From assembly GCA_963676915.2 (NCBI GenBank), contig CAXXVK010000043.1:236568-300567 (forward strand): DNA of 64,000 nt. Reading direction: 5' to 3'. This stretch comes from Myxococcota bacterium (GTDB taxonomy: Bacteria > Myxococcota_A > SURF-8 > G963663525). Positions 1 to 64,000 of this stretch are shown here, in pieces. The position numbers and the translations under genes were made by a program. Each line of letters begins with the position of its first letter. The first letter of the stretch is position 1. The notes under the pieces are model-generated. The model was not told where the DNA came from and did no database searches. It saw only the letters and a list, made by a program, of their open reading frames with translations.

Positions 1-1020
1 GGCAAACTCGAACGGCTGATGAAGCTGCAATTCGAGCGTGTCGGAGTGAATCTGCGCGCCGAATGCGTAGCGCTCAAATCCAATACGGGCGATGCTGGCA
101 AATTCAAAGCGCTGGCGGAAGTGGTCAAAGAAAACTCCGACGCCGTGCCGATCCTGATGGGCGAAGCGGATGTGATCGCAGACGCTCTGGAAGTGCTCAA
201 AGAGCGCCGCCCGATTCTGTACGCCGCACACCGTGCGAACGCCCAGGCCATGGCGGAGTTGGCGCAGAAATACGATGCGCCGCTGGCCGTGGTAGGGGAA
301 AACCTTGACGAAGTGGCCGATCTGACTCAGAAATTGACCGATGCAGGTCTGAAAGATCTGTTGATCGACGGCGGTTGCCGCAGCATCAAGCAAGCGCTTT
401 TCGATCAAGTCGCCATGCGTCGTCTGGCCACCCAGCAGACCTTCCGTCCGATGGGCTTCCCTTCCATTGTGTTCCCCTGCGAGATGACCGATGATTTCCT
501 GATGGAAAACGTCTATGCCTCGCTGTTCATCGCCAAGTATGCCGGAATCATCGTCATGAGCGATCTTCGGGGCGAGAACCTCTATCCGCTGACCGTCGAA
601 CGCCTCAATATCTACACCGACCCGCAACGGCCGATGAAGACCACCGAGGGCATTTACGAGTTGAACAACCCGACGGAAGAATCTCCGGTGCTGATTACCT
701 CGAACTTCTCGTTGACCTACTTTGTGGTGTCCGGCGAAATCGAGGCCAGCCGCGTTCCCACCTGGCTGCTCGTGCTCGATACCGATGGATTGTCGGTACT
801 AACTGCTTGGGCTGCCGGAAAATTCGTCGGCGATACGGTAGGTGCGCTCGTCAAGAAGTGTGGCATCGAGGACAAAGTCAAAACCAAAAAGCTGGTACTG
901 CCTGGATACGTTGCCGTGTTGACCGGTGACGTCGAAGAAGAACTTCCCAATTGGGAAGTGATCGTCGGTCCGCGGGAAAGTGCTCACATTCCCGCTTTCC
1001 TGAAGCAGAATTACGCTTAA
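1..1020 (+). CDS. acsC: Corrinoid iron-sulfur protein large subunit (CODH/ACS gamma), 5'-truncated by window edge
   Basis: Frame open from base 1. Motifs NIYTDPQRP, SPVLITSNFSLTYF, GLSVLTAWAAGKF and VGPRES are typical of AcsC/CdhE. Followed by acsE. Confidence 0.95.
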   Translation, partial: GKLERLMKLQFERVGVNLRAECVALKSNTGDAGKFKALAEVVKENSDAVPILMGEADVIADALEVLKERRPILYAAHRANAQAMAELAQKYDAPLAVVGENLDEVADLTQKLTDAGLKDLLIDGGCRSIKQALFDQVAMRRLATQQTFRPMGFPSIVFPCEMTDDFLMENVYASLFIAKYAGIIVMSDLRGENLYPLTVERLNIYTDPQRPMKTTEGIYELNNPTEESPVLITSNFSLTYFVVSGEIEASRVPTWLLVLDTDGLSVLTAWAAGKFVGDTVGALVKKCGIEDKVKTKKLVLPGYVAVLTGDVEEELPNWEVIVGPRESAHIPAFLKQNYA

Positions 1021-1046
1021 TGGTAAAAAGTTTGGTTTGCGAATCA

Positions 1047-1090
1047 CCCGACTTCTCCTATACTGCTAGGGGGAGTCGGGCTCTTTTGTT
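1047..1090 (+). terminator. Stem-loop with T-rich tail between acsC and acsE (terminator/attenuator-like)
   Basis: CCCGACTTCTCCTA-loop-TAGGGGGAGTCGGG followed by CTCTTTTGTT. Confidence 0.5.
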
Positions 1091-1119
1091 CTAACCTCAT
1101 AGATGGAAGGGAAGGGAAA

Positions 1120-2010
1120 ATGCTTTTTGTTGCCGAGAACATCAACGTGATGTCGAAATCCTTGGGACCGGCCATGCGCAACCGCGAAGCCGGACCGATC
1201 GAGAACATGGCGAAAATCCTTGCCGCAAACGGCGCGGATTATCTCGATGTCAACGTCGGTCCTGCCCGTAAAAACGGTGCGGAAATGGTCGAGTGGGTCG
1301 TCAAAACGGTTCAGGGTGCGGTAGACAAACCTCTGTGGGTCGATACCACCAATATCGAAGCCATGGAAGCCGGACTGAAAGCCCACAACAACAGTTGGGG
1401 ACAACCGGTGATCAACTCCATCGACGCCACCGAGGCTCGTATGGAAAAAATGATCCCGATGGTCGCCAAGTACAACACCAAAATGGTCGCATTGCTGTAC
1501 GGAGTGGACGGTATCCCCCGCGACGAAAACGAGCGTGGTCTGATGGCCGCCGACCTGCTGATGAAGACCATGGAAGCCGGGATTCCTGCCGAGGACATTT
1601 TCTACGATCCGATCGTTGTTCCCGTTTCTTCGCAGCAGAACCAGGTTGTGGCCTGCACGGCGTTCATGGAAATGCTCGGTGACATCGCCCCCGGTGCCGG
1701 AAGCACCTGCGGCCTGTCGAATATTTCCAACGGTTCTCCCGAAGAACTGCGCCACGTTCTCAATCATGCCTATGTGATCATGCTCAAGCATCGTGGCATG
1801 AGCTCGGCTATCCTCGACGGCCTCGACAAGACCATTATGGATATCGCCAAAGATCGTCGCGCCGACTTGGAAGAAGCCGTGACGAAGGCCGAATCCGGCG
1901 AATGGAATGCCAGCACGACGGGCCTGTCCGAAGAACAGATGAACATGGTCAAGTCGGTGAAAGTTCTCACCAACAACGCCCTGTACTCCGATTCCTGGCT
2001 CGAACTGTAA
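1120..2010 (+). CDS. acsE: Methyltetrahydrofolate:corrinoid iron-sulfur protein methyltransferase
   Basis: Pterin-binding TIM barrel motifs (ENIN, YLDVNVG, DTTN, INS, DP, GLSNISNG). Ends YSDSWLEL. Lies in the acs cluster with a good RBS. Confidence 0.93.
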   Translation: MLFVAENINVMSKSLGPAMRNREAGPIENMAKILAANGADYLDVNVGPARKNGAEMVEWVVKTVQGAVDKPLWVDTTNIEAMEAGLKAHNNSWGQPVINSIDATEARMEKMIPMVAKYNTKMVALLYGVDGIPRDENERGLMAADLLMKTMEAGIPAEDIFYDPIVVPVSSQQNQVVACTAFMEMLGDIAPGAGSTCGLSNISNGSPEELRHVLNHAYVIMLKHRGMSSAILDGLDKTIMDIAKDRRADLEEAVTKAESGEWNASTTGLSEEQMNMVKSVKVLTNNALYSDSWLEL

Positions 2011-2033
2011 ACGACAATATAAGAAGGAATGCG

Positions 2034-2708
2034 ATGACCTCGGAGGATAAACGCCCCGAACTCGTCAAGCAGACCAACCTCGAAACAGCCTTGCAGTTGG
2101 CGCTGGATATCCTGCGCCAACGCAGGGCTGTTGATTTTTCCGAGCGTTGCGGGGTGGATGTATACGAAATCGACGGAAAAACCGTCGTAGACCTGCCATA
2201 TTTCAACGAGCATTGCCGGTTCACACTGCCGGATTGGGATGCTGAAATCGACAACGGGCGACCGCTCTATCTGTACGAAAAAATCTTTTTGCTGCACTAT
2301 CTTGCATCGGAAGGCTACGAAACGGACAAAGAAGGGTTGATCGCCTTCAGCGAAATTCCCGACGGTCGGTTTTACGAAGACGCTTTTCGTCGTCGAGCCA
2401 AAGTGCCTTTGGTGGGAATATTCGGCGAAATTCCGGATCGTTTGCTGGAAGCGGCAACGAAATATCTCGATGCCGAGCCGACCCAGGATGCGGATGTGGC
2501 TTTTCGGGTACGTGTTTTTCCGAAAGTTCCCGTAACGGTGCAACTGTGGAGAGGTGACGATGAATTCCCGCCGGAAGGGAATTTTTTATTCAAACCTGAT
2601 ATCAATCACTTCCTTTCGGCGGAAGACGTTGCCATTTTAACGGGTATGGTATTGGGTAAACTGAAATTCGCGCTCAAGCAGTTGGATGAGGAAGGAGAAC
2701 TGACGTGA
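2034..2708 (+). CDS. DUF3786 domain protein
   Basis: ATG after AAGAAGGA. Motifs LLHYL, F.E.P.G..Y, FPKVP....LW.GD.EFPP and L.AED match DUF3786, which is often found in corrinoid/acs clusters. Confidence 0.8.
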   Translation: MTSEDKRPELVKQTNLETALQLALDILRQRRAVDFSERCGVDVYEIDGKTVVDLPYFNEHCRFTLPDWDAEIDNGRPLYLYEKIFLLHYLASEGYETDKEGLIAFSEIPDGRFYEDAFRRRAKVPLVGIFGEIPDRLLEAATKYLDAEPTQDADVAFRVRVFPKVPVTVQLWRGDDEFPPEGNFLFKPDINHFLSAEDVAILTGMVLGKLKFALKQLDEEGELT

Positions 2709-3481
2709 GTCTCAAACTGGCGATTGGTGGCAAAGGCGGAGTAGGGAAAACGACGGTTTCGGCCCTGTTGTCGAGAATTCTGGCAAGCAGGGGGCAGCGG
2801 GTGATCGCCATCGATGCCGATCCCGTGACGAATCTTGCGGCAGGTCTGGGGATCCCCGAAGACGAGCCGATTACACCGATTGCCGAGTTGTCCGAACTCA
2901 TCGAAGAACGCACCGGAGCGAAACCCGGCACGATGGGCGGCTTTTTTACGCTCAATCCTAAAGTGGACGATATTCCCGACCGCTTCAGCCGGGAACGCGA
3001 TGGCGTCAAGCTGCTGGTGATGGGAACGATCCAAACCGGTGGGATGGGATGTATTTGTCCCGAAAGCACGATTCTAAAAGCCCTGATGCAGCATCTTGTC
3101 CTGTATCGGGACGACATCGTGATCATGGATATGGAAGCAGGTGTCGAGCACCTTGGGCGGGCGACATCTCGTTCGGTGGATGCCCTGCTGATCGTCGTCA
3201 ACCCCGGCGCACGCAGTCGGATGGCAGCTCACCGCATTCGTAAACTGGCCACCGATATCGGTATTCAGCACGTTATGGTGTTGGGAAATCGGTTTCGTGG
3301 TCCCGAGGACGAAGCCTTGTTGAGAGAATCTCTGCCGGACTTCGAAGTCATCGGCACGATTCCCGAGATGGAAGATGTGATTCAGGCCGACAGAGATGCG
3401 AAACGCCCGTTCGAAAACATCGAAGAGGCTCCGAAACCTCTGTTCGACCTGGCGGAAAGGGTGCTTACTCTGTCCCGCTGA
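2705..3481 (+). CDS. cooC: CODH/ACS nickel-insertion ATPase (CooC/AcsF)
   Basis: GKGGVGKTT Walker A, IDADP, GCICP metal motif, DMEAGVEHLGR. Confidence 0.95.
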   Translation: MSLKLAIGGKGGVGKTTVSALLSRILASRGQRVIAIDADPVTNLAAGLGIPEDEPITPIAELSELIEERTGAKPGTMGGFFTLNPKVDDIPDRFSRERDGVKLLVMGTIQTGGMGCICPESTILKALMQHLVLYRDDIVIMDMEAGVEHLGRATSRSVDALLIVVNPGARSRMAAHRIRKLATDIGIQHVMVLGNRFRGPEDEALLRESLPDFEVIGTIPEMEDVIQADRDAKRPFENIEEAPKPLFDLAERVLTLSR

Positions 3482-3659
3482 ACACGATGCGGTTCGACAT
3501 ATAGTTGATCTCGGTGATGGTCCCGGATACTTCCAGACTGTCACCGAGAATTCCGCGCAGCATGAATTTTCCGCCTTCCAACGGCAGAACCTTCGCGACG
3601 CTTTCCATGACCAACTCTTCTTTTTCGCCCTTTTTCACGTAAGCAGCCGATTCACACAT
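3465..3659 (-). CDS. cooT: CooT family nickel-binding protein
   Basis: 64 aa starting MCES, with ELVME.V and ILG motifs. RBS GGAGAAGG. Adjacent to cooC. Confidence 0.8.
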   Translation of the reverse strand: MCESAAYVKKGEKEELVMESVAKVLPLEGGKFMLRGILGDSLEVSGTITEINYMSNRIVFSGTE

Positions 3660-3990
3660 CTTTCCTTCTCCATCCTGTATTGTAGCCGGATTCGTTTTCT
3701 ACGCCGGAATCCGTCAAAAGTGAATGTCTCGCACCAATCAAGCGATCATTACAAGTTATTGTAGGATTCGATGATGGGTGGGTCAAGACGTAGCCGTGGG
3801 GTTCCACGAAAATTTCCGGTACATTTGGATGAATTTTTCACAAAAGATGACCTTATTGTGCGAGTTGTTTGTTTGATAATGCCTGATCTTATCGATCCTC
3901 CGAAGCTTCTTGAATCTCGCACGAAAATCAGTACAATGAATCTGTGACGAAAATCATCGAAGGCACGTATTTCTACGAAAGAAGGCCGGT

Positions 3991-5664
3991 ATGTTCAGAA
4001 AATTTTTGGTGGGGTTGTGGGTCGTTTTGTGCGTTACTGCGCTCGAAGCGAAAGCCGAAGAAATCTGGGTGATCGGCGCCGGTTCCGAAAGCACGATATG
4101 GAAGGCCCTCGGGGGAGATGCTACGCTTTCGGGAGGTTGGAAGCTGGATAGTGTGTCCATCGAGCGCAGCCAGGTGAAAGCCTGCTACAAACAAAAATCT
4201 TCGAAACCGTTTTGCTTGACCGTGGTACATCCCGATCAAGCGGAGAAAAACGCCCATAAAGCCGGAGCCGCCTCGGTTGTGTGTGATAAAAAAGACGTCG
4301 ATGCTTCCAAGAAAAAACTGCTTGATGTCGTGGCGACCCGCTTGAAACGAAGTGGGTGGGCCAACGTATGGACTCGTTCGAAAAAAGAGGGTAGCTCGAT
4401 GGGAAAAGAAGATTCCCCTCGCGTGGCGCACCTCCTTGAAATTACGGACTATTTGATGTCTCAAGAGAGATTCGATCTCAGCCGGATTGCTTGGAACATG
4501 GCGGCGGAAATCGATCCTGATAATCCTGAACTGCAAATACGGAAAATCCGACAGGATATTCTGGAATCCAAACTCAAAAGTGTAAGGAAATGGATCGAAG
4601 AAAACGAAAAACGTTTTCCCGACTTGAAAGCGAAATTTTCCGTGGAAAAAGCGAAAATCTTCGCGCTCGAGGAAAATTTCCCGGAAGCTTTCAAAGTCCT
4701 TGAATCGATTGCTGAAAAGGGAAAAATCTCCATCGATGCCTGCAACGGTGTGGTGGATATTTCAAAGCTTGTCGGAAAGAAAATCAGTCCCAAAATGCAA
4801 CTTGAGTTTTTGTTGAAATCGCTCAATTCCTTCGATTTTTGCGATGATGTCTGGAAGCTGTTCTCCGATAAAATGCTGGAAGCGGGTCGGGCGTTGCAAT
4901 TTCTGGAACGATTGGAGCAAAAGATTGCACAACAACCTGAAAAACCGGAATGGCTGCGACTGAAAGCCATGGCATTGTGGCGTTTGAAGAGGTTCCGCGA
5001 AACACTCGCTGTCTGGGAAAAACTGTACGATCTTTCTCCCGATCCGACGCTGGTCGATCGGCATACCTCGTTGATTACCCGGTTGGCGGATGAAAAAGAC
5101 CTGTACGATCAAATGGTTCGGCGTCTGAATGAAAAGCCGGGCGATATGCTGGCTCGTCATGCGATAGCCATTCTGAATTACTATCATCGAAATTACGAGA
5201 CATGTCGGACGATGGTGGACGAACTTATTAAAGTGCTGCCGGAAGATCCTCGCCTGTATATCTACGGGGCGATGAGTCGGTATGAGCTTGGCGATTGGGA
5301 TGGTGCTCGCCAGTGGTTGTTCGAGCTGGACAACAAAGGTTTCGGCGATGGCGATTTGTATTATTGCAAAGCCGTGATCTGGCATCGCAAAGATCCGGCT
5401 AAGGCGTTGGAAAACCTCGACATTTTTATCGGTCGTCCGGTAGGTCCGGAAGATCACTTGCCCAAGCACGCCCACGCCGTAGAGATTCGCGAACAGCTTG
5501 CACGGGGTGAAACCATTTGGGAATGGCTGCCGGACAACGAGTATCCCATCGATCCGTTCATTATTCCTTACCTGATCGATTACGGCATTCCGGTTGCTAT
5601 AGCGGTGCTGTTGTTGTTTGTATTGTCGATAGTCCTTTTCGCGAAAAAGCGGAAAAAGTCGTAA
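3991..5664 (+). CDS. Secreted TPR-repeat protein with C-terminal membrane anchor
   Basis: N-terminal signal peptide, helical TPR-like repeats, C-terminal hydrophobic helix followed by KKRKKS. Confidence 0.7.
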   Translation: MFRKFLVGLWVVLCVTALEAKAEEIWVIGAGSESTIWKALGGDATLSGGWKLDSVSIERSQVKACYKQKSSKPFCLTVVHPDQAEKNAHKAGAASVVCDKKDVDASKKKLLDVVATRLKRSGWANVWTRSKKEGSSMGKEDSPRVAHLLEITDYLMSQERFDLSRIAWNMAAEIDPDNPELQIRKIRQDILESKLKSVRKWIEENEKRFPDLKAKFSVEKAKIFALEENFPEAFKVLESIAEKGKISIDACNGVVDISKLVGKKISPKMQLEFLLKSLNSFDFCDDVWKLFSDKMLEAGRALQFLERLEQKIAQQPEKPEWLRLKAMALWRLKRFRETLAVWEKLYDLSPDPTLVDRHTSLITRLADEKDLYDQMVRRLNEKPGDMLARHAIAILNYYHRNYETCRTMVDELIKVLPEDPRLYIYGAMSRYELGDWDGARQWLFELDNKGFGDGDLYYCKAVIWHRKDPAKALENLDIFIGRPVGPEDHLPKHAHAVEIREQLARGETIWEWLPDNEYPIDPFIIPYLIDYGIPVAIAVLLLFVLSIVLFAKKRKKS

Positions 5665-5666
5665 TG

Positions 5667-5869
5667 GGGTGCATCACAAAATAGTGCGACTTTCGTAAAA
5701 TCCTCTTTTTTCGTAGCGGCGAGGCGTAAGCCCGCCGTTTTTGCCTTTTGAAAGTTGCTTTTATACCCCCAATTTCCCTTTTCGGCGGGCTTACGCCTCG
5801 CCGCTACAACCAAACGAATGAATGCTTCAATAGTATTGGGCCTATTCGCACCATTTTGTGATGCACCTG
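5667..5869. mobile_element. MITE copy 1 (~200 bp) with ~22-bp terminal inverted repeats, 9-bp target duplication and internal REP doublet
   Basis: Ends GGTGCATCACAAAAT...ATTTTGTGATGCACC. Flanking direct repeat GTCGTAATG at 5658-5666 and 5870-5878. Perfect 25-bp inverted repeat at 5713-5737 and 5783-5807. Near-identical copy at 8758. Confidence 0.85.
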
Positions 5870-5896
5870 GTCGTAATGATTCGGGTTAGCAAATTC

Positions 5897-5925
5897 TTGA
5901 CAAGGGTGCCGTTGCGGGGCATAGT
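5897..5925 (+). promoter_or_regulatory. Sigma70-type promoter of tRNA-Gly
   Basis: TTGACA-17 nt-CATAGT ending 15 nt before the tRNA. Confidence 0.65.
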
Positions 5926-5940
5926 TTCCGGGTCTTGCAT

Positions 5941-6016
5941 GCGGGCGTAACTCAGTTGGTAGAGTGGCAGCTTCCCAAGCTGCAAGTCGCGGGTTCGAGT
6001 CCCGTTGCCCGCTCCA
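5941..6016 (+). tRNA. tRNA-Gly (CCC)
   Basis: Acceptor stem GCGGGCG/TGCCCGC, D-loop AGTTGGTA, anticodon loop TTCCCAA, T-loop GGTTCGAGTCC, encoded CCA. Confidence 0.97.
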
Positions 6017-6057
6017 AATAAAAAACCACCGCACGTGCGGTGGTTTTTTATTTGGAG
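6012..6057. terminator. Bidirectional terminator between tRNA-Gly and lemA
   Basis: Perfect 46-bp palindrome with A6/T6 tracts between convergent genes. Confidence 0.8.
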
Positions 6058-6068
6058 TATCTCATTCG

Positions 6069-6626
6069 TCAGAATTTGACCTTCGGTGCTTGCTTGGCGG
6101 CTTCTTCTACCTCGAAGTACTCCGCTTTCTCCACGCCTGCCATATCGGCCCACCATTTGCCTGGAATTCCCCGGACGTAGGTGTTCAGTTGCTTGACGGC
6201 TTCGTTGTACCTCTTGCGTTCTACGGCGATACGGTTTTCGGTGCCTTCGATCTGATCTTGAAGCTTCAAAAAGCCTTGGTTGGCCTTGAGTTGGGGATAG
6301 GTTTCCTTGAGCATCAATAGCCGTGACAGCGCCCGTTCCATTCCTTGTGCCGCCTGAACTTTTTCGTCGCGTCCTTTGGCCTGAAAATACGATTCCCTGG
6401 CGTGCGCGATTTCACTGAAAATCTCTTTTTCGTGGGTGGCATAACCTTTGACGGTCTCGACGAGATTCGGGATCAGATCGTAGCGACGTTTCAATTGGTT
6501 TTCCACCTGGGCCCATTGACTTTCCACCTGTTCTTCGTAGGAGATCGCGGTGTTGTACCCGCAACCCTGGGCTGCAATGGTTACGAAAAATAGGAAGAAA
6601 ACGACGAAAATCGTGGAAGTTTTCAA
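6069..6626 (-). CDS. lemA: LemA family protein
   Basis: Motifs GCGYN, RRYDLIPNLVETVKGY, YPQLKAN, EGTENRIAVER.RYN. Confidence 0.93.
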   Translation of the reverse strand: MKTSTIFVVFFLFFVTIAAQGCGYNTAISYEEQVESQWAQVENQLKRRYDLIPNLVETVKGYATHEKEIFSEIAHARESYFQAKGRDEKVQAAQGMERALSRLLMLKETYPQLKANQGFLKLQDQIEGTENRIAVERKRYNEAVKQLNTYVRGIPGKWWADMAGVEKAEYFEVEEAAKQAPKVKF

Positions 6627-6828
6627 GGGTTTTCCTTTCCTTTTACTATCATATTGCTGGTTTCGTACTTTCGATACGTCAACCTAACAAAGCCTATTGA
6701 AACAGGCAAGCTCAAGACAAAACATGCTCCATCCTATTTTAGGGTTCCCGAGAGGGTTTTCAAGAACCGATCTATGAATTTGAAGGTTGCGCTTTTTGTT
6801 ACAATGGCGCAGTTTTTAGCAAAAACAT

Positions 6829-8337
6829 TCAGGAAATGATTGGAATGGGACCGGATAACCCGGACGTTTTAATGGGTGCCGGGCGCTTGTGCCAATGCGT
6901 GAGATCCTGGTACATCACTCCGCATTGAAGCAAGAAATCTTCGCGGAATGGAGCCGCCATCAGTTGCATGCCGATCGGCAGGCCCGAAGGGGTTCTTCCG
7001 CAGGGCAGACTCATGGCGCAGATCCCCGCGAGATTCGCCGGAACTGTATACATATCGGCAAGATAGGATGTCAACGGATCGTCGGGGATCTCGTCCGGTC
7101 TGGGAGGTAGAAACGGTGATACGGGGGCTAGGATTACGTCGCAGGAGTCGAAAGCTTCCATGAAATCCCGACGAATCAATTCCCGAACTTGTGCCGCTTT
7201 CCGGTAATAATCTTTGAAAGCGCTCTCGGTCAGGGCAAAAGTACCCATCAGAATCCGTCGTCGGACTTCTTCTCCGAATCCCTCGCGTCGGGTGGCTTTG
7301 TAGGTGGCTTGCAGATTGTCCTTGCTTACACGCTTTCCGTAACGCATGCCATCGAAACGCGACAGGTTGGATGACGCCTCCGACATAGCGATCACATAAT
7401 ATGTCGCTACGGCATGTTGCAAATGAGGAAGCTCGATGTTCACTACTTCTGCACCCAGCTTTTCGAAAACCGTTCGGGTGTTTTCCAGGGACTGACGGAT
7501 GTTTTCGTCCAGCTCGTTTCCGAAACTTTCCGGGCACCAGCCAACACGAAGATTGTCGAGTTCTCCTTCGGCCAGCAGGGAAAAATCTTCGTTTGCCCAC
7601 TTGTGGTGGGTTGAGTCGTTGGAATCGGGGTTGGTCATGGCGTCCAGCATGAATGCGGCGTCTTTGACCGTACGAGTCAGCGGTCCGATCTGTTCCAGGC
7701 TCGAACCATACGCCACGTTTCCGAAACGAGAGACGTTGCCGTAGGTGGGCAAGAATCCGACGGCGTTGCAAAACGCGGCCGGTTGCCGGATGCTTCCCCC
7801 GGTGTCGGAACCTAGCGCCGCCGCGACACAGCCGGACATCACGGCAGAGGCGGAACCTCCCGAGGAACCTCCCGAAACCCGTTGGAAATCCCAAGGGTTT
7901 TTTGCTCCGCCATGCACCGAGGTCTGGCAGGTGTTGCCCATGGCAAATTCGTCCATATCGGTCAAACCCATGACAATGGCCCCACATTCGCGTAGGTTGT
8001 GAACCGCTTCGGCGTCGTAGGGTGCAAGATATCCTTCGAGAACGGCGGAAGAGCAGTCGTTGGGCATGTCTTTTACGGCGATGGAACTTTTGACGGCAAT
8101 GGGGATGCCTGTTAGCACGCCTGCCCGTCCGGTTCGTAGCCAGTCGTCGGCGTCATCGGCTTGGATCATCAGTTCCCGAATCGGCATTTGGTGGACGAAC
8201 GGACGAAATTGCCCCTGAACATGTTGAATTCGTTCGTAAAAAGAATAAACGACTTCTTTGGCGGTTACGTCGCCGTTGTCCAGCATCTGGCGCAATTCGA
8301 TCAATGGGGTTTCACAAATTTCCATCGGCTCGCTCAC
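6829..8337 (-). CDS. gatA: Asp/Glu-tRNA amidotransferase subunit A
   Basis: Amidase signature GGSSGGS and GSDTGGSIRQPA, plus SSNLSRFDG.RYG and GFGEEV.RRI. Overlaps gatC. Confidence 0.9.
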   Translation of the reverse strand: MSEPMEICETPLIELRQMLDNGDVTAKEVVYSFYERIQHVQGQFRPFVHQMPIRELMIQADDADDWLRTGRAGVLTGIPIAVKSSIAVKDMPNDCSSAVLEGYLAPYDAEAVHNLRECGAIVMGLTDMDEFAMGNTCQTSVHGGAKNPWDFQRVSGGSSGGSASAVMSGCVAAALGSDTGGSIRQPAAFCNAVGFLPTYGNVSRFGNVAYGSSLEQIGPLTRTVKDAAFMLDAMTNPDSNDSTHHKWANEDFSLLAEGELDNLRVGWCPESFGNELDENIRQSLENTRTVFEKLGAEVVNIELPHLQHAVATYYVIAMSEASSNLSRFDGMRYGKRVSKDNLQATYKATRREGFGEEVRRRILMGTFALTESAFKDYYRKAAQVRELIRRDFMEAFDSCDVILAPVSPFLPPRPDEIPDDPLTSYLADMYTVPANLAGICAMSLPCGRTPSGLPIGMQLMAAPFREDFLLQCGVMYQDLTHWHKRPAPIKTSGLSGPIPIIS

Positions 8338-8618
8338 TCCATGACTTTCGGTACGCGAAGGTAGGAATTTTCGCGCTCTGACAGCGTTTGTTCCACCATT
8401 TTTCGGTCCAGTCCTTCTTTTACTTCGTCGTCTCTTAAGGGAAGACTTTCGTTGTTGGGATGAAACAGTGGAGGAACGTTGCTTGTATCGACGGCTTCCA
8501 GACTGGACATAAACTCCAGAATCCGTTCGAGTTCTTTGCTCAGTGTATCGCGTTCCATGTCGCGTAGATCGATTTGAGCCAGTTTCGCCAGTTTTTCGAG
8601 ATCGAATTGCGGGGACAT
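8334..8618 (-). CDS. gatC: Asp/Glu-tRNA amidotransferase subunit C
   Basis: 94 aa with LAKLA, VDT..V.P, LRDD and VPKV. RBS GGAGGA. Directly upstream of gatA. Confidence 0.9.
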   Translation of the reverse strand: MSPQFDLEKLAKLAQIDLRDMERDTLSKELERILEFMSSLEAVDTSNVPPLFHPNNESLPLRDDEVKEGLDRKMVEQTLSERENSYLRVPKVME

Positions 8619-8757
8619 GTCCGATTTCCTCCGTTTTTCACGATGCGCGAAAGTATACCTCGAAGATGCCACCGGGTCCATGGATCTTCTTGCAGAAAAA
8701 TTTGCGGATCGTGTGGGGGATCGATTGTCATGAAAACCTGGGATAATTCCGTTCATA

Positions 8758-8959
8758 GGGTGCATCACAAAAAATAGCGACTTTCGTAAAATCCTATTTT
8801 TTCGTAGCGGCGAGGCGTAAGCCCGCCGTTTTTGCCTTTTGAAAGTTGCTTTTATGCCCCCAATTTCCCTTTTCGGCGGGCTTACGCCTCGCCGCTACAA
8901 CCAAATGAATGAATGCTTCAATATTATTGGGCCAATTCGCTACATTTTGTGATGCAACC
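8758..8959. mobile_element. MITE copy 2 (same family as 5667-5869)
   Basis: Same ends and internal GTAGCGGCGAGGCGTAAGCCCGCCG inverted pair. Flanking 9-bp direct repeat CCGTTCATA at 8749-8757 and 8960-8968. Confidence 0.85.
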
Positions 8960-9062
8960 CCGTTCATACTCTGCCAAAAACTTTCATTGCAGGACCGGCT
9001 TTTCCCGTGGTACGTTCGGACGCTTTGTGTGTTTTCGGGGTACTTTTTTCGGATCGAACGAG

Positions 9063-10151
9063 ATGACTTCGCAACAGCGACAACCTGTGTTCCGAGTAGC
9101 GGCAATTGGCTGCGGGAAGGTCTTCCGGCACCATCTCGATGCGTTATCGGAATGCCCTAACCTGCAACTCGTCGGAGTTTGCGACCGACAAAAAGAACGT
9201 GCCCAGGATGTCGCCGACAAAGTCGGAATCTCGGCTTACGACCGGATCGAAAACCTGTTGGACGCGCAACGGCCGGATATCGTTGCCGTGTTGACTCCTT
9301 CGGGGGATCATGTAGAAACGGCGCTAAAAGCCGTTGGACGTACGCAAGCCGTAGTGGTCGAAAAACCCATGGCTCTTTCCACTCGGGACGCCGACCGCCT
9401 GATTTACGCCTGCAAAGAGGCGGGAACCCGGCTGTTTGTCGTTAAGCCGCTGCGTTTCAGTCCACCTGTGACCGCTTTACGGCAGGCGTTGGAAGATGGC
9501 CGATTCGGTCGGATGGTTTCCGGCTCGATTCGGGTGTATTTCAAGCGTCCTGCCGAGTACTACCGCCGGGATTCCTGGCGTGGAACACTGGATCTTGATG
9601 GCGGAGTGATGGCCAATCAGGCCATACATTATATCGATTTGTTGCAATGGATGATGGGACCGGTGGCGGCGGTTCAAGCCTATCAAGCTCGGAGGCTTGC
9701 CGACACCGAAGCGCCCGACACGGGATGCGCCGTGCTGCGTTTCGAAAACGGTGCGCTGGGAACGATTGAAGCTACGACGGCGACGCGTCCTTTCGCTCTG
9801 GGTGGTTCGCTGACTCTACTTGGGGAAACCGGTTCGGTGGAGATCGAGGGTTTCGCCGCCGAGCGGCTGAAAACCTGGAATTTCACGAGGACTCAGCCCG
9901 GCGATGACGGTCTGTTCGAACGTGTGCGGCGAGAAGTCGAGATATCACCCGGCGGACATCGCGCCTTTTACCGGCACGTTGTCGAATGCCTTTCGACAGG
10001 TGGCGAAACGCTGCTTGCCGGGGAGGAAGGCCGAAAATCCGTGGCTCTTGTCGAAGCTATTGCGCGCTCTGCTTCCACGGGGCGGGAAGTTCGATTGCCG
10101 CCGATTACCGAAGAATTTCAACCTGCCGTTCGAGGCAAGCCTGCCGTTTAA
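9063..10151 (+). CDS. Gfo/Idh/MocA oxidoreductase (WlbA/WbpB-like nucleotide-sugar 3-dehydrogenase)
   Basis: IGCG Rossmann motif, EKPMA, WRGT..LDGGV..NQA.H.ID. Coupled to a DegT aminotransferase. Confidence 0.85.
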   Translation: MTSQQRQPVFRVAAIGCGKVFRHHLDALSECPNLQLVGVCDRQKERAQDVADKVGISAYDRIENLLDAQRPDIVAVLTPSGDHVETALKAVGRTQAVVVEKPMALSTRDADRLIYACKEAGTRLFVVKPLRFSPPVTALRQALEDGRFGRMVSGSIRVYFKRPAEYYRRDSWRGTLDLDGGVMANQAIHYIDLLQWMMGPVAAVQAYQARRLADTEAPDTGCAVLRFENGALGTIEATTATRPFALGGSLTLLGETGSVEIEGFAAERLKTWNFTRTQPGDDGLFERVRREVEISPGGHRAFYRHVVECLSTGGETLLAGEEGRKSVALVEAIARSASTGREVRLPPITEEFQPAVRGKPAV

Positions 10152-11284
10152 TGAAGGATTTGTCGATGACCGCACCCGTGATCCCCCTTGTCGATTTGAA
10201 AGCCCAATACGAAACGATCCGAAACGATATCGATCGTGCCATATCACGCACGGTCGCGAATTGTTCTTTCGTTTTAGGACCGGAAGTCGAGCGATTCGAG
10301 CAGGCGTTCGCCTCTTTTTGCGGCGTTCGGCACGCGATCGGTTGCGCCAACGGCACCGATGCGCTGGTCCTGGCTCTACATGCTTTAGGGATCGGTGAAG
10401 GGGACGAGGTGATCGTTCCGGCCTTTACCTTCGTTGCGACGGCGGAAGCCGTGCTTCGTACCGGAGCGCGTCCGGTATTCGCAGATGTGAACGAAAGGGA
10501 TTTGATTCTCGATGCCGAAACCGTTGAAAAAGCCTGGACCGAGCACACGCGGGCGGTGATCCCCGTCCATCTTTTCGGTCGTATGGCCGATGTAGATGTT
10601 TTGCAGGAAATGGCCGAAAAACGAGGGGCTTTGTTGATCGAGGATGCCGCTCAGGCGCATGGTGCAACCTGGAAAGATAGAAAAGCCGGTTCGATGGGGA
10701 AGGCTGGGTGCTTCAGTTTCTATCCCGGAAAAAATCTCGGGGCATATGGAGACGCTGGAGCTGTGGTCACGAATGACGACGATCTGGCGCACTGGCTCAA
10801 GAAAGCACGTAACCATGGACGCTCTACGAAAAACGGCCACGATTTTCCCGGGTGGAACAGTCGCTTGGACGGATTGCAGGCCGCCGTATTGAACGTCAAA
10901 CTTCCCCATTTGGATACCTGGAACGCCCGCCGGAGGGAACTGGCTGCCCGTTACGAAAAACGCTTGTTCGAAGTGCCGGGCGTTCGAACTCTAACCACGG
11001 CGAAGGACACCGTTCCGGCACCACATCACTGGGTGGTGCGTTTGCCGGATCGCGACCGGGTGGCGCGTCAACTTGCCGAGCGCGGCATAATGGCAGCGAT
11101 TCATTACCCGCGTCCGCTGCATCGTCTCCCGGCTTTTTCGGATGTCATCGCTTCGGATCTTTCTCTTCCCAACTGTGACCAGGCCGCTAGGGAGGTGCTT
11201 TCACTGCCTTTGTATCCCGAACTGGGCGAGGAAGGTGTAGACCGAGTCGTGAATGAATTGGCGACAGTACTTAAAGACCTATGA
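10151..11284 (+). CDS. DegT/DnrJ/EryC1/StrS sugar aminotransferase
   Basis: IPLVDL.AQY, EDAAQAHGA, SFYPGKNLGAYGDAG, NSRLD, LSLPLYP. Alternative start at 10166. Confidence 0.92.
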   Translation: MKDLSMTAPVIPLVDLKAQYETIRNDIDRAISRTVANCSFVLGPEVERFEQAFASFCGVRHAIGCANGTDALVLALHALGIGEGDEVIVPAFTFVATAEAVLRTGARPVFADVNERDLILDAETVEKAWTEHTRAVIPVHLFGRMADVDVLQEMAEKRGALLIEDAAQAHGATWKDRKAGSMGKAGCFSFYPGKNLGAYGDAGAVVTNDDDLAHWLKKARNHGRSTKNGHDFPGWNSRLDGLQAAVLNVKLPHLDTWNARRRELAARYEKRLFEVPGVRTLTTAKDTVPAPHHWVVRLPDRDRVARQLAERGIMAAIHYPRPLHRLPAFSDVIASDLSLPNCDQAAREVLSLPLYPELGEEGVDRVVNELATVLKDL

Positions 11285-11348
11285 GATAAAGAAAAAACTC
11301 CTGAAATATCAATCGGTTCAATGGAAAGGGTAGCGACTGTGATTGAAG

Positions 11349-12490
<1,142 letters not shown>

Positions 12491-12506
12491 ATAAAGATCA
12501 TACAAG

Positions 12507-12684
12507 GTCGGGTAAGTTTTTTGCCTGACACCCATCTGATGGTTCAGTATTGTAAACTGAACCAAAACGTTGAAGAGCAGGATTCAATCCTGCTCCATCG
12601 AGGACGAACCAAGGGAAATGACAGGAATCATGCTCTAGTAAAAGACAAAACCGAAGCGTCGGGCAAGAAATTTGCCCGACCTAC
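12507..12684. repeat. GTAG-type REP inverted pair, left copy interrupted by the IS110
   Basis: GTAG (11330-11333) rejoined to GTCGGGTAAG-TTTT-TTGCCTGAC (12507-12529) gives a REP hairpin. Inverted partner GTCGGGCAAGAAATTTGCCCGACCTAC at 12658-12684. Confidence 0.75.
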
Positions 12685-12688
12685 TAAT

Positions 12689-12721
12689 AAAAAAGCCGTC
12701 TCGGGATTCGAGACGGCTTTT
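12689..12721 (-). terminator. Rho-independent terminator (probably bidirectional)
   Basis: AAAAAAGCCGTCTCG-GGATT-CGAGACGGCTTTT just past the stop of the 12744 gene. Confidence 0.8.
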
Positions 12722-12743
12722 ATCATGAAATTTATCAGAAATT

Positions 12744-13877
12744 TTAGAAACTGACCGCGACTTCGCCCTGTACTCCTAAGGACGGCAGGTCTTCCCCAAT
12801 GATCGGAGCTACTGCGCTCAACCCGGCTTCGAATATCGTATGACGGAAGCGGTATCCGCCACCGACTTCGAGTTTATTGGTGGGGTGGACTTCACGATTG
12901 AGCCACGTTCGCATCTGGTCGGTCGTAGCGGCTTCCGCATCGTAGAACAGCATGGTGTACTCGGCGTGCAGACCTATGTAGTGAGTCATCTTTGCGCCGT
13001 CCTGGAAGCGCAATGCAGGCCAGGCTCGGGCGTAAACGCCGGGGATGTATTGGTCGTCGCCTTTCTTTTTCGCTTTCTGAACCAGCAGTTTCGGGGCCGC
13101 GTCGATTTCGAAGGTGAACCAGCTACTTGCATCGACGAACCACAGCAGGTGCAGCGAAAGGTCCAGCAGATCGGGTTTCATGCGGTCGTCCCGTCCGGTC
13201 TGACCTTCCAGAGCGCGTTGGTAAGGAATACGAATATCGATCGGCAGCGCCAAGGTGAACCAGGTCCAGTCGTTCTCAACCACTCGATATTTGGGCGTAA
13301 ACCGAATCGAAATCTTGTTCATGCCGTAGTCGTCGTAGTGAGTCTCGGTGCCGTCCGAACTCAAGGTGTTGTTGCGAGGATCGTTTGCCCGTTGCCATTC
13401 GGTGGCGATTTCCAAGGCCAAAAGTTTTTCACCAGGAGAGGCAAGTTGGAAAGCAAAGAAAAAGCTGTTGGTATCGGTCGTTACGAGGTTCGTCCGTAGC
13501 GTGTCCTGATTGGTCTCTTTATTCGTGGTGTAATAATTGATTTCCGCATCGTCGCCACGCTGAACGAGAAAGCCGAAGTGGGCGTGACTGTCCATGCGCG
13601 AATTGACTTTCTGGCCGAAAACCGGGCTGTACCGTCGGTTGAACCACTTTTCCTCCTGCGGAATATTTACGGCAGGCATCGACTGGCCAACGGCGGGAGT
13701 TTCGGACGCAACGGGCTTAGCGCCTTCCGCCGTATCGGTTTCGATTTCCGCTAATTGTTGTTCCATTTGTTTCATAAACGCTTCGTTTTCGTCCGTTTCT
13801 GTATTTTCCGCATTGGCGGGAAGGACGAACAACGTCACGATCATCAGTGCGCATCCAAGGTTACACAGCCATTTCAT
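12744..13877 (-). CDS. Putative outer-membrane beta-barrel protein
   Basis: Signal peptide ending ANA, alternating amphipathic strands, C-terminal Phe (EVAVSF). Confidence 0.6.
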   Translation of the reverse strand: MKWLCNLGCALMIVTLFVLPANAENTETDENEAFMKQMEQQLAEIETDTAEGAKPVASETPAVGQSMPAVNIPQEEKWFNRRYSPVFGQKVNSRMDSHAHFGFLVQRGDDAEINYYTTNKETNQDTLRTNLVTTDTNSFFFAFQLASPGEKLLALEIATEWQRANDPRNNTLSSDGTETHYDDYGMNKISIRFTPKYRVVENDWTWFTLALPIDIRIPYQRALEGQTGRDDRMKPDLLDLSLHLLWFVDASSWFTFEIDAAPKLLVQKAKKKGDDQYIPGVYARAWPALRFQDGAKMTHYIGLHAEYTMLFYDAEAATTDQMRTWLNREVHPTNKLEVGGGYRFRHTIFEAGLSAVAPIIGEDLPSLGVQGEVAVSF

Positions 13878-14104
13878 AAGGGCTTCTCCACATCGTTTTG
13901 ACGGATACAAAGACTGCTATCTAAGTACCCAAAGGAGGGAGCGGATGTCAAGAATTTTGTTATTTTTCAAGTAGTTAAAGCATACGAAACCCCGTTGAAA
14001 AACCTTGACTTGCCCAAATTCGTCATGGTATGAAACCAATGCTGGACCCAATCCAGAATAGGCTGATTTACCTTGCTTCCGCTTTGATTTTCGGAGGATT
14101 TCCT

Positions 14105-16036
14105 ATGAAATTTTCAGCAGTTTGGCTGGTTGCAGCCCTGCTTTGTCTCGTCGCTTCCCCCGTTTTTGCCCAGGATGGTGCATCAACCGACGACGGCTTT
14201 GCTCCTCCTGCAGAAAAAAACGATGGCTTCGAACCTCCTGCCTATCCCCCTGAAGGCCAGGAAGGCGAAATGCCCTCTGATGCTTTTGCCGTCGAGCCGA
14301 CCGAGGAACTTTCCCTCGACGACTTGGAGAAGCTGGAATCCCTGGAAAATGCGGAAGCCATCGAAAAGGAACAGCTCAACTTTTTCGAATTGAACGGCTA
14401 TTTCCGGGTGCGCGCCGACATGTTCCACAACCTGGACATGGGTGTTTACAATGAATTGCGTCCCTTGCGCGATCTCGGCACCGCCGATTCGGACTCAAAT
14501 CTCCGCGCCCAGGACGACACCATCGGCAGCGCCAACATGCGCTTGCGGCTGATGCCCACCTTGAACGTTTCGGAAGATATCCAGATTCATATGCAACTGG
14601 ACGTTTTCGACAATCTCGTGCTCGGTAGCACCCCGGATACCATCAACTGGACCCAGAACGGGCCGACGGCAACGGGTATTCAAGCCTTTTCCGCTTCTAC
14701 CGAACCCATGCGGCAAGGTGTCAACAGCACGAAAAACTCCGTTGAATTCAAGCGGGTATGGGCGCAGGTACGTACGCCCTTCGGTATCATTCGCTTCGGC
14801 CGGATGCCATCCCACTGGGGCTTGGGCATGTATGTCAACGACGGTAATGCCATCGACGCCGACTACGGCGACACCATCGACCGTATCCTGTTCGGTACGA
14901 AACTGATGGAGCATACCCTGTTCGTGTCCATGGACTTCCCCAACGAAGGACTTACCAACGAAGACAACTTCGAGTTCGGCGGTCAGGCCAAAGACGCCAC
15001 GCAGATGGACGACGTAAACCAGTGGGTGTTCGGCTTTGCCCGAAAGGACAACGACGTTCAGATCAAAGAACTGCTGGAAAGCGGTGAAGTCAGCGTAAAC
15101 TACGGATTGTACAATGTTTTCCGCTGGCAGTCCTACTCGATCGAGAACTGGGATATCGCCAACGAAAGCCACCTGCCCGCCGCAGGAAACTGGGCCAGTC
15201 GGGATGGTCTTCGTAACGATATGATCCGTCGGGACATGAATATTTATGTCGGTGACGTCTGGTTCCGTCTGTTGTACGAACACTTCCATATGGAATTGGA
15301 AGCCGCTTGGATTACGGGTTCTATGGATAACGCCACCGTCAGTCCTACCGACGTGGACAACGAGGGCATATCCATCGACCAATACGGTCTGGTCGTTCAG
15401 TTCGATTACAAATTCCTCAACGAATCCCTGTTCTTAGGCTTCGAATACGGACTGGCTTCGGGCGATCCCTACCCCGGAGACGATTATACCGAAGGCTTTG
15501 GCGTATATCCCAGCCAGGACAGCCAGTTCGGTTCCTACTATCGAACGAAAAACGGACCGGAAATCAACGATCGAGCGGTCACGAACTTCCGTTTCGACCG
15601 GGATTATCATGTGGACTTGATTCTGTTCCGGGAGATTCTCGGTTGCGTGACCGACGCCATGTACTTCAAGTGGATGTTCCAGTATCTGTTCACTCCCGAC
15701 ATCGGCTTCAAATTCGACCTGATTTATTCCCGTGCGATGGAAGCCGATTCCACGCCGAGCTACGACCATCAGACGCTCGAAAACAAGGACGACGCCCTGC
15801 CGATCAAACGTAAGACCGATCCGAACCTCGGTGTTGAGTTGGATCTCGACGTGTTCTACACCTCTGTGGATGGCTTCGGGATCGGATTGCAATACGGTGT
15901 CTTGTTCCCGTTGGGTGGTTTCGGATATTGGGATCCCAACCATTACAGCAATACGTATGGTCAGATCGTTCCTACCTGGTTCGAAGCTCCGGACGTAGCC
16001 CAGACGGTGCAATTACGGATGTTCGTGGAATTCTAA
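14105..16036 (+). CDS. Outer-membrane beta-barrel protein, TIGR04551-like
   Basis: Signal peptide ending VFA. Motifs FELNGYFRVR, ANMRLR, DNLVLGSTP, RFGRMPSHWGLG, NFRFDRDYHVDLILFREI. C-terminal Phe. RBS GGAGGA. Confidence 0.8.
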   Translation: MKFSAVWLVAALLCLVASPVFAQDGASTDDGFAPPAEKNDGFEPPAYPPEGQEGEMPSDAFAVEPTEELSLDDLEKLESLENAEAIEKEQLNFFELNGYFRVRADMFHNLDMGVYNELRPLRDLGTADSDSNLRAQDDTIGSANMRLRLMPTLNVSEDIQIHMQLDVFDNLVLGSTPDTINWTQNGPTATGIQAFSASTEPMRQGVNSTKNSVEFKRVWAQVRTPFGIIRFGRMPSHWGLGMYVNDGNAIDADYGDTIDRILFGTKLMEHTLFVSMDFPNEGLTNEDNFEFGGQAKDATQMDDVNQWVFGFARKDNDVQIKELLESGEVSVNYGLYNVFRWQSYSIENWDIANESHLPAAGNWASRDGLRNDMIRRDMNIYVGDVWFRLLYEHFHMELEAAWITGSMDNATVSPTDVDNEGISIDQYGLVVQFDYKFLNESLFLGFEYGLASGDPYPGDDYTEGFGVYPSQDSQFGSYYRTKNGPEINDRAVTNFRFDRDYHVDLILFREILGCVTDAMYFKWMFQYLFTPDIGFKFDLIYSRAMEADSTPSYDHQTLENKDDALPIKRKTDPNLGVELDLDVFYTSVDGFGIGLQYGVLFPLGGFGYWDPNHYSNTYGQIVPTWFEAPDVAQTVQLRMFVEF

Positions 16037-16055
16037 GAAAAGATCAATAACGAAC

Positions 16056-16091
16056 AAAGGCCGGAATTTCTTACTGAAATCCGGCCTTTTT
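16056..16091. terminator. Terminator between the beta-barrel gene and cheX
   Basis: AAAGGCCGGAATTTC-loop-GAAATCCGGCCTTTTT between convergent genes. Confidence 0.75.
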
Positions 16092-16112
16092 CTTTGCTTT
16101 CAAAATAAAAAA

Positions 16113-16577
16113 TCAGTCTTCGTCGGATTCCCTTCCCACGAAAAGAGTGAATTCCCCGACATCCGGCAGATCGAAAGCGATGGCGAATCGGTCGAGGTTT
16201 TCGGGAATGGATTCAATCGACGTATTGCCGGAGGTGGTGGAAGGGATCGTCAAGTCAAGTTGATGGTCCCGGAGAAATCCTTTGACGTTTCCCCCGATGA
16301 TGTTGATGACTTCTCCGATGGCGTCGCAGAGTTCTTCTTCTGTCACGGTTGATCCCTCTGCCAGAGTCGTTTCGACAATAATTTGGGCCGCTTCTCGGCT
16401 CAAGCATAAAGCGGTATGGATTTTCAGGTGTCCACCGACCAGATCCAGCGATGTGACGATGTGGGATGGATCGATTTCAAACGAGGCGTTAGGATCTTTT
16501 ACATCGGGTTCCACCTGCATCATGGTCATGAAGCAGTTTATCGTGGCTTGAATGAAAGGTCGTTTCAGGTCTTCCAT
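16113..16577 (-). CDS. cheX: Chemotaxis phosphatase CheX
   Basis: DAIGEVINIIGGN (E-x-x-N phosphatase motif) and LTIP. Last gene of the che operon. Confidence 0.85.
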   Translation of the reverse strand: MEDLKRPFIQATINCFMTMMQVEPDVKDPNASFEIDPSHIVTSLDLVGGHLKIHTALCLSREAAQIIVETTLAEGSTVTEEELCDAIGEVINIIGGNVKGFLRDHQLDLTIPSTTSGNTSIESIPENLDRFAIAFDLPDVGEFTLFVGRESDED

Positions 16578-16613
16578 GGTCGGGGATCTCCTTGGCCCGG
16601 TGATTGGTTGCAA

Positions 16614-16988
16614 TCAGGCTCCCATGCCCAGACATTCGGCGATTTTGCTGGCCAACTCTTCGGTGGTGAAAGGTTTCGTAATGTAATGTTGAGCGCCGGC
16701 TTTGATGGCTCGAACGATGCTTTGGCGTTCGGTGTCTGAGGTAACCATCATCACGGGGATGTGTTTCAATTTACTGTCTTGCTTGATTTTCGTAAGCAAG
16801 GTGAAGCCATCCATTACGGGCATGTTGATGTCGAGCGTGATTAGCTCGATACCCTCCGGATTGACTTGCAAAAACTCCAATGCCTGTAAACCGTTTTGAG
16901 CCTGAATCGTTTCGTATCCCAAAACGGCTGCGGCTTGCGAAATAAGTTTTCGCATCATGGAAGAGTCGTCTACTGCGAGCATTTTCAT
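16614..16988 (-). CDS. cheY: Response regulator CheY
   Basis: Stand-alone receiver domain: VDDS, LDINMPVMDG, MVT, KPF. Confidence 0.9.
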   Translation of the reverse strand: MKMLAVDDSSMMRKLISQAAAVLGYETIQAQNGLQALEFLQVNPEGIELITLDINMPVMDGFTLLTKIKQDSKLKHIPVMMVTSDTERQSIVRAIKAGAQHYITKPFTTEELASKIAECLGMGA

Positions 16989-17000
16989 CGTGTTCCCCTG

Positions 17001-17846
17001 TTACTGCAACCGATAATAGACAGCGGAATCATGGATATGGGTCTGAAAGGTTTCATTGTAGCCTCTCATTGTTTCTGCTGAACCCAGGAATAAATACCCG
17101 GGGGAGATCAGGCTTTTGGAGAGCTTATCAAAAAGTTCTCTTTTGAAGGAATCCGAGAAATAGATGGCAACGTTGCGGCATAGGATAACATCGAAACGGC
17201 CCAATCGTGCAAACTCTTTTTGCAAATTAAACTGTTCGAACGTCACCATTTTTCGCAATTCCTCGGAAATCACCCAAACCGGTCCTTGCTTCGTAAAATA
17301 GCGATTTGCATATTCTTCTCGCATTCCTCGATTCATCGAGATTCGGTTGTATCGGCCCGTTTTTGCAATGAACAGGGCCGAAGGGGAAATATCGGTAGCG
17401 TGAATCTGAAACTGGCCGGGATGTATTCCTTTAAAGGAGTTTTTTCGAACGGCCTGGTCGATCAACATGGCCAAGGAATACGGTTCTTGCCCCGTGGAAC
17501 AAGCGGCTGACCAGATTCGGACTTTGTACTTTTTGCCTTGGGACAAAAGGTCGATCATTTCCGGCAAAATCACTTCTTCAAAGACCTTGAACGGAGAATC
17601 GTCTCTAAACCACAGGGTCTCGTTCGTGGTCATGGCGTCGATGATTTTTTCGGTAAGTTTCGGATCGTTTTTTCTGACAATCAACTGATAAAACGATCCG
17701 AAATCTTCACAGCCGTTTTCCAGCATCAGAGTCGTCAGTCGGTTTTCGATAAGGTAGGATTTTTCCTCGCCCAATGAAATTCCGCACTGTTCCTCGATGT
17801 AGTCCCGTATGGGTTGGAATTCTTCTTTTTTCAAGGATACGCTCAT
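17001..17846 (-). CDS. cheR: Chemotaxis methyltransferase CheR
   Basis: TTNETLWFRD, WSAACSTGQEPYS, CRNVAIYF. Confidence 0.95.
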   Translation of the reverse strand: MSVSLKKEEFQPIRDYIEEQCGISLGEEKSYLIENRLTTLMLENGCEDFGSFYQLIVRKNDPKLTEKIIDAMTTNETLWFRDDSPFKVFEEVILPEMIDLLSQGKKYKVRIWSAACSTGQEPYSLAMLIDQAVRKNSFKGIHPGQFQIHATDISPSALFIAKTGRYNRISMNRGMREEYANRYFTKQGPVWVISEELRKMVTFEQFNLQKEFARLGRFDVILCRNVAIYFSDSFKRELFDKLSKSLISPGYLFLGSAETMRGYNETFQTHIHDSAVYYRLQ

Positions 17847-19078
17847 GGAACGTCTCCCGGATTTCGAACGAGTTGGGTGATTCGGTCTGCGATATCGCCC
17901 AGAGGCAGGCTTTCGTCGGAAAGTCCGGCACTGTCAATGGCTTGTGGCATACCGTACACGACACAGGTGTCTTCGCTTTGAGTCAAGCAATAACAGCCTT
18001 TCTTTTTGAGAGCTTGCACGCCGTTGAGACCATCCGCTCCCATGCCGGTCATGATCGTCGCCAGCACGTTGCCCCCATATTGAACCGCCATCGAGCGGAA
18101 CAGGACATCTACGGACGGACGGCAACTGTTTTCGGGCGGGTTCTCGTTCAAGCCGACCATATATTCCATCTTGCCGTTTTCCACTCTTTTTCGAATGGTC
18201 ATGTGTTTGCCACCCGGAGCCAGGTAAACGACGTTGGGTAGGATCGGACTATCTTCTTCAGCCTCACAGACCTTGATTTTCGATTTGTGGTTGAGGCTTT
18301 TTGCCAACGACGAAGTAAAAAGCGGAGGCATATGCTGAACGATCAAAACAGGGACACCAAGATTTTCCGGTAGTTTGGGAAGCAATTCGACCAGTGCGTT
18401 CGGACCGCCAGTGGAAATACCGATTCCCACCACTTCGAGTTTTTTCGGAATCGGGGCATAGGATAACCGGTGCCGATGAGGCTCCGCTGTAACGGGCGGT
18501 CGGGCAACGGCAGCGGGTCGAACGGGTTCGGGTTTCGGAGCTTTGGCTTTCGTGATTTTCCGGGTCTTTTCGAGAATGATTTTTCCCGATTCCTGAACCG
18601 CTGTGACTTTGCTCAGGATGATTTTTCCCGATTCTCTGATTTTTCGCAGATTTCGGCGGATGTTGAACTGTTTGATCAACCCGCCGAGTTGTCGGATCAA
18701 CTCATCCCGGTTTTGTTCCGGTGTGGCAAGACCCGGCTTGGTGATGAAGTCCAACGCGCCGCGTTCGAGTGCCTGCATGGTGATGTCGGCGGCGTCGAGG
18801 TTGATTCCACTGACCATCACCACACCGATATCCGGGTAACGACGAGCGATGCGCTCCATGGTTTCGAGACCGTTCATTACCGGCATTTCCACGTCCAGCA
18901 GGACGAAATCCACCGGAATCTGCTCGATTTTGGTCAGTGCGAGCTTGCCATGCGCAGCGACACCGACGACTTCGCATTCTCGAAAGGATTCCACCACTTC
19001 CCGAAGAATACGGCGATAGACCACAGAGTCATCAACAATAAGGATTTTCAACGGATCATTGGTCAACGTCGCCTCCAT
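17843..19078 (-). CDS. cheB: Chemotaxis methylesterase CheB
   Basis: Receiver domain plus GISTGGP, VQHMP, RPSVD, MTGMGADG. Confidence 0.95.
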   Translation of the reverse strand: MEATLTNDPLKILIVDDSVVYRRILREVVESFRECEVVGVAAHGKLALTKIEQIPVDFVLLDVEMPVMNGLETMERIARRYPDIGVVMVSGINLDAADITMQALERGALDFITKPGLATPEQNRDELIRQLGGLIKQFNIRRNLRKIRESGKIILSKVTAVQESGKIILEKTRKITKAKAPKPEPVRPAAVARPPVTAEPHRHRLSYAPIPKKLEVVGIGISTGGPNALVELLPKLPENLGVPVLIVQHMPPLFTSSLAKSLNHKSKIKVCEAEEDSPILPNVVYLAPGGKHMTIRKRVENGKMEYMVGLNENPPENSCRPSVDVLFRSMAVQYGGNVLATIMTGMGADGLNGVQALKKKGCYCLTQSEDTCVVYGMPQAIDSAGLSDESLPLGDIADRITQLVRNPGDVP

Positions 19079-19110
19079 GAGAAGGAAGGAGAACGGGAAA
19101 AATCAAGGAC

Positions 19111-21279
19111 TTAGACTGTGAAATCATCCAACGAGCGATGAAGCTGCGTGGAAATTTCCTTGAGAATATTCGAGGCTTCTCGGGTGTCTCCCGCGCCTTT
19201 TTCACTTTCTTTGGCCGCATTGCTGACACTTTCGACGCTGTGCGCGACTTCGTTCATGCCGTTGGCCGCTTCCGCCGAGCTATGCGAAATCTCCGAAGCG
19301 CCTCGGGCCAGTTCGGATACGTTTTTGGCAATTTCGTTCACGCCCATGGCCGCTTCCTGCACGTTGCGAGACACTTCATTGGCGCCTTTGGCGGCATGTT
19401 GCACGTTTTGGGCGACTTCGTTGGCTCCACGTGCGGTATTGCCGAGATTGTGTGAAATCTCGTTGGTGGTGGAGGTCTGTTCTTCCACGGCGGCGGCAAT
19501 CACCCCTGAAATCGAGTTGATCTCCGAAATTACCTGAACGATGTTGTTGATCGCCTCGATCGCGTTGTCCGAACTTTCCTGGATTTCTTCCACCTGGTCG
19601 CGGATGTCCTCGGTGGCCGAAGCGGTCTGTTTGGCCAGTTCCTTGACTTCGTTGGCTACGACCGCGAATCCTTTGCCTGCTTCACCGGCGGAGGCGGCTT
19701 CGATGGTGGCGTTGAGGGCCAGCAAGTTGGTCTGGGAGGCGATGCCTTTGATCATCTCCACGACTTTCCCAATGGATTTCGCGGACTTGCCGAGCTTGTC
19801 CATGATGCCCGATGCCATGGTTGCAGCACTTGTGGCGTCGTTGGCGATAGAGGCCGCTTCGCTGGAGTTCTTCGCGACTTCGTTCAGGGAGGCCGACATT
19901 TCTTCGATGGCCGTTGCCACCGAGTTGACGGAACCGGTCATTTCCTCTGTCGAACCGGCGATTTCACTCATGTTGGAGCTGATTTCCTCCACAGCGGCCC
20001 CAACCGTATCGAGATTCGCCGAGACTTCCTCGGACGACGAAGCGATGGTATTGGACTGTGCGCTGATCTCTTCGATGCCGACGGCAATCGTCTTGATGGA
20101 ACTGGAGGCTTCTTCCGTCGCGGCAGCAGCCGTATTGGCCATGTTGGTCACTTCTTCAGCTCCGCTAGCCATGTTATTGGCTGTGTTAAGTAATTCCTCG
20201 GAAGCTGCGGCAAGGCTGGTCGCCTGATTTTTGTTTTCCGTGACCGTTTCGTTAAGCTTTTTGGACATTTGGTTGAACTTGTCGCTGATCAAGTAGAAGA
20301 CCTTTGCGGCGACGAGTTCGTCATTGTCTTTGGCTTCGGTGGCGTCGTACTGGACGGTCAGGTCGCCATCGGCCATTTTTTCGAGAACTCCCAATAGACG
20401 GTCGGTTTCATTCGAGCGGTATGCAACCTGTTTGGCTTCGTAGTCCAGGATATTGTTGACTTTTTCGATGATGGAACGGAATTCGCCTTTATGGGCTTCC
20501 GCATCGGCGCGCTTGTCGTAGTCATTGGTGACGACAGCCTCGGCGAGTTCTCCGATATCCGTAGTGACTTGGATCAGATTGCCTCGGATCGTGTCGATGA
20601 TCTCGTTGAGAATGATCTGCTTGCCGGGAAGCTTTTCAATCGTCTGTTCGAAATCGCCGTCCGCGTAGAATTTGAGAAGGTCGATGATTTTCAAAATGAC
20701 GTTGATGTGGATTTTCATGCTGGTGTTGAAGCCATCCGCCATGGTGCCGTAAGCTCCGGGGAAGATATCGTCTTCGATGAATTTTTCGATATCTCCGGCA
20801 AGCTGTCCTTCGGTGACGCTTTCCATCTCCCCAAGAATGGCTCCCAGCATCTCCACGACCATCGCCATGTGGCCGTTGAGGTCGGTCAATCTTTCCTGCA
20901 CGCTTTGCAGAGCCGGATTGTCGATTTCTCCAACATCGATATCGATGTCCAGGTTGCCTTCCGCCAGGTTGCTAAGATTTCCGATGACCCTTTCCAACTC
21001 CGCTTCCAGGAACTGGATGGCTTTTTGCGCTTCGGCATCGCCTTCGGTGTCTTGAGCGGGAGTTTCCTGAGAGGAGAGGTCATCCAGCATTTTATTGAAC
21101 GAATTCACCAGCTTTTTATTTTTTGCTACGTAGCCTTTGACGTCGAGTCTGGCGGACAAATCGCCATCGTTGACTTGCTCAACGACTTTGATGAGGTCAT
21201 CGACGATACTTTTCTTGGGCAGTTTGACCTTTCCGTTTCCGGGAGAGGTTTCTTCTGGCATCGGGTGTTGATCGGTCAT
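19111..21279 (-). CDS. Cytoplasmic methyl-accepting chemotaxis protein with tandem HAMP-like domains
   Basis: Hairpin tip [34 protein letters not shown], repeated GDL/GDF HAMP motifs, no transmembrane segment. Confidence 0.92.
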
Positions 21280-21349
21280 GTTATCGCTCCTTTTGGTGTT
21301 GCTTTCGCAAACATTTCAATTCAAATCGGCCATTATGAAAAAAATGGAA

Positions 21350-21826
21350 TCAGTGTTCCGTTTTCAGCAACTCTTTTACGTTGATCGCCAGCAGGAGCTG
21401 ATGATCGAGCATCACCACGCCGGACAGGTATCTGCCGTCGATGTCGTTGATATTGGCGGGTGGCGGTTGAATGCGGCTGGAATCGACTTCGATCACATCG
21501 CCGATGGAATCGACGAGCAATCCTACCGTTTCCCAACCGCAATATAGATCATCCCGATTTTCTCTGGCTCGGATCGGTGCCAGTTCCTCTTCGGATTTCA
21601 AAATGATATTGTGCGCGTTCTCGGTGATTTTGCATGAACCAAGACCCAGTCGGTAACTGAGATCGAAGATCGTGACGATCTGACCGCGCAGGTTGATCAA
21701 TCCACGTATGTAATCCGGAGCTTTCTGAACGTAGGTGATGTCCATCTGCTGGTTGATTTCCCGAACGAGAAGGACTTCGATCCCGAAAAGCTGATCGCGG
21801 ACCTTAAAGGTAGTGTATAGCGTCAT
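21350..21826 (-). CDS. cheW: Chemotaxis adaptor CheW
   Basis: VREI, GLINLRGQIV, GLLVDSIGDV. Confidence 0.93.
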   Translation of the reverse strand: MTLYTTFKVRDQLFGIEVLLVREINQQMDITYVQKAPDYIRGLINLRGQIVTIFDLSYRLGLGSCKITENAHNIILKSEEELAPIRARENRDDLYCGWETVGLLVDSIGDVIEVDSSRIQPPPANINDIDGRYLSGVVMLDHQLLLAINVKELLKTEH

Positions 21827-24585
21827 AATGCCTCCCTGTCGCCAGCCTCGAAATCACAGGCAATTCCCGCCGATGCGAGGATTTCCTGGGGGCTGAGGAA
21901 AGAGGTGAGCTTGTCGTGAATAATGGCCGAACCTACCATGCCCGGCCCGTCGATCAGAGGAGGCTGCAATTCGACATCCACGTCCAAAGCATCGATGATG
22001 TTGGTTACGATGATGCCCGCCTGGGCTTGCTTTTTGCTGTCGCTTCCACCGCATTTGGGAATCAGCAGGAAAACGTCCTCGGTATCCTCGGGCATGGGAT
22101 CGACCGAGATGTATTCATCCAGACGGACGACCGGTAAGCCTTTTCCGAGGTAGTGAATGAAGGATTTCTGGCCCATCGTTCGAATGTCCGATTTGGCCAC
22201 ACGCTCCAACCGTAGGATTTTTTCCTGCTCGACGGCGAAAATCTCCTCGGGATTGTTGGTGAACATGATTACCGAGCGGATGCGGTCCTCTTGAAGCTTG
22301 GTTTCGGAATCGAATTTTTCCTTGCTGAGTTTGTCTTCTTCGATGAACTCGTTGAAGTTCAGTCTGGCTTTTGTGGCGATTCCCGCAGCATCGAGAATCA
22401 TGATGACGCTGCCGTCACCAAGAATCGTGGTTCCGGCGAACATCTTGATGTCTTTCAAGTAAGTGGACAACGGCTTGACCACGATTTCCTCACCATCGAA
22501 GAGCTTATCCACGATGATGCCGAACAGGTTCTGCCCATTTTTCAACACCAGGATGTTGCAGTCGCTGTGCCAGCTTTCCCGCCGATCGTCATCGTTTCGG
22601 CGGTTGGAGGAGTCTCCTGAGCGATCGAAATATTTCGGACCGCGTCGGTCGCCGATACGTTCGCGTCGGTCGACTTTCTCCTCGCCGGTTTCCGGGTCGA
22701 TGTACGTCCGTTCGATTCCCAGAACATCGGCCAGCCGGACCAGAGGGAGCAGTCGTCCCCGCAAACGGAGCACCGGAGCACCGCGGATGGTATCCATACG
22801 GTCGGCGAATTCGTGGGCGCGAACCCATACCAGCTCTTTGATACTGACTTGTGGAACCGCGAAACGGGAGTTTCCTACACCGATAATCAAGGACGGAATG
22901 ATGGCCAAGGTCAAAGGCAGACGCAAAAGGATGGTTGTGCCTTTGCCAAGTTCGGATTCCAACTCGATATGCCCGCCCAGTTTTTCGATGTTCGTCTTGA
23001 CGACATCCATTCCCACGCCGCGCCCGGAAATGTCAGAAACTTCCTTGGCTGTGGAAAAACCGGGAGCGAAAATCAGGTTGAGGATTTCCCGCTCGCCCAT
23101 TTTGTCCAATTGCTGCGAGTCGTACATTCCCCGTTCGATGGCTTTTTGCATCACTTTTCGTTTGTCGATGCCATTGCCGTCGTCGGAAATCGAAATGTTG
23201 ACCTGCCCGCCTTCATGGTATGCGACCAAATGGACGTGTCCGGTTTTCGGCTTGTGTTTGACCAGCCGTTCGTCTGGAAGTTCGATGGCATGATCCACAC
23301 AATTGCGGATGATGTGCGTCAAGGGATCGGAAAGCATTTCGACGATGGATTTGTCCAGTTCGACTTCGGCTCCCTGGATGTCCAATTTGATATCTTTTCC
23401 CAATTTTCGGGAAAGATCGCGAACAAGGCGGGGAAATTTGCCAAAGAGTACACCGACGGCCTGCATTCGCGTTTGCATGATGCCTTCTTGCAATTCGCTG
23501 GTCACACGATCGATGTTCTGCAAAATACCTAGCAATCCCGGTACGTTATCCACGACGTTTTCCAGGGCGCGCATCAACTGATTGCGTCCCAGCACCAATT
23601 CTCCGGCGGTGTTCATAAGCTGCGTGAGCAAATCCACTCGAACACGCAAGGTTTCTGCCACGTCGTGTTTCGATGCGCTGACGTTCTTTTTAGACTTGCT
23701 GGGTTTTTCCTCGATTTCTTTTGTGATTACAGAGGTTTCCGCCATGACCTCTTCTTTGTCTCGGACCATCCAGACGCGCATACTTTCCTTGGGAATCTGC
23801 TCGATGGTTACATCCGTGACCGACAGACCCGTGGGAAACATGTCCATGTCGAGAACGGAGGCTGCGCAGAACTCTTTCTTGTTTCCGGGAATGTCCCGCG
23901 AACCCAGCAATTTCCCCAATGATTTCAACTCTTCAGCCAACGCATCGGCTTGATCCGGGGTGCTTGTGGTAATCAGGAAAAAGAACATGCCATGGCGAAT
24001 GGCGTCTTCCAATGGAACGTGATCGATAGCGAATGAACTGATTTTGTCCATCCAATTGGTTTGGGCCGGATCGGTTTCTGGTTCTGTCACCGGTTCGGGT
24101 TTGTTTGCGGGTTCAGGTGCCGTTTCTTGTGCGATTTCAACACTTTGTTCCGCAGATTGTTTGGGTTCGGGAGCCTTGGCGGGAACATCTACCGGCAGAC
24201 CTTCCACAATTTGATTCAGTTGCCGGATTTCTTCCTGGCATTCGATATTGTCCGATTCCTGCACGTCGTCCAGCATCGCTCGGAGAACATCGACCGAACG
24301 CAGAAGAACGTCCATGATTTCCTGAGTGATTTGAAGCTTTTCGTTGCGAATCAACATCAGCACGTTTTCCATGGCGTGGCTGAGTTGCTTCAACGATTCG
24401 AGCGATAGGAACGACGATCCGCCTTTGATGGAATGGATAGCCCGAAAGACTCTGTTGACGATTTCCTTGGGAACATCGTTTTGCTGTTCTTCCAGGGTCA
24501 GCAGGTCCGGTTCGATGGCGTTGAGGTGATCGCGACATTCCGCCACGAAATCGCTCATCAGGCTTTCATCGGCATATTGGCTCAT
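21823..24585 (-). CDS. cheA: Chemotaxis histidine kinase CheA with two C-terminal CheW-like domains
   Basis: Hpt FRAIHSIKG, HATPase HIIRNCVDHAIE, DDGNG and SGRGVGMDVV, then PLTLAI and VVKPL. Confidence 0.96.
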   Translation of the reverse strand: MSQYADESLMSDFVAECRDHLNAIEPDLLTLEEQQNDVPKEIVNRVFRAIHSIKGGSSFLSLESLKQLSHAMENVLMLIRNEKLQITQEIMDVLLRSVDVLRAMLDDVQESDNIECQEEIRQLNQIVEGLPVDVPAKAPEPKQSAEQSVEIAQETAPEPANKPEPVTEPETDPAQTNWMDKISSFAIDHVPLEDAIRHGMFFFLITTSTPDQADALAEELKSLGKLLGSRDIPGNKKEFCAASVLDMDMFPTGLSVTDVTIEQIPKESMRVWMVRDKEEVMAETSVITKEIEEKPSKSKKNVSASKHDVAETLRVRVDLLTQLMNTAGELVLGRNQLMRALENVVDNVPGLLGILQNIDRVTSELQEGIMQTRMQAVGVLFGKFPRLVRDLSRKLGKDIKLDIQGAEVELDKSIVEMLSDPLTHIIRNCVDHAIELPDERLVKHKPKTGHVHLVAYHEGGQVNISISDDGNGIDKRKVMQKAIERGMYDSQQLDKMGEREILNLIFAPGFSTAKEVSDISGRGVGMDVVKTNIEKLGGHIELESELGKGTTILLRLPLTLAIIPSLIIGVGNSRFAVPQVSIKELVWVRAHEFADRMDTIRGAPVLRLRGRLLPLVRLADVLGIERTYIDPETGEEKVDRRERIGDRRGPKYFDRSGDSSNRRNDDDRRESWHSDCNILVLKNGQNLFGIIVDKLFDGEEIVVKPLSTYLKDIKMFAGTTILGDGSVIMILDAAGIATKARLNFNEFIEEDKLSKEKFDSETKLQEDRIRSVIMFTNNPEEIFAVEQEKILRLERVAKSDIRTMGQKSFIHYLGKGLPVVRLDEYISVDPMPEDTEDVFLLIPKCGGSDSKKQAQAGIIVTNIIDALDVDVELQPPLIDGPGMVGSAIIHDKLTSFLSPQEILASAGIACDFEAGDREAL

Positions 24586-24721
24586 GGTGTTTCCTCTTGC
24601 ATCCGGTACAATCGGCGGCTTTCGACATTGCTGGTCCGAGCCTAAAAGTTCTCATCTTAAATAACGGGAATTTATCGGGGAACTGAACTGCTCCCCGATA
24701 AAAATCCCTTCATAAGTCGGA

Positions 24722-25315
24722 TTAGACTGGAGTAATGATGAACTCTCCATAGTCGTCCCCGCATTCGATGCCTTTGACCTGCTCGCATTGGAAGGTTCCG
24801 TTGCCGTCCGGGTAGGGTTTGCCATACGCCAGATCCATGAACGCGGCGCAAACGCCTTGAATCATGTAGGCGGACGGCACCTTGGAGGCACCGAGTTCCA
24901 CGATGTCGGATTCGTAGTAGTCGTACGCTCTGACGACCATTTTCTTCTCGGGAACCAATTCCACGATTTCGGCTTTGGCCCAACCCCAGGCGGTGAACAC
25001 GGCGAAGGCACCATGCAGCACGTCTTCGGGGGCGTTTTCGATCATCGGTTCCACGACGGCTTTCCATTCCTCGCTGGTGATGATGCCGTACCCCGTGTTG
25101 TATCCGCAGGAATTCGCGGCGTTGTACAGCAGGTACTGTGCAGCTTCGAGCATGTCGGCGGAAACCGATTTTGTGATCAATTCCGAGAAGTTATTCCAGA
25201 ACGACGCCGGCAGTTGGTTGACGAGAACGTTGAAGCCGGGGATCAAACCGTCATCGTTGGATTGGACTTGAAGCTTCGACAGGGAGTCGATGATTTTCTT
25301 TCGATCGATGGCCAT
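24722..25315 (-). CDS. V4R (4-vinyl reductase-like) domain protein 2
   Basis: AWGWAKAEI, GVCAAFM and C-terminal CEQVKGIECGDDYGEFII match the V4R pattern. RBS AGGAG. Confidence 0.75.
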   Translation of the reverse strand: MAIDRKKIIDSLSKLQVQSNDDGLIPGFNVLVNQLPASFWNNFSELITKSVSADMLEAAQYLLYNAANSCGYNTGYGIITSEEWKAVVEPMIENAPEDVLHGAFAVFTAWGWAKAEIVELVPEKKMVVRAYDYYESDIVELGASKVPSAYMIQGVCAAFMDLAYGKPYPDGNGTFQCEQVKGIECGDDYGEFIITPV

Positions 25316-25330
25316 AGGTCACTCCTTTCC

Positions 25331-25867
25331 TTAAGCGCGAACGATGGCGAATTTGGAGGTTTCGGCACCGGAAACGATGCTCTGCACTTCGTTGACCTTG
25401 TAGCTTCCCATGGGAAGATCATAGATGGCCGCCATGGCCGCCGAAAGGTAGCCCTGGCCGACGAAGTTGACGGCTTTGTCCCGTTTGCCCCACTTTTTGA
25501 CCCAGCCTTCATCCACATGGCTGTGAGCCATTTCAGCGGTGGCGGACAGTTTGCCGACATGCTCGAAATGAAGCAGTCCCATGCCGCAGACTTTCCAGTA
25601 TTCCTCCGCAAGTGCCACACGCTCTACAAGCTCGTTGACCTGGTGCTTTTTGAAATAATCTTTCAGAACTTTGGTAAAGCTCAGTTCGGCGGCCTGACGC
25701 ATCAACCCCTTTCCATCCACCATTTCGGCATCATCCGCCAATTGGCAGTAAAGCGTAATGTAGTGGTGGCAGTGCAGGACCGTTACGGCATCGTTGTTGT
25801 AGTGACGTGTGGTTTTCGGGTCGAACCGATGATCGATCTCCCATTCCACTTTTTTGAATTTTGCCAT
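25331..25867 (-). CDS. V4R-like domain protein 1 with LHCHHY motif
   Basis: LHCHHY, GMG, GYLSAAMAA and V.EVQSIVSGAETSKF (degenerate V4R C-terminus). RBS AGGAGG. Confidence 0.65.
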   Translation of the reverse strand: MAKFKKVEWEIDHRFDPKTTRHYNNDAVTVLHCHHYITLYCQLADDAEMVDGKGLMRQAAELSFTKVLKDYFKKHQVNELVERVALAEEYWKVCGMGLLHFEHVGKLSATAEMAHSHVDEGWVKKWGKRDKAVNFVGQGYLSAAMAAIYDLPMGSYKVNEVQSIVSGAETSKFAIVRA

Positions 25868-25879
25868 AAGGAACCTCCT

Positions 25880-26071
25880 TTACAGTTTCGGGGCGTCGGC
25901 GCCCAGGACTTCTTTTGCAATTTCATAGGCTTTGGCGAGAACTTCCGGCGTGTCTTCCGCGTCACCTGCCTTATTGGAGGGAACGTTGGTTTTCATCGCC
26001 ATCCGCATTTTCGCCTTTAAGCCTCCTTTCGCTTCCACCAGTTCGTAATACTTCTTCAGTTTGTCTCCCAT
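25880..26071 (-). CDS. Small hypothetical protein (63 aa)
   Basis: RBS AAGGAG, helical sequence GGLKAKMRMAMKTNVPS, tightly packed in the operon. Confidence 0.8.
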   Translation of the reverse strand: MGDKLKKYYELVEAKGGLKAKMRMAMKTNVPSNKAGDAEDTPEVLAKAYEIAKEVLGADAPKL

Positions 26072-26363
26072 GGAGTTCTCCTTTCTCTATGAGTTGTTTC
26101 ACATCCTCCAAAATGGAAGATGCGGCGGTCCGGGATAGAGTTACCCGCATCGTGTTGTTGCCAAGCACTCCTTGAATGGTGCATATTTTTTGATAGGTAA
26201 GTTTGAAATAAGGTCTGGGAAAATCCTTGAAATATTCAAGGTTTCCAAAGTTGCCCAAGGTTAAAATCAAGCTTTCGTCAGCCGGTTGATCGAGAACGAT
26301 TTCCCGCATCAGATCTTCATCGAAGCAGTCTTCTACCGTTCGGATGTCGAGAACTCGTGTCAT
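25971..26363 (-). CDS. Hypothetical protein with EDCFD motif
   Basis: Start overlaps the desulfurase stop (ATGA). Core of about 100 aa (EDCFD, EYFKDFPRPYF, QGVLG). The last ~100 nt overlap the next gene, so the true 3' end is uncertain. Confidence 0.65.
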   Translation of the reverse strand: MTRVLDIRTVEDCFDEDLMREIVLDQPADESLILTLGNFGNLEYFKDFPRPYFKLTYQKICTIQGVLGNNTMRVTLSRTAASSILEDVKQLIEKGELHGRQTEEVLRTGGSERRLKGENADGDENQRSLQ

Positions 26364-27508
26364 GGTTTCACCAGCCTTTTCAGGGCGTCGGAAAACTCGA
26401 ACACCTCTTTTTCCGTATTGAAAGCGCTGACACTCGCACGGATGTTTCCGTCGGGGGCTGTTCCGATGGTGTCGTGAATCAGCGGTGCGCAATGCAGTCC
26501 GTGACGGGTTTCAAAGCCGAAGGATTCTGACAGGATGAACCCAAGTTCTTCCGGTGACCATCCCTTGGCCTGAAACGACACGACACCCGCCCGGCCGTCG
26601 GATTTGGCGAGAGGGGAGAGGGAAATCCCTTCGATTTCTTTGAGATTTTTCCGCATTAGCTGCACGAGAGTGTTTCGGTGTTTTCCCAAAGCACCTACAC
26701 CACGTTCCAGCACAAATTCGACTCCTGCCGCCAGCCCGGCGATCCCCGGAAGGTTGGGGGTTCCGGCTTCGTAACGAATCGGTAGCGAGGAAGGTTGCAG
26801 CAGGCTTTCGCTTTGAATACCGGTTCCTCCCGTCAGAACCGGTTCGAGACTGTTGTCCGGCAGGATCAGTCCACCGGTTCCCATCGGTCCGAAAAGCCCT
26901 TTGTGCCCGGCAAAAGCAACATATGTTTGTCCGGGAAGCTTTTCATAATTCAACTCGACGCTGCCCGCCGATTGCGCGGCATCGATCAGAAATGGAATTC
27001 GGTGCTTCGCTGCGATATCAGCGATTTCCTCAACCGGTTGGATGCAGCCGGTTACATTCGAAGCATGGGTGACTACGATCAGTCGAGTATCCGAGTCGAT
27101 AGATTCTTGTAAAGTCTTGGGGAGTACACGACCGTCTTTTTCCGGATTCAGGTAAACAATACGAGTTCCGAATCGTTGGCTGCCATGTTCGAGAGGGCGG
27201 ATAACTGAGTTGTGCTCAAGGCGTGTCGTAACGCAATTTCCACCGGGAGATTGCCGTAAGTACCCTGTAATGACTAGGTTTAAGGCAATCGTAGCCGAAG
27301 GTGTCAAAATAACTTGAGAGGGAGTGGGAACGTGAAAGAGAAGGGCTAGTCGTTTTCGACAGGGGAGGGTTGGATCTTGTTGTTGATGGGATCTACCTGG
27401 TTCACTTGGAGGCAACAGTAAACTCTGTCTGACTGCCTCTGTGACGCGCTTTGGCTTAGGAAAGCTGGTCGCAGCGTTATTCAGGTATATGAAGTGGCTC
27501 TGATCCAT
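26360..27508 (-). CDS. Cysteine desulfurase family protein (class V PLP enzyme, group II-like)
   Basis: YLNNAATSFPKP, EHNSV, THASNV, DAAQ, GHKG (PLP Lys), EAGTPN, RHGLHCAP (catalytic Cys). Confidence 0.9.
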   Translation of the reverse strand: MDQSHFIYLNNAATSFPKPKRVTEAVRQSLLLPPSEPGRSHQQQDPTLPCRKRLALLFHVPTPSQVILTPSATIALNLVITGYLRQSPGGNCVTTRLEHNSVIRPLEHGSQRFGTRIVYLNPEKDGRVLPKTLQESIDSDTRLIVVTHASNVTGCIQPVEEIADIAAKHRIPFLIDAAQSAGSVELNYEKLPGQTYVAFAGHKGLFGPMGTGGLILPDNSLEPVLTGGTGIQSESLLQPSSLPIRYEAGTPNLPGIAGLAAGVEFVLERGVGALGKHRNTLVQLMRKNLKEIEGISLSPLAKSDGRAGVVSFQAKGWSPEELGFILSESFGFETRHGLHCAPLIHDTIGTAPDGNIRASVSAFNTEKEVFEFSDALKRLVKP

Positions 27509-27748
27509 CCTAGATCTTTCCCCTGTCCTAAAATTTCAATAGCCAGTGCTTTTTCGCAATTCCGAGATCAACAAATAGCGTTTTTGTTACACTTTCCTTG
27601 CCAGTTACAAGCGGCTGAAAGCTCCATCTCGTTCCGGAGATGATGAACCTTAGGTTGATAGAACGAGATGGAACGAAAATTCAGCCTTCAGAAAGCGAGG
27701 AATTCGTCTGCCCCCCCATTGCAACATGATGCTGAACCTGATGCATGT

Positions 27749-27766
27749 AATAGTCAGGTGACTATT
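27749..27766. promoter_or_regulatory. Candidate operator palindrome
   Basis: AATAGTCA-GG-TGACTATT, a perfect 8-bp inverted repeat in the divergent intergenic region. Confidence 0.35.
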
Positions 27767-28312
27767 CCTGCTTTCTGTTTATTTGAATCGGTTACATGAA
27801 ACGTGACTTGAGAGAAAAAAAGAAAAAATCAATAAAGTCATATATGTATGAATATTGAGGCAGTAGCTGTCGAAAAGTGTGCTCTTAAATGCACGGCTCG
27901 GGAGGGGGTGGAGTGCATTCGGTTTTTGTAATATTTTGATGAAAAAAGGCGACATTCGAATGAGGATATGAAATCGTTTTTATTCGCCTTCAGCCCTCAA
28001 GTGACTAAGAACGACTCTATTATTGCATAGATGTAATAAAGTATTTGTTTGGGTGATAATATTAAAATACGTCAAGCTAGAGAGTAAGATCGTCGGATTG
28101 GAACGGTGGAGAGGAAAGAGGTAGTGTCTTGAGTACATCTCGGTAACTACATGGTTTAAAACATTGGCTTTAATGACGAAAATCTGCTCTGTCGAATCTC
28201 CTCGTCAGGCACTCAAACCTGAAATAACTTGCTTCGAAGGGTGCCCCTCTGTTATTTACTGAGTACGGTTCGGTAAGGTCTTCATACGGCCTTTGCATGA
28301 GATAAAACACGA

Positions 28313-30427
28313 GTGAGGTCAATTATGCCGGAGATTTCGACAGGTGAATGGATTGCTTTTATCTTGATGTTCCTTGTGGGCATCGTCACGTTTCTGTACG
28401 TCGCCTATAGCCGAATTCAACTGCTGCTTCTGGCTCAGCCCGAAAATCGCTTCGACAACCTGCCCAAACGGGTGCTGTTGGCGATCAAGTACGGCTTCGG
28501 ACAGTACAAAATGCCGGATGAAGTCTCGGCGGGATTGTTGCACATCACGATTTTCGCGGGTTTCATGACCGTTTCCCTGCGGACCATCATGCTTTTTGCA
28601 CAAGGCTTGATCGGTGACTACCACTTCCATCTCTGGGTGTTGGGACCGGAGCAGCCGCTTGGCATGCTGTACGCTTTCGTCAAGGATTTCATCTCCTTGT
28701 TCGTCATCGTCGCCTGTTTTGGTTTCATGTACCGGCGGATGATCAGCAAGCCCGTACGGATGCAGAACATCGTGGTTTGGGAACCGGTCGTGATTCTCTT
28801 CTGGATCTCCGGCCTGATGCTGACGGACTTCTTCATTGAAGGCGCGTTGTTGCATGTGTCCAACGGTGGATTGACCTTCCTGCCAGCTCCCATCACCTAC
28901 ATTGCGGCGCATTTGATCAGCCCAGAATCCGTTACCGGATGGTTGAAGGTCAATTTCTGGATTCACACCGCGATGATCTTGATTTTCCTCAACTATCTCC
29001 CCTTCGGAAAGCACTTCCACGTGTTGACGGCTATCCCTAATATCTTCCTTGGACGCCTGGGCCCTCCGGGAAAAATCAAGTCCATCGACAACCTGGAAGA
29101 ACTGTTCGAGAAAATGGAAGAAGAAGAAGTGGTCATCGGCGTGGCCGAGCCGGAGCACTTCACCTGGAAAACCCTGCTTGACGTGTACACCTGCACCCAA
29201 TGTGGTCGTTGCGTGCCGTTTTGTCCGGCCTGGAGCACGGACAAACCCTTGAGCCTGCGGCAGGTGAATAAAGACATCCGCCACCATCTGATGGATAAAT
29301 CCGCTTATCTGCTGGAAACCAACGGCAAACCGAGTGGCGAGAAAAAGGAATGGGAACACGAACCCATGACCGGCACGACGTTGTCCACCGATACGATCTG
29401 GGCTTGCACGATGTGCCGCGACTGCGAAGAGCGTTGCCCGGTGTTGATCGAGCAGGTGTCGAAGATTACCGAAATGCGTCGTTATCTCAATATGATCGAG
29501 GGCAATATTCCCGACGAACTGACGCAGATGTTCCGTGGTCTGGAACGCAACTCCAACCCTTGGGGCTTGGGCTATGACCAGCGTGGCAAATGGATCGATG
29601 ACAACCCCGACTTGGGTGTCCAGCGTTTCGCCGAAGTGGAAAATCCCGAGGAAATCGAGTACTTGTTCTTCGTCGGTTGCATGGGTAGTTTCGATGATCG
29701 CTCCGTGCGCGTGTCCAAAGCGTTGTGCAAGATCATGAACGAAGCCGGAATCAAGTTTGCCGTATTGGGCGAAGAAGAACAATGCAGTGGTGATACCGCC
29801 CGCCGACTGGGTAACGAATATCTGGCCCAGATGCAGATGCAGATGAACCTCACCGCGATGAAAATGTACGGTGTAAAGAAAGTCGTCACCAACTGCCCGC
29901 ACTGCTTCAACACGCTGAAAAACGAGTATGCCGACATCATCGTAACGGATGAAGAAACCGAAGAAACCTTTAAGTATTCCTTCGATGAAGTCATCCACGG
30001 TCAGGTGCTTGTCAAACGTCTGCTGGACGAAGGCCGGATCTCGATCAATAGCGAAGCTTTGGGTGAGATCGCCTATCACGACAGTTGTTTCATGGGACGC
30101 TACAACGACATTTACGATGAGCCGCGCCAGTTGATCGAAGCCTGCGGCGGCAAAGTCGTTAACCCGAGCCTGCATCACAACCATTCGTTCTGCTGTGGCG
30201 CGGGCGGTGGCCGGATGTGGATGGAAGAAGAACAACCCCGCGTCAACGACAAACGCTTCAAAGAAATCATGGAAACCACGAACGATCCCGAACTGATCGG
30301 CGTGTCCTGTCCCTTCTGTATGACGATGATCACCGACGGCAGCAAGAATGCCAACCGTGACGAAGACGTGAAAATCAAGGACGTGATCGAACTCGTTGCC
30401 GACGCCCTCGTGGTCCGGGAAAAGTAG
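28313..30427 (+). CDS. Membrane-bound Fe-S oxidoreductase (FadF / EMO / HdrF-like)
   Basis: N-terminal TM helices with His (LLHITIFAGF, FWIH, PFGKHFH), CTQCGRC...CP, CTMCRDC...CP, and two CCG domains (FVGC, CSG, CPHC, YHDSC, CCGAGGG, CPFC). Alternative start at 28325. Confidence 0.9.
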   Translation: MRSIMPEISTGEWIAFILMFLVGIVTFLYVAYSRIQLLLLAQPENRFDNLPKRVLLAIKYGFGQYKMPDEVSAGLLHITIFAGFMTVSLRTIMLFAQGLIGDYHFHLWVLGPEQPLGMLYAFVKDFISLFVIVACFGFMYRRMISKPVRMQNIVVWEPVVILFWISGLMLTDFFIEGALLHVSNGGLTFLPAPITYIAAHLISPESVTGWLKVNFWIHTAMILIFLNYLPFGKHFHVLTAIPNIFLGRLGPPGKIKSIDNLEELFEKMEEEEVVIGVAEPEHFTWKTLLDVYTCTQCGRCVPFCPAWSTDKPLSLRQVNKDIRHHLMDKSAYLLETNGKPSGEKKEWEHEPMTGTTLSTDTIWACTMCRDCEERCPVLIEQVSKITEMRRYLNMIEGNIPDELTQMFRGLERNSNPWGLGYDQRGKWIDDNPDLGVQRFAEVENPEEIEYLFFVGCMGSFDDRSVRVSKALCKIMNEAGIKFAVLGEEEQCSGDTARRLGNEYLAQMQMQMNLTAMKMYGVKKVVTNCPHCFNTLKNEYADIIVTDEETEETFKYSFDEVIHGQVLVKRLLDEGRISINSEALGEIAYHDSCFMGRYNDIYDEPRQLIEACGGKVVNPSLHHNHSFCCGAGGGRMWMEEEQPRVNDKRFKEIMETTNDPELIGVSCPFCMTMITDGSKNANRDEDVKIKDVIELVADALVVREK

Positions 30428-30430
30428 CCT

Positions 30431-31162
30431 ATGAAACGGATTGATTCAATACGTCTCCTTTGTGTGTTGCTTATCACGATTTTTGTGACAGCGGGTTGTT
30501 GCGAGTCGGACGATTGCGACTGCGGTAATATAACGCCTTCCGGGGACGACGAAGTATCTGCCGATGGCGAGACGACCTGTGAAAACAACAGCTTCAGTTG
30601 CTCCGAGGACGCAGAAACCGTATTGAAGTGCGTAAACGGACAGTGGGTGGAGCACGAGCTTTGCGGGTGTCCGACCTGTAAAAAAGGACGCTGCTGGGAC
30701 ATCGCCGACTATTGTCACTACATGCCGGATTCCTGTGAGGATGGCCGGTTGACACTCAAACGGCAGGTGGACGAGGAATGCTGCGAAGTGTACCAATCCA
30801 TGACCTGTCCGTCTTCGACGTCCTGTTCTCCGATGCTGGGCTGCGTGTTTTCCCAGGTTGATAACTGTGAGGAAAACACCACGGCTTGCGCCAGCGATGG
30901 CAAAACCGTGCGGATCTGTCGCAATGGCAAATTCGCGGTGCTCAATGAGTGTCCCTGTGGCTGTCGCAACGGTGGATGCATCACGAACGATGGGCTTCGT
31001 TGCACCTACAGTTTCCATAGCTGCAAGTCCAACGGTGTGGAAGTTCTTTCGCTGGAAGGCGATAACGGTGCATGTTGTCAGGCCGGAATGGAAGGCTATT
31101 GCGAAGCTTTCGAAGAAGCCTGCTACCCGGATCGGGGATGCTCGCCGTTGATCCTTGAATAG
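30431..31162 (+). CDS. Cys-rich lipoprotein with a duplicated module
   Basis: Lipobox TAGC and two copies of EN...C..D..TV..C.NG......C.C..C..G.C. Confidence 0.7.
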   Translation: MKRIDSIRLLCVLLITIFVTAGCCESDDCDCGNITPSGDDEVSADGETTCENNSFSCSEDAETVLKCVNGQWVEHELCGCPTCKKGRCWDIADYCHYMPDSCEDGRLTLKRQVDEECCEVYQSMTCPSSTSCSPMLGCVFSQVDNCEENTTACASDGKTVRICRNGKFAVLNECPCGCRNGGCITNDGLRCTYSFHSCKSNGVEVLSLEGDNGACCQAGMEGYCEAFEEACYPDRGCSPLILE

Positions 31163-31249
31163 CGTGAAGAAGGTTTGACAAAACCTCTACGATCCTAGTA
31201 CGGTCCTTACATAACGTAAGGGCCGTTTTTTTATCGAGAATCACGTTTT

Positions 31250-32272
31250 ATGACTTCATCTACTCCCCGAAAACCGATCAAGCGCCGCCGATTGAGCGTG
31301 GAAGACTACGAGCGAGGCGTGCTTGCCGGTGACAAGTCCATCCTGGCGCGGGCGATCACGCTTGTGGAAAGCGAACGTCCCGAACATCAGGAAAATGCTC
31401 AGGAATTGCTCGTCCGGTTGCTGCCCCATGCGGGGAACGCGCACCGAATCGGCATTACCGGTGTTCCTGGCGTCGGAAAAAGCACGCTGATCGAAACGTT
31501 CGGCAAGCAATTGACCGCCAAGGGACATCGGGTGGCGGTGCTGGCGGTCGATCCCACAAGCCGGGTCAGTGGTGGCAGCATTCTGGGAGATAAAACCCGC
31601 ATGGAAACGCTGGCGACCGACGAAAACGCCTTTATTCGTCCTTCTCCCACCGGAGGGCATTTGGGAGGCGTTGGGCGAAAAACCCGTGAAACGTCCATCG
31701 TTTGTGAAGCTGCCGGGTACGATGTCATCCTCGTTGAAACCGTGGGAGTGGGGCAATCGGAGACTGTGGTTGCCGGAATGGTGGATATCTTTCTGGTGCT
31801 GATGTTGCCTGGTGCAGGGGATGAGTTACAGGGCATCAAGCGCGGGATTCTCGAATTGGCGGACCTTATCGTGGTCAACAAGGCCGATGGTGATCGCAAA
31901 AAAGCCCTGTTGGCGCGTCAGGAATATATGTCCGCCCTGAAATACACCCGTTCGGCCAGTCGTCATTGGAAACCGCCGGTTACGACGTGTAGCGGATTGA
32001 CCGGCGAAGGGTTGGACGAGCTTTGGCGGCTGATTCTCGAACATCGCAAGACCCTGGAACAAAACGGAGAATGGGACGAAAAGCGTTCCCGGCAGCGACT
32101 CGAATGGATGTGGAACACGGTCGAGCAACGCCTGATGGCTGCGCTAAAAAACCATCCCGACGTTCGCAACCATTTGAAAGAATTGGAACATCTTGTGTTG
32201 AAGGGGGAAATCACTCCCACACTCGCCGCTGAAGATCTTTTGCGCAAATTCGGATTGCATCACGACGAATAG
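31250..32272 (+). CDS. meaB: Methylmalonyl-CoA mutase-associated GTPase
   Basis: GITGVPGVGKST, AVDPTS..SGGSILGDKTRM, ETVGVGQSE, GDELQGIKRG, NKAD. Confidence 0.95.
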   Translation: MTSSTPRKPIKRRRLSVEDYERGVLAGDKSILARAITLVESERPEHQENAQELLVRLLPHAGNAHRIGITGVPGVGKSTLIETFGKQLTAKGHRVAVLAVDPTSRVSGGSILGDKTRMETLATDENAFIRPSPTGGHLGGVGRKTRETSIVCEAAGYDVILVETVGVGQSETVVAGMVDIFLVLMLPGAGDELQGIKRGILELADLIVVNKADGDRKKALLARQEYMSALKYTRSASRHWKPPVTTCSGLTGEGLDELWRLILEHRKTLEQNGEWDEKRSRQRLEWMWNTVEQRLMAALKNHPDVRNHLKELEHLVLKGEITPTLAAEDLLRKFGLHHDE

Positions 32273-32977
32273 CAGGCGTAAATCCACTGGTTGAGGACGT
32301 TGGCCAGTCCGTGAAAAAGGATCGGTGCGGCGACGCCGCCGGTTTTTGCACGCAGCCAGCCGAACACCAGCGATGGAAAGAACACGGCCAGCCGGAAAGG
32401 GTGCGGCGTCAGAGCGAGGTGTCCAACGGCGAACAGCAGGCTGGTCAGCACGATTCCCCACCCAATGGAAACTCCCAGGAACGAAAACCAGGGTTTGAAA
32501 TGTTTTTCGAATACCGGTTGCATCCAACCCCGGTAAAAAACCTCTTCCGGGAGGGCAACCACGAAAATTTGTGTCGCCAGTAGCAGAAGCAGGTTTTCTT
32601 TGGGGAAGGTAAAAGCGAAAGATTGCCCGAATCCGTAGCTGAACCAGCCGTGTGCGCCGAGAATGAACGGTGGGAAAATCACCAGCACCGCGAGCAGTCC
32701 CCAGCCGAGATCCCGAAACAGGTGTTTAACGTGCAATCCCCACGTCGCCAAAGTTCCTTGCGTCGGTCGATGAAAACGATCGGGAGGTAGACCATCGCTG
32801 CAAGCAGCAGAGATACACATATTCCTGCACTGCCGAGGGTAGCAGGTGGGCGGTAATCGCAATCGATAGGCTGATTCCTGCAAATGGCAGCAGAACGAGA
32901 CGCAATTCGGGAGGCGGTAGCTCCTCCCGTAGGGAACTTTCGGTTAAAACTGGCGGAGTCTCCGTCACCGCTTCCAC
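32260..32977 (-). CDS. CPBP glutamic intramembrane protease, myxosortase (MrtC)-like; one apparent frameshift near 32810
   Basis: VALPEEVFYRG, LFAVGH, RLAVFFPSLVFGWLR..TG, FHGLAN. The N-terminal part lies in another frame (32726-32977). Confidence 0.75.
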
Positions 32978-34481
32978 CGATCGAAAATCTCTAAAACCGT
33001 CTCGACCATTTTGTCTCGATTTACTTCCATCTGGGCGGGTTGATCTTTGCGCCAGGTTTCGTGATCCTCGATTTCACTGGATAATTCGGCCCCCATGCGA
33101 AGATCCTTGATCGAGATCCGACCGTTTTCGAATTCATTCGAACCCATGATGACCGCAACCGGACAGCCGCGTTGGTCGGCGTATTTCAACTGCTTTTTGA
33201 AATTTCCGCCGCCATGGAACATTTCCGCCCGGATGCCGTGACCACGCAGTTCGAACACCAGTTTCTGATATTCTTCCGTCAGCGATTTATCCATCGTCGT
33301 AATCAAGACCGGGGGTAGGGGGGCGTCCGTTTCTTTGGATTCGATCAACTTCAGTGCTTCGATCAATCGATCTACTCCGATGGAAGCGCCGGTAGCCGGG
33401 ACTTTCTCCCCGGTGAAGCGTTGAATCAAGGTATCGTAGCGTCCTCCGCCGCCGACCGAACCGAAACGGACGCTTCGGCCTTTTTCATCCACGGTTTCGA
33501 GAGTCAGCTCCGCTTCGAATACGGGGCCGGTATAATATCCCAGGCCACGGATGATCGTGGGGTCGAGTCCGACCCGTTCTTCGTCGTATCCCGCTGCGGT
33601 TAACAAGGCATCGATCTGGCGTAATTCGTCGATGCCTTCCGCACCGTTTTTTCGTGGATCCCACCTGTCGGTCCAGTGCTTCCAGAACTTCCGCACGGCT
33701 GGAAGCTTTCATGGAGAGGTCAAGGTAATCGAGGATCGGTCGGCGTTCGTCCGCTGTCAGTCCCGCACCCTTGATGAATGCGCCGGATTCGTCTTTGCGA
33801 CCATCGCCGAGCAGCAGCTCGACGCCCTGGCGTCCGAGGCGGTCGAGTTTGTCCAGTGTTCGCATGACGATCACTGCCACTTCGACGGGTTTTTCGTTGA
33901 TGAGGAGGGTTCGTCCTCCTTCGAGGGGAAGACCGGCTTTTTCGAGCAAGCCGTTGATAATTTTACGGTTGTTGACGTTCATGCGGTACCCGCCACGAGG
34001 CAGTCCGATGGCTTCGAAGGCATCGCACAGCGCACAGAGGATTTCTACATCCGCCGACATTTTCGCTGCGCCGACCGTGTCCAGATCGCATTGGGTGAAC
34101 TGGCGAAAACGGCCCGGTCCCGGTTTTCGTAGCGGCAGACCGTGCCGATCTGGTAGCGCCGGAAAGGAGTGGGAAGGTCACGGCGGTTGGCGGCGAACAT
34201 CCGGGAAAGCGGTGCGGTCAGGTCGTAGCGAAGCGCGATCCACTCCTCGTCATCGGGATTGCGAAAGGAAAACACGCCTTCTTCAGGGGTATCGGTATCC
34301 GCAGGTGTTTACCGAGCACGTCCAGGTATTCGATCAGCGGCGTTTCGAGAGGAATGAAGCCGTACAGGTCGTATACGCCACGAATCTGCGAAATCATTCG
34401 TTCGCGATCCACGACGCTTTGGCCCATTACATCTCGGAATCCTTTGACAAGTCTCGGTTTCAACCGCTTTTGCTTCGCCAT
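32965..34481 (-). CDS. hisS: Histidine-tRNA ligase; three apparent frameshifts (~34300, ~34125, ~33650)
   Basis: Consecutive fragments KGFRD/ETP, LRYDLTAPL, RQFTQCDLD, LDKLD, RGLGYYTG, GGGRYD.L, SIGVDR, KQLKYAD. Confidence 0.92.
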
Positions 34482-34783
34482 GCCGACCTCCCGTGCCAAG
34501 CTGATTTCTTTCAGGGATTATGCATTAAATGTCCTGACTGGCAATGAAAAGAATGCAGGAAAGTGGCCAATTTTACGTGGACTGGCTCTTGTTTGGAGGT
34601 TCGTTGATGGTTTCGTCGCTTTTTTTGAATGTACAGCTTTGGGTGGGAATTGTTCACAATCGGACCAAAGCTTGACAGATTCCGTCAAACCGCCAACAAT
34701 CGGAAAAAATCGTAACGATGCAAATCAATCGACATCCGATACGTCTAATGGAAAAAGCATCCATTTCATATGAGGCGAGAAAT

Positions 34784-37700
34784 ATGTCACACGGGAAATG
34801 TTTCGTGATTTCGCTCCTTTTATTGTTTGCAATCCTATTGGTTGGTTGCGATTCCGGGGTCGTCTTCATTCTTTTTCGGAGATTCGGAAGAGTCGGATGA
34901 CCTAAGTTGTACGCCCGGCCAGCACGCCGAGTGCGACCGTTCCGGCGGGAACTGGTTGTGTTCGGCGGATGGGGAATGCATCGAGATCGGCGATTGTACC
35001 AGCGACGAGCAATGCCGCTCCTGGCGTACCGATGCCACTCAGTCCGTATGTATTTTAGGAATCTGTAGCTGGACTGGCGATGTCGTTCCGGCGGATGAGG
35101 ATGACACGGAGTCGGATTTTGCCGATGAAAACGTTGATTCCGACCCCGAAAGCCTGCTGGGTTGCAGCGACTGGAAGAGGATCTACCAAGGGGATTTGTG
35201 CGGGCAGACGGTACGGCTTTACATCGATCTGGATGAAGATTGCGAAGGTGTGGTGTCGATTCCCGAGTTGATCGCTTCGGGGGAAGCCGATACTTCGGGG
35301 TATCTTGAATTTTCCAATGGATGCACCGGACAACGGGTTCCGGGTGGTGTGAACCTGACCTGCGGGGATTGCCAGACGTTTCTTTCGCCGCTTCAAAGCT
35401 CTCACGAAGGCCGCTTGATCGCTTCTTCCGATAGGCTCGACTTCGGAAGCGTGCCTTTCGGAAACTCGCAGTTTAAAACCCTCTTTTTGAATGTCGAGAA
35501 CGGTTCGGTGGAAATTCTTTCATGGAAGATTGTTTCCGAAGCGGATTTCGATCTGTACGAAGCTTCCGATAGTGACTTGCCGGTGTTGATCGAAGAGAAC
35601 GATTCGTTCGGTCTCAACGTGATGTATTCCAACAGTCGTCACCCTGTAACGAAGAAACCGGAGTTCTATGGATTTACACGTCTTCTTCCGAAACGCCGGT
35701 TCTTTCCATCGTTTTGATGGCTCGTGACTACAGTGCAGATTGTCACGAGTTGAATGTCGAACCCACGGCTCTCGATTTCGGTACGCTCAGTTCTGCCTCT
35801 CCCCAGGAAAGAGAGTTCGTTCTGGCGAAGGAAAGACCAGACTCCGGAGAATTTTTGACTGTCGTGTCCGTAGAATTCGTACCGGTTCCGGATAGTGATG
35901 ACCTGGAAAATGCCGGTGGTGCTTTCACGTTGCTGCTGTTTACGTCAACGAATCAGCCACCCCAAAATGTGTATAACGAGTCCCTTACTTATACGGTTCG
36001 TTGCCAGCCGATTCCTTCGTTGCACCAACCCGAAGAAATTCTCACCGGACGGATCCGTGTCACTTACACCTACGGATATAATTTCGTTGAAATGGACCTC
36101 GAAATCGATCTCGTCGCTCAGGTTGAAGCTTATCGCCCTGCGTGCATCGATATCAACCCTGACGAGGGAATTCCTAACGTCTGGTCGGAGGTCGAGCCGG
36201 GACCGGGGATCGATTTCGGCGTTCGGACGGTAGGAGAAACGGTATCAAGGACACTGGAAATCGTCAACTGCGGTGATGAAACATTGGCTGTTTCCGGAAT
36301 TATTTACAACGGGTCTGTCATGCCTTCCGTTCCCAATCCTTTTATGGTGGAGGTTGCCGGTTCCTTCGAAGTGCCTCCACGGCAAACCAAAGAGATTCCC
36401 GTGAAATTTTATCCCACAGAGGATGATCCTACGGAAACTTACGGCAAAGTACATCGTTCAATCCAATGCGGTCGAAGCCGCTGGTATCGAACCTACACGT
36501 TTGGGAAATTGTTTTACAGACTCGGATTGCGACGTGTTCGAGCAATATTGCACCTGTGAAGAGCAGACGTGCGCCTGCGTCGATGTGGAAAAGTAGAATT
36601 CGGCTTGAGGGGGGCGTGGAGGCTCGCGGGGAGATCCGAATCGAGCCATCGGAGATCGATTGCGGAGTCATTGGGGTCGGTGTGTTCGTCCGTGGAATAC
36701 GATGTGACCGTATTAGTATGGGAAGCCTTCCGTTTACGATCGAAAACATAGGTTTCGGGAATGAACAGACACCGAATTTCAGCTTGTACGGCTTGCCGCA
36801 ATTGCCGTTGACGTTGAGCGAAAACGCTTCTCCCGATAGTGCGACATTCCATGTCATCTGCCATCCACAGGATGTCGGAAACCATGAGACGACGGTTCAG
36901 GTCGTTTCAAATCAAGGGGCAGATCACTACGATATCGGGGTGAAGGCCGAAGGAGTCATCCGTAGGAGTCGTATGGACCGCTTCGTCGTTCCGACGTCCC
37001 GATGGTGGATATGCTCTGGGTGATCGACGATTCCGGGTCGATGAGCGATGAGCAGTCCGCTTTGGCCACCAATTCCGAGGCGTTTATCGACAGGCCGTGC
37101 AATCCGGCGCGGACGTTCAAATCGCAATCACGACCATGAGCATCGGCTATGGAGGAGGAGAACTGGTAGGCGATCGGGAATCATACGCTTCGGTGCCCCG
37201 GACAACTCCGGCATGTCGGCGAACGAGGCGGTGGAAGCATTCAATGCCAACGTGCAGGGAACCATTGGTGGTGGAGGTGGGTCCGAACGCGGGTTCGACG
37301 TAGCCATCTCGGCGTTGGGTGTGCCGCGTCCCGGTGACAATCAGGAGCCGTTGATTCGCGAAAACGCTGTGTTATCGGTCGTGTTCGTGTCCGACGAGGA
37401 TGACCAGTCGATAGGTGATGTTGATTTTTATATAGATTATTTCAAGTCGTTCAAAGGTGCACAAGATGCTGAAATGCTTCAGTTTTTCGCAATTGTAGGT
37501 GATGGTAATCCGCTTGGAGGTTGTGCGAATCTTCAAACCGGTTCTACAGCGAAGTGCCGGAGATCGATACATTGAGGTGGCCGACCAATGCAACACCCAT
37601 CCGGGAAGTCACTTCATGTCTATCTGTGAAGATGATTGGACGGAGGTGTTCCAGAACATCAGCGACGTGCTGTTTTCATTCACTTACGTTCACTTGCGAC

Positions 37701-37885
37701 TGTATTTCCTCGGACAGGTTCCCGTGACCGGAACGTTGGCGATTCTCGTGGACGGAGCCGGTTGGAATCCGGACTGGTGGAGCTACGATGCTACCAACAA
37801 CGCCATTCGTTTCGAACAGGGGCACCATCCGGCACCGGGTTCTACCGTGCTTGTTTCCTATCAAGCCGATTCGTGCTCGCCGTAA
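34784..37885 (+). CDS. Large lipoprotein with Ig-like (choice-of-anchor D/ASH-type) repeats and C-terminal VWA domain; several apparent frameshifts
   Basis: Lipobox LVGC, repeated LDFG/IDFG modules, MIDAS-like VDMLWVIDDSGSM near 37005-37045, VFVSDEDDQS. Reconstructed across several frames. Confidence 0.65.
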
Positions 37886-38066
37886 TTTTAGCCCGCATAC
37901 TTCATGAGGATCGTAGCGAGACGCCGAAAACCGAAGAACTTTCATGAAGTTGGAGTGATTTTTTTACGGAAGCATACTTGACAGTATGTTGAGTATAAAA
38001 AATCGGGAAACGAGTGAAAGATCAAAAGTTTTCAAGTCGTAGGTGATTCTTCATGAATTATGCGGG

Positions 38067-38693
38067 TTAGCTTTTAGCAAGATTTTCGGTGCCGTACTTT
38101 TCGACGATGGCCGCCATCATTCGTTCCAGGGGAAGGTCGTTTTCCGGCTCGAAGTAGCGTAGATATTCGAAATGGGGACGTCCGGCAAGATCGGTGGAAG
38201 GCAAGAGGGCGTCGTGGCGTCCGTCGAAGTCTATCGTTCGAAACCCTTGAGAATCACAGAGCTTTTTCTCGAAAGCCGGGGTGGCTTTTAGCCATTTTCC
38301 TTCAATCAGAACTTCATTGTATCCGTGGTAAACGAATACGTCGGTTCCCATCAGTGCGTACAGAGCCGGAGACATCCTATGGCTGCGGATGTTGGCGAAG
38401 CGCAGACGACAGGGGAGTCCTGCCGCTCTGCAAAGGGCCGAAAAAACCAAGGCTTTTTGCACGCAGAAGCCGTACCCTTCTTTCAAGGTTGAACTGGCTT
38501 TGAATTTTGAGGGGTCATCCAAGGGAACCATCGGCGTGTAAACGATGCCATCCCTTACCCGTAAAAAGATCTTTGCGGCTTTCTCGTGGTCAGGCAGACC
38601 GCTGAGATTCAACGTTGCGACCTCTTCACGGACCCGCTCGTGCTCGGTGTCGATGTAAAATGTCGCCGCAAGACTGGGATTGTCGGGATTCAT
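38067..38693 (-). CDS. Transglutaminase-like protein
   Basis: VRD.I.Y, GFCVQKA (Cys), HGYNEV (His), WLKATPAF. Confidence 0.88.
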   Translation of the reverse strand: MNPDNPSLAATFYIDTEHERVREEVATLNLSGLPDHEKAAKIFLRVRDGIVYTPMVPLDDPSKFKASSTLKEGYGFCVQKALVFSALCRAAGLPCRLRFANIRSHRMSPALYALMGTDVFVYHGYNEVLIEGKWLKATPAFEKKLCDSQGFRTIDFDGRHDALLPSTDLAGRPHFEYLRYFEPENDLPLERMMAAIVEKYGTENLAKS

Positions 38694-38718
38694 GGACGAA
38701 ATTCCGAAAGTGTCCCCA

Positions 38719-39540
38719 TTATCGTTTCTTTTTCTTGGCTTTGATGACGGGGGCTTCGGTGTTGCCGAGGATCAACGGCAGGCCGTCCTTTCCGCCACCG
38801 ACGACGACGATTTTGGAGTTCTCGCTTTCCGCCAACTTCAACGTCGCTTCGATGCCTTTCCAGCGAAGTAGATTCTCGGTGATGCCGGTCGAGACGATGG
38901 CCTGGAAATCGGCGATACCTTTGGCTTCCACTTTTTTCCGTTCGGCTTCCCGTTTTTCCTTTTCGAGAACGAAAAGCATCCGTTCGGCTTCCTGCTTTTC
39001 GGAAAGCTTTCGCTGGATGGCATCCTCGACCACTTTCGGGAAATCCATGTTGCGGAGCAGAATCTGCTGTACTTCAAAGAACTTGCTGGGCAGGTTCTCG
39101 CTGAGTTTGGATTGAATGTCCACCTGGATTTGCGGTCGGTTCATGTAGGCTTCGGTACTCTCGTAGGCTGCGATCACCTCCCGCGCAACGTTACGTAGTG
39201 TCGGTCGGATAATGGTGTCCTCGTACACCGGACCGAGTTCCTTGTGCAGCATGCCGACACGATCGGGGATCACGCGGAAGCGGATGGACACCTCGACGTT
39301 GATATTGAGCTGGTCTTTCGTGAGGATTTTCAGGTTTTCTTTGACGTCCTGGATACGGGAACTGTAGGAAATCACTCGGTTCCAAGGCGCGACGAGGTGA
39401 AAACCTTCGTGCAGGACGTTTTCCGTGTCGGTACCGGTGCGCCAGTTGAAATATGCGCCGACGTGCCCAGACTCGACAACCGTACAACCGGTGGCCGAAA
39501 GAACCATCACTGCCAGAAATACCGCCAAAGACCTATGCAT
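38719..39540 (-). CDS. SPFH/prohibitin family protein
   Basis: EGFHLVAPWN, AIQRK...Q, EAERKKVEAKG, LLRWKGIEAT, GGKDGLPLIL. Confidence 0.9.
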   Translation of the reverse strand: MHRSLAVFLAVMVLSATGCTVVESGHVGAYFNWRTGTDTENVLHEGFHLVAPWNRVISYSSRIQDVKENLKILTKDQLNINVEVSIRFRVIPDRVGMLHKELGPVYEDTIIRPTLRNVAREVIAAYESTEAYMNRPQIQVDIQSKLSENLPSKFFEVQQILLRNMDFPKVVEDAIQRKLSEKQEAERMLFVLEKEKREAERKKVEAKGIADFQAIVSTGITENLLRWKGIEATLKLAESENSKIVVVGGGKDGLPLILGNTEAPVIKAKKKKR

Positions 39541-39825
39541 GGGTGCCTCTTTCCATGTTTATCGTTCTTTTGTAACAGTTTGGCGAATCGATTTCCCCCG
39601 AATTCGCCACAATGGGGAGGTTGTATCAAATCCTCAAAGCAAAGCCAAGGGGAAAGGGCGAAAAAAGTAACGAATTCCGGGGGAACTGTTGGGTAAACGG
39701 AGGTCGGTCTCCTGCATCGTGTGGGACATGGTCCCGCCTGAAGGCAAAGGCACGATTTTCCTTGAACTTTTGTCGGGTTCGTTCTATTTTTCCTACCCAG
39801 TCGAACCTAGCAACGAATAAGGAGA

Positions 39826-40984
39826 ATGGCCATGAATCGCTTTTCGATAATCCTTTCCATGTGCCTCTTATCCCTGATTTTTTTGGGATGCAGCGACGAT
39901 GGCGGCAACAATGATGGTAACAACAATAACAATCAGCCGGATGCTTCTGACGATGTGCAGGTGCTCCCGACGGGTACCGAGACCTCGGAACACAGCTACC
40001 AGTTTCCGATGCCGATCGAGGATGACGGCAAACCTGATTCTGGGGTATCTGGATCGTGAAACAACCACAGGGATCTATACCTATAACACAGCCCAGAAAG
40101 AGCACACCACGCTGATTCGTGGACAATACGAGCTTTCCGTTGGAACCTATGCGGCGACCAACCAGTATTTCGTCTGGCAGTCTGGTGCCACCGAGTTGAC
40201 CCGGCATTGGGTGACCGGAACCGTTGTACCGTTGACGACCCACGGCAGCCCGGTGTCCGGGATGTGCATCCTTTTGGAATCCCAGTTCGACAACATTTAC
40301 GAGGATAGCCTCGTATATGCCACCGAAGATCGCCAATTCGCCAGGGTTTCACTGACAACCTTTGCCGAAATCGACAATTCCTGGCCTTTGATCGATCCTG
40401 GAAGCGAAGAGCGGGAGCGCATCGAACCGGCGGCGATGGCTTGCGATACCCGCGAAGGGCGGGCCGTGATCGTTACCGAGGATGGTCGTTTGTTCGGCTT
40501 GGATCTCGACACGTCCGATGGTCCCGAGTTGGAATTGCTGGTCGATTCCGGAATGCGCAATATCGAGCAACTTCAGTATGTCCATCCCTGGGTGGTCTGG
40601 ACGAATCTCGATGGCGACATCATCGCCGACAACCTCGACCAGACGGCGGGTCAGCGCCGAATCGCCAAGGTCGATCCGCCCGATACGGGAACGGTTTCCA
40701 AAGTGACCGATATGCGGCTTTTCCCCGCTTACGAGGGCGACACCCTGCACGGACCATTTGTTACGTGGTCGAGCGATCTGAACGTCAAATACGATGTATT
40801 CTGGCTGGATCTGATGGCTTTCGAAACCGATACCAAATACAACACGCTGCTTGAGTTGCCCGGTGATGAGCACGACCCGGCCATTTACGGCGATGCCGCC
40901 ACGCAGACCTACACCATCTACTGGAGCGGCAAGGAAACCGACAGCGACCTTTACAAGATCATGTCCCGTACATTGATCGAATGA
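39826..40984 (+). CDS. Lipoprotein, beta-rich; paralog of the next gene; frameshift near 40030
   Basis: Lipobox FLGC with a D/N linker. The body continues in frame 39899-40984. Confidence 0.65.
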
Positions 40985-40988
40985 TGCA

Positions 40989-42227
40989 ATGAAAACAGGT
41001 ATTTCTATGACCGGACCCCAACGGCTAGTCTGTCTTGGACTGTTCCTCTTGTTGGCAGGATGCGGAGGTTCTTCCTCTGATGGCGGTAGTGCAGGCGACG
41101 CTTGCCAGTCCGTCGATGACTGCGGCGGCGACCTCGTTTGCTATCAAAGTGTTTGCACCGATCCTGCCGACGTACCCCAGGACAACGACGACCTGAGCCG
41201 TTCATTGCTGATTTCCGAAGAAAACATCGATGCATCTGCGGATCTGCTGTTTCCTTTCGAAGCGACCAAAAGTGGTGAAACGGTTGTCTATTTCCTCGAA
41301 AACGTTTCGGGAAGTTCTACGCTAAAAGCTTATTTTCCAGACGACGGCAGTGTGGAAGAACTCAGTACTTCCGGGTTCGAATCCGCTGTGGGACAGGTTG
41401 TGGCCGGTGACAAGGAAATCGCCTGGAAGACCGACACCAAAAGCCTCTCCCGCTATGCCTGGCTGGATCGTACGTTGGAATCCTACGAGTCCGAACGTCA
41501 GACGGTGCCGGGAATCTGCATTCGCAAAAAGCCGGGAACCGCAGGACAGACCCGCGAAGTGATGGTGTTGACCGACAACAGCAAAATTCACTTGTTGGAT
41601 ACGAACGGTTTCGATCAGGTCGAGTCGGTCGATCTGGATGACCCGGAAAGCGATGACAAGCGCGACCTCGGACCGCTGGCTTTTGCCTGCGACGTCGAAG
41701 AAGAAATCGCCGTGATTTTCGGCAAAGATGGCCGGGTGTATTCCATGGATCTGTCGACCGATGATTTCGCGCCGCAAGTGCTTGATTCCGAACTGAATAT
41801 CGTGGATGGTGGCCTGGCCGAAATCGACCAGCTTCAAGTCGTGTATCCCTGGGCAGTCTGGATGGATCGCCGGGGAGATATCTGGGGAATCGATCTGGAA
41901 AACGGAACCGAAGCGATAAAGCTGGCTGTTCCCGATCCCCAAACGGTTGGGATCGTCCGCGTGGAAGATATGCGGCTTTCTAAAGAGGTGGCCGGTCAGG
42001 GGCCGTTCGTGACCTGGACCAGCAATCTGGGGGGTAGCATTGACGTTTACGTTCAGGATCTCGCAACACGCACGAGCGAAACCGATTATCGGAAAATCCA
42101 CCTGGTCGGTGTAGAGAAATGGCCTGCGGTGATATCCTCGACTTCGGGACCGGAGTTGATCTGGTGCGGCAGGGAAGACGATACGGACGTGTACCGTATC
42201 TATCGGGCATTGTTGGGGAATCCGTGA
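40989..42227 (+). CDS. Lipoprotein, beta-rich (propeller-like)
   Basis: Lipobox LAGC, short Cys module, motifs shared with the upstream gene. Confidence 0.7.
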   Translation: MKTGISMTGPQRLVCLGLFLLLAGCGGSSSDGGSAGDACQSVDDCGGDLVCYQSVCTDPADVPQDNDDLSRSLLISEENIDASADLLFPFEATKSGETVVYFLENVSGSSTLKAYFPDDGSVEELSTSGFESAVGQVVAGDKEIAWKTDTKSLSRYAWLDRTLESYESERQTVPGICIRKKPGTAGQTREVMVLTDNSKIHLLDTNGFDQVESVDLDDPESDDKRDLGPLAFACDVEEEIAVIFGKDGRVYSMDLSTDDFAPQVLDSELNIVDGGLAEIDQLQVVYPWAVWMDRRGDIWGIDLENGTEAIKLAVPDPQTVGIVRVEDMRLSKEVAGQGPFVTWTSNLGGSIDVYVQDLATRTSETDYRKIHLVGVEKWPAVISSTSGPELIWCGREDDTDVYRIYRALLGNP

Positions 42228-42258
42228 TTTTTACCGCTTGACGGGAGGGGACGAATTC

Positions 42259-43194
42259 ATGCCGGGAATCGGCGTCATCAACAATCCGCGTTCTCGTCAG
42301 AACGTCAATCATCCGGATCGAATTCGGAAACTGGGGTACTATCTGGGGCAGGATGGCGCCAGCAAATCCACGTTTTCGTTTAGCGATATCGAGTCCTGTG
42401 CGAGAGATTTCAAAAAACGGGGTATCGATATTTTGGCGCTCAACGGTGGAGACGGCACCAACCACGTAACGTTGACCAAATTCATCGAAGTATACGGTGA
42501 CGATCCTCTGCCGAAAATCGCCCTGTTGCGAGGTGGGACGCTCAATACCATCGCCGACGGGTTCCGAATCAAAGGCAAACCCCAGTATTTGATGTTCAAT
42601 CTCGTCGAGAAATATCACAACGGTCTGCCGTTCGAGATCGTCAAACGCCGACCGATGCGCATTGGGGATAAATACGGGTTCATTTTCGGCAATGGGTTGG
42701 TCGCCAACTTTATGGATACCTATTACGAAACCGGAACCCCTTCGACGTGGCAAGGCATTAAAACACTGGTTCGCGGTATTGGCAGCACGTTGGTGAAAGG
42801 AAAACTTGCTCGGCAATGGATGCGCCCGGTTCGTGCGAAGGTGACCGTAGACGGAGAAGAAATCGAGTTGAATGAATTTTCCTCGATTCTTTCCGGTACC
42901 ACGATGGGTATCGGCGTAGGATTCGATATCTACTATCGTTGTGCGGAAGATCACGACCGGATGCACGCCATGTTTTTCACATGTTCACCTTTTGGGATTG
43001 TGCGGGAACTTCCTGCATTTTACAAAGGGCGTCAGGGATTGCATCCGAGGGTGGGATTCGAAACCACCTGTAAGGAATACATCATCGACGCGCAAGAGCC
43101 GTTCAGCTATACTATAGATGGAGACATGTACCGCTGTGAAAGCGGTAAACTGGAGGTTGGTTTGGGGCCGCTACTGGATATCATCATCCGATGA
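42259..43194 (+). CDS. Diacylglycerol kinase family protein
   Basis: INNP.S, NGGDGT, GGTLNTIA, YTIDGD. Confidence 0.88.
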   Translation: MPGIGVINNPRSRQNVNHPDRIRKLGYYLGQDGASKSTFSFSDIESCARDFKKRGIDILALNGGDGTNHVTLTKFIEVYGDDPLPKIALLRGGTLNTIADGFRIKGKPQYLMFNLVEKYHNGLPFEIVKRRPMRIGDKYGFIFGNGLVANFMDTYYETGTPSTWQGIKTLVRGIGSTLVKGKLARQWMRPVRAKVTVDGEEIELNEFSSILSGTTMGIGVGFDIYYRCAEDHDRMHAMFFTCSPFGIVRELPAFYKGRQGLHPRVGFETTCKEYIIDAQEPFSYTIDGDMYRCESGKLEVGLGPLLDIIIR

Positions 43195-43988
43195 GTACTT
43201 CGGAGCTTTGGCGCATCGAAGCCGAAGGACTGACGCACGTCGGTATGAAGCGGGAGCAGAACGAGGACGATCTCGCTCTGGTTCCGGAAGTCGACTTGTA
43301 TCTCGTCGCCGACGGGATGGGCGGGCACAACTCGGGTGAAATCGCCAGCCAGCTTGCCACCAAAACGATCGCCAATTTCGTAAAAGCCACTCTCAAAGAC
43401 GATGAGATCACCTGGCCGTTTTCTTTGGAAAAGAAGCATACGCTTGCAGAAAACCGTCTTATCATTGCCGCAAAACTCGCCAACGAACGAATCTGGCACC
43501 AAAGTCGCCGAAACAATTTGTACCTGGGAATGGGAACGACGCTCGTCGGTCTTCAACTGATCGACAACAAGATTCATGTGCTCAACGTCGGAGATAGTCG
43601 CTGCTATCGTTTTCGCAAGGGAAGTTTGGAGCAGCTTACCGTCGATCACAGTTTGCTCAATAGTATGATCCAGTTGCACCGCATTCGTCCCGAGGATGCT
43701 GCGAGCTTCCCCCATAAAAACGTCATCATGCGTGCGCTGGGTATTCAGGCGAGTGTCAAGCCGGATGTGTTTTGCTACGAACCCCAGGAAGAAGATGTCT
43801 TCCTGTTGTGCTCGGACGGCTTGAGCGATCTGGTAAAAGATTTTGAAATTCAAGGAGTTTTGGATAATTCGCCCAGTTTGGTACAAGCGTTGAAAAATCT
43901 CATTCGTTTTGCGAATCAAAGAGGCGGCAAGGACAATATTACCGTCGTGGCGCTCAAACTGCATCGCAAAGACGAGGGCGATTCGTAA
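43191..43988 (+). CDS. PP2C-family Ser/Thr protein phosphatase
   Basis: REQNED, VADGMGGH, GMGTT, VGDSRCY, LCSDGL, GGKDNIT. Confidence 0.93.
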   Translation: MSTSELWRIEAEGLTHVGMKREQNEDDLALVPEVDLYLVADGMGGHNSGEIASQLATKTIANFVKATLKDDEITWPFSLEKKHTLAENRLIIAAKLANERIWHQSRRNNLYLGMGTTLVGLQLIDNKIHVLNVGDSRCYRFRKGSLEQLTVDHSLLNSMIQLHRIRPEDAASFPHKNVIMRALGIQASVKPDVFCYEPQEEDVFLLCSDGLSDLVKDFEIQGVLDNSPSLVQALKNLIRFANQRGGKDNITVVALKLHRKDEGDS

Positions 43989-44175
43989 GAAACTCCTTAG
44001 AACCAGAGGGAAAATAAACATACGGAGAATTTGTAGAATCCCAACCTGAAATTTCTGAAAACCGGGTGGAATAGAAATCGGATTTGCGAAAAAGAAGGAA
44101 AATGCAGCTTCTTTTTGCAAACTGTCGTTCGTTTGATATAAAATCACCCATCACCGGAAGGAAAGGGCGGTACAC

Positions 44176-44907
44176 ATGCGAACGGGTATCATTTCCGATC
44201 TACATAGTAATTTACAGGCAACCGAAAAAGTTTTGGAATACATGCAGACGTTGAGTATCGACCGCTGCATTTGCCTGGGCGATCTCGTAGGCTATGGTGG
44301 AAACCCGGAAGAGGTCATGAATCTCGTGACCCCGGTAACTCAATTCACCGTAATGGGTAATCACGACGCGGCAGTTGCCGGACAGATGGATTACAACTAT
44401 TACTACGAAGCCGCCAAACAGGCGCTGGACTGGACACGAGCGGCTTTAAGTGAGAAAAATCTCAATACTCTCAACAAGTTGCCCTACTTCCGCAATGAAG
44501 ATAACGTCTGTTACGTACACGGCGAGCCGATCAACCCGGAAGTGTTCAACTACGTTTACACGCTGGAGCAGGCCGAGAAACTGGTGCTCGATTATGACAG
44601 CATCAAGAACGTAACTTTCGTCGGACACTCGCATTTGCGGCGCATTTATGAAATCCGACCGTCCAACGCGGTGGAATACTCCGTCGAAAACATCAAGCTC
44701 GATCCCAACAAAAAATACGTCATCGCCGTGGGAAGTGTCGGACAACCCCGCGATTTCGACACCCGCTCCAGTATGGTGGTTTGGGACGACGAAACCCGGA
44801 TGATCGAATGGCACCGTGTGGAATACGACATCGACGCCGCCGTTGAGGCGATTTTGAAAGCGGGACTTCCCGAGTATTTCGCGGCGCGGTTGTACTCCGG
44901 TTCCTAG
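44176..44907 (+). CDS. Metallophosphoesterase
   Basis: SDLHSN, LGDLVGYG, GNHD, VHG, GHSH, GSVGQPRD. Confidence 0.92.
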   Translation: MRTGIISDLHSNLQATEKVLEYMQTLSIDRCICLGDLVGYGGNPEEVMNLVTPVTQFTVMGNHDAAVAGQMDYNYYYEAAKQALDWTRAALSEKNLNTLNKLPYFRNEDNVCYVHGEPINPEVFNYVYTLEQAEKLVLDYDSIKNVTFVGHSHLRRIYEIRPSNAVEYSVENIKLDPNKKYVIAVGSVGQPRDFDTRSSMVVWDDETRMIEWHRVEYDIDAAVEAILKAGLPEYFAARLYSGS

Positions 44908-44911
44908 GAAC

Positions 44912-45619
44912 TTGTTCGACGTGAAATGGAGCTACGTTCCCAATCTTCCCTATAACCGAGCATGGGCCTGGCAGCGCAATCTCCAGCGTCGTTTGTCCGA
45001 ACATCGCGATATTGCCGGATATCTTCTGCTGACCACTCATCCGCCAACCTTAACTTGTGGGCGGCGGATTTCCCCCGAACAACTGCCGTTTTCCGTCGAA
45101 GAATACGCTCGCCGGGGTATGGCGGTCGTGCAGTCGGATCGTGGGGGACTCGCGACCTACCACGGTCCCGGTCAACTGGTGGGATACCCGGTGGTTCGGC
45201 TTTCCAGTGTGGGAGCGCAAGGGGCGAGAGCGTTGGTCGAAATGTTGGAAAACGTGTTGGAAAAAACCTGTGAGTGCTGCGGAGTGGTAACGCACCGTGA
45301 CCCGGAACATCCCGGAGCCTGGGTGGAAAATCGCAAAATCGGTGCGTTGGGACTGCGTATCCGGCAGGGGATTTCGATGCACGGGTTTTCGCTCAACGTG
45401 AACAACGATCTCGATGTGTACGATTGGTTCACGCCTTGCGGTATTGCCGATCGGGGTGTTACAACGCTTCGTCAATGCGGTAGTTCCTGTGGGATGGAAG
45501 AAGTCCTGAACCACACGATTGCAAGTCTTGCCGAGGTTTTCGGCGTAAGGCTGGAGAACGATTCCTTACCCGGATGTCCTTCGATGAACGAAAAGGATTG
45601 GATCGAACATGAGAATTGA
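44912..45619 (+). CDS. lipB: Lipoyl(octanoyl) transferase
   Basis: DRGGLATYHGPGQLVGYP, KIGALG, HGFSLN, PCG. Confidence 0.93.
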   Translation: MFDVKWSYVPNLPYNRAWAWQRNLQRRLSEHRDIAGYLLLTTHPPTLTCGRRISPEQLPFSVEEYARRGMAVVQSDRGGLATYHGPGQLVGYPVVRLSSVGAQGARALVEMLENVLEKTCECCGVVTHRDPEHPGAWVENRKIGALGLRIRQGISMHGFSLNVNNDLDVYDWFTPCGIADRGVTTLRQCGSSCGMEEVLNHTIASLAEVFGVRLENDSLPGCPSMNEKDWIEHEN

Positions 45620-46250
45620 ACGAAATACACGCTTCCTGCTCTTGATAATGGGCTTGTTCCTCCTGCTAGGGAATGCGTGTTCGGAAGGACGTTCGTTGAA
45701 CGAGGAAGGGCTGTTTTCTCAGAAGGATCGGGAGGAACTGGATTCTCCGATGCTTCAAGACGAGGACGCTCCACCCGTTGAGCGTTACATGCCGCTGAAC
45801 CTTGGAAATTCCTGGATTTACGACATGAAAAAGCCCGACTCCAAGGGTGTCATGAAAGTGATGATCGAGAAAAAGCAGAGTGGTTTTTTCGTCGATAATC
45901 TGGGCGGGATGCTTCGCCTCGACGCCCGAGGCTTGCGTGATCCGAGACGCTATCTGATACAAGCTCCCATTGTTCGAGGGGCGACCTGGCAGGTGCAGAC
46001 ATCGATCACGCGCCGCGAACAGTTCGAAATCGTCGATCTGCACCATGCGATCGAAGTTCCCGCCGGAAGGTTTACCGATTGTCTGCTGGTACGGTGCAAG
46101 AGTAGGATCGGCCCGGAGATCTACGAAATCATGGATTTCGTGTACGCTCCCGGTGTGGGAATGGTGCAAATGAAAACCAGCATCGCCAAAGGAGAAAACC
46201 CACCCGAAACGCTGGCCGAAATGCTGCTCAAGGCGTATCAGATCCCGTAA
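45609..46250 (+). CDS. Putative lipoprotein
   Basis: Lipobox GNAC, YMPL..GNSW.Y, VPAGRF.DC, YAPGVG.V. Confidence 0.7.
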   Translation: MRIERNTRFLLLIMGLFLLLGNACSEGRSLNEEGLFSQKDREELDSPMLQDEDAPPVERYMPLNLGNSWIYDMKKPDSKGVMKVMIEKKQSGFFVDNLGGMLRLDARGLRDPRRYLIQAPIVRGATWQVQTSITRREQFEIVDLHHAIEVPAGRFTDCLLVRCKSRIGPEIYEIMDFVYAPGVGMVQMKTSIAKGENPPETLAEMLLKAYQIP

Positions 46251-46409
46251 CGGAAAAACGCTTTTATCTGACAAACCGCGAAACATTGCGCCAAATCCGA
46301 TTCCTTCGCTCCAAAAACCTCCATTCCCGTTGTTGAACGCCGCGCCTGATGGTACAGTCGAGGTCGTGGCGCATCGAAGGGGTGCGGCGTTCGAAACGGC
46401 AGGTGGATT

Positions 46410-49400
46410 ATGCGGTTGTTTTTGCTTTTTTGTGGTGTGATTTCGATGTTGTGGCTGATTCCGGCGGCGGGAGCCTCCGAATCACCTGCGATGTGGGAGT
46501 CTTGCGACGTGACGCTGGATGGCGCTGTGTTGCGCACCTGGCTACCGAAGGGCATCGAGTTGTCCGAGTTCGTACAGACGAAAGCGGGCGTCCGGGCGCG
46601 TTTGAACGGCGCTGTGGAACTTCTGCGGAACGATTTCGTGGCGGACCGGGTGGTGGGTAACCTCGCGCTTCTCAATGGTGGTGTGGGCCGGGTCGATGTA
46701 GAGATTCGTTGGGATAATCGTTGGATTCCCTTGCAGGATTGGCAGGTTGTGCAGGTCGTACCGGAAAGAAACAAGCAGGCGAGAGATACCGCCGCCGAGG
46801 ATTTCCGCATTGCTGACGAACTGGGTGTTTACCCCTACGAAGGGCCGTTGTCCGGTCTGACGATTGCCTTGTCTCCGGGGCATGGCTGGACCTGGGACAA
46901 CGGCGCGTGGCAAACCCAACGTTCATTGATCAATTACGTGGTGGAGGATCACTCCAACGCTAGGCTGGTTAATTGGCACGTGATACCGCAATTGATTCGC
47001 GCCGGAGCACGGGTGTTTTCGGTGCGCGAGGCCGATTCGATGACGGAAGAGGTGTTGATTGACAACGATATACCGGCGGAGGGCTATGCTTCCGAAACCG
47101 GGTGGTCCGAAGGATCGGGATTGGGTTGGGATGGTGGAACCTACGATGTCTGTCCTACGACGCAGAACGTTTTGGAACAGGCTTGGGCGACCTATACACC
47201 TCATTTTGCCAAGAGCGGCATTCGTGCGGTGTATATCTTTTTCCGGGCGGGTGAAAACCGCGTCACCGATGCTCTCGTAGAAATCCGGCATGCGGGTATT
47301 ACGACACGGCTGGAAGTCAACCAGGAGCGCAACGACAACCGCTGGTTGTACCTGGGGTATTTTTATTTCGATGCCGAAGACGACGAGCAGTACCTGAGAA
47401 TCTCCAACTATTCCGAGCAGGAAGGTTATGTTATCGCCGATGCCGTGCGTTTCGGTGGTGGGATGGGAACGCAAACCGGCTACGATCCTCCGGGAACGAA
47501 TGTTTCGGGGTATCCACGATGGCAGGAAGCCTCTCGTTATTATTGCAGTTACAATCAGGGACCGGACTGGGCTTGCCGTACGGACACCGACGACCGTACC
47601 GGAGACATTACTACCCGCCCGCTGTATTCCCGCTGGCGAGGTGCGGATCTTTACATCAGTTGGCATTCCAACGCCTTCGATGGGTCCGCCACGGGAACCC
47701 GAACGATATCTTATTTGTACGACAGCTCGAACGCGCTGGCCGATCTCAACCAGGATCTTCGCGACGGAGCCAACGACGCGATGGTGGAAGCGATCCGGGG
47801 TGTGTTCGATTCGTCGTGGTTTGGCGCAACCATGGAAATGAATCTGGGAGAAGTTCGGGAACTGGCCGACGAAATCCCAGGTTTTCTGATCGAAACCGCC
47901 TTTCACGACAATCCCGATGACGCGCTCTACATCGTCAACCCGGCTTTTCGTTCTCTGGTGGCGCGGGCGGTAATCAAATCGCTGATCGATCACTATTCCC
48001 CGGATTCCGGGCTGTATCCTCTTCCCGTACGGCGCGTTCGTTTGCGGCAGGTGGGCGATTTACGTGTCAGGCTCGAATGGGACGACACCTCCGACCCGGT
48101 GTGGCCGGCGATCAGTCAACCCGAGGCCTACCGGATCTACACGGCGCGAAATCGGGGGCTGGCTTTCGATCACGGAGCCGTTCTCGTCGATGAAAATGCC
48201 TACGAAACCGAACTGAATCCTGGAGAAACGACCTGCTTCAACGTAGCGGCCCTCAACAGCGGCGGCGAAAGCCTTCCTTCCGAAGTGCTGTGCGCTCGCC
48301 TGTTCGAGGATTTTTCGGCCAACGGTTTGTTGATCAACGGTTTCGACCGCTATGACCGAAGCGTGCAGGCTTCGGACAACACCCGCAACTATCTTGCACG
48401 ACACGCCGAGGCTATCGCCGCTTCGGGGCGTTTTTCCTTCGTTTCGAGTTCGAACGAGGCGGTTCGGGATGGTCTGATCGACCTTGCCGATTACGAATTC
48501 GTGGATTGGGCGTTGGGCGAGGAAAGCACGGCGAATCATACCTTCGACGATCTGGAGCGTAGCAAACTCGGAGTGTTTCTGAATGGTGGCGGAAAACTGT
48601 TTGTCAGCGGTGCGGAGCAGGGCTGGGATCTCGTCGAGAAGGGTAACGATGACACCACAGCCTGGTACGAGTCGAGGTTGTCCACGCAGTACGAATCGGA
48701 TGATGCCGGAACGTATTATTTCCAAGGAGCCTCTTCGGGTCCGTATCGCGATGTTGGTATCGCGTCGTTCGATGGCGCGAGGACGGCGAGACCTACGATG
48801 TGGACTGGCCGGATGTCGTTTCCGCAAAAGATGGAGCGCAAACCTGTCTCGTGTACTCCGCGTCTTCCGGTGGGGCGGGCGTCTGTCGTGCGGAGGCACC
48901 GGCGGTCGTGCACTGGGGATTTCCTTTCGAAACGGTGACGGGACGGCTTCGCCGCGCCGCATTGATGCAGCGAACTTTGCATTATCTGGCGGTTTCCGAA
49001 GCCTCTGCGGCACAGCCGGAAAGCGAATTGGAAGGCGACAGCGACGAGGAAGCGGAAGAAATGGAAGTGGAGTGGATCGAAACCGAATGGGCGGAAGAAA
49101 TACCCGAACCGGATGGTGACGACGACCTCGACGAGGACAAATACATTCCACCTGCCGATGCCGATCCCGACGATGGGGAAGGAGATTTGATTCCCTGGCC
49201 CGAAAGCGAAAATCCTGCCGAAACGGACAGTTCGGATGTTGTTGAAGAAAAGCCGGACGAGCGGACCTGTCCCGAAGGATTTTACCTCGAAGGCTCGAAC
49301 TGCGTCCGGGAGGAAACACCTGGAACTAAAGGCGGTTGCCGGAGTTTGTCAACATCGAGTGCCTGCTGGCCTCTGGTGTTTCTATTGCTTTCCTTTGTGA

Positions 49401-49429
49401 TCGTGAGGCGGGTTAGAAACAAGGCATGA
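46410..49429 (+). CDS. N-acetylmuramoyl-L-alanine amidase (Amidase_3) with inserted beta-sandwich, FN3 domain and MYXO-CTERM-like tail; frameshift near 48780
   Basis: LSPGHG, VVED, SWHSNA and LIETAFHDN Zn/catalytic motifs. FN3 ALNSGGESLPSE. Acidic linker then GGC-hydrophobic helix-RRVR in frame 48800-49429. Confidence 0.78.
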
Positions 49430-52298
49430 GACGAATCCGGCAGGCGGCGCGGTATTCGCAGTACGTGCAATCCAGAGGCGTAACCTGAAAATCTCCTGCC
49501 CGCATAGCCTGAACGAGATTGTCCAGCCGGTCGGCAAAATTGTTTTCAGAAAATTTAGGGTGCTGTTCCTGACGATGCTCAAGGTCCGTTTGCCAGAACG
49601 GATCTTGCTCTTTGGCTGCACAAGGGATGTTCAACACGGCGGCGTTGTCCGCTCCCAAAGGTAAAAATGCGAACAGAACGTTTTCGAACGAAGCTTCGGA
49701 GTTTGGAAGCCGTTCGGATTGCAGCGCCGAAAGCAGGTAGATCGGCGCTTGAAAGGCGTTTTTCAAAAAGTTTTCCACCTTGAGATGCCGTTTGTAGCGG
49801 GCGAGATCGGACGATGTCTTGTAATCGATGATCACCAGCGTTGTGCCTTGGCGGTCGATGCGGTCGATGCGTCCTTTGAGCCGGAGCGTTCCTCCGGTTC
49901 GAAGCGGAATTTCCGGACCGTCGCGGTTTTCCTCCATGCCGAACGAAGCTTCCACCTGCATGGGAACGGAATCTTTTAGAAGATCCGGTGGGTTGGCTAG
50001 TAGGCGGTCCGTTGCTTCGGCCCAGCGTGTCGCTTTGAGGAGGGCAAGCTTGCGGCGTTCTTCCGACCAATGACGAGAGCGTTTCTCGAAAGCGGCCTTG
50101 AAACAGGCGAAAAGCTCCTTGCGTTGGTCGGGTCCGTAGGCGGTCAAAGGTTTTCCCAAGCGTGGCTTGTAAAACGTCTCCAGCGCTTCATGTACTGCCG
50201 TGCCGGTATCGAGCGGGGAAGGGTCGGGTTGAACGTCGCTTGGTACCTGCACGTTGTAGATGCGTTCCAGCAAAAAACGAAACGGGCAGGTGGCGTAGGT
50301 TTCGAGAGCGCTGGCGCTGAGTGATTCGAAGGCAGCAAGCCGCTTTCGGAGCGGAGTGGGACAGGCGGTTGCAATCGATCCGGTAAATTCGTTGGCCTGA
50401 TCTCGCCTGAAACATGGATCGGTGGTCAGGTAAAAATGCCTGGCTCGGTCCATGTCGTGCAATTTGGACAGAAGGCGGTCGTGGGATTCCGGGGGAACCG
50501 AAAGCTCCATCTCCGGCGCATCGGTCGTCTCGAAGTGCAGATCCTCTCCGAAGACATCCTCCAGTACCGGTGAGGGGCGACAAGGCTCGCCGTTTTCATC
50601 CGTTTCCGGGTGGCTGAGGTATAGATGTTGACAGGTGGCGCGTCCCAGTCGGAGGCGGTACAACCAACGGCTGGTATGTTCCTTGGCGTTTGGAAAAAGG
50701 GGCAGAGCATGGGTGCGATTGAGTTCGTTCAACGTGGCTTCCCCGACGATGGCGGCTGGTGTCGGCGGCGGGAAGGCTTCTTGTGTCGTTCCCGGAAGGA
50801 AGAGATGCATGAAGGGTCGGGAACCGATTTCCACCGGCTCGAAGATTTCGGCGGCGTCCGGGTCGGGTACGGCGCGGCGACTAAGACGAAGATCGAGCAG
50901 GGAAAACAGTTCCCGCAAAAAAGCTTTTCCTTCCCATTCGCGTGTACCGTCCGTGACCGCTTCCCATTCTTCCAGCAGGGCGATGGACGTTTTTCGGGCG
51001 TTCCATTCCAGGGCGAAACGTTCCTCATCTTCTGTAGAGAGAGCCTTGGGCCACGAAACCTCGGAAACGAGGGATTTCAACCCGTTCAGCCATCTGGAAA
51101 AAGGTTGGCGGGTCTGGAAGTTGCGAACGACATCCAGCCGTTTTCTTGCAATGTGCAGGGTTTTGTTGATCGCAACTTGGTCCGCCAGCGTGTTTTTTTG
51201 TGCCTGTTCGGTGAACTCGGCTTCCCAATCCCCCTCGAATCGGTCGATTCCCGCCAGCAGAAATCGTCGTCGTGCTTGGACCGCTTCTCCCGGTGGATCG
51301 ATATCGAAAGGCGGTGGCCAACTCAACAGAAGATCCGGAGTGGGATCGTCCAGAGATTCCAACAGAGCGGGAAGCCAGCGCCATAACGGGGCGTGTCGTA
51401 AATCCTCGGAATGTTCCCAGGCGAGCGGAACGCGGGTGGTTTTTGCCAACTCTTTGAGTGGCAGGCGGTAACGCTCTCGATCGATCAAGGCAATGCCGAT
51501 TCGGTTGGGAGGTACGCCCTCGGCAACTAGTCGGTTCATTTCTCTAGCGATCCAACGGGTTTCGGCGAAGCGGTCCACGAATGTCAGGCCGTGTAGTGTG
51601 GCAGCTTTGTTTCCCCAGCGGGGTAAAGGACCGAAATCGTAGCTTGGTTCGATGGTTTGTGAGCCGGTCTGTGCTTCGATCAGGCGCACTGTCTTTTCGA
51701 GGGCCGGTTCATCCGCATTGTCGTTGGGATATCGCAAGCGAAATCGGACGTTCCCCAACTGTGCCAATCGTTTCAACGTTTCCCAACGCAAGGGAGATAA
51801 TTCGAAAAAACCGATGAATTCCAACTCGTTACCGAACTCCGACGGCCAACCGCCTTCGCCTTGGATAAACCGACGCAGGATGTCGCCTTCGGTCGAATGA
51901 TTCCACAAGGCCAGGCGGTTTCTCCAGCGATGAAACAGTATGGCGAACCAGAAAGTGTCTTTGTGGTTCAATCCGTCGAGTTGCGGTTCTCCATTTTGTG
52001 GAGCAGCTTGATCCAAACGCAGGAAAAAGCGGGATAGCGCCTCGGCGAAACGGAAAAGCGTTTCGTTTACGATCGCCCCGAAGGGAGGTGTCGGACCTCG
52101 GCGAAGCTCTTCGAGCGTAGCGAGATACGCCAGTCGTGAACCGATAAGTTTCGGAGGATCGGAAAACGTTGCGGCAATACCCGATACCAGATCCGGCCAG
52201 GGGCGATCTGCGAGTGGAAACAGTACCGGTGCGGGAGAACCTCGCAAGGCTTCCTCTACGGCATACGAGGCCGGAGAAATGCCGGGGTGGATTCTCAT
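49413..52298 (-). CDS. AddB-like PD-(D/E)XK nuclease
   Basis: LSASALETY..CPF, G.AVH, VEASFG, GRIDRID, IIDYK, QAPIY, CTYC.Y...C. Confidence 0.85.
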   Translation of the reverse strand: MRIHPGISPASYAVEEALRGSPAPVLFPLADRPWPDLVSGIAATFSDPPKLIGSRLAYLATLEELRRGPTPPFGAIVNETLFRFAEALSRFFLRLDQAAPQNGEPQLDGLNHKDTFWFAILFHRWRNRLALWNHSTEGDILRRFIQGEGGWPSEFGNELEFIGFFELSPLRWETLKRLAQLGNVRFRLRYPNDNADEPALEKTVRLIEAQTGSQTIEPSYDFGPLPRWGNKAATLHGLTFVDRFAETRWIAREMNRLVAEGVPPNRIGIALIDRERYRLPLKELAKTTRVPLAWEHSEDLRHAPLWRWLPALLESLDDPTPDLLLSWPPPFDIDPPGEAVQARRRFLLAGIDRFEGDWEAEFTEQAQKNTLADQVAINKTLHIARKRLDVVRNFQTRQPFSRWLNGLKSLVSEVSWPKALSTEDEERFALEWNARKTSIALLEEWEAVTDGTREWEGKAFLRELFSLLDLRLSRRAVPDPDAAEIFEPVEIGSRPFMHLFLPGTTQEAFPPPTPAAIVGEATLNELNRTHALPLFPNAKEHTSRWLYRLRLGRATCQHLYLSHPETDENGEPCRPSPVLEDVFGEDLHFETTDAPEMELSVPPESHDRLLSKLHDMDRARHFYLTTDPCFRRDQANEFTGSIATACPTPLRKRLAAFESLSASALETYATCPFRFLLERIYNVQVPSDVQPDPSPLDTGTAVHEALETFYKPRLGKPLTAYGPDQRKELFACFKAAFEKRSRHWSEERRKLALLKATRWAEATDRLLANPPDLLKDSVPMQVEASFGMEENRDGPEIPLRTGGTLRLKGRIDRIDRQGTTLVIIDYKTSSDLARYKRHLKVENFLKNAFQAPIYLLSALQSERLPNSEASFENVLFAFLPLGADNAAVLNIPCAAKEQDPFWQTDLEHRQEQHPKFSENNFADRLDNLVQAMRAGDFQVTPLDCTYCEYRAACRIRLMPCF

Positions 52299-52606
52299 GG
52301 GTCCATTGCACCGTTAAATTTCATGGGTTTGTGGCAACGCAGGCAGAGATCTTTTTTCAGAGGATGATTTTCGGGCAGAGGGGACATTCCCTCGTCCGAA
52401 TGACACTCCTGACAACTTTTCCAGTCATTCAACCCCTCGTGCATGTCGTCGTCGGGTAGGGGCGGAGTAGGTCTGGGGTGTTCGGCAAAGTAGCCCAGCA
52501 AAACAATGATGAAAGCGACGAAGAGGATAAAAGTTACCGTAACCCCTAGCTTTTTTGCTTTGGAGACTGGGGATTGAGATTGGTTGTCGTTTGTGCGATG
52601 ATCCAT
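52295..52606 (-). CDS. Small membrane-anchored diheme c-type cytochrome
   Basis: One TM helix, CQECH and CLRCH, two further His residues. Confidence 0.75.
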   Translation of the reverse strand: MDHRTNDNQSQSPVSKAKKLGVTVTFILFVAFIIVLLGYFAEHPRPTPPLPDDDMHEGLNDWKSCQECHSDEGMSPLPENHPLKKDLCLRCHKPMKFNGAMDP

Positions 52607-52855
52607 AAATGACCATGATCGGGTATATTGGATGCAAGCCTATATAAAATGGCTTGTTTTTTGCGTCATACTAGTGGGGTTATGCTGGAAAGTCAATCTC
52701 TCCGAAATCGAGCCAGTCGCGGAAAGCAGGCTAATGGAGAAACGGACGTCTGGCCGCATGACGATGGCGCAAAGCGAAACGAAAGTTATCGATTCTGGGA
52801 CAAAACAGGTATTATACGGAAACAGACTATGGAAAAAAAAGAGGGTGAAACCGTC

Positions 52856-55800
52856 ATGATTTCGAGAACCATCTTCGGAGTGCGACCTGGGGTGTCGGTC
52901 CGTGTTTTTCCAATTGTTTTCGTGCTTTGGGCTTTGGTCCTCAGCGGATGTCCCAGTGGGGCCGTACAAGCTCCCTGCACGAGCAACAACGATTGTCCCG
53001 AAGGATGGATTTGCGGAGAAAGCGGCACGTGTCGTCCTTTGAACGACTCGCTGCCCGAAACCGATTCGGACGACGATCTCGATACGACGGATACGGACAA
53101 AAGCGATCATACCGACCAGGTTTCCACGGCACAGTGCTGCGATTCCTTTATCGGCGTTCAGGGGGATTGGTTGCGCTGCAACAGCTCCGGGGATATCGCT
53201 ATTTGTCATGAAGTAGACGAACCGCCGCCCGACGATTGTTCCGTTGCCTGTCGCTGCGAGACTTTTGCCGAATGCGAACGGGGTTGCTACGATCCGCCGG
53301 ATGAAATCGGAGGGGCGATTTGTATCGAAGACGGCGAATGCGGATCGCCGCCGGAATCTCCCGGTTGCAATCCTGCCACTGTATGTAAGGAGAACACCCT
53401 CTATAGTTGCAATACCGATGAATTGGTCCTGCGCTCGTTCCCGGAATGCTGGCAATTCCGTTGCGAAGAAATCCAAACCTGCGATCAATCCTGTGAAACC
53501 CATGATGAATGCACTGCCGAATGTGTAGGCGATGGATGCATGCCGTTCGGGGAGGATTTCGATTGTGACCCGTCATGCGACGACAACGCCGTTCATAGGC
53601 CGTTTTTGCAGTACGTTGGTCCTCCCGAGTGCTATTTGTGTACGTATGACGTGGAAGATTGCGAAGATGGAGAAGTTTGCGTTTTGGAACCGGGGGAGTA
53701 TTCACCCGAATGCCGGAGCAACAGCGATTGCGGTTTGATTCCGATGCCGGAATGCGATGATAGTCTTCACTGTGAGCAGACAACGGATATGCATAAGGTG
53801 TATATCGGCATCGTCGAAACGAGAGATTACCCGACATGCTGGGAATGCGTTGACAAACCTGCTTTCGATTGTGGCGAGGGATTGTGTTCCTCTTTCCCGG
53901 AAGAAGCCATCTGTCATGAAGCACAATGTGCTTTGGAAAATCCTCCCGACTGTTCGACGGATTCTTATTGCGGCGAAGGCAATATCATGTCTCGGGAACT
54001 AGTTGCCGTAGATCATCCGACATGTTGGGAATGTCAGGATTATACTCTTGAAGATTGCGGAGAGGATGCCCGGTGTCAGATTGGCTCCGACGGTCAGCCG
54101 GAATGCGTACCGATCAGCTCGGAATGCTCCGACGTCGTTCCTCCGACCTGTAGCGGACCGATTTGCCAGAATACGGGAATCTACGATCTTGAAGGGCCGT
54201 TTTACGTGGGTGCGCCGGAATGTTGGAGTTGCGAATACCAGGAAGTTGAGGAATGCTCCATCGGCACCAACGGAGTTTGTATCGAAGGCTCGGACGGTCC
54301 GTATTGCTGCAATGGTGCGGATGAATTCGAGCCGAATAACAGGCTGGGAACGGCTTATGACCTTGTAAATGGAAGTGATGTTTCCGGAGTTGTTTGCGGG
54401 CAAGATATCGATTGGTTCAAATTGACGGTTCCGGCGTGGCGGACGGCTCGTTTCATGGTCGATATTACAGGCGAATTCGAAGATACCATAGTGCGTGCCT
54501 TTGCCGATTCCCGTCAGTTTTACGAAGCCGAAGGGGAGCGAACGCAGGAATTACGCTGGATGTCCGGGAAGATGCCTCGGAGGTTCTTTTACGGTTCGAG
54601 CAGAACTCCTTCAAGTCGGCGAATTACTTTTTCGATATTTTCACGGAATGGCTTTGTCCGGAAGACGATTGGGAAGCCAACGACGGATTCGACACCGCAA
54701 CGGATGTTCAGTCCGAAATCGTACCAGTGGATGGAGAGTGGATTCTGGAGGACATTTGGGCCTGCGAATCCCCGGACTGGTTCATTCTTCCGCCGCTGGG
54801 AGAAGACCTGGAAGTTATCATCACGCCCATTGAAGCGGCGGACCCTTCCTTTGACAATCTCTTGTCGACCTACCTTTACCACGGTGAATCCACGATTGTA
54901 GATCAACGCAACAGCTACTCCGGGGTTCATCAATACAGCAGAATCGATGTGGGAACGGATGGTTCCTATCGTCTGAAAATTCAGTCGGTACAATCCCCCG
55001 TAAAATATTCGCTACGGATTCGCCCGACCGATATGAATCGTTGCCCGGAGGATGATTTCGAACCCAACGATACTATTGGTCAACCGGTGGCGTTGGAAGT
55101 AGACGACACCGTGAACGAATTGTGGGCCTGTCTGGACGAAGACTGGTTCGCCCTGCCTTCGGGGAACCTGCGTATTCGAGTGTATCCCGATCTGCCGGAA
55201 GGATTGTGGGAAACATGGCCGGTGGATTCAGCCGTATTTCAGGGGAATATTCTTGCAGGAATGTACACCGACGTTGTGGGAGTGCACGAATTCCGCTACA
55301 ACGTGCCCGTTGGAGAACCATGGTTCCTGAAAGTCCAGGGCCGCGAGGCTGATGGCTATCCTTATCATGTAACTATTGAAGAGGATGCGACATATTGCCC
55401 TGCCGACGAATTCGAGCCGAACGACAGATTCGACGATGCGACGGAACGGGACGTGGGGCAGACACCGATTCTGACATCCTGTGCTGACGACGATTTCCTC
55501 CGGTTCGAGCTTCCTGCAGGATACACCGGGAAACTGTCGATGCGATTTTTCGAGCGAATCGACGCGGTGACTGTCGTGACGGATGTGGAAACGGGGTTGG
55601 AGGTGCATCGAGCGAACGAAGGAGTGGAGCGAACTATCGAGATGGAAAACGATACATTTGCTTCGAAAGACTTTGTACTTCTCGTTCGTACTTCTACGGC
55701 TTTGGAAAACGAATACTACGTGTTGTGGGAAGTCTTTCCTCCGGTACAGGATTGTATCGATCACTTTGAACCCAATAATTACGCCAGTTTACGAACACTG

Positions 55801-57783
55801 CTCGATCCGGGAGATTACGGGAATCTTGAGCTTTGCGACGACGATGAGGACTGGTACGCCGTCGAAGTCGGTCCCGGAATGCGGTTGAAAGCCTCGATCG
55901 ATTTCGAAGGTGGAGATTTGGATCTGTATCTGCGCAATGCGGGAGAAGTATTGCTGGATTCCTCCACCGGGTTGCAATCCGAGGGATCGGAAGAGGTCGA
56001 GACCGTCAATCTCATCGGTAATGCCACGTATTTGATTCAGGTAAAGGGGAAATTCAACCCGGAGGCTTTGTATTCTTTGCACCTTAGCGTGGTGGACGCC
56101 GCACAGGACTGCATCGACGACGAGGCTGAAGAAAACGACACCCAGGACACAGCCGTGCCTCTGCAACAGGGCAACTATCCGGCATTGGTGGTTTGTCCCG
56201 ACGATGAGGACTGGTTTGTTGTAACGGTTCCGGGAACCAGCCGTGGGATCGTTCACCTGGAAGAAGGAGCCGAACCGGCTGGATTGGTGTTGGAATTGCG
56301 CGATCCAACCAGCGGCGCATTGCTGGAACGTGACGATTCGAGCGAGGCTACCAAAGAATTGTACGTGGATAACTTCTTCGCCGAAGAGCGGGACGTGCTT
56401 GTGAAAGTCACGGCTCGTCTTGGAATAACATATGAATATTCCTTGAACTTTTACGTTCAGGATTTTCCGGGAGACTGCCAGGACGATCGTTACGAAGACA
56501 ACGAACGGCCCGAGGACGCTCGTCAACTGGATGTACCTGGAGTCGAAGCCAACCTGATGGTCTGTTCGGGGGATGAAGACTGGTATTACATGGAAGTCGA
56601 AACCGGTTACGACCTGAAAGTCCAGGTACTGTTTGACCATGAGGCGGGCAATCTCGATGCTGTGTTGTACGAATCGGATGGACAGACCGAAGTTGCCGTC
56701 GGGCATAGTCTGACCGATAATGAAGAGCTTCCCCGTATCGAGGCTGCGGGATATCCGCGTTTCTTCCTGCTGCGGGTGTATGGGGTGGCCGAGGCGCAGA
56801 ATCCCTATTCCCTGGTACTGTTTTCGGATACCTCCGGCCAATGCCAGAACGATGTGTTCGAAGATAACGAAACGTACGTAACTGCGGCGGAGATATCGCC
56901 GGACGACTACCCCAACCTCACGTTATGTCCCGGCGATCACGATTGGTACGCCCTCGACCTGTTCCGAAACCGTTTCATGATGACTTCGATTTATTTTGAA
57001 GATGGCCAAAATCTCGATCTGGAATTGTATGACGCCGATCTCGTGCGCATTGCGGAATCCAACGAAACGGACTCGAACAGCGAAACGGTGGCGATTCCCT
57101 CGGTGGAAGAAAACGGGCGCTATTACCTGCATGTTTTCGGAGAATCCGGCGATGGGGTCGAGTATCGTATGCACGTCGAAACTCGGAACTCCATGGGAAC
57201 CTGCCAGGATGACGCATTCGAGCCTAACGATAGCCGGGCTTCAGCTTCAACGCTGACCGAGGCCGGACAGCCCTACTCAGGGTTGCAAATCTGTGAAGGA
57301 GAAGAAGAGTCCAACGCCGATTGGTATGGTATGGATCTCCAGGATGACGATACGGTGGAGTTGGATGTGCTGTTTTCCCACGATGCGGGAGATTTGTTGC
57401 TCAATGTCTATCGTCCAAATGGCAGTCTGTACCTGCAAAGCAACAGCAGTTCTTCGACGAACAATCGTGAAAGCGTGTTTTTGGATAGGATTGGTGGGGG
57501 ACGATGGACGTTCGAAGTCCGTTCCGTAGGCAATGCGCGCAACAGCTATTCCATCGGGATCGATGTCGGACACGGCCTGTGCTCGATTTGTGCCGGGGAT
57601 CAGGATTGCGGTGGCGATAACGATTTCTGTGCGATTCTCGGCGGTAGCGGTTTGCCGCCGGTTTGCACGCGCCATTGTGACAGCTACGATGACTGTCCCT
57701 CGGGGTTCAGTTGCATGCCGCTGTTCGATATCCTGGATTACCAGTGTATTCCCAACGATTGGTCTCGTTGCGAAGTGCCTTAA
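52856..57783 (+). CDS. Giant Cys-rich lipoprotein with nine PPC-like repeats; frameshift near 54560
   Basis: Lipobox LSGC, five P.C(W/Y) modules, then nine D.(F/Y/W)E.N....C..D.DW(F/Y) modules across frames 52628-54901 and 54394-57783. Confidence 0.75.
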
Positions 57784-57865
57784 GGAAATGCTTGACCTCA
57801 TCGGAATCAGCCTGTATCTTTTTCGCGAAAACGCCTGAAAATTCGATGAGTTCAATAGAGTCGAC

Positions 57866-59201
57866 ATGAAAAGAAAACAGAATATGAAATCCATGAAACC
57901 CTGGTTGATCGTTCTTGCAGCGCTTTGGATTTTTTCCACGATTTCGCCGGGTTGCGACGCTGGGAGCAAAGGGAAATCCTACAAGCCAAATCCCGACGAA
58001 CAAGGCTTGAAATTCCTGATTTCCGATCCGCCGCAAACCTACGATTTTGCCGTGAACGAAAGCTGGGACGGCAAAGTCGAAATGCTGGGTTTCGATCTCG
58101 AACCGCTACCTTTGCAGCATGGAAAACCTTTCAAGGCGACATTCTATTTCCGAGTGCTTGAACCTCTTTCTCGTCCCTACAAGTTTTTCGGTCATTTCGA
58201 GTCCATGGCCGCCGACGAACCGGCGCGTCAGGGATGGGATCACTACGTTGCCGGAAATGCCATTCCCACCATGAAGTGGCAGCCGGGGATGATTTTAAAA
58301 GACGAGTACAAAGGTAAGGTTCCGCCAGGATTTCCGGGGGATAAAGCTGCATTATGGGCTGGATTTTTCGATGGAAACTACCGTATGCCGCCGGACAGTC
58401 GCAAAAACAGTGACTCCCAGGGACGTGTGAAGGTGGGAACCATCGCTTTGGATAAACCCATTGAAAGCGACAAAGAATACCAGGTTTTCAAAGCCGGTGG
58501 ACCGATCACCATCGACGGAAAACTGGACGAGCCTTGCTGGGAAAATGCGCCATCGCTGGGATTTTTTCGTCAATACTTCCGGTACGCGGAAGGTCCGTCC
58601 CTTGACCGATGCCAAACTGCTGTGGGACGAAAAGAACCTCTACGTTGCATTTACTTGTAACGACAAAGACGTTTGGACCACATATACCCGCCGAGACGAC
58701 CCGTTGTACCGTCAGGAAGCGGTGGAGATTTTCATCGATGCCGACGGAAGCCGTAGCACCTACTACGAGTTGCAGGTCAGTCCGGCCAACGTGATTTTCG
58801 ATGTCTATTGGGGAGCGCGTCGCAAGCAGCGGAACATGGCTTGGGATTCCAAAATGAAAACCGCCGTTTCCGTTGACGGAACGTTGAACAATCATGGTGA
58901 TACGGACAAATCCTATACCGTAGAGGTGGCGATTCCGCATGAAGTCATCGATGATGCCCCCAACCGACCACCGAAGGCGGGAGATGTCTGGAAAGCCAAT
59001 TTCTTCCGTATGGAGAAAAAACACAACGGCGCCACGCGAGGAAGCATGTGGTCGCCCACGATGGTGGGAGATTTTCACGCTCTGGCGCGATTCGGCAAAC
59101 TGACATTCATGGAGCCGAGTGCAGGGGATCGCAAAGTCGATCCTGCTACGTTGCAAAAAAAGACCGATTCCGCAAAAAAAGCGGAGAAAAGCAAAAAATA
59201 G
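57866..59201 (+). CDS. Lipoprotein with carbohydrate-binding family 9-like (DOMON-like) domain; frameshift near 58570
   Basis: Lipobox SPGC, ITIDGKLDE..W, LLWDE.NLYVAF, VEIFID, YYELQVSP.N, VEVAIP, W.ANFFR. Confidence 0.78.
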
Positions 59202-59263
59202 TCTGAATTCCTTTTGTTTTTTATCATCTTGCTTGGACTCAGGCATTTTGAAAGGATCTCGTG

Positions 59264-60627
59264 ATGAAACATCGATTTTACCTTTTTATCGTATTTGCTT
59301 TGTTGGGACTGTCGTTTAGTTTGTTCGGTCCCGCCTGCGGTTCGGATGATTCTACCGGAACCGGTGGGGATGATCCGTACGTGGCCTACCGGAGATACGG
59401 ATGATGGAAATTCCACAGCGGATACGGACAACAACAACCAGGATGGTGACAAAGAAGGCGGTCTTGTGATCAACCCCGACCTGAATGGTGGAGATGTCGA
59501 GGAAGAGCAGGAAATCTGGGTACCCGAATGCACCGAGGACGCCGATTGCGGTGGAGACAAATACTGCGACACGACCGCGAACATCTGCCGTTGGCGGAAA
59601 ACGCTCTGCGAGCCTTGCGAAAGTTCCCGAGAATGCGGAACACGAGATGACGCTTGCCTGCCTCACCCGAACGGAAGCTATGTTTGCGGAAAATATTGTA
59701 GCGCCGAGTGGCCTTGCCTCTGGCGTAACGAGGAAACCGACGCTTTCGAATGCCAGAGTATTCCCGATTACGGCGATCAATGCCGTTACGTGGGTGTCGC
59801 CGGAACCGCCGCGAAGGGCGAGCCATGCTGCGTAACCGAGGATTGCGATACCAGCAGCGGAACGATCGTTTGTGCCGGTGTTCCGCGTGCCTGCCGAACC
59901 GACTGTCATACACCGGGTGTGGGTTGTCCGACTGGTCAGGTCTGCCGCGATGATGGTGCTTGTGGCGCGGGATGTGAAACCAACGGCGATTGCGCCGCCG
60001 GTGAAGTCTGCCTGGAACAGAACTGTGTGAAGGGCGAATGCGCCGAAAACGTGGATTGCTATCCCGAACGAATCTGTAACACCTCCACACTCAAATGCGA
60101 GGATGGTTGTGTGGAATCCGATGGCTGTCTCGCCATGAACGAATGTATCGACGGCGAATGCGTCAAGCGTGTGGGCTGTAAAGGTACCTGGAATTGCGGA
60201 CTTAACGAGAACTGCACCAAGGAAGATGTGGCCTCGGATGCCGCCCCCGAAGATCGCGGTAAATGCTACGATCCTCGGTACCCGACCAGTGAAGAGAACC
60301 CCGCCCCGAACGATCACCAAAATCAACTGTATTGTGCCCCTTGTACCGAACAGGCTCAGGATTCCGATGAATGCGGCGGTGTGGGTACGCACTGCCTGGG
60401 AGTTCAGGATTCCGAAGGCAACGATCGGGGGTAACTTCTGCTTCATTCCGAGGGATTGCAAAGCCATGGAAACCGATGACGACGGCAATTTCGTCGGTTG
60501 GGACGATGGTGCGTACTATTGTCCTCGTGGTTACGATTGCATGAAGATGACGGGCCAGATCACCGGTAAATATTGCTTTACCAAGTGCTGGGACGAAAAC
60601 TTCACCTTCCCCGAGGAACTTCAATAA
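59264..60627 (+). CDS. Cys-rich lipoprotein; frameshifts near 59380 and 60430
   Basis: ATG 59264 gives MKHRFYLFIVFALLGLSFSLFGPAC (lipobox), followed by many C..D.DC.....C modules. Confidence 0.65.
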
Positions 60628-60660
60628 GAAGCGATTCTCGACACCAAACGGTTTAAGCAT

Positions 60661-60699
60661 ACCGGAATCCGTCTTTTATAGCGGGTTCCGGTTTTTTTT
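60661..60699 (+). terminator. Rho-independent terminator
   Basis: ACCGGAATCCG-loop-CGGGTTCCGGT followed by a T run. Confidence 0.75.
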
Positions 60700-60709
60700 G
60701 GGGAAATAG

Positions 60710-60780
60710 GTAGGTCGGGTGATTTCACCCGACAATTTTCGAAAAAGACCCTTGGTGTCGGATGAAATCATCCGACCTAC
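60710..60780. repeat. GTAG-type REP inverted pair, same family as the IS110 target
   Basis: GTAGGTCGGGTGATTTCACCCGAC...GTCGGATGAAATCATCCGACCTAC. Confidence 0.8.
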
Positions 60781-60847
60781 CTTTTGAATCCATGTTTTCC
60801 TGAAAAAACAACGATTCTCCCTATATTTACACACCTGGAAAATACGG

Positions 60848-60918
60848 CGTAGCACTTTTTAGAAAAAACTTGACACGAAATCTTAAGAGGAGCATACGTT
60901 ATTTGGTTAAGTGCTACG
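60848..60918 (+). promoter_or_regulatory. Putative promoter flanked by a 10-bp inverted repeat
   Basis: TTGACA at 60870 with a weak -10. CGTAGCACTT (60848-60857) and AAGTGCTACG (60909-60918). Confidence 0.4.
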
Positions 60919-60964
60919 TGGTGAAGCACTAAATTCCAATGAATTTCTTAGATGGAGGAGTTTT

Positions 60965-61474
60965 ATGAACCGCTCGCTCGTGCTATGTGCTTTTGTTCTG
61001 ATCTGTGGCCTTTTCCTCGTCGTGGCTTGCGATGATGATAACGATGGCGATGTCGCCTACGTAATCATTCACAATGATTTCGATAACGAAGAAATGGAAT
61101 ATCAGCCGCCATGGACCATTTGCCACGCCAATTATAGGGGCGTTGAATTCGGTCATATCGACATCAGCCTGCAAAGCGCCGAACTCGAAGTGGAACCCGG
61201 CCTGGACAACGTACTGATGGTCGTGGCTTGGCAAGACCCGGAATGCAACCCGGAAAATTGCCTGCCGGTCGCCAGCCGAAATGAAGAAGAAGTCGTTACC
61301 GAGCAGCATCGTACCATCGCCATCAACATGCCGAACCACCAGGGTCCGTGTCCTCCCGAAGGCGTGCAGCCGATCCCTGAAGAGCTATACAACCGCGTGT
61401 TGGAACTCTATCCCGAATACGATTTCAAACCTTACAGTGAGCGCACCGAAAACACCCAATGTCTGGACGAATAA
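60965..61474 (+). CDS. Lipoprotein of unknown function
   Basis: RBS GGAGGAG, lipobox VVAC. Confidence 0.7.
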   Translation: MNRSLVLCAFVLICGLFLVVACDDDNDGDVAYVIIHNDFDNEEMEYQPPWTICHANYRGVEFGHIDISLQSAELEVEPGLDNVLMVVAWQDPECNPENCLPVASRNEEEVVTEQHRTIAINMPNHQGPCPPEGVQPIPEELYNRVLELYPEYDFKPYSERTENTQCLDE

Positions 61475-61566
61475 TGGATATCTGACTAGTATCATTGGGG
61501 GAATTGATCTTTTCGTTTCGAACGATCCGGCTTGCCGGATCGTTCGCATTTATTGGAATCGAATCC

Positions 61567-62057
61567 ATGCGGCAACCAAGCGGAATCTCATCTGTTTTCT
61601 TCTTGATGGTCTGGTTGGCGGCGTTGCTTTTCACGGGGACGGCTTGTGAAGAGTTGTATCCCGAAGTCGTTGTCACGAACAATACCGAAGAATACATCCT
61701 GATTCGAAACATCAGCTTCAATGGATGCAAATGGGACGAAACGCTGGCTTTCGAGGAAACCAGCAGTCCGGGCCGTTGTCTTCCGGCTCCGATCGCATCC
61801 ACTTCCAACGTTTCAATCCGAAAAATTATTGCATCGAACAGGTGGATGACGGCACCATCGAGGAGTTGTGCTTTTGTAACGAGGAGGACGACCCGGCGGA
61901 TGATCCGATGGATACCGGTCTGATCAACGAAGAGCCTTTGTGGTTCAATTACCAGACGAAACGGAGCTTCGATATCAGCGGCGGATTCCACACCTTCGAA
62001 TTGACCGCAGACGATATGGAACAGGATTTTTCAGTTCCCGGACCCTACGGACATTAA
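61567..62057 (+). CDS. Lipoprotein of unknown function; frameshift near 61790
   Basis: Lipobox GTAC. Continues as SDRIHFQRF...QDFSVPGPYGH in frame 61725-62057. Confidence 0.6.
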
Positions 62058-62063
62058 TATGCC

Positions 62064-64000
62064 ATGCTGACACAACTGCTGCTCCTGCTGCTGATACCCC
62101 AAGAAATCCTTGCTGCCGAATCTCCTGACATCGGTTCCCAAAAGGCCGGTCCGGAAATCATTATGCAGGTCGAATCGGAAGAAAAATCCGACAAAGATCC
62201 TGAAGAAATACGAAAAAACAAGAAAGATTCTTCCAAGTTGGAAGGAATGGCCTTGCCCGAAGTCACCGTCGAAGGGGCTAAGCCGGTAGGCAAGGACGAT
62301 ACCGCCGACGCAACGCAAATATCCGGCGACAAGTTACGAGCGTCGCCTCGTGCAAGTGCTCTGGAAGCCATCAGTCAGGAGGCGGCCGATGTGTATGTTT
62401 CCGGGCGCGGCTCCGGGGTGCATGGCGTGTCCAATGGTGCTTCCGGGGCGATTCACGTACGTGGCTTGGGAGGAAGTCCCAACGCTCAGGTGCTGGTGGT
62501 CGAGGACGGCGTGCCGGACGTACAGGGGATTTTCGGTCATCCGATTCCCGATGCCTACGTGCCGTTTCTAATTGGCGAAGTCCGCGTGGTCAAAGGGGGC
62601 GATTCGACGCTATACGGTTCCAATGCCCTTGGTGGCGTGATCGTGATCGAAAACCGCTGGCGTCGCGAAGAAGGGTTCGAACTCGAAAACGATGCGGCGT
62701 ACGGCAGTTTTCAAAGCAGCAAGGAAACCATTTCCCTGCTGGGACGCTGGGGGGATTGGGATCTGGCGAGCGCTTTCCACTACTACCGCACCGACGGTCA
62801 CCGCGACAATGCCGGAGGTTACAACATGGTGGGTGCCGCCGGTGTTCGCTGGCGCATTCTGCCGGACCTCAAGCTGACGTTTCGGAACAAGGTGATTCAC
62901 CTGGAAGGCGAAGATCCCGGTCCGGCGACGCATCCCAATACGGGGCATTGGTACAACGTCTGGCGCGACAACCTTTCCTTACGGCTGGATTATCGGCAAA
63001 AGTGGTTCGATTTCCGACTGTTACCTTATTTCAACGTCGGCGTGCATCGTCTGTACGACGGGTTTTATTCCGAAGACTACATGACCGGAGGTTCGGCGGA
63101 GTTCGACATCCACCCCCACAAGACGGTGGATCTGCTGCTTGGTCTGTCGGGTACTTACATTGATGGAAAAGTGACGAATCGGGTCGAGCAGGAAGACGAG
63201 AAGGTCGAAGGTCTGGTGAACTATGCTTTTTACAATCAGTTGACCTGGAAACCTTTGAAAACCTTGAGTTTTGTAGCAGGTTCGCGGGAACTGTATTCCA
63301 CGAAGTACGGTTTCGCTCTGCTTTACAAAGGCGGCGCCAAATGGGAATTTTACGACGGCTTATCCGTACGTTCTCGGGTGACACGCAATTTTCGACAACC
63401 GACGCTACGGGAACTGTATTTGCCGTTCCCTACCTCCAATCCTGACTTGAAACCGGAGTATTCCCTCAACTGGGATGCCGGGTTCGGGTTGGATTACCGG
63501 CATGTGGAGTTTTCCTTCAGCGGGTACCGTACACAGGCCGAGAACATGATCAAATATTTCGGCTCGTGGCCGTCTGCCGAGGTGGTGAATATCGACGAAA
63601 TCGTGATCTGGGGAATGGAAGGGCATCTCGGGTTGAAGGATCTGGGACCGATCAACCTTTTCATTACGGGGAACTGGCAGGATGTCGGTCGATACACCAA
63701 GCAGAACCCGGACGCGAAACTCAATTTCACGATGGAAGCGAAGCATGACTTCGGCGAGCATTGGATGGCGGGAAGTATCAGTGGCGAATGGGTGCATGGT
63801 TTGTATATGGGGAACTACAAGCGCGAGCCGATCGACGACGTATTTTTCATGGACATGACGTTACGGTATCGTTACGAACCGAACGAAAAATCGTTCGAGT
63901 TGGAACCGTACGTTTTGCTTCGCAATATTCTGGATATCCGCTACGAATACATCGAAAACTATCCCATGCCGGGATTCAACGTGATGACCGGGCTGAAAGT
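62064..64000 (+). CDS. TonB-dependent receptor, 3'-truncated by window edge (absent from the ORF track)
   Basis: Manual translation gives a signal peptide, TonB box LPEVTVEG, plug VRGLGG..VEDGVP..GHPIPD, VVKGGDSTLYGSNALGGVI, and near-terminal YPMPGFN. Confidence 0.9.
   Translation, partial: MLTQLLLLLLIPQEILAAESPDIGSQKAGPEIIMQVESEEKSDKDPEEIRKNKKDSSKLEGMALPEVTVEGAKPVGKDDTADATQISGDKLRASPRASALEAISQEAADVYVSGRGSGVHGVSNGASGAIHVRGLGGSPNAQVLVVEDGVPDVQGIFGHPIPDAYVPFLIGEVRVVKGGDSTLYGSNALGGVIVIENRWRREEGFELENDAAYGSFQSSKETISLLGRWGDWDLASAFHYYRTDGHRDNAGGYNMVGAAGVRWRILPDLKLTFRNKVIHLEGEDPGPATHPNTGHWYNVWRDNLSLRLDYRQKWFDFRLLPYFNVGVHRLYDGFYSEDYMTGGSAEFDIHPHKTVDLLLGLSGTYIDGKVTNRVEQEDEKVEGLVNYAFYNQLTWKPLKTLSFVAGSRELYSTKYGFALLYKGGAKWEFYDGLSVRSRVTRNFRQPTLRELYLPFPTSNPDLKPEYSLNWDAGFGLDYRHVEFSFSGYRTQAENMIKYFGSWPSAEVVNIDEIVIWGMEGHLGLKDLGPINLFITGNWQDVGRYTKQNPDAKLNFTMEAKHDFGEHWMAGSISGEWVHGLYMGNYKREPIDDVFFMDMTLRYRYEPNEKSFELEPYVLLRNILDIRYEYIENYPMPGFNVMTGLK

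Follow-up and report, generated by a model that had tools for sequence, protein, structure and literature searches.

A putative cysteine desulfurase and a V4R-type protein pair in an apparently undescribed gene cassette upstream of a chemosensory operon in a Myxococcota bacterium

Gene content of the locus

In the window analysed here, a stretch of 64,000 nt of DNA from a Myxococcota bacterium, five genes on the minus strand precede a group of chemotaxis genes. The first five features below were taken from the ORF list and the sequence, the hairpin from RNA folding and the che products from their Pfam matches (in brackets).

26360-27508, minus strand: putative desulfurase, 382 aa
25971-26363, minus strand: EDCFD open reading frame, 130 aa
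25880-26071, minus strand: 63-aa open reading frame, with AAGGAG 7 nt 5' of the ATG
25331-25867, minus strand: V4R1, 178 aa, with VLHCHHY at residues 30-36
24722-25315, minus strand: V4R2, 197 aa, with Cys 70, 156, 177 and 185
24671-24702, minus strand: 13-bp hairpin in the V4R2-cheA gap, with no T-tract behind it
21823-24585, minus strand: CheA, 920 aa (Hpt, H-kinase_dim, HATPase_c, CheW)
21350-21826, minus strand: CheW (CheW, E 4.8e-28)
19111-21279, minus strand: MCP, 722 aa, soluble poly-HAMP (MCPsignal, HAMP_N3 and HAMP only)
17843-19078, minus strand: CheB (CheB_methylest, Response_reg)
17001-17846, minus strand: CheR (CheR, CheR_N)
16614-16988, minus strand: CheY (Response_reg)
16113-16613, minus strand: CheX (CheX)

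The ORF coordinates and the sequence bear out the existence and position of the five genes, whose order continues into cheA-cheW-MCP-cheB-cheR-cheY-cheX. The tight coupling described in an earlier, sequence-only reading of this DNA holds within the cassette, where the desulfurase and EDCFD frames share an ATGA overlap, the EDCFD ORF overlaps the 63-aa gene by 101 nt and the 63-aa gene, V4R1 and V4R2 are spaced by 12 and 15 nt, but not for the 136 nt between V4R2 and cheA. As that reading had stated, no isc, suf or selenium genes were found next to the cassette among the neighbours scanned.

Distribution of the cassette and properties of its products

The genes encoding V4R1 and V4R2 are adjacent in all 80 loci collected from other genomes, which belong to many bacterial phyla and one archaeal MAG (in locus L080 the V4R2 match is cut by the contig end). 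Of the other cassette members, tblastn detected the 63-aa gene most often (64 loci), followed by EDCFD (57) and the desulfurase (50), and a profile search added EDCFD in locus L028, raising its count to 58; where the flanks extended for 3 kb or more in both directions (46 loci), all five genes were present in 27. The position of the desulfurase gene relative to the V4R pair varies, with 38 upstream cases, nine downstream and three on the opposite strand. Recurrence of the gene set in 80 loci across many phyla is far more than expected by chance and, as judged from these neighbourhoods, the window carries one example of an unnamed cassette with a wide distribution; the predicted co-occurrence is kept across phyla and through rearrangements. 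Searches of the literature returned no description of the cassette. In 18 loci encoding distant fused relatives, three class-V enzymes and no MCP were found nearby.

By its motifs and family scores, the product of 26360-27508 is a group-II-like cysteine desulfurase. It matches Pfam Aminotran_5 (class-V PLP enzymes, E 5.9e-67) and contains the PLP lysine K203 (GHK) and the active-site cysteine C340 (HCA), both motifs being retained in 47 of the 50 homologues encoded beside V4R pairs. NCBIfam scores were 367.9 bits for TIGR01977 (cut-off 377), 270.7 for SclA (cut-off 525), 213 for the SufS subfamily and 84-101 for NifS/IscS. Since the genome also holds a NifU-NifS pair (contig C27) with scores above the curated cut-offs, the cassette enzyme is an extra paralogue, and the group II-like assignment proposed earlier stands for a second desulfurase beside a housekeeping NifU-NifS pair. 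SelD is located on contig C52, and SufBCD was not found in this genome (90.8% complete).

The conserved part of the EDCFD protein comprises about 95 aa (roughly 26079-26363), while residues ~96-130 of the ORF are not conserved and correspond to an out-of-frame read through the 63-aa gene; in relatives the EDCFD frame ends near the start codon of that gene. Residues C13, F48, P51 and G65 are invariant in the alignment, and C13, retained in 48 of 48 sequences, is the sole invariant cysteine of the protein. The desulfurase and EDCFD genes are almost always translationally coupled, with gaps of -19 to +19 nt in 45 of the 47 loci. SufS-SufE and CsdA-CsdE are two-component sulfur transfer pairs, and this arrangement resembles them in that a group-II-like desulfurase is followed by a coupled small protein with one invariant Cys. 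Unlike in these pairs, EDCFD matches no Pfam or NCBIfam model, including those of SufE, CsdE, TusA and SufU, and the presumed acceptor is the V4R pair. A structure search with the EDCFD model (pLDDT 83) returned no clear relative of the predicted fold and no known sulfur carrier. When 21 carrier genomes with no EDCFD match at the V4R locus were searched throughout, 17 had none in the whole assembly, most of these being Desulfobacterota MAGs, which may be incomplete; on this account the core would work without a dedicated relay in some lineages, and the dedicated sulfur relay postulated earlier does not hold as a general feature.

Homologues of the 63-aa protein (64 of the 80 loci by tblastn) overlapped the EDCFD ORF in eight of nine further loci checked by eye and have the conserved pattern MG.KL...GG...MRLAMKT..PS..A...PDSPEN, with no family match in Pfam or NCBIfam. 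Probably, this protein joins the V4R pair as a third subunit or acts as its partner.

The AlphaFold model of V4R1 (pLDDT 92.6) was matched by Foldseek to the sensor domains of PoxR, MopR and DmpR (E 6e-8 to 1e-6, TMq 0.71-0.76 over ~175 columns) at 12-15% identity to MopR/PoxR, and more weakly to TRAPP Bet3 (E 2e-4 to 9e-3) and the V4R protein MJ1460; V4R1 thus models as a stand-alone protein with a MopR/PoxR/V4R fold. H-NOX was absent among the structural matches listed for V4R1, so that the kinship with H-NOX sensors suggested previously found no backing there. V4R2, with 55-74% identity across phyla and a mean column identity of 68% in the alignment, is by profile comparison a distant paralogue of V4R1 (hhalign E 3.3e-4, probability 38%), and its top Atlas cluster is automatically named "putative 4-vinyl reductase" (score 0.97). 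Neither window protein matches Pfam V4R or any NCBIfam model, whereas Pfam V4R matches three of 24 relatives of V4R1; the V4R label therefore rests on fold and relatives.

V4R1 carries the motifs H32-C33-H34-H35 and S116-H117-x-D119-E120-G-W122, of which H32, C33, H34, H35, D119 and W122 are retained in 80 of 80 sequences. Among the V4R2 cysteines, C70 is present in 79 of 79 sequences, C177 in 75, C185 in 42 and C156 in 25; E69 (76 of 79), H73 (73) and E184 (78) are further conserved positions, and the window protein has S69 and N73 flanking C70 where most relatives show E and H. Hence, of the potential metal ligands pointed out initially, the HCHH of the LHCHHY motif is invariant, but only C70 is so among the four V4R2 cysteines. 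Across the cassette the invariant cysteines are EDCFD C13, V4R1 C33 and V4R2 C70.

A complex of V4R1 and V4R2 was predicted with an ipSAE of 0.94 (best control 0.01), a mark attained by 58 of 80 solved complexes and two of 110 mismatched pairs. Unpaired alignments were used, and the prediction may owe something to solved structures, namely Bet3-family heterodimers or MopR/PoxR dimers. The runs had at least 98% of contacts in common and a partner pLDDT of at least 91. The predicted interface includes V4R1 residues 27-37, 114-117 and 120-121 and V4R2 residues 66-71, and the conserved Cys/His residues are located in it. Together with six natural V4R1-V4R2 fusion proteins, the prediction suggests that both proteins form a heterodimer, as the proposed V4R heteromer had anticipated.

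The fold of V4R1 is like that of the sensor (A) domains (XylR_N plus V4R) of the sigma-54 activators MopR, PoxR and DmpR. These cytoplasmic domains form dimers, which parallel the predicted heterodimer. In contrast to them, the cassette proteins are stand-alone rather than fused to an AAA+/DNA-binding output, would pair as distant paralogues with a 63-aa partner, have an invariant HCHH/H-x-DE site and are tied to a desulfurase and chemoreceptors instead of aromatic catabolism. The TRAPP pairs Bet3-Trs33 and Bet3-Trs31 share a related alpha/beta fold and are also heterodimers of paralogous subunits; however, these are eukaryotic and Asgard vesicle-tethering subunits, unlinked to desulfurases or chemotaxis, and a much weaker match than MopR/PoxR.

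Association with chemoreceptors

Residues 94-236 of the window MCP match the Aer2 poly-HAMP structure 3LNR (E 6.6e-10), and Pfam shows HAMP and signalling domains alone, neither a PAS nor any other sensor domain being detected. A crude hydropathy scan marked one hydrophobic stretch, at residue 580; a membrane segment at this position was taken as a false positive, being inside the signalling domain. These features point to an Aer2-like soluble receptor and agree with the earlier remark that the MCP lacks a sensor of its own. Like Aer2 (McpB) of the Pseudomonas aeruginosa Che2 system, it would be a soluble receptor with a poly-HAMP N-terminus inside a second che cluster with cheA, cheW, cheB and cheR, the genome encoding two CheA genes including that of the window. 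Aer2 carries a haem-PAS sensor between HAMP units; the window MCP differs in having no PAS, the candidate sensor being separate proteins encoded upstream.

A same-genus genome preserves the whole 12-gene arrangement with 55-95% protein identity. In other genomes a che operon accompanies the cassette on the same strand in loci L022 and L052, divergently in L029 and partially in L028, whereas the common layout is a cassette beside a single MCP; the cassette as head of a chemosensory operon is then a feature of this genus and of these few loci rather than the usual arrangement.

Of the 80 loci, 28 had an MCP signalling domain no more than 3 kb from the cassette (26 on the same strand) and 52 had none at that distance; for loci with full flanks the count was 17 of 46. 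Within the same loci, MCP density fell from 0.73 per 10 kb near the cassette to 0.12 per 10 kb at greater distance. The immediate same-strand neighbours (n=91) included 23 MCPs, with at most seven members in each of the next families; response regulators (five), SpoIIE phosphatases (three) and histidine kinases (three) were also present. Clustering of 1,435 ORFs from the 80 loci, with antisense artefacts set aside, showed that apart from an MCP group no genes other than the five of the cassette recurred in more than nine loci, and no recurrent metabolic family was found next to the cassette. The MCP is the only recurrent neighbour of the cassette, and the expected link to signalling outputs is mainly one to chemoreceptors. 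All 50 carrier genomes tested, which were the first 50 of the 80, encode MCPs, vs eight of 14 control genomes.

Nineteen of the 28 adjacent MCPs have no loop of periplasmic size (12 with a tight two-helix hairpin, four with other membrane topologies and three soluble). Such a loop is present in seven of the 28, which may for this reason own a sensor, so that the absence of a sensor domain applies to the window MCP and does not extend to these. When the N-terminal 130 residues were compared among 13 short adjacent MCPs, just five of 78 pairs proved alike and, accordingly, no docking domain in common is visible. In sensory rhodopsin-Htr and binding protein-MCP systems the sensor signals to the transducer in trans, and the cassette is comparable in that a separate sensor would act on a receptor that itself has hardly any sensor or none (no periplasmic-size loop in 19 of 28); unlike in those systems, the candidate sensor would be a soluble cytoplasmic V4R heterodimer with a dedicated sulfur-donating enzyme.

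A possible sulfur-dependent sensor and alternative readings

Taken together, the conservation and order of the genes, the V4R1 fold, the natural fusions, the invariant residues and the enrichment of MCP neighbours are best explained by a cassette that yields a cofactor- or persulfide-bearing heterodimeric sensor feeding chemoreceptors, to which a probability of about 0.45 is given. The core would be a cytoplasmic V4R1-V4R2 heterodimer, probably joined by the 63-aa protein. It would be similar to the ligand-sensing domain, also dimeric, of MopR and PoxR, which are phenol sensors, but differs from that domain by a Cys/His/acid site that is strictly conserved and lies where the two subunits are predicted to meet (V4R1 H32-C33-H34-H35, H117, D119 and E120; V4R2 C70). 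The group-II-type desulfurase would take sulfur off cysteine and pass it to the single invariant cysteine of EDCFD, which may load or modify the V4R site, giving either a metal-sulfur centre or a cysteine persulfide. The loaded complex could then report a redox, gas or sulfur-related state to the chemoreceptor, in this case the soluble Aer2-like poly-HAMP MCP of the second Che pathway. Several results run counter to this reading, namely the carriers without EDCFD, the loci with no MCP nearby, the other signalling neighbours, the adjacent MCPs with a periplasmic-size loop or dissimilar N-termini, the absence of a sulfur-carrier match for EDCFD, the gap and hairpin ahead of cheA, S69 and N73 in the window V4R2, and the distant fused relatives.

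An unlikely alternative, though one with structural arguments, is that the V4R pair functions as a receptor in the manner of MopR, binding a small organic ligand, with the Cys/His residues holding a structural metal and desulfurase and EDCFD serving another purpose or metal-site assembly only, so that sulfur chemistry is not the signal. The best structural matches are indeed ligand-bound phenol sensor domains (PoxR, MopR, DmpR), some relatives are named "predicted hydrocarbon binding protein" by JGI, 17 of 21 genomes tested have the core but no EDCFD, and V4R2 has a partial C-terminal Cys/Glu pattern (C177 and E184) roughly at the MopR zinc-binding position. Yet the identity to MopR/PoxR is low, the desulfurase is linked to the pair through three gene orders in 50 of 80 loci, the invariant HCHH is in the N-terminal part of V4R1 with a Cys-free C-terminal half, and a receptor whose organic ligands vary would not usually show the column identity of V4R2.

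Somewhat more doubtful is a placement of the desulfurase within the sensing path, where cysteine or sulfane sulfur would set the persulfidation of EDCFD C13 and then of V4R C33/C70, this state being the signal to the chemoreceptor in a metabolism-dependent taxis on sulfur/cysteine status. One invariant cysteine on each of three proteins, the coupling of desulfurase and EDCFD, an enzyme extra to the housekeeping NifU-NifS and the MCP link are all consistent with it, but the 17 carriers without EDCFD keep the V4R cysteines, which fits poorly if the relay is the input, and the His/acid-rich site (HCHH, H117, D119, E120) looks more metal- or cofactor-like than would be expected of a simple persulfide acceptor.

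It is quite improbable that the cassette is metabolic, handling for instance a sulfur-containing or tetrapyrrole-like molecule, with MCPs as neighbours through co-regulation only. The very high conservation of V4R2 is enzyme-like, and a link to pigment metabolism exists for V4R proteins such as BchJ. The Synechocystis proteins Slr0144-Slr0149 comprise V4R, bilin-binding and 2Fe-2S domains and are associated with photosystem repair (PMC9880817). The 52 loci without a nearby MCP would also agree with such a role; against it, no metabolic family recurs among the clustered ORFs, the recurring neighbours are signalling proteins and every carrier genome tested encodes MCPs.

Finally, that cassette and che operon are separate, functionally unlinked head-to-tail transcription units here is very improbable in view of the arrangement preserved in the same-genus genome, the MCP enrichment across phyla and a gap in which no terminator-like site was called, even with the 136-nt spacing, the stable hairpin ahead of cheA and the scarcity of full che operons beside the cassette at most other loci. 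The RNA fold of 24580-24730 has an energy of -45.4 kcal/mol (z -3.08) and the hairpin is retained in the same-genus genome with changes on both arms (two sequences only); it may act as an RNA stability, processing or attenuation element.

The five-gene cassette and its distribution

Five genes on the minus strand of the window precede cheA.

Open reading frames of the cassette in the window (ORF listing)
26360-27508, minus strand: putative cysteine desulfurase, 382 aa
25971-26363, minus strand: EDCFD, a small protein with one invariant cysteine, ORF of 130 aa
25880-26071, minus strand: 63-aa protein
25331-25867, minus strand: V4R1, stand-alone V4R-like protein, 178 aa
24722-25315, minus strand: V4R2, stand-alone V4R-like protein, 197 aa

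The sequence-only reading had described them as tightly coupled and running into a che operon, which was confirmed, with some details corrected, by the ORF listing, the window sequence and Pfam. The desulfurase and EDCFD genes overlap in an ATGA junction, an AAGGAG sits 7 nt ahead of the ATG of the 63-aa gene, and spacers of 12, 15 and 136 nt precede V4R1, V4R2 and cheA, respectively. By Pfam, the genes downstream of the cassette encode CheA, CheW, an MCP, CheB, CheR, CheY and CheX. The whole desulfurase-to-CheX order is retained in a genome of the same genus, with 55-95% protein identity. No terminator-like site was called in the 136-nt gap between V4R2 and cheA, which contains a 13-bp hairpin (24671-24702, minus strand) with no T-tract after it; the 151-nt stretch holding this hairpin folds at -45.4 kcal/mol (z -3.08). 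The same-genus genome retains this hairpin with one A-T to G-C replacement and one change to G-U, which fall on both arms in this comparison of two sequences only; the element may adjust how much sensor is made relative to the Che proteins.

A pattern scan with one genome per species gave 118 confirmed V4R1 relatives, and the best 80 of the 118 loci were kept. The carriers among these 80 loci include Planctomycetota, Desulfobacterota, Myxococcota, Gemmatimonadota, Verrucomicrobiota, Acidobacteriota, Armatimonadota, Zixibacteria, Ignavibacteria, Omnitrophota, spirochaetes and Synergistota, as well as the cultured gammaproteobacterium Aliikangiella and an archaeal Thermoplasmatales MAG; Aliikangiella maris GXAS 306 (L044) and Desulfocicer vacuolatum DSM 3385 (L042) are carriers available in culture. 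V4R1 was matched by tblastn in 80/80 loci and V4R2 in 79/80 (in the remaining locus the contig end truncates it), followed by the 63-aa gene (64/80), EDCFD (57/80, with locus L028 added by profile search) and the desulfurase (50/80). Of the 46 loci flanked by 3 kb or more of sequence on each side, 27 contain all five genes and 6 lack the desulfurase alone, while 5 hold the 63-aa gene and the V4R pair only, 3 the pair only and 5 other combinations. Relative to the V4R pair, the desulfurase gene takes one of three positions: upstream (38 loci), downstream (9 loci) or on the other strand (3 loci). EDCFD comes directly after it, at a spacing of -19 to +19 nt, in 45/47 loci.

The distribution of the cassette among the relatives of the window genome is patchy: it was found in the one genome of the same genus (1/1), in 3 of 8 of the same order and, as a single weak match, among 21 of the same phylum. 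One same-order genome shows the order MCP-desulfurase-EDCFD-V4R1-V4R2 without a che operon; it also has another copy of the cassette (L119) arranged as V4R1-V4R2-desulfurase, in which tblastn found neither EDCFD nor the 63-aa gene. Another same-order genome carries two V4R1-V4R2 pairs in tandem and, after them, one desulfurase gene (L121, G062:C1:4943000-4962000).

A gene of about 319 aa with a signal-peptide-like start was observed between EDCFD and the 63-aa gene in one locus (L017:8772-9731), and also beside other cassettes; loci L019 and L073 have a gap of similar size at this position and L003 was grouped with the same observation. This neighbour probably corresponds to Pfam DUF3034, and an ORF cluster of about this size recurs in 5 loci.

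The V4R1-V4R2 pair

The V4R1 and V4R2 genes are adjacent in 80/80 loci (in L080 the V4R2 match is cut by the contig end), mostly with gaps of 8-20 nt, and in six proteins of about 390-405 aa the two are fused directly; in the one verified, P0121, the N-terminal half is 44% identical to V4R1 and the C-terminal half 58% identical to V4R2. Structure prediction of the complex gave an ipSAE of 0.94 in all three runs against 0.01 for the best control, a mark reached by 58/80 solved complexes and 2/110 mismatched pairs; at least 98% of the contacts were common to the runs and partner pLDDT was at least 91. The alignments were unpaired, and solved Bet3-family heterodimers or MopR/PoxR dimers may have informed the result. 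This prediction supports the binding of V4R1 to V4R2 as a heterodimer.

The window pair was not matched by Pfam V4R (PF02830) even at E up to 10, and NCBIfam scans of both proteins returned no usable family; profile searches against PDB sequences gave a best E of 0.36 for V4R1 and nothing for V4R2. Pfam V4R was matched by 3/24 V4R1 relatives (best E 3.6e-6) and by 1/26 V4R2 relatives (E 0.068). The first search collected 205 V4R1 relatives at E <=1e-3, some of which bear the JGI name "predicted hydrocarbon binding protein", and PF02830 was assigned to 1 of the 120 listed. The AlphaFold model of V4R1 (pLDDT 92.6) matched in Foldseek the sensor domains of PoxR, MopR and DmpR (E 6e-8 to 1e-6, TMq 0.71-0.76), then the MJ1460 V4R protein (2OSD/2OSO, E 4e-4 to 1.4e-3) and, likewise further down, TRAPP Bet3 subunits; V4R1 is thus predicted to adopt the MopR/PoxR/DmpR sensor fold. 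Pfam groups V4R and H-NOX in one clan, and no H-NOX was seen among the structural matches listed for the V4R1 model. V4R2 aligns with V4R1 in hhalign (E 3.3e-4, probability 38%) and its top Atlas cluster (score 0.97) carries the automatic name "putative 4-vinyl reductase"; judged from hhalign, the Atlas features and the fused relatives, it is a putative distant paralogue of V4R1. The V4R label used in the sequence-only reading is therefore justified indirectly, through fold and relatives.

With V4R2 as profile query, the whole library yielded 283 representative clusters at E <=1e-3; many are proteins of about 390-430 aa whose C-terminal half holds the V4R2-like part. Seven of ten such fused relatives match Pfam V4R in either half, one of them over the cut-off (31.9 vs 31 bits), and therefore bridge both halves to V4R. 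HCHH occurs in 33/57 of the fused-length representatives, and an HC[HN]HYN motif was noticed in this wider family of about 390-430 aa (P0128-P0275, loci L089-L106). Eighteen loci of the wider family, obtained with a single fused protein as query and including Coleofasciculus, Nannocystis, Bacteriovoracaceae and Ca. Uabimicrobium, showed no adjacent MCP, EDCFD or 63-aa gene and only three had a class-V enzyme nearby, so that the wider family lacks the cassette context.

The predicted interface comprises V4R1 residues 27-37, 114-117 and 120-121 and V4R2 residues 66-71, segments that hold invariant residues. In V4R1, H32, C33, H34, H35, D119 and W122 are kept in 80/80 loci and H117 and E120 in 77/80; in V4R2, C70 is kept in 79/79, E69 in 76/79 and H73 in 73/79, the window protein being atypical at the positions flanking the invariant C70 (S69, N73). 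Best supported, with a rough probability of 0.45, is the reading that V4R1 and V4R2 form a heterodimeric V4R-fold sensor with a Cys/His/acid site at the interface, that this site would in most lineages be matured or modified by the dedicated desulfurase by way of a one-cysteine carrier, and that the sensor would report to chemoreceptors. Conservation, fold, fusions and neighbour statistics are observed, and sulfur transfer, cofactor, contact with the MCP and stimulus are inferred.

An alternative is that the pair acts as a MopR-like receptor for a small ligand and that its metal is structural. The sensor-fold matches speak for this possibility, and MopR and PoxR contain a C-terminal Cys/Glu zinc site. 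The C-terminal half of V4R1 has no Cys; that of the window V4R2 contains C156, C177, E184 and C185, of which only C177 (75/79) and E184 (78/79) are conserved. Of the four V4R2 cysteines put forward as potential metal ligands in the sequence-only reading, C70 is invariant and C177 largely kept, and C156 and C185 vary. We regard the MopR-like receptor as unlikely.

The desulfurase and the small proteins

On the preferred reading, the putative interface site of the heterodimeric sensor would be matured or modified, in most lineages, by sulfur passed from the desulfurase to a one-cysteine carrier, the candidate for which is EDCFD. The desulfurase matches Aminotran_5 across the full Pfam model (E 5.9e-67), has its PLP lysine in a GHK motif (201-203) and its active-site cysteine in an HCA motif (339-341), and both motifs are present in 47/50 cassette-linked homologues; a class-V fold with PLP lysine and active-site cysteine is accordingly predicted. 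TIGR01977 is by far its best NCBIfam model, with a score of 367.9 bits that narrowly misses the cut-off of 377, followed by SclA (270.7), SufS (213.3) and the NifS/IscS models at only 84-101 bits; "group II-like", the term first applied to it, is a fair description although formal membership was narrowly missed. Its identification as the selenocysteine lyase SclA (NF040779) was rejected at 270.7 bits vs a cut-off of 525.

The assembly of the window genome (5.18 Mb, 74 contigs, 90.8% complete) contains on contig C27 a second strong class-V enzyme, a NifS adjoining NifU (L081:493-2595), both above their curated cut-offs, and SufBD was not found in it. The housekeeping Fe-S system of this organism appears to be the NifU-NifS pair and, since it is encoded elsewhere, the cassette desulfurase looks like an additional, dedicated paralogue. 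The sole SelD above its cut-off sits on contig C52, away from the cassette.

Neither EDCFD nor the 63-aa protein matched Pfam or NCBIfam, and for EDCFD this includes the sulfur acceptors and scaffolds SufE/CsdE, TusA, SufU/IscU and NifU. Three-frame translations of ten related loci and the alignment A3 indicate that the EDCFD family is about 95 aa long; residues ~96-130 of the window ORF lack conservation and arise from reading on, in a frame that shares 101 nt with the 63-aa gene, and in relatives the EDCFD frame ends at or just past the 63-aa start codon. C13, F48, P51 and G65 are invariant in A3, and C13, the single invariant cysteine, is kept in 48/48 sequences. A selenocysteine at this cysteine, considered for an in-frame TGA in L011, was discarded, the TGA being a plain stop codon at residue 93. 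The EDCFD model (pLDDT 83) has a six-stranded sheet plus a long C-terminal helix. No fold family was assigned because Foldseek gave no E below 0.02 and because VIA-align placed TBP at the top (Z 9.1, rmsd 2.8, 93 aligned) followed by many unrelated matches at Z 5-7, a background range that includes the NFU1 N-domain (Z 5.5, rmsd 2.8, 74 aligned); an Atlas look-up returned unnamed clusters only (score 0.91). Homologues of the 63-aa gene were recognised by eye in 8/9 further loci, where they overlap the EDCFD ORF and had been hidden by a filter.

A profile search for EDCFD in 21 carrier genomes lacking a clean EDCFD in the locus matched in 4, two of them in the V4R locus itself (L011 and L028), and found none in 17/21, mostly Desulfobacterota MAGs, which may be incomplete. 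The V4R cysteines are invariant also in the carriers lacking EDCFD. A sulfur relay building a metal-sulfur or persulfide site on the V4R proteins, as originally proposed, is not obligatory for the cassette. The close coupling of desulfurase and EDCFD speaks for the alternative in which the relay itself is the signal input, and the carriers lacking EDCFD speak against it; we consider this alternative quite unlikely.

Association with chemoreceptors

The heterodimeric sensor would have its output in chemoreceptors. When 1,435 crude ORFs from the 80 loci were clustered and antisense artefact clusters set aside, no group other than those of the five cassette genes and one of MCPs recurred in more than 9 loci. 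In the 91 proteins of 120 aa or more encoded next to the cassette on its own strand, Pfam most often recognised the MCP signalling domain (23), followed by HAMP (7), PAS_4 (5), receiver domains (5), DUF3034 (4), SpoIIE (3) and HATPase_c (3). An MCP signalling domain is encoded within 3 kb of the cassette in 28/80 loci (26 on the same strand) and in 17/46 of the full-flank loci, and these domains reach 0.73 per 10 kb close to the cassette vs 0.12 per 10 kb farther out in the same loci. MCPs are encoded in 50/50 carrier genomes (the first 50 of the 80) vs 8/14 control genomes; the window genome has two CheA genes, of which one belongs to a cluster on contig C60 that includes several MCPs and the second lies in the window. 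The neighbour figures speak against a metabolic or carrier role of the cassette, which is quite unlikely, and mere adjacency of cassette and che operon in the window is highly improbable.

According to a crude hydropathy scan, 12 of the 28 cassette-adjacent MCPs have a tight two-helix hairpin and 4 other membrane forms with no large loop; the rest are soluble (3), contain a loop of periplasmic size (7) or are truncated (2). The N-terminal 130 residues of 13 short adjacent MCPs are alike in only 5/78 pairs and, as these parts are not conserved, a common docking domain is not visible. The window MCP matches HAMP_N3, HAMP and MCPsignal in Pfam, and over residues 94-236 it aligns with the Aer2 poly-HAMP structure (3LNR, E 6.6e-10). 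Its single hydrophobic stretch in the crude scan, at residue 580, lies inside the signalling domain and was taken as a false positive. By these matches and the crude scan, the protein is an Aer2-type soluble receptor with a poly-HAMP N-terminus, an MCP signalling domain and no membrane anchor. Aer2 has a haem-binding PAS domain between its HAMP units; whereas the poly-HAMP part is alike, this domain has no counterpart in the window MCP, for which no PAS family appeared among the Pfam matches at E up to 0.01.

Genes of the che type flank the cassette elsewhere in loci L022, L052, L029 (divergent) and the archaeal L028. The position of the cassette at the head of a che operon, described in the sequence-only reading, is seen in the window, the same-genus genome and a few loci, but not in the same-order genome that has an MCP and no che operon. 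Since other genomes show differing layouts, the operon-head position is one local form of a cassette-chemoreceptor pairing that holds more generally.

For many chemoreceptors no sensor domain can be recognised, which leaves open what they detect. The cassette, present in at least 80 species-level genomes, offers a candidate that can be tested: a cytoplasmic sensor encoded apart from the receptor, together with enzymes for its maturation. A further-reaching version of the preferred reading, which we advance tentatively and hold to be possible rather than probable, would make it a new class of cytoplasmic chemosensor: the V4R heterodimer, with the 63-aa protein as subunit, would bear an interface sulfur centre supplied by its own desulfurase and a carrier of new fold, and would pass a redox, gas or sulfide signal in trans to sensorless chemoreceptors. 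The centre could be a metal-sulfur site with His and Cys ligands or else a per- or polysulfide shared between the subunits, and the scope would extend to many bacterial phyla and at least one archaeon. If the sensor reading holds, the V4R/MopR fold would be extended from hydrocarbon-responsive transcription factors to chemotaxis, both the target and the small carrier protein would be new to cysteine desulfurase biology, and four unannotated protein families would receive a working name and a hypothesis. Full-text literature searches on V4R with chemotaxis, desulfurase or Fe-S, judged from titles and abstracts and with subscription journals outside their scope, listed no description of the cassette; the nearest mention concerns the Synechocystis Slr0144-Slr0149 proteins, which combine V4R and 2Fe-2S domains (PMC9880817).

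Other features were recorded around the cassette and che operon in the window. One gene at 32965-34499 (minus strand), presumably for histidyl-tRNA synthetase or HisZ from its motifs, is broken into at least three ORFs reported as overlapping (32965-33696, 33485-34060 and 34218-34499), a split that could reflect frameshifts or assembly errors. An IS110-family transposase (DEDD_Tnp_IS110 plus Transposase_20) is encoded at 11349-12314 (minus strand), about 4 kb past the end of the che operon. Upstream of the desulfurase gene and divergent from it, beyond an AT-rich spacer of about 800 bp, lies a gene at 28313-30427 (plus strand) for a 704-aa HdrD/DsrK-like protein that combines two cysteine-rich CCG domains with 4Fe-4S dicluster motifs.
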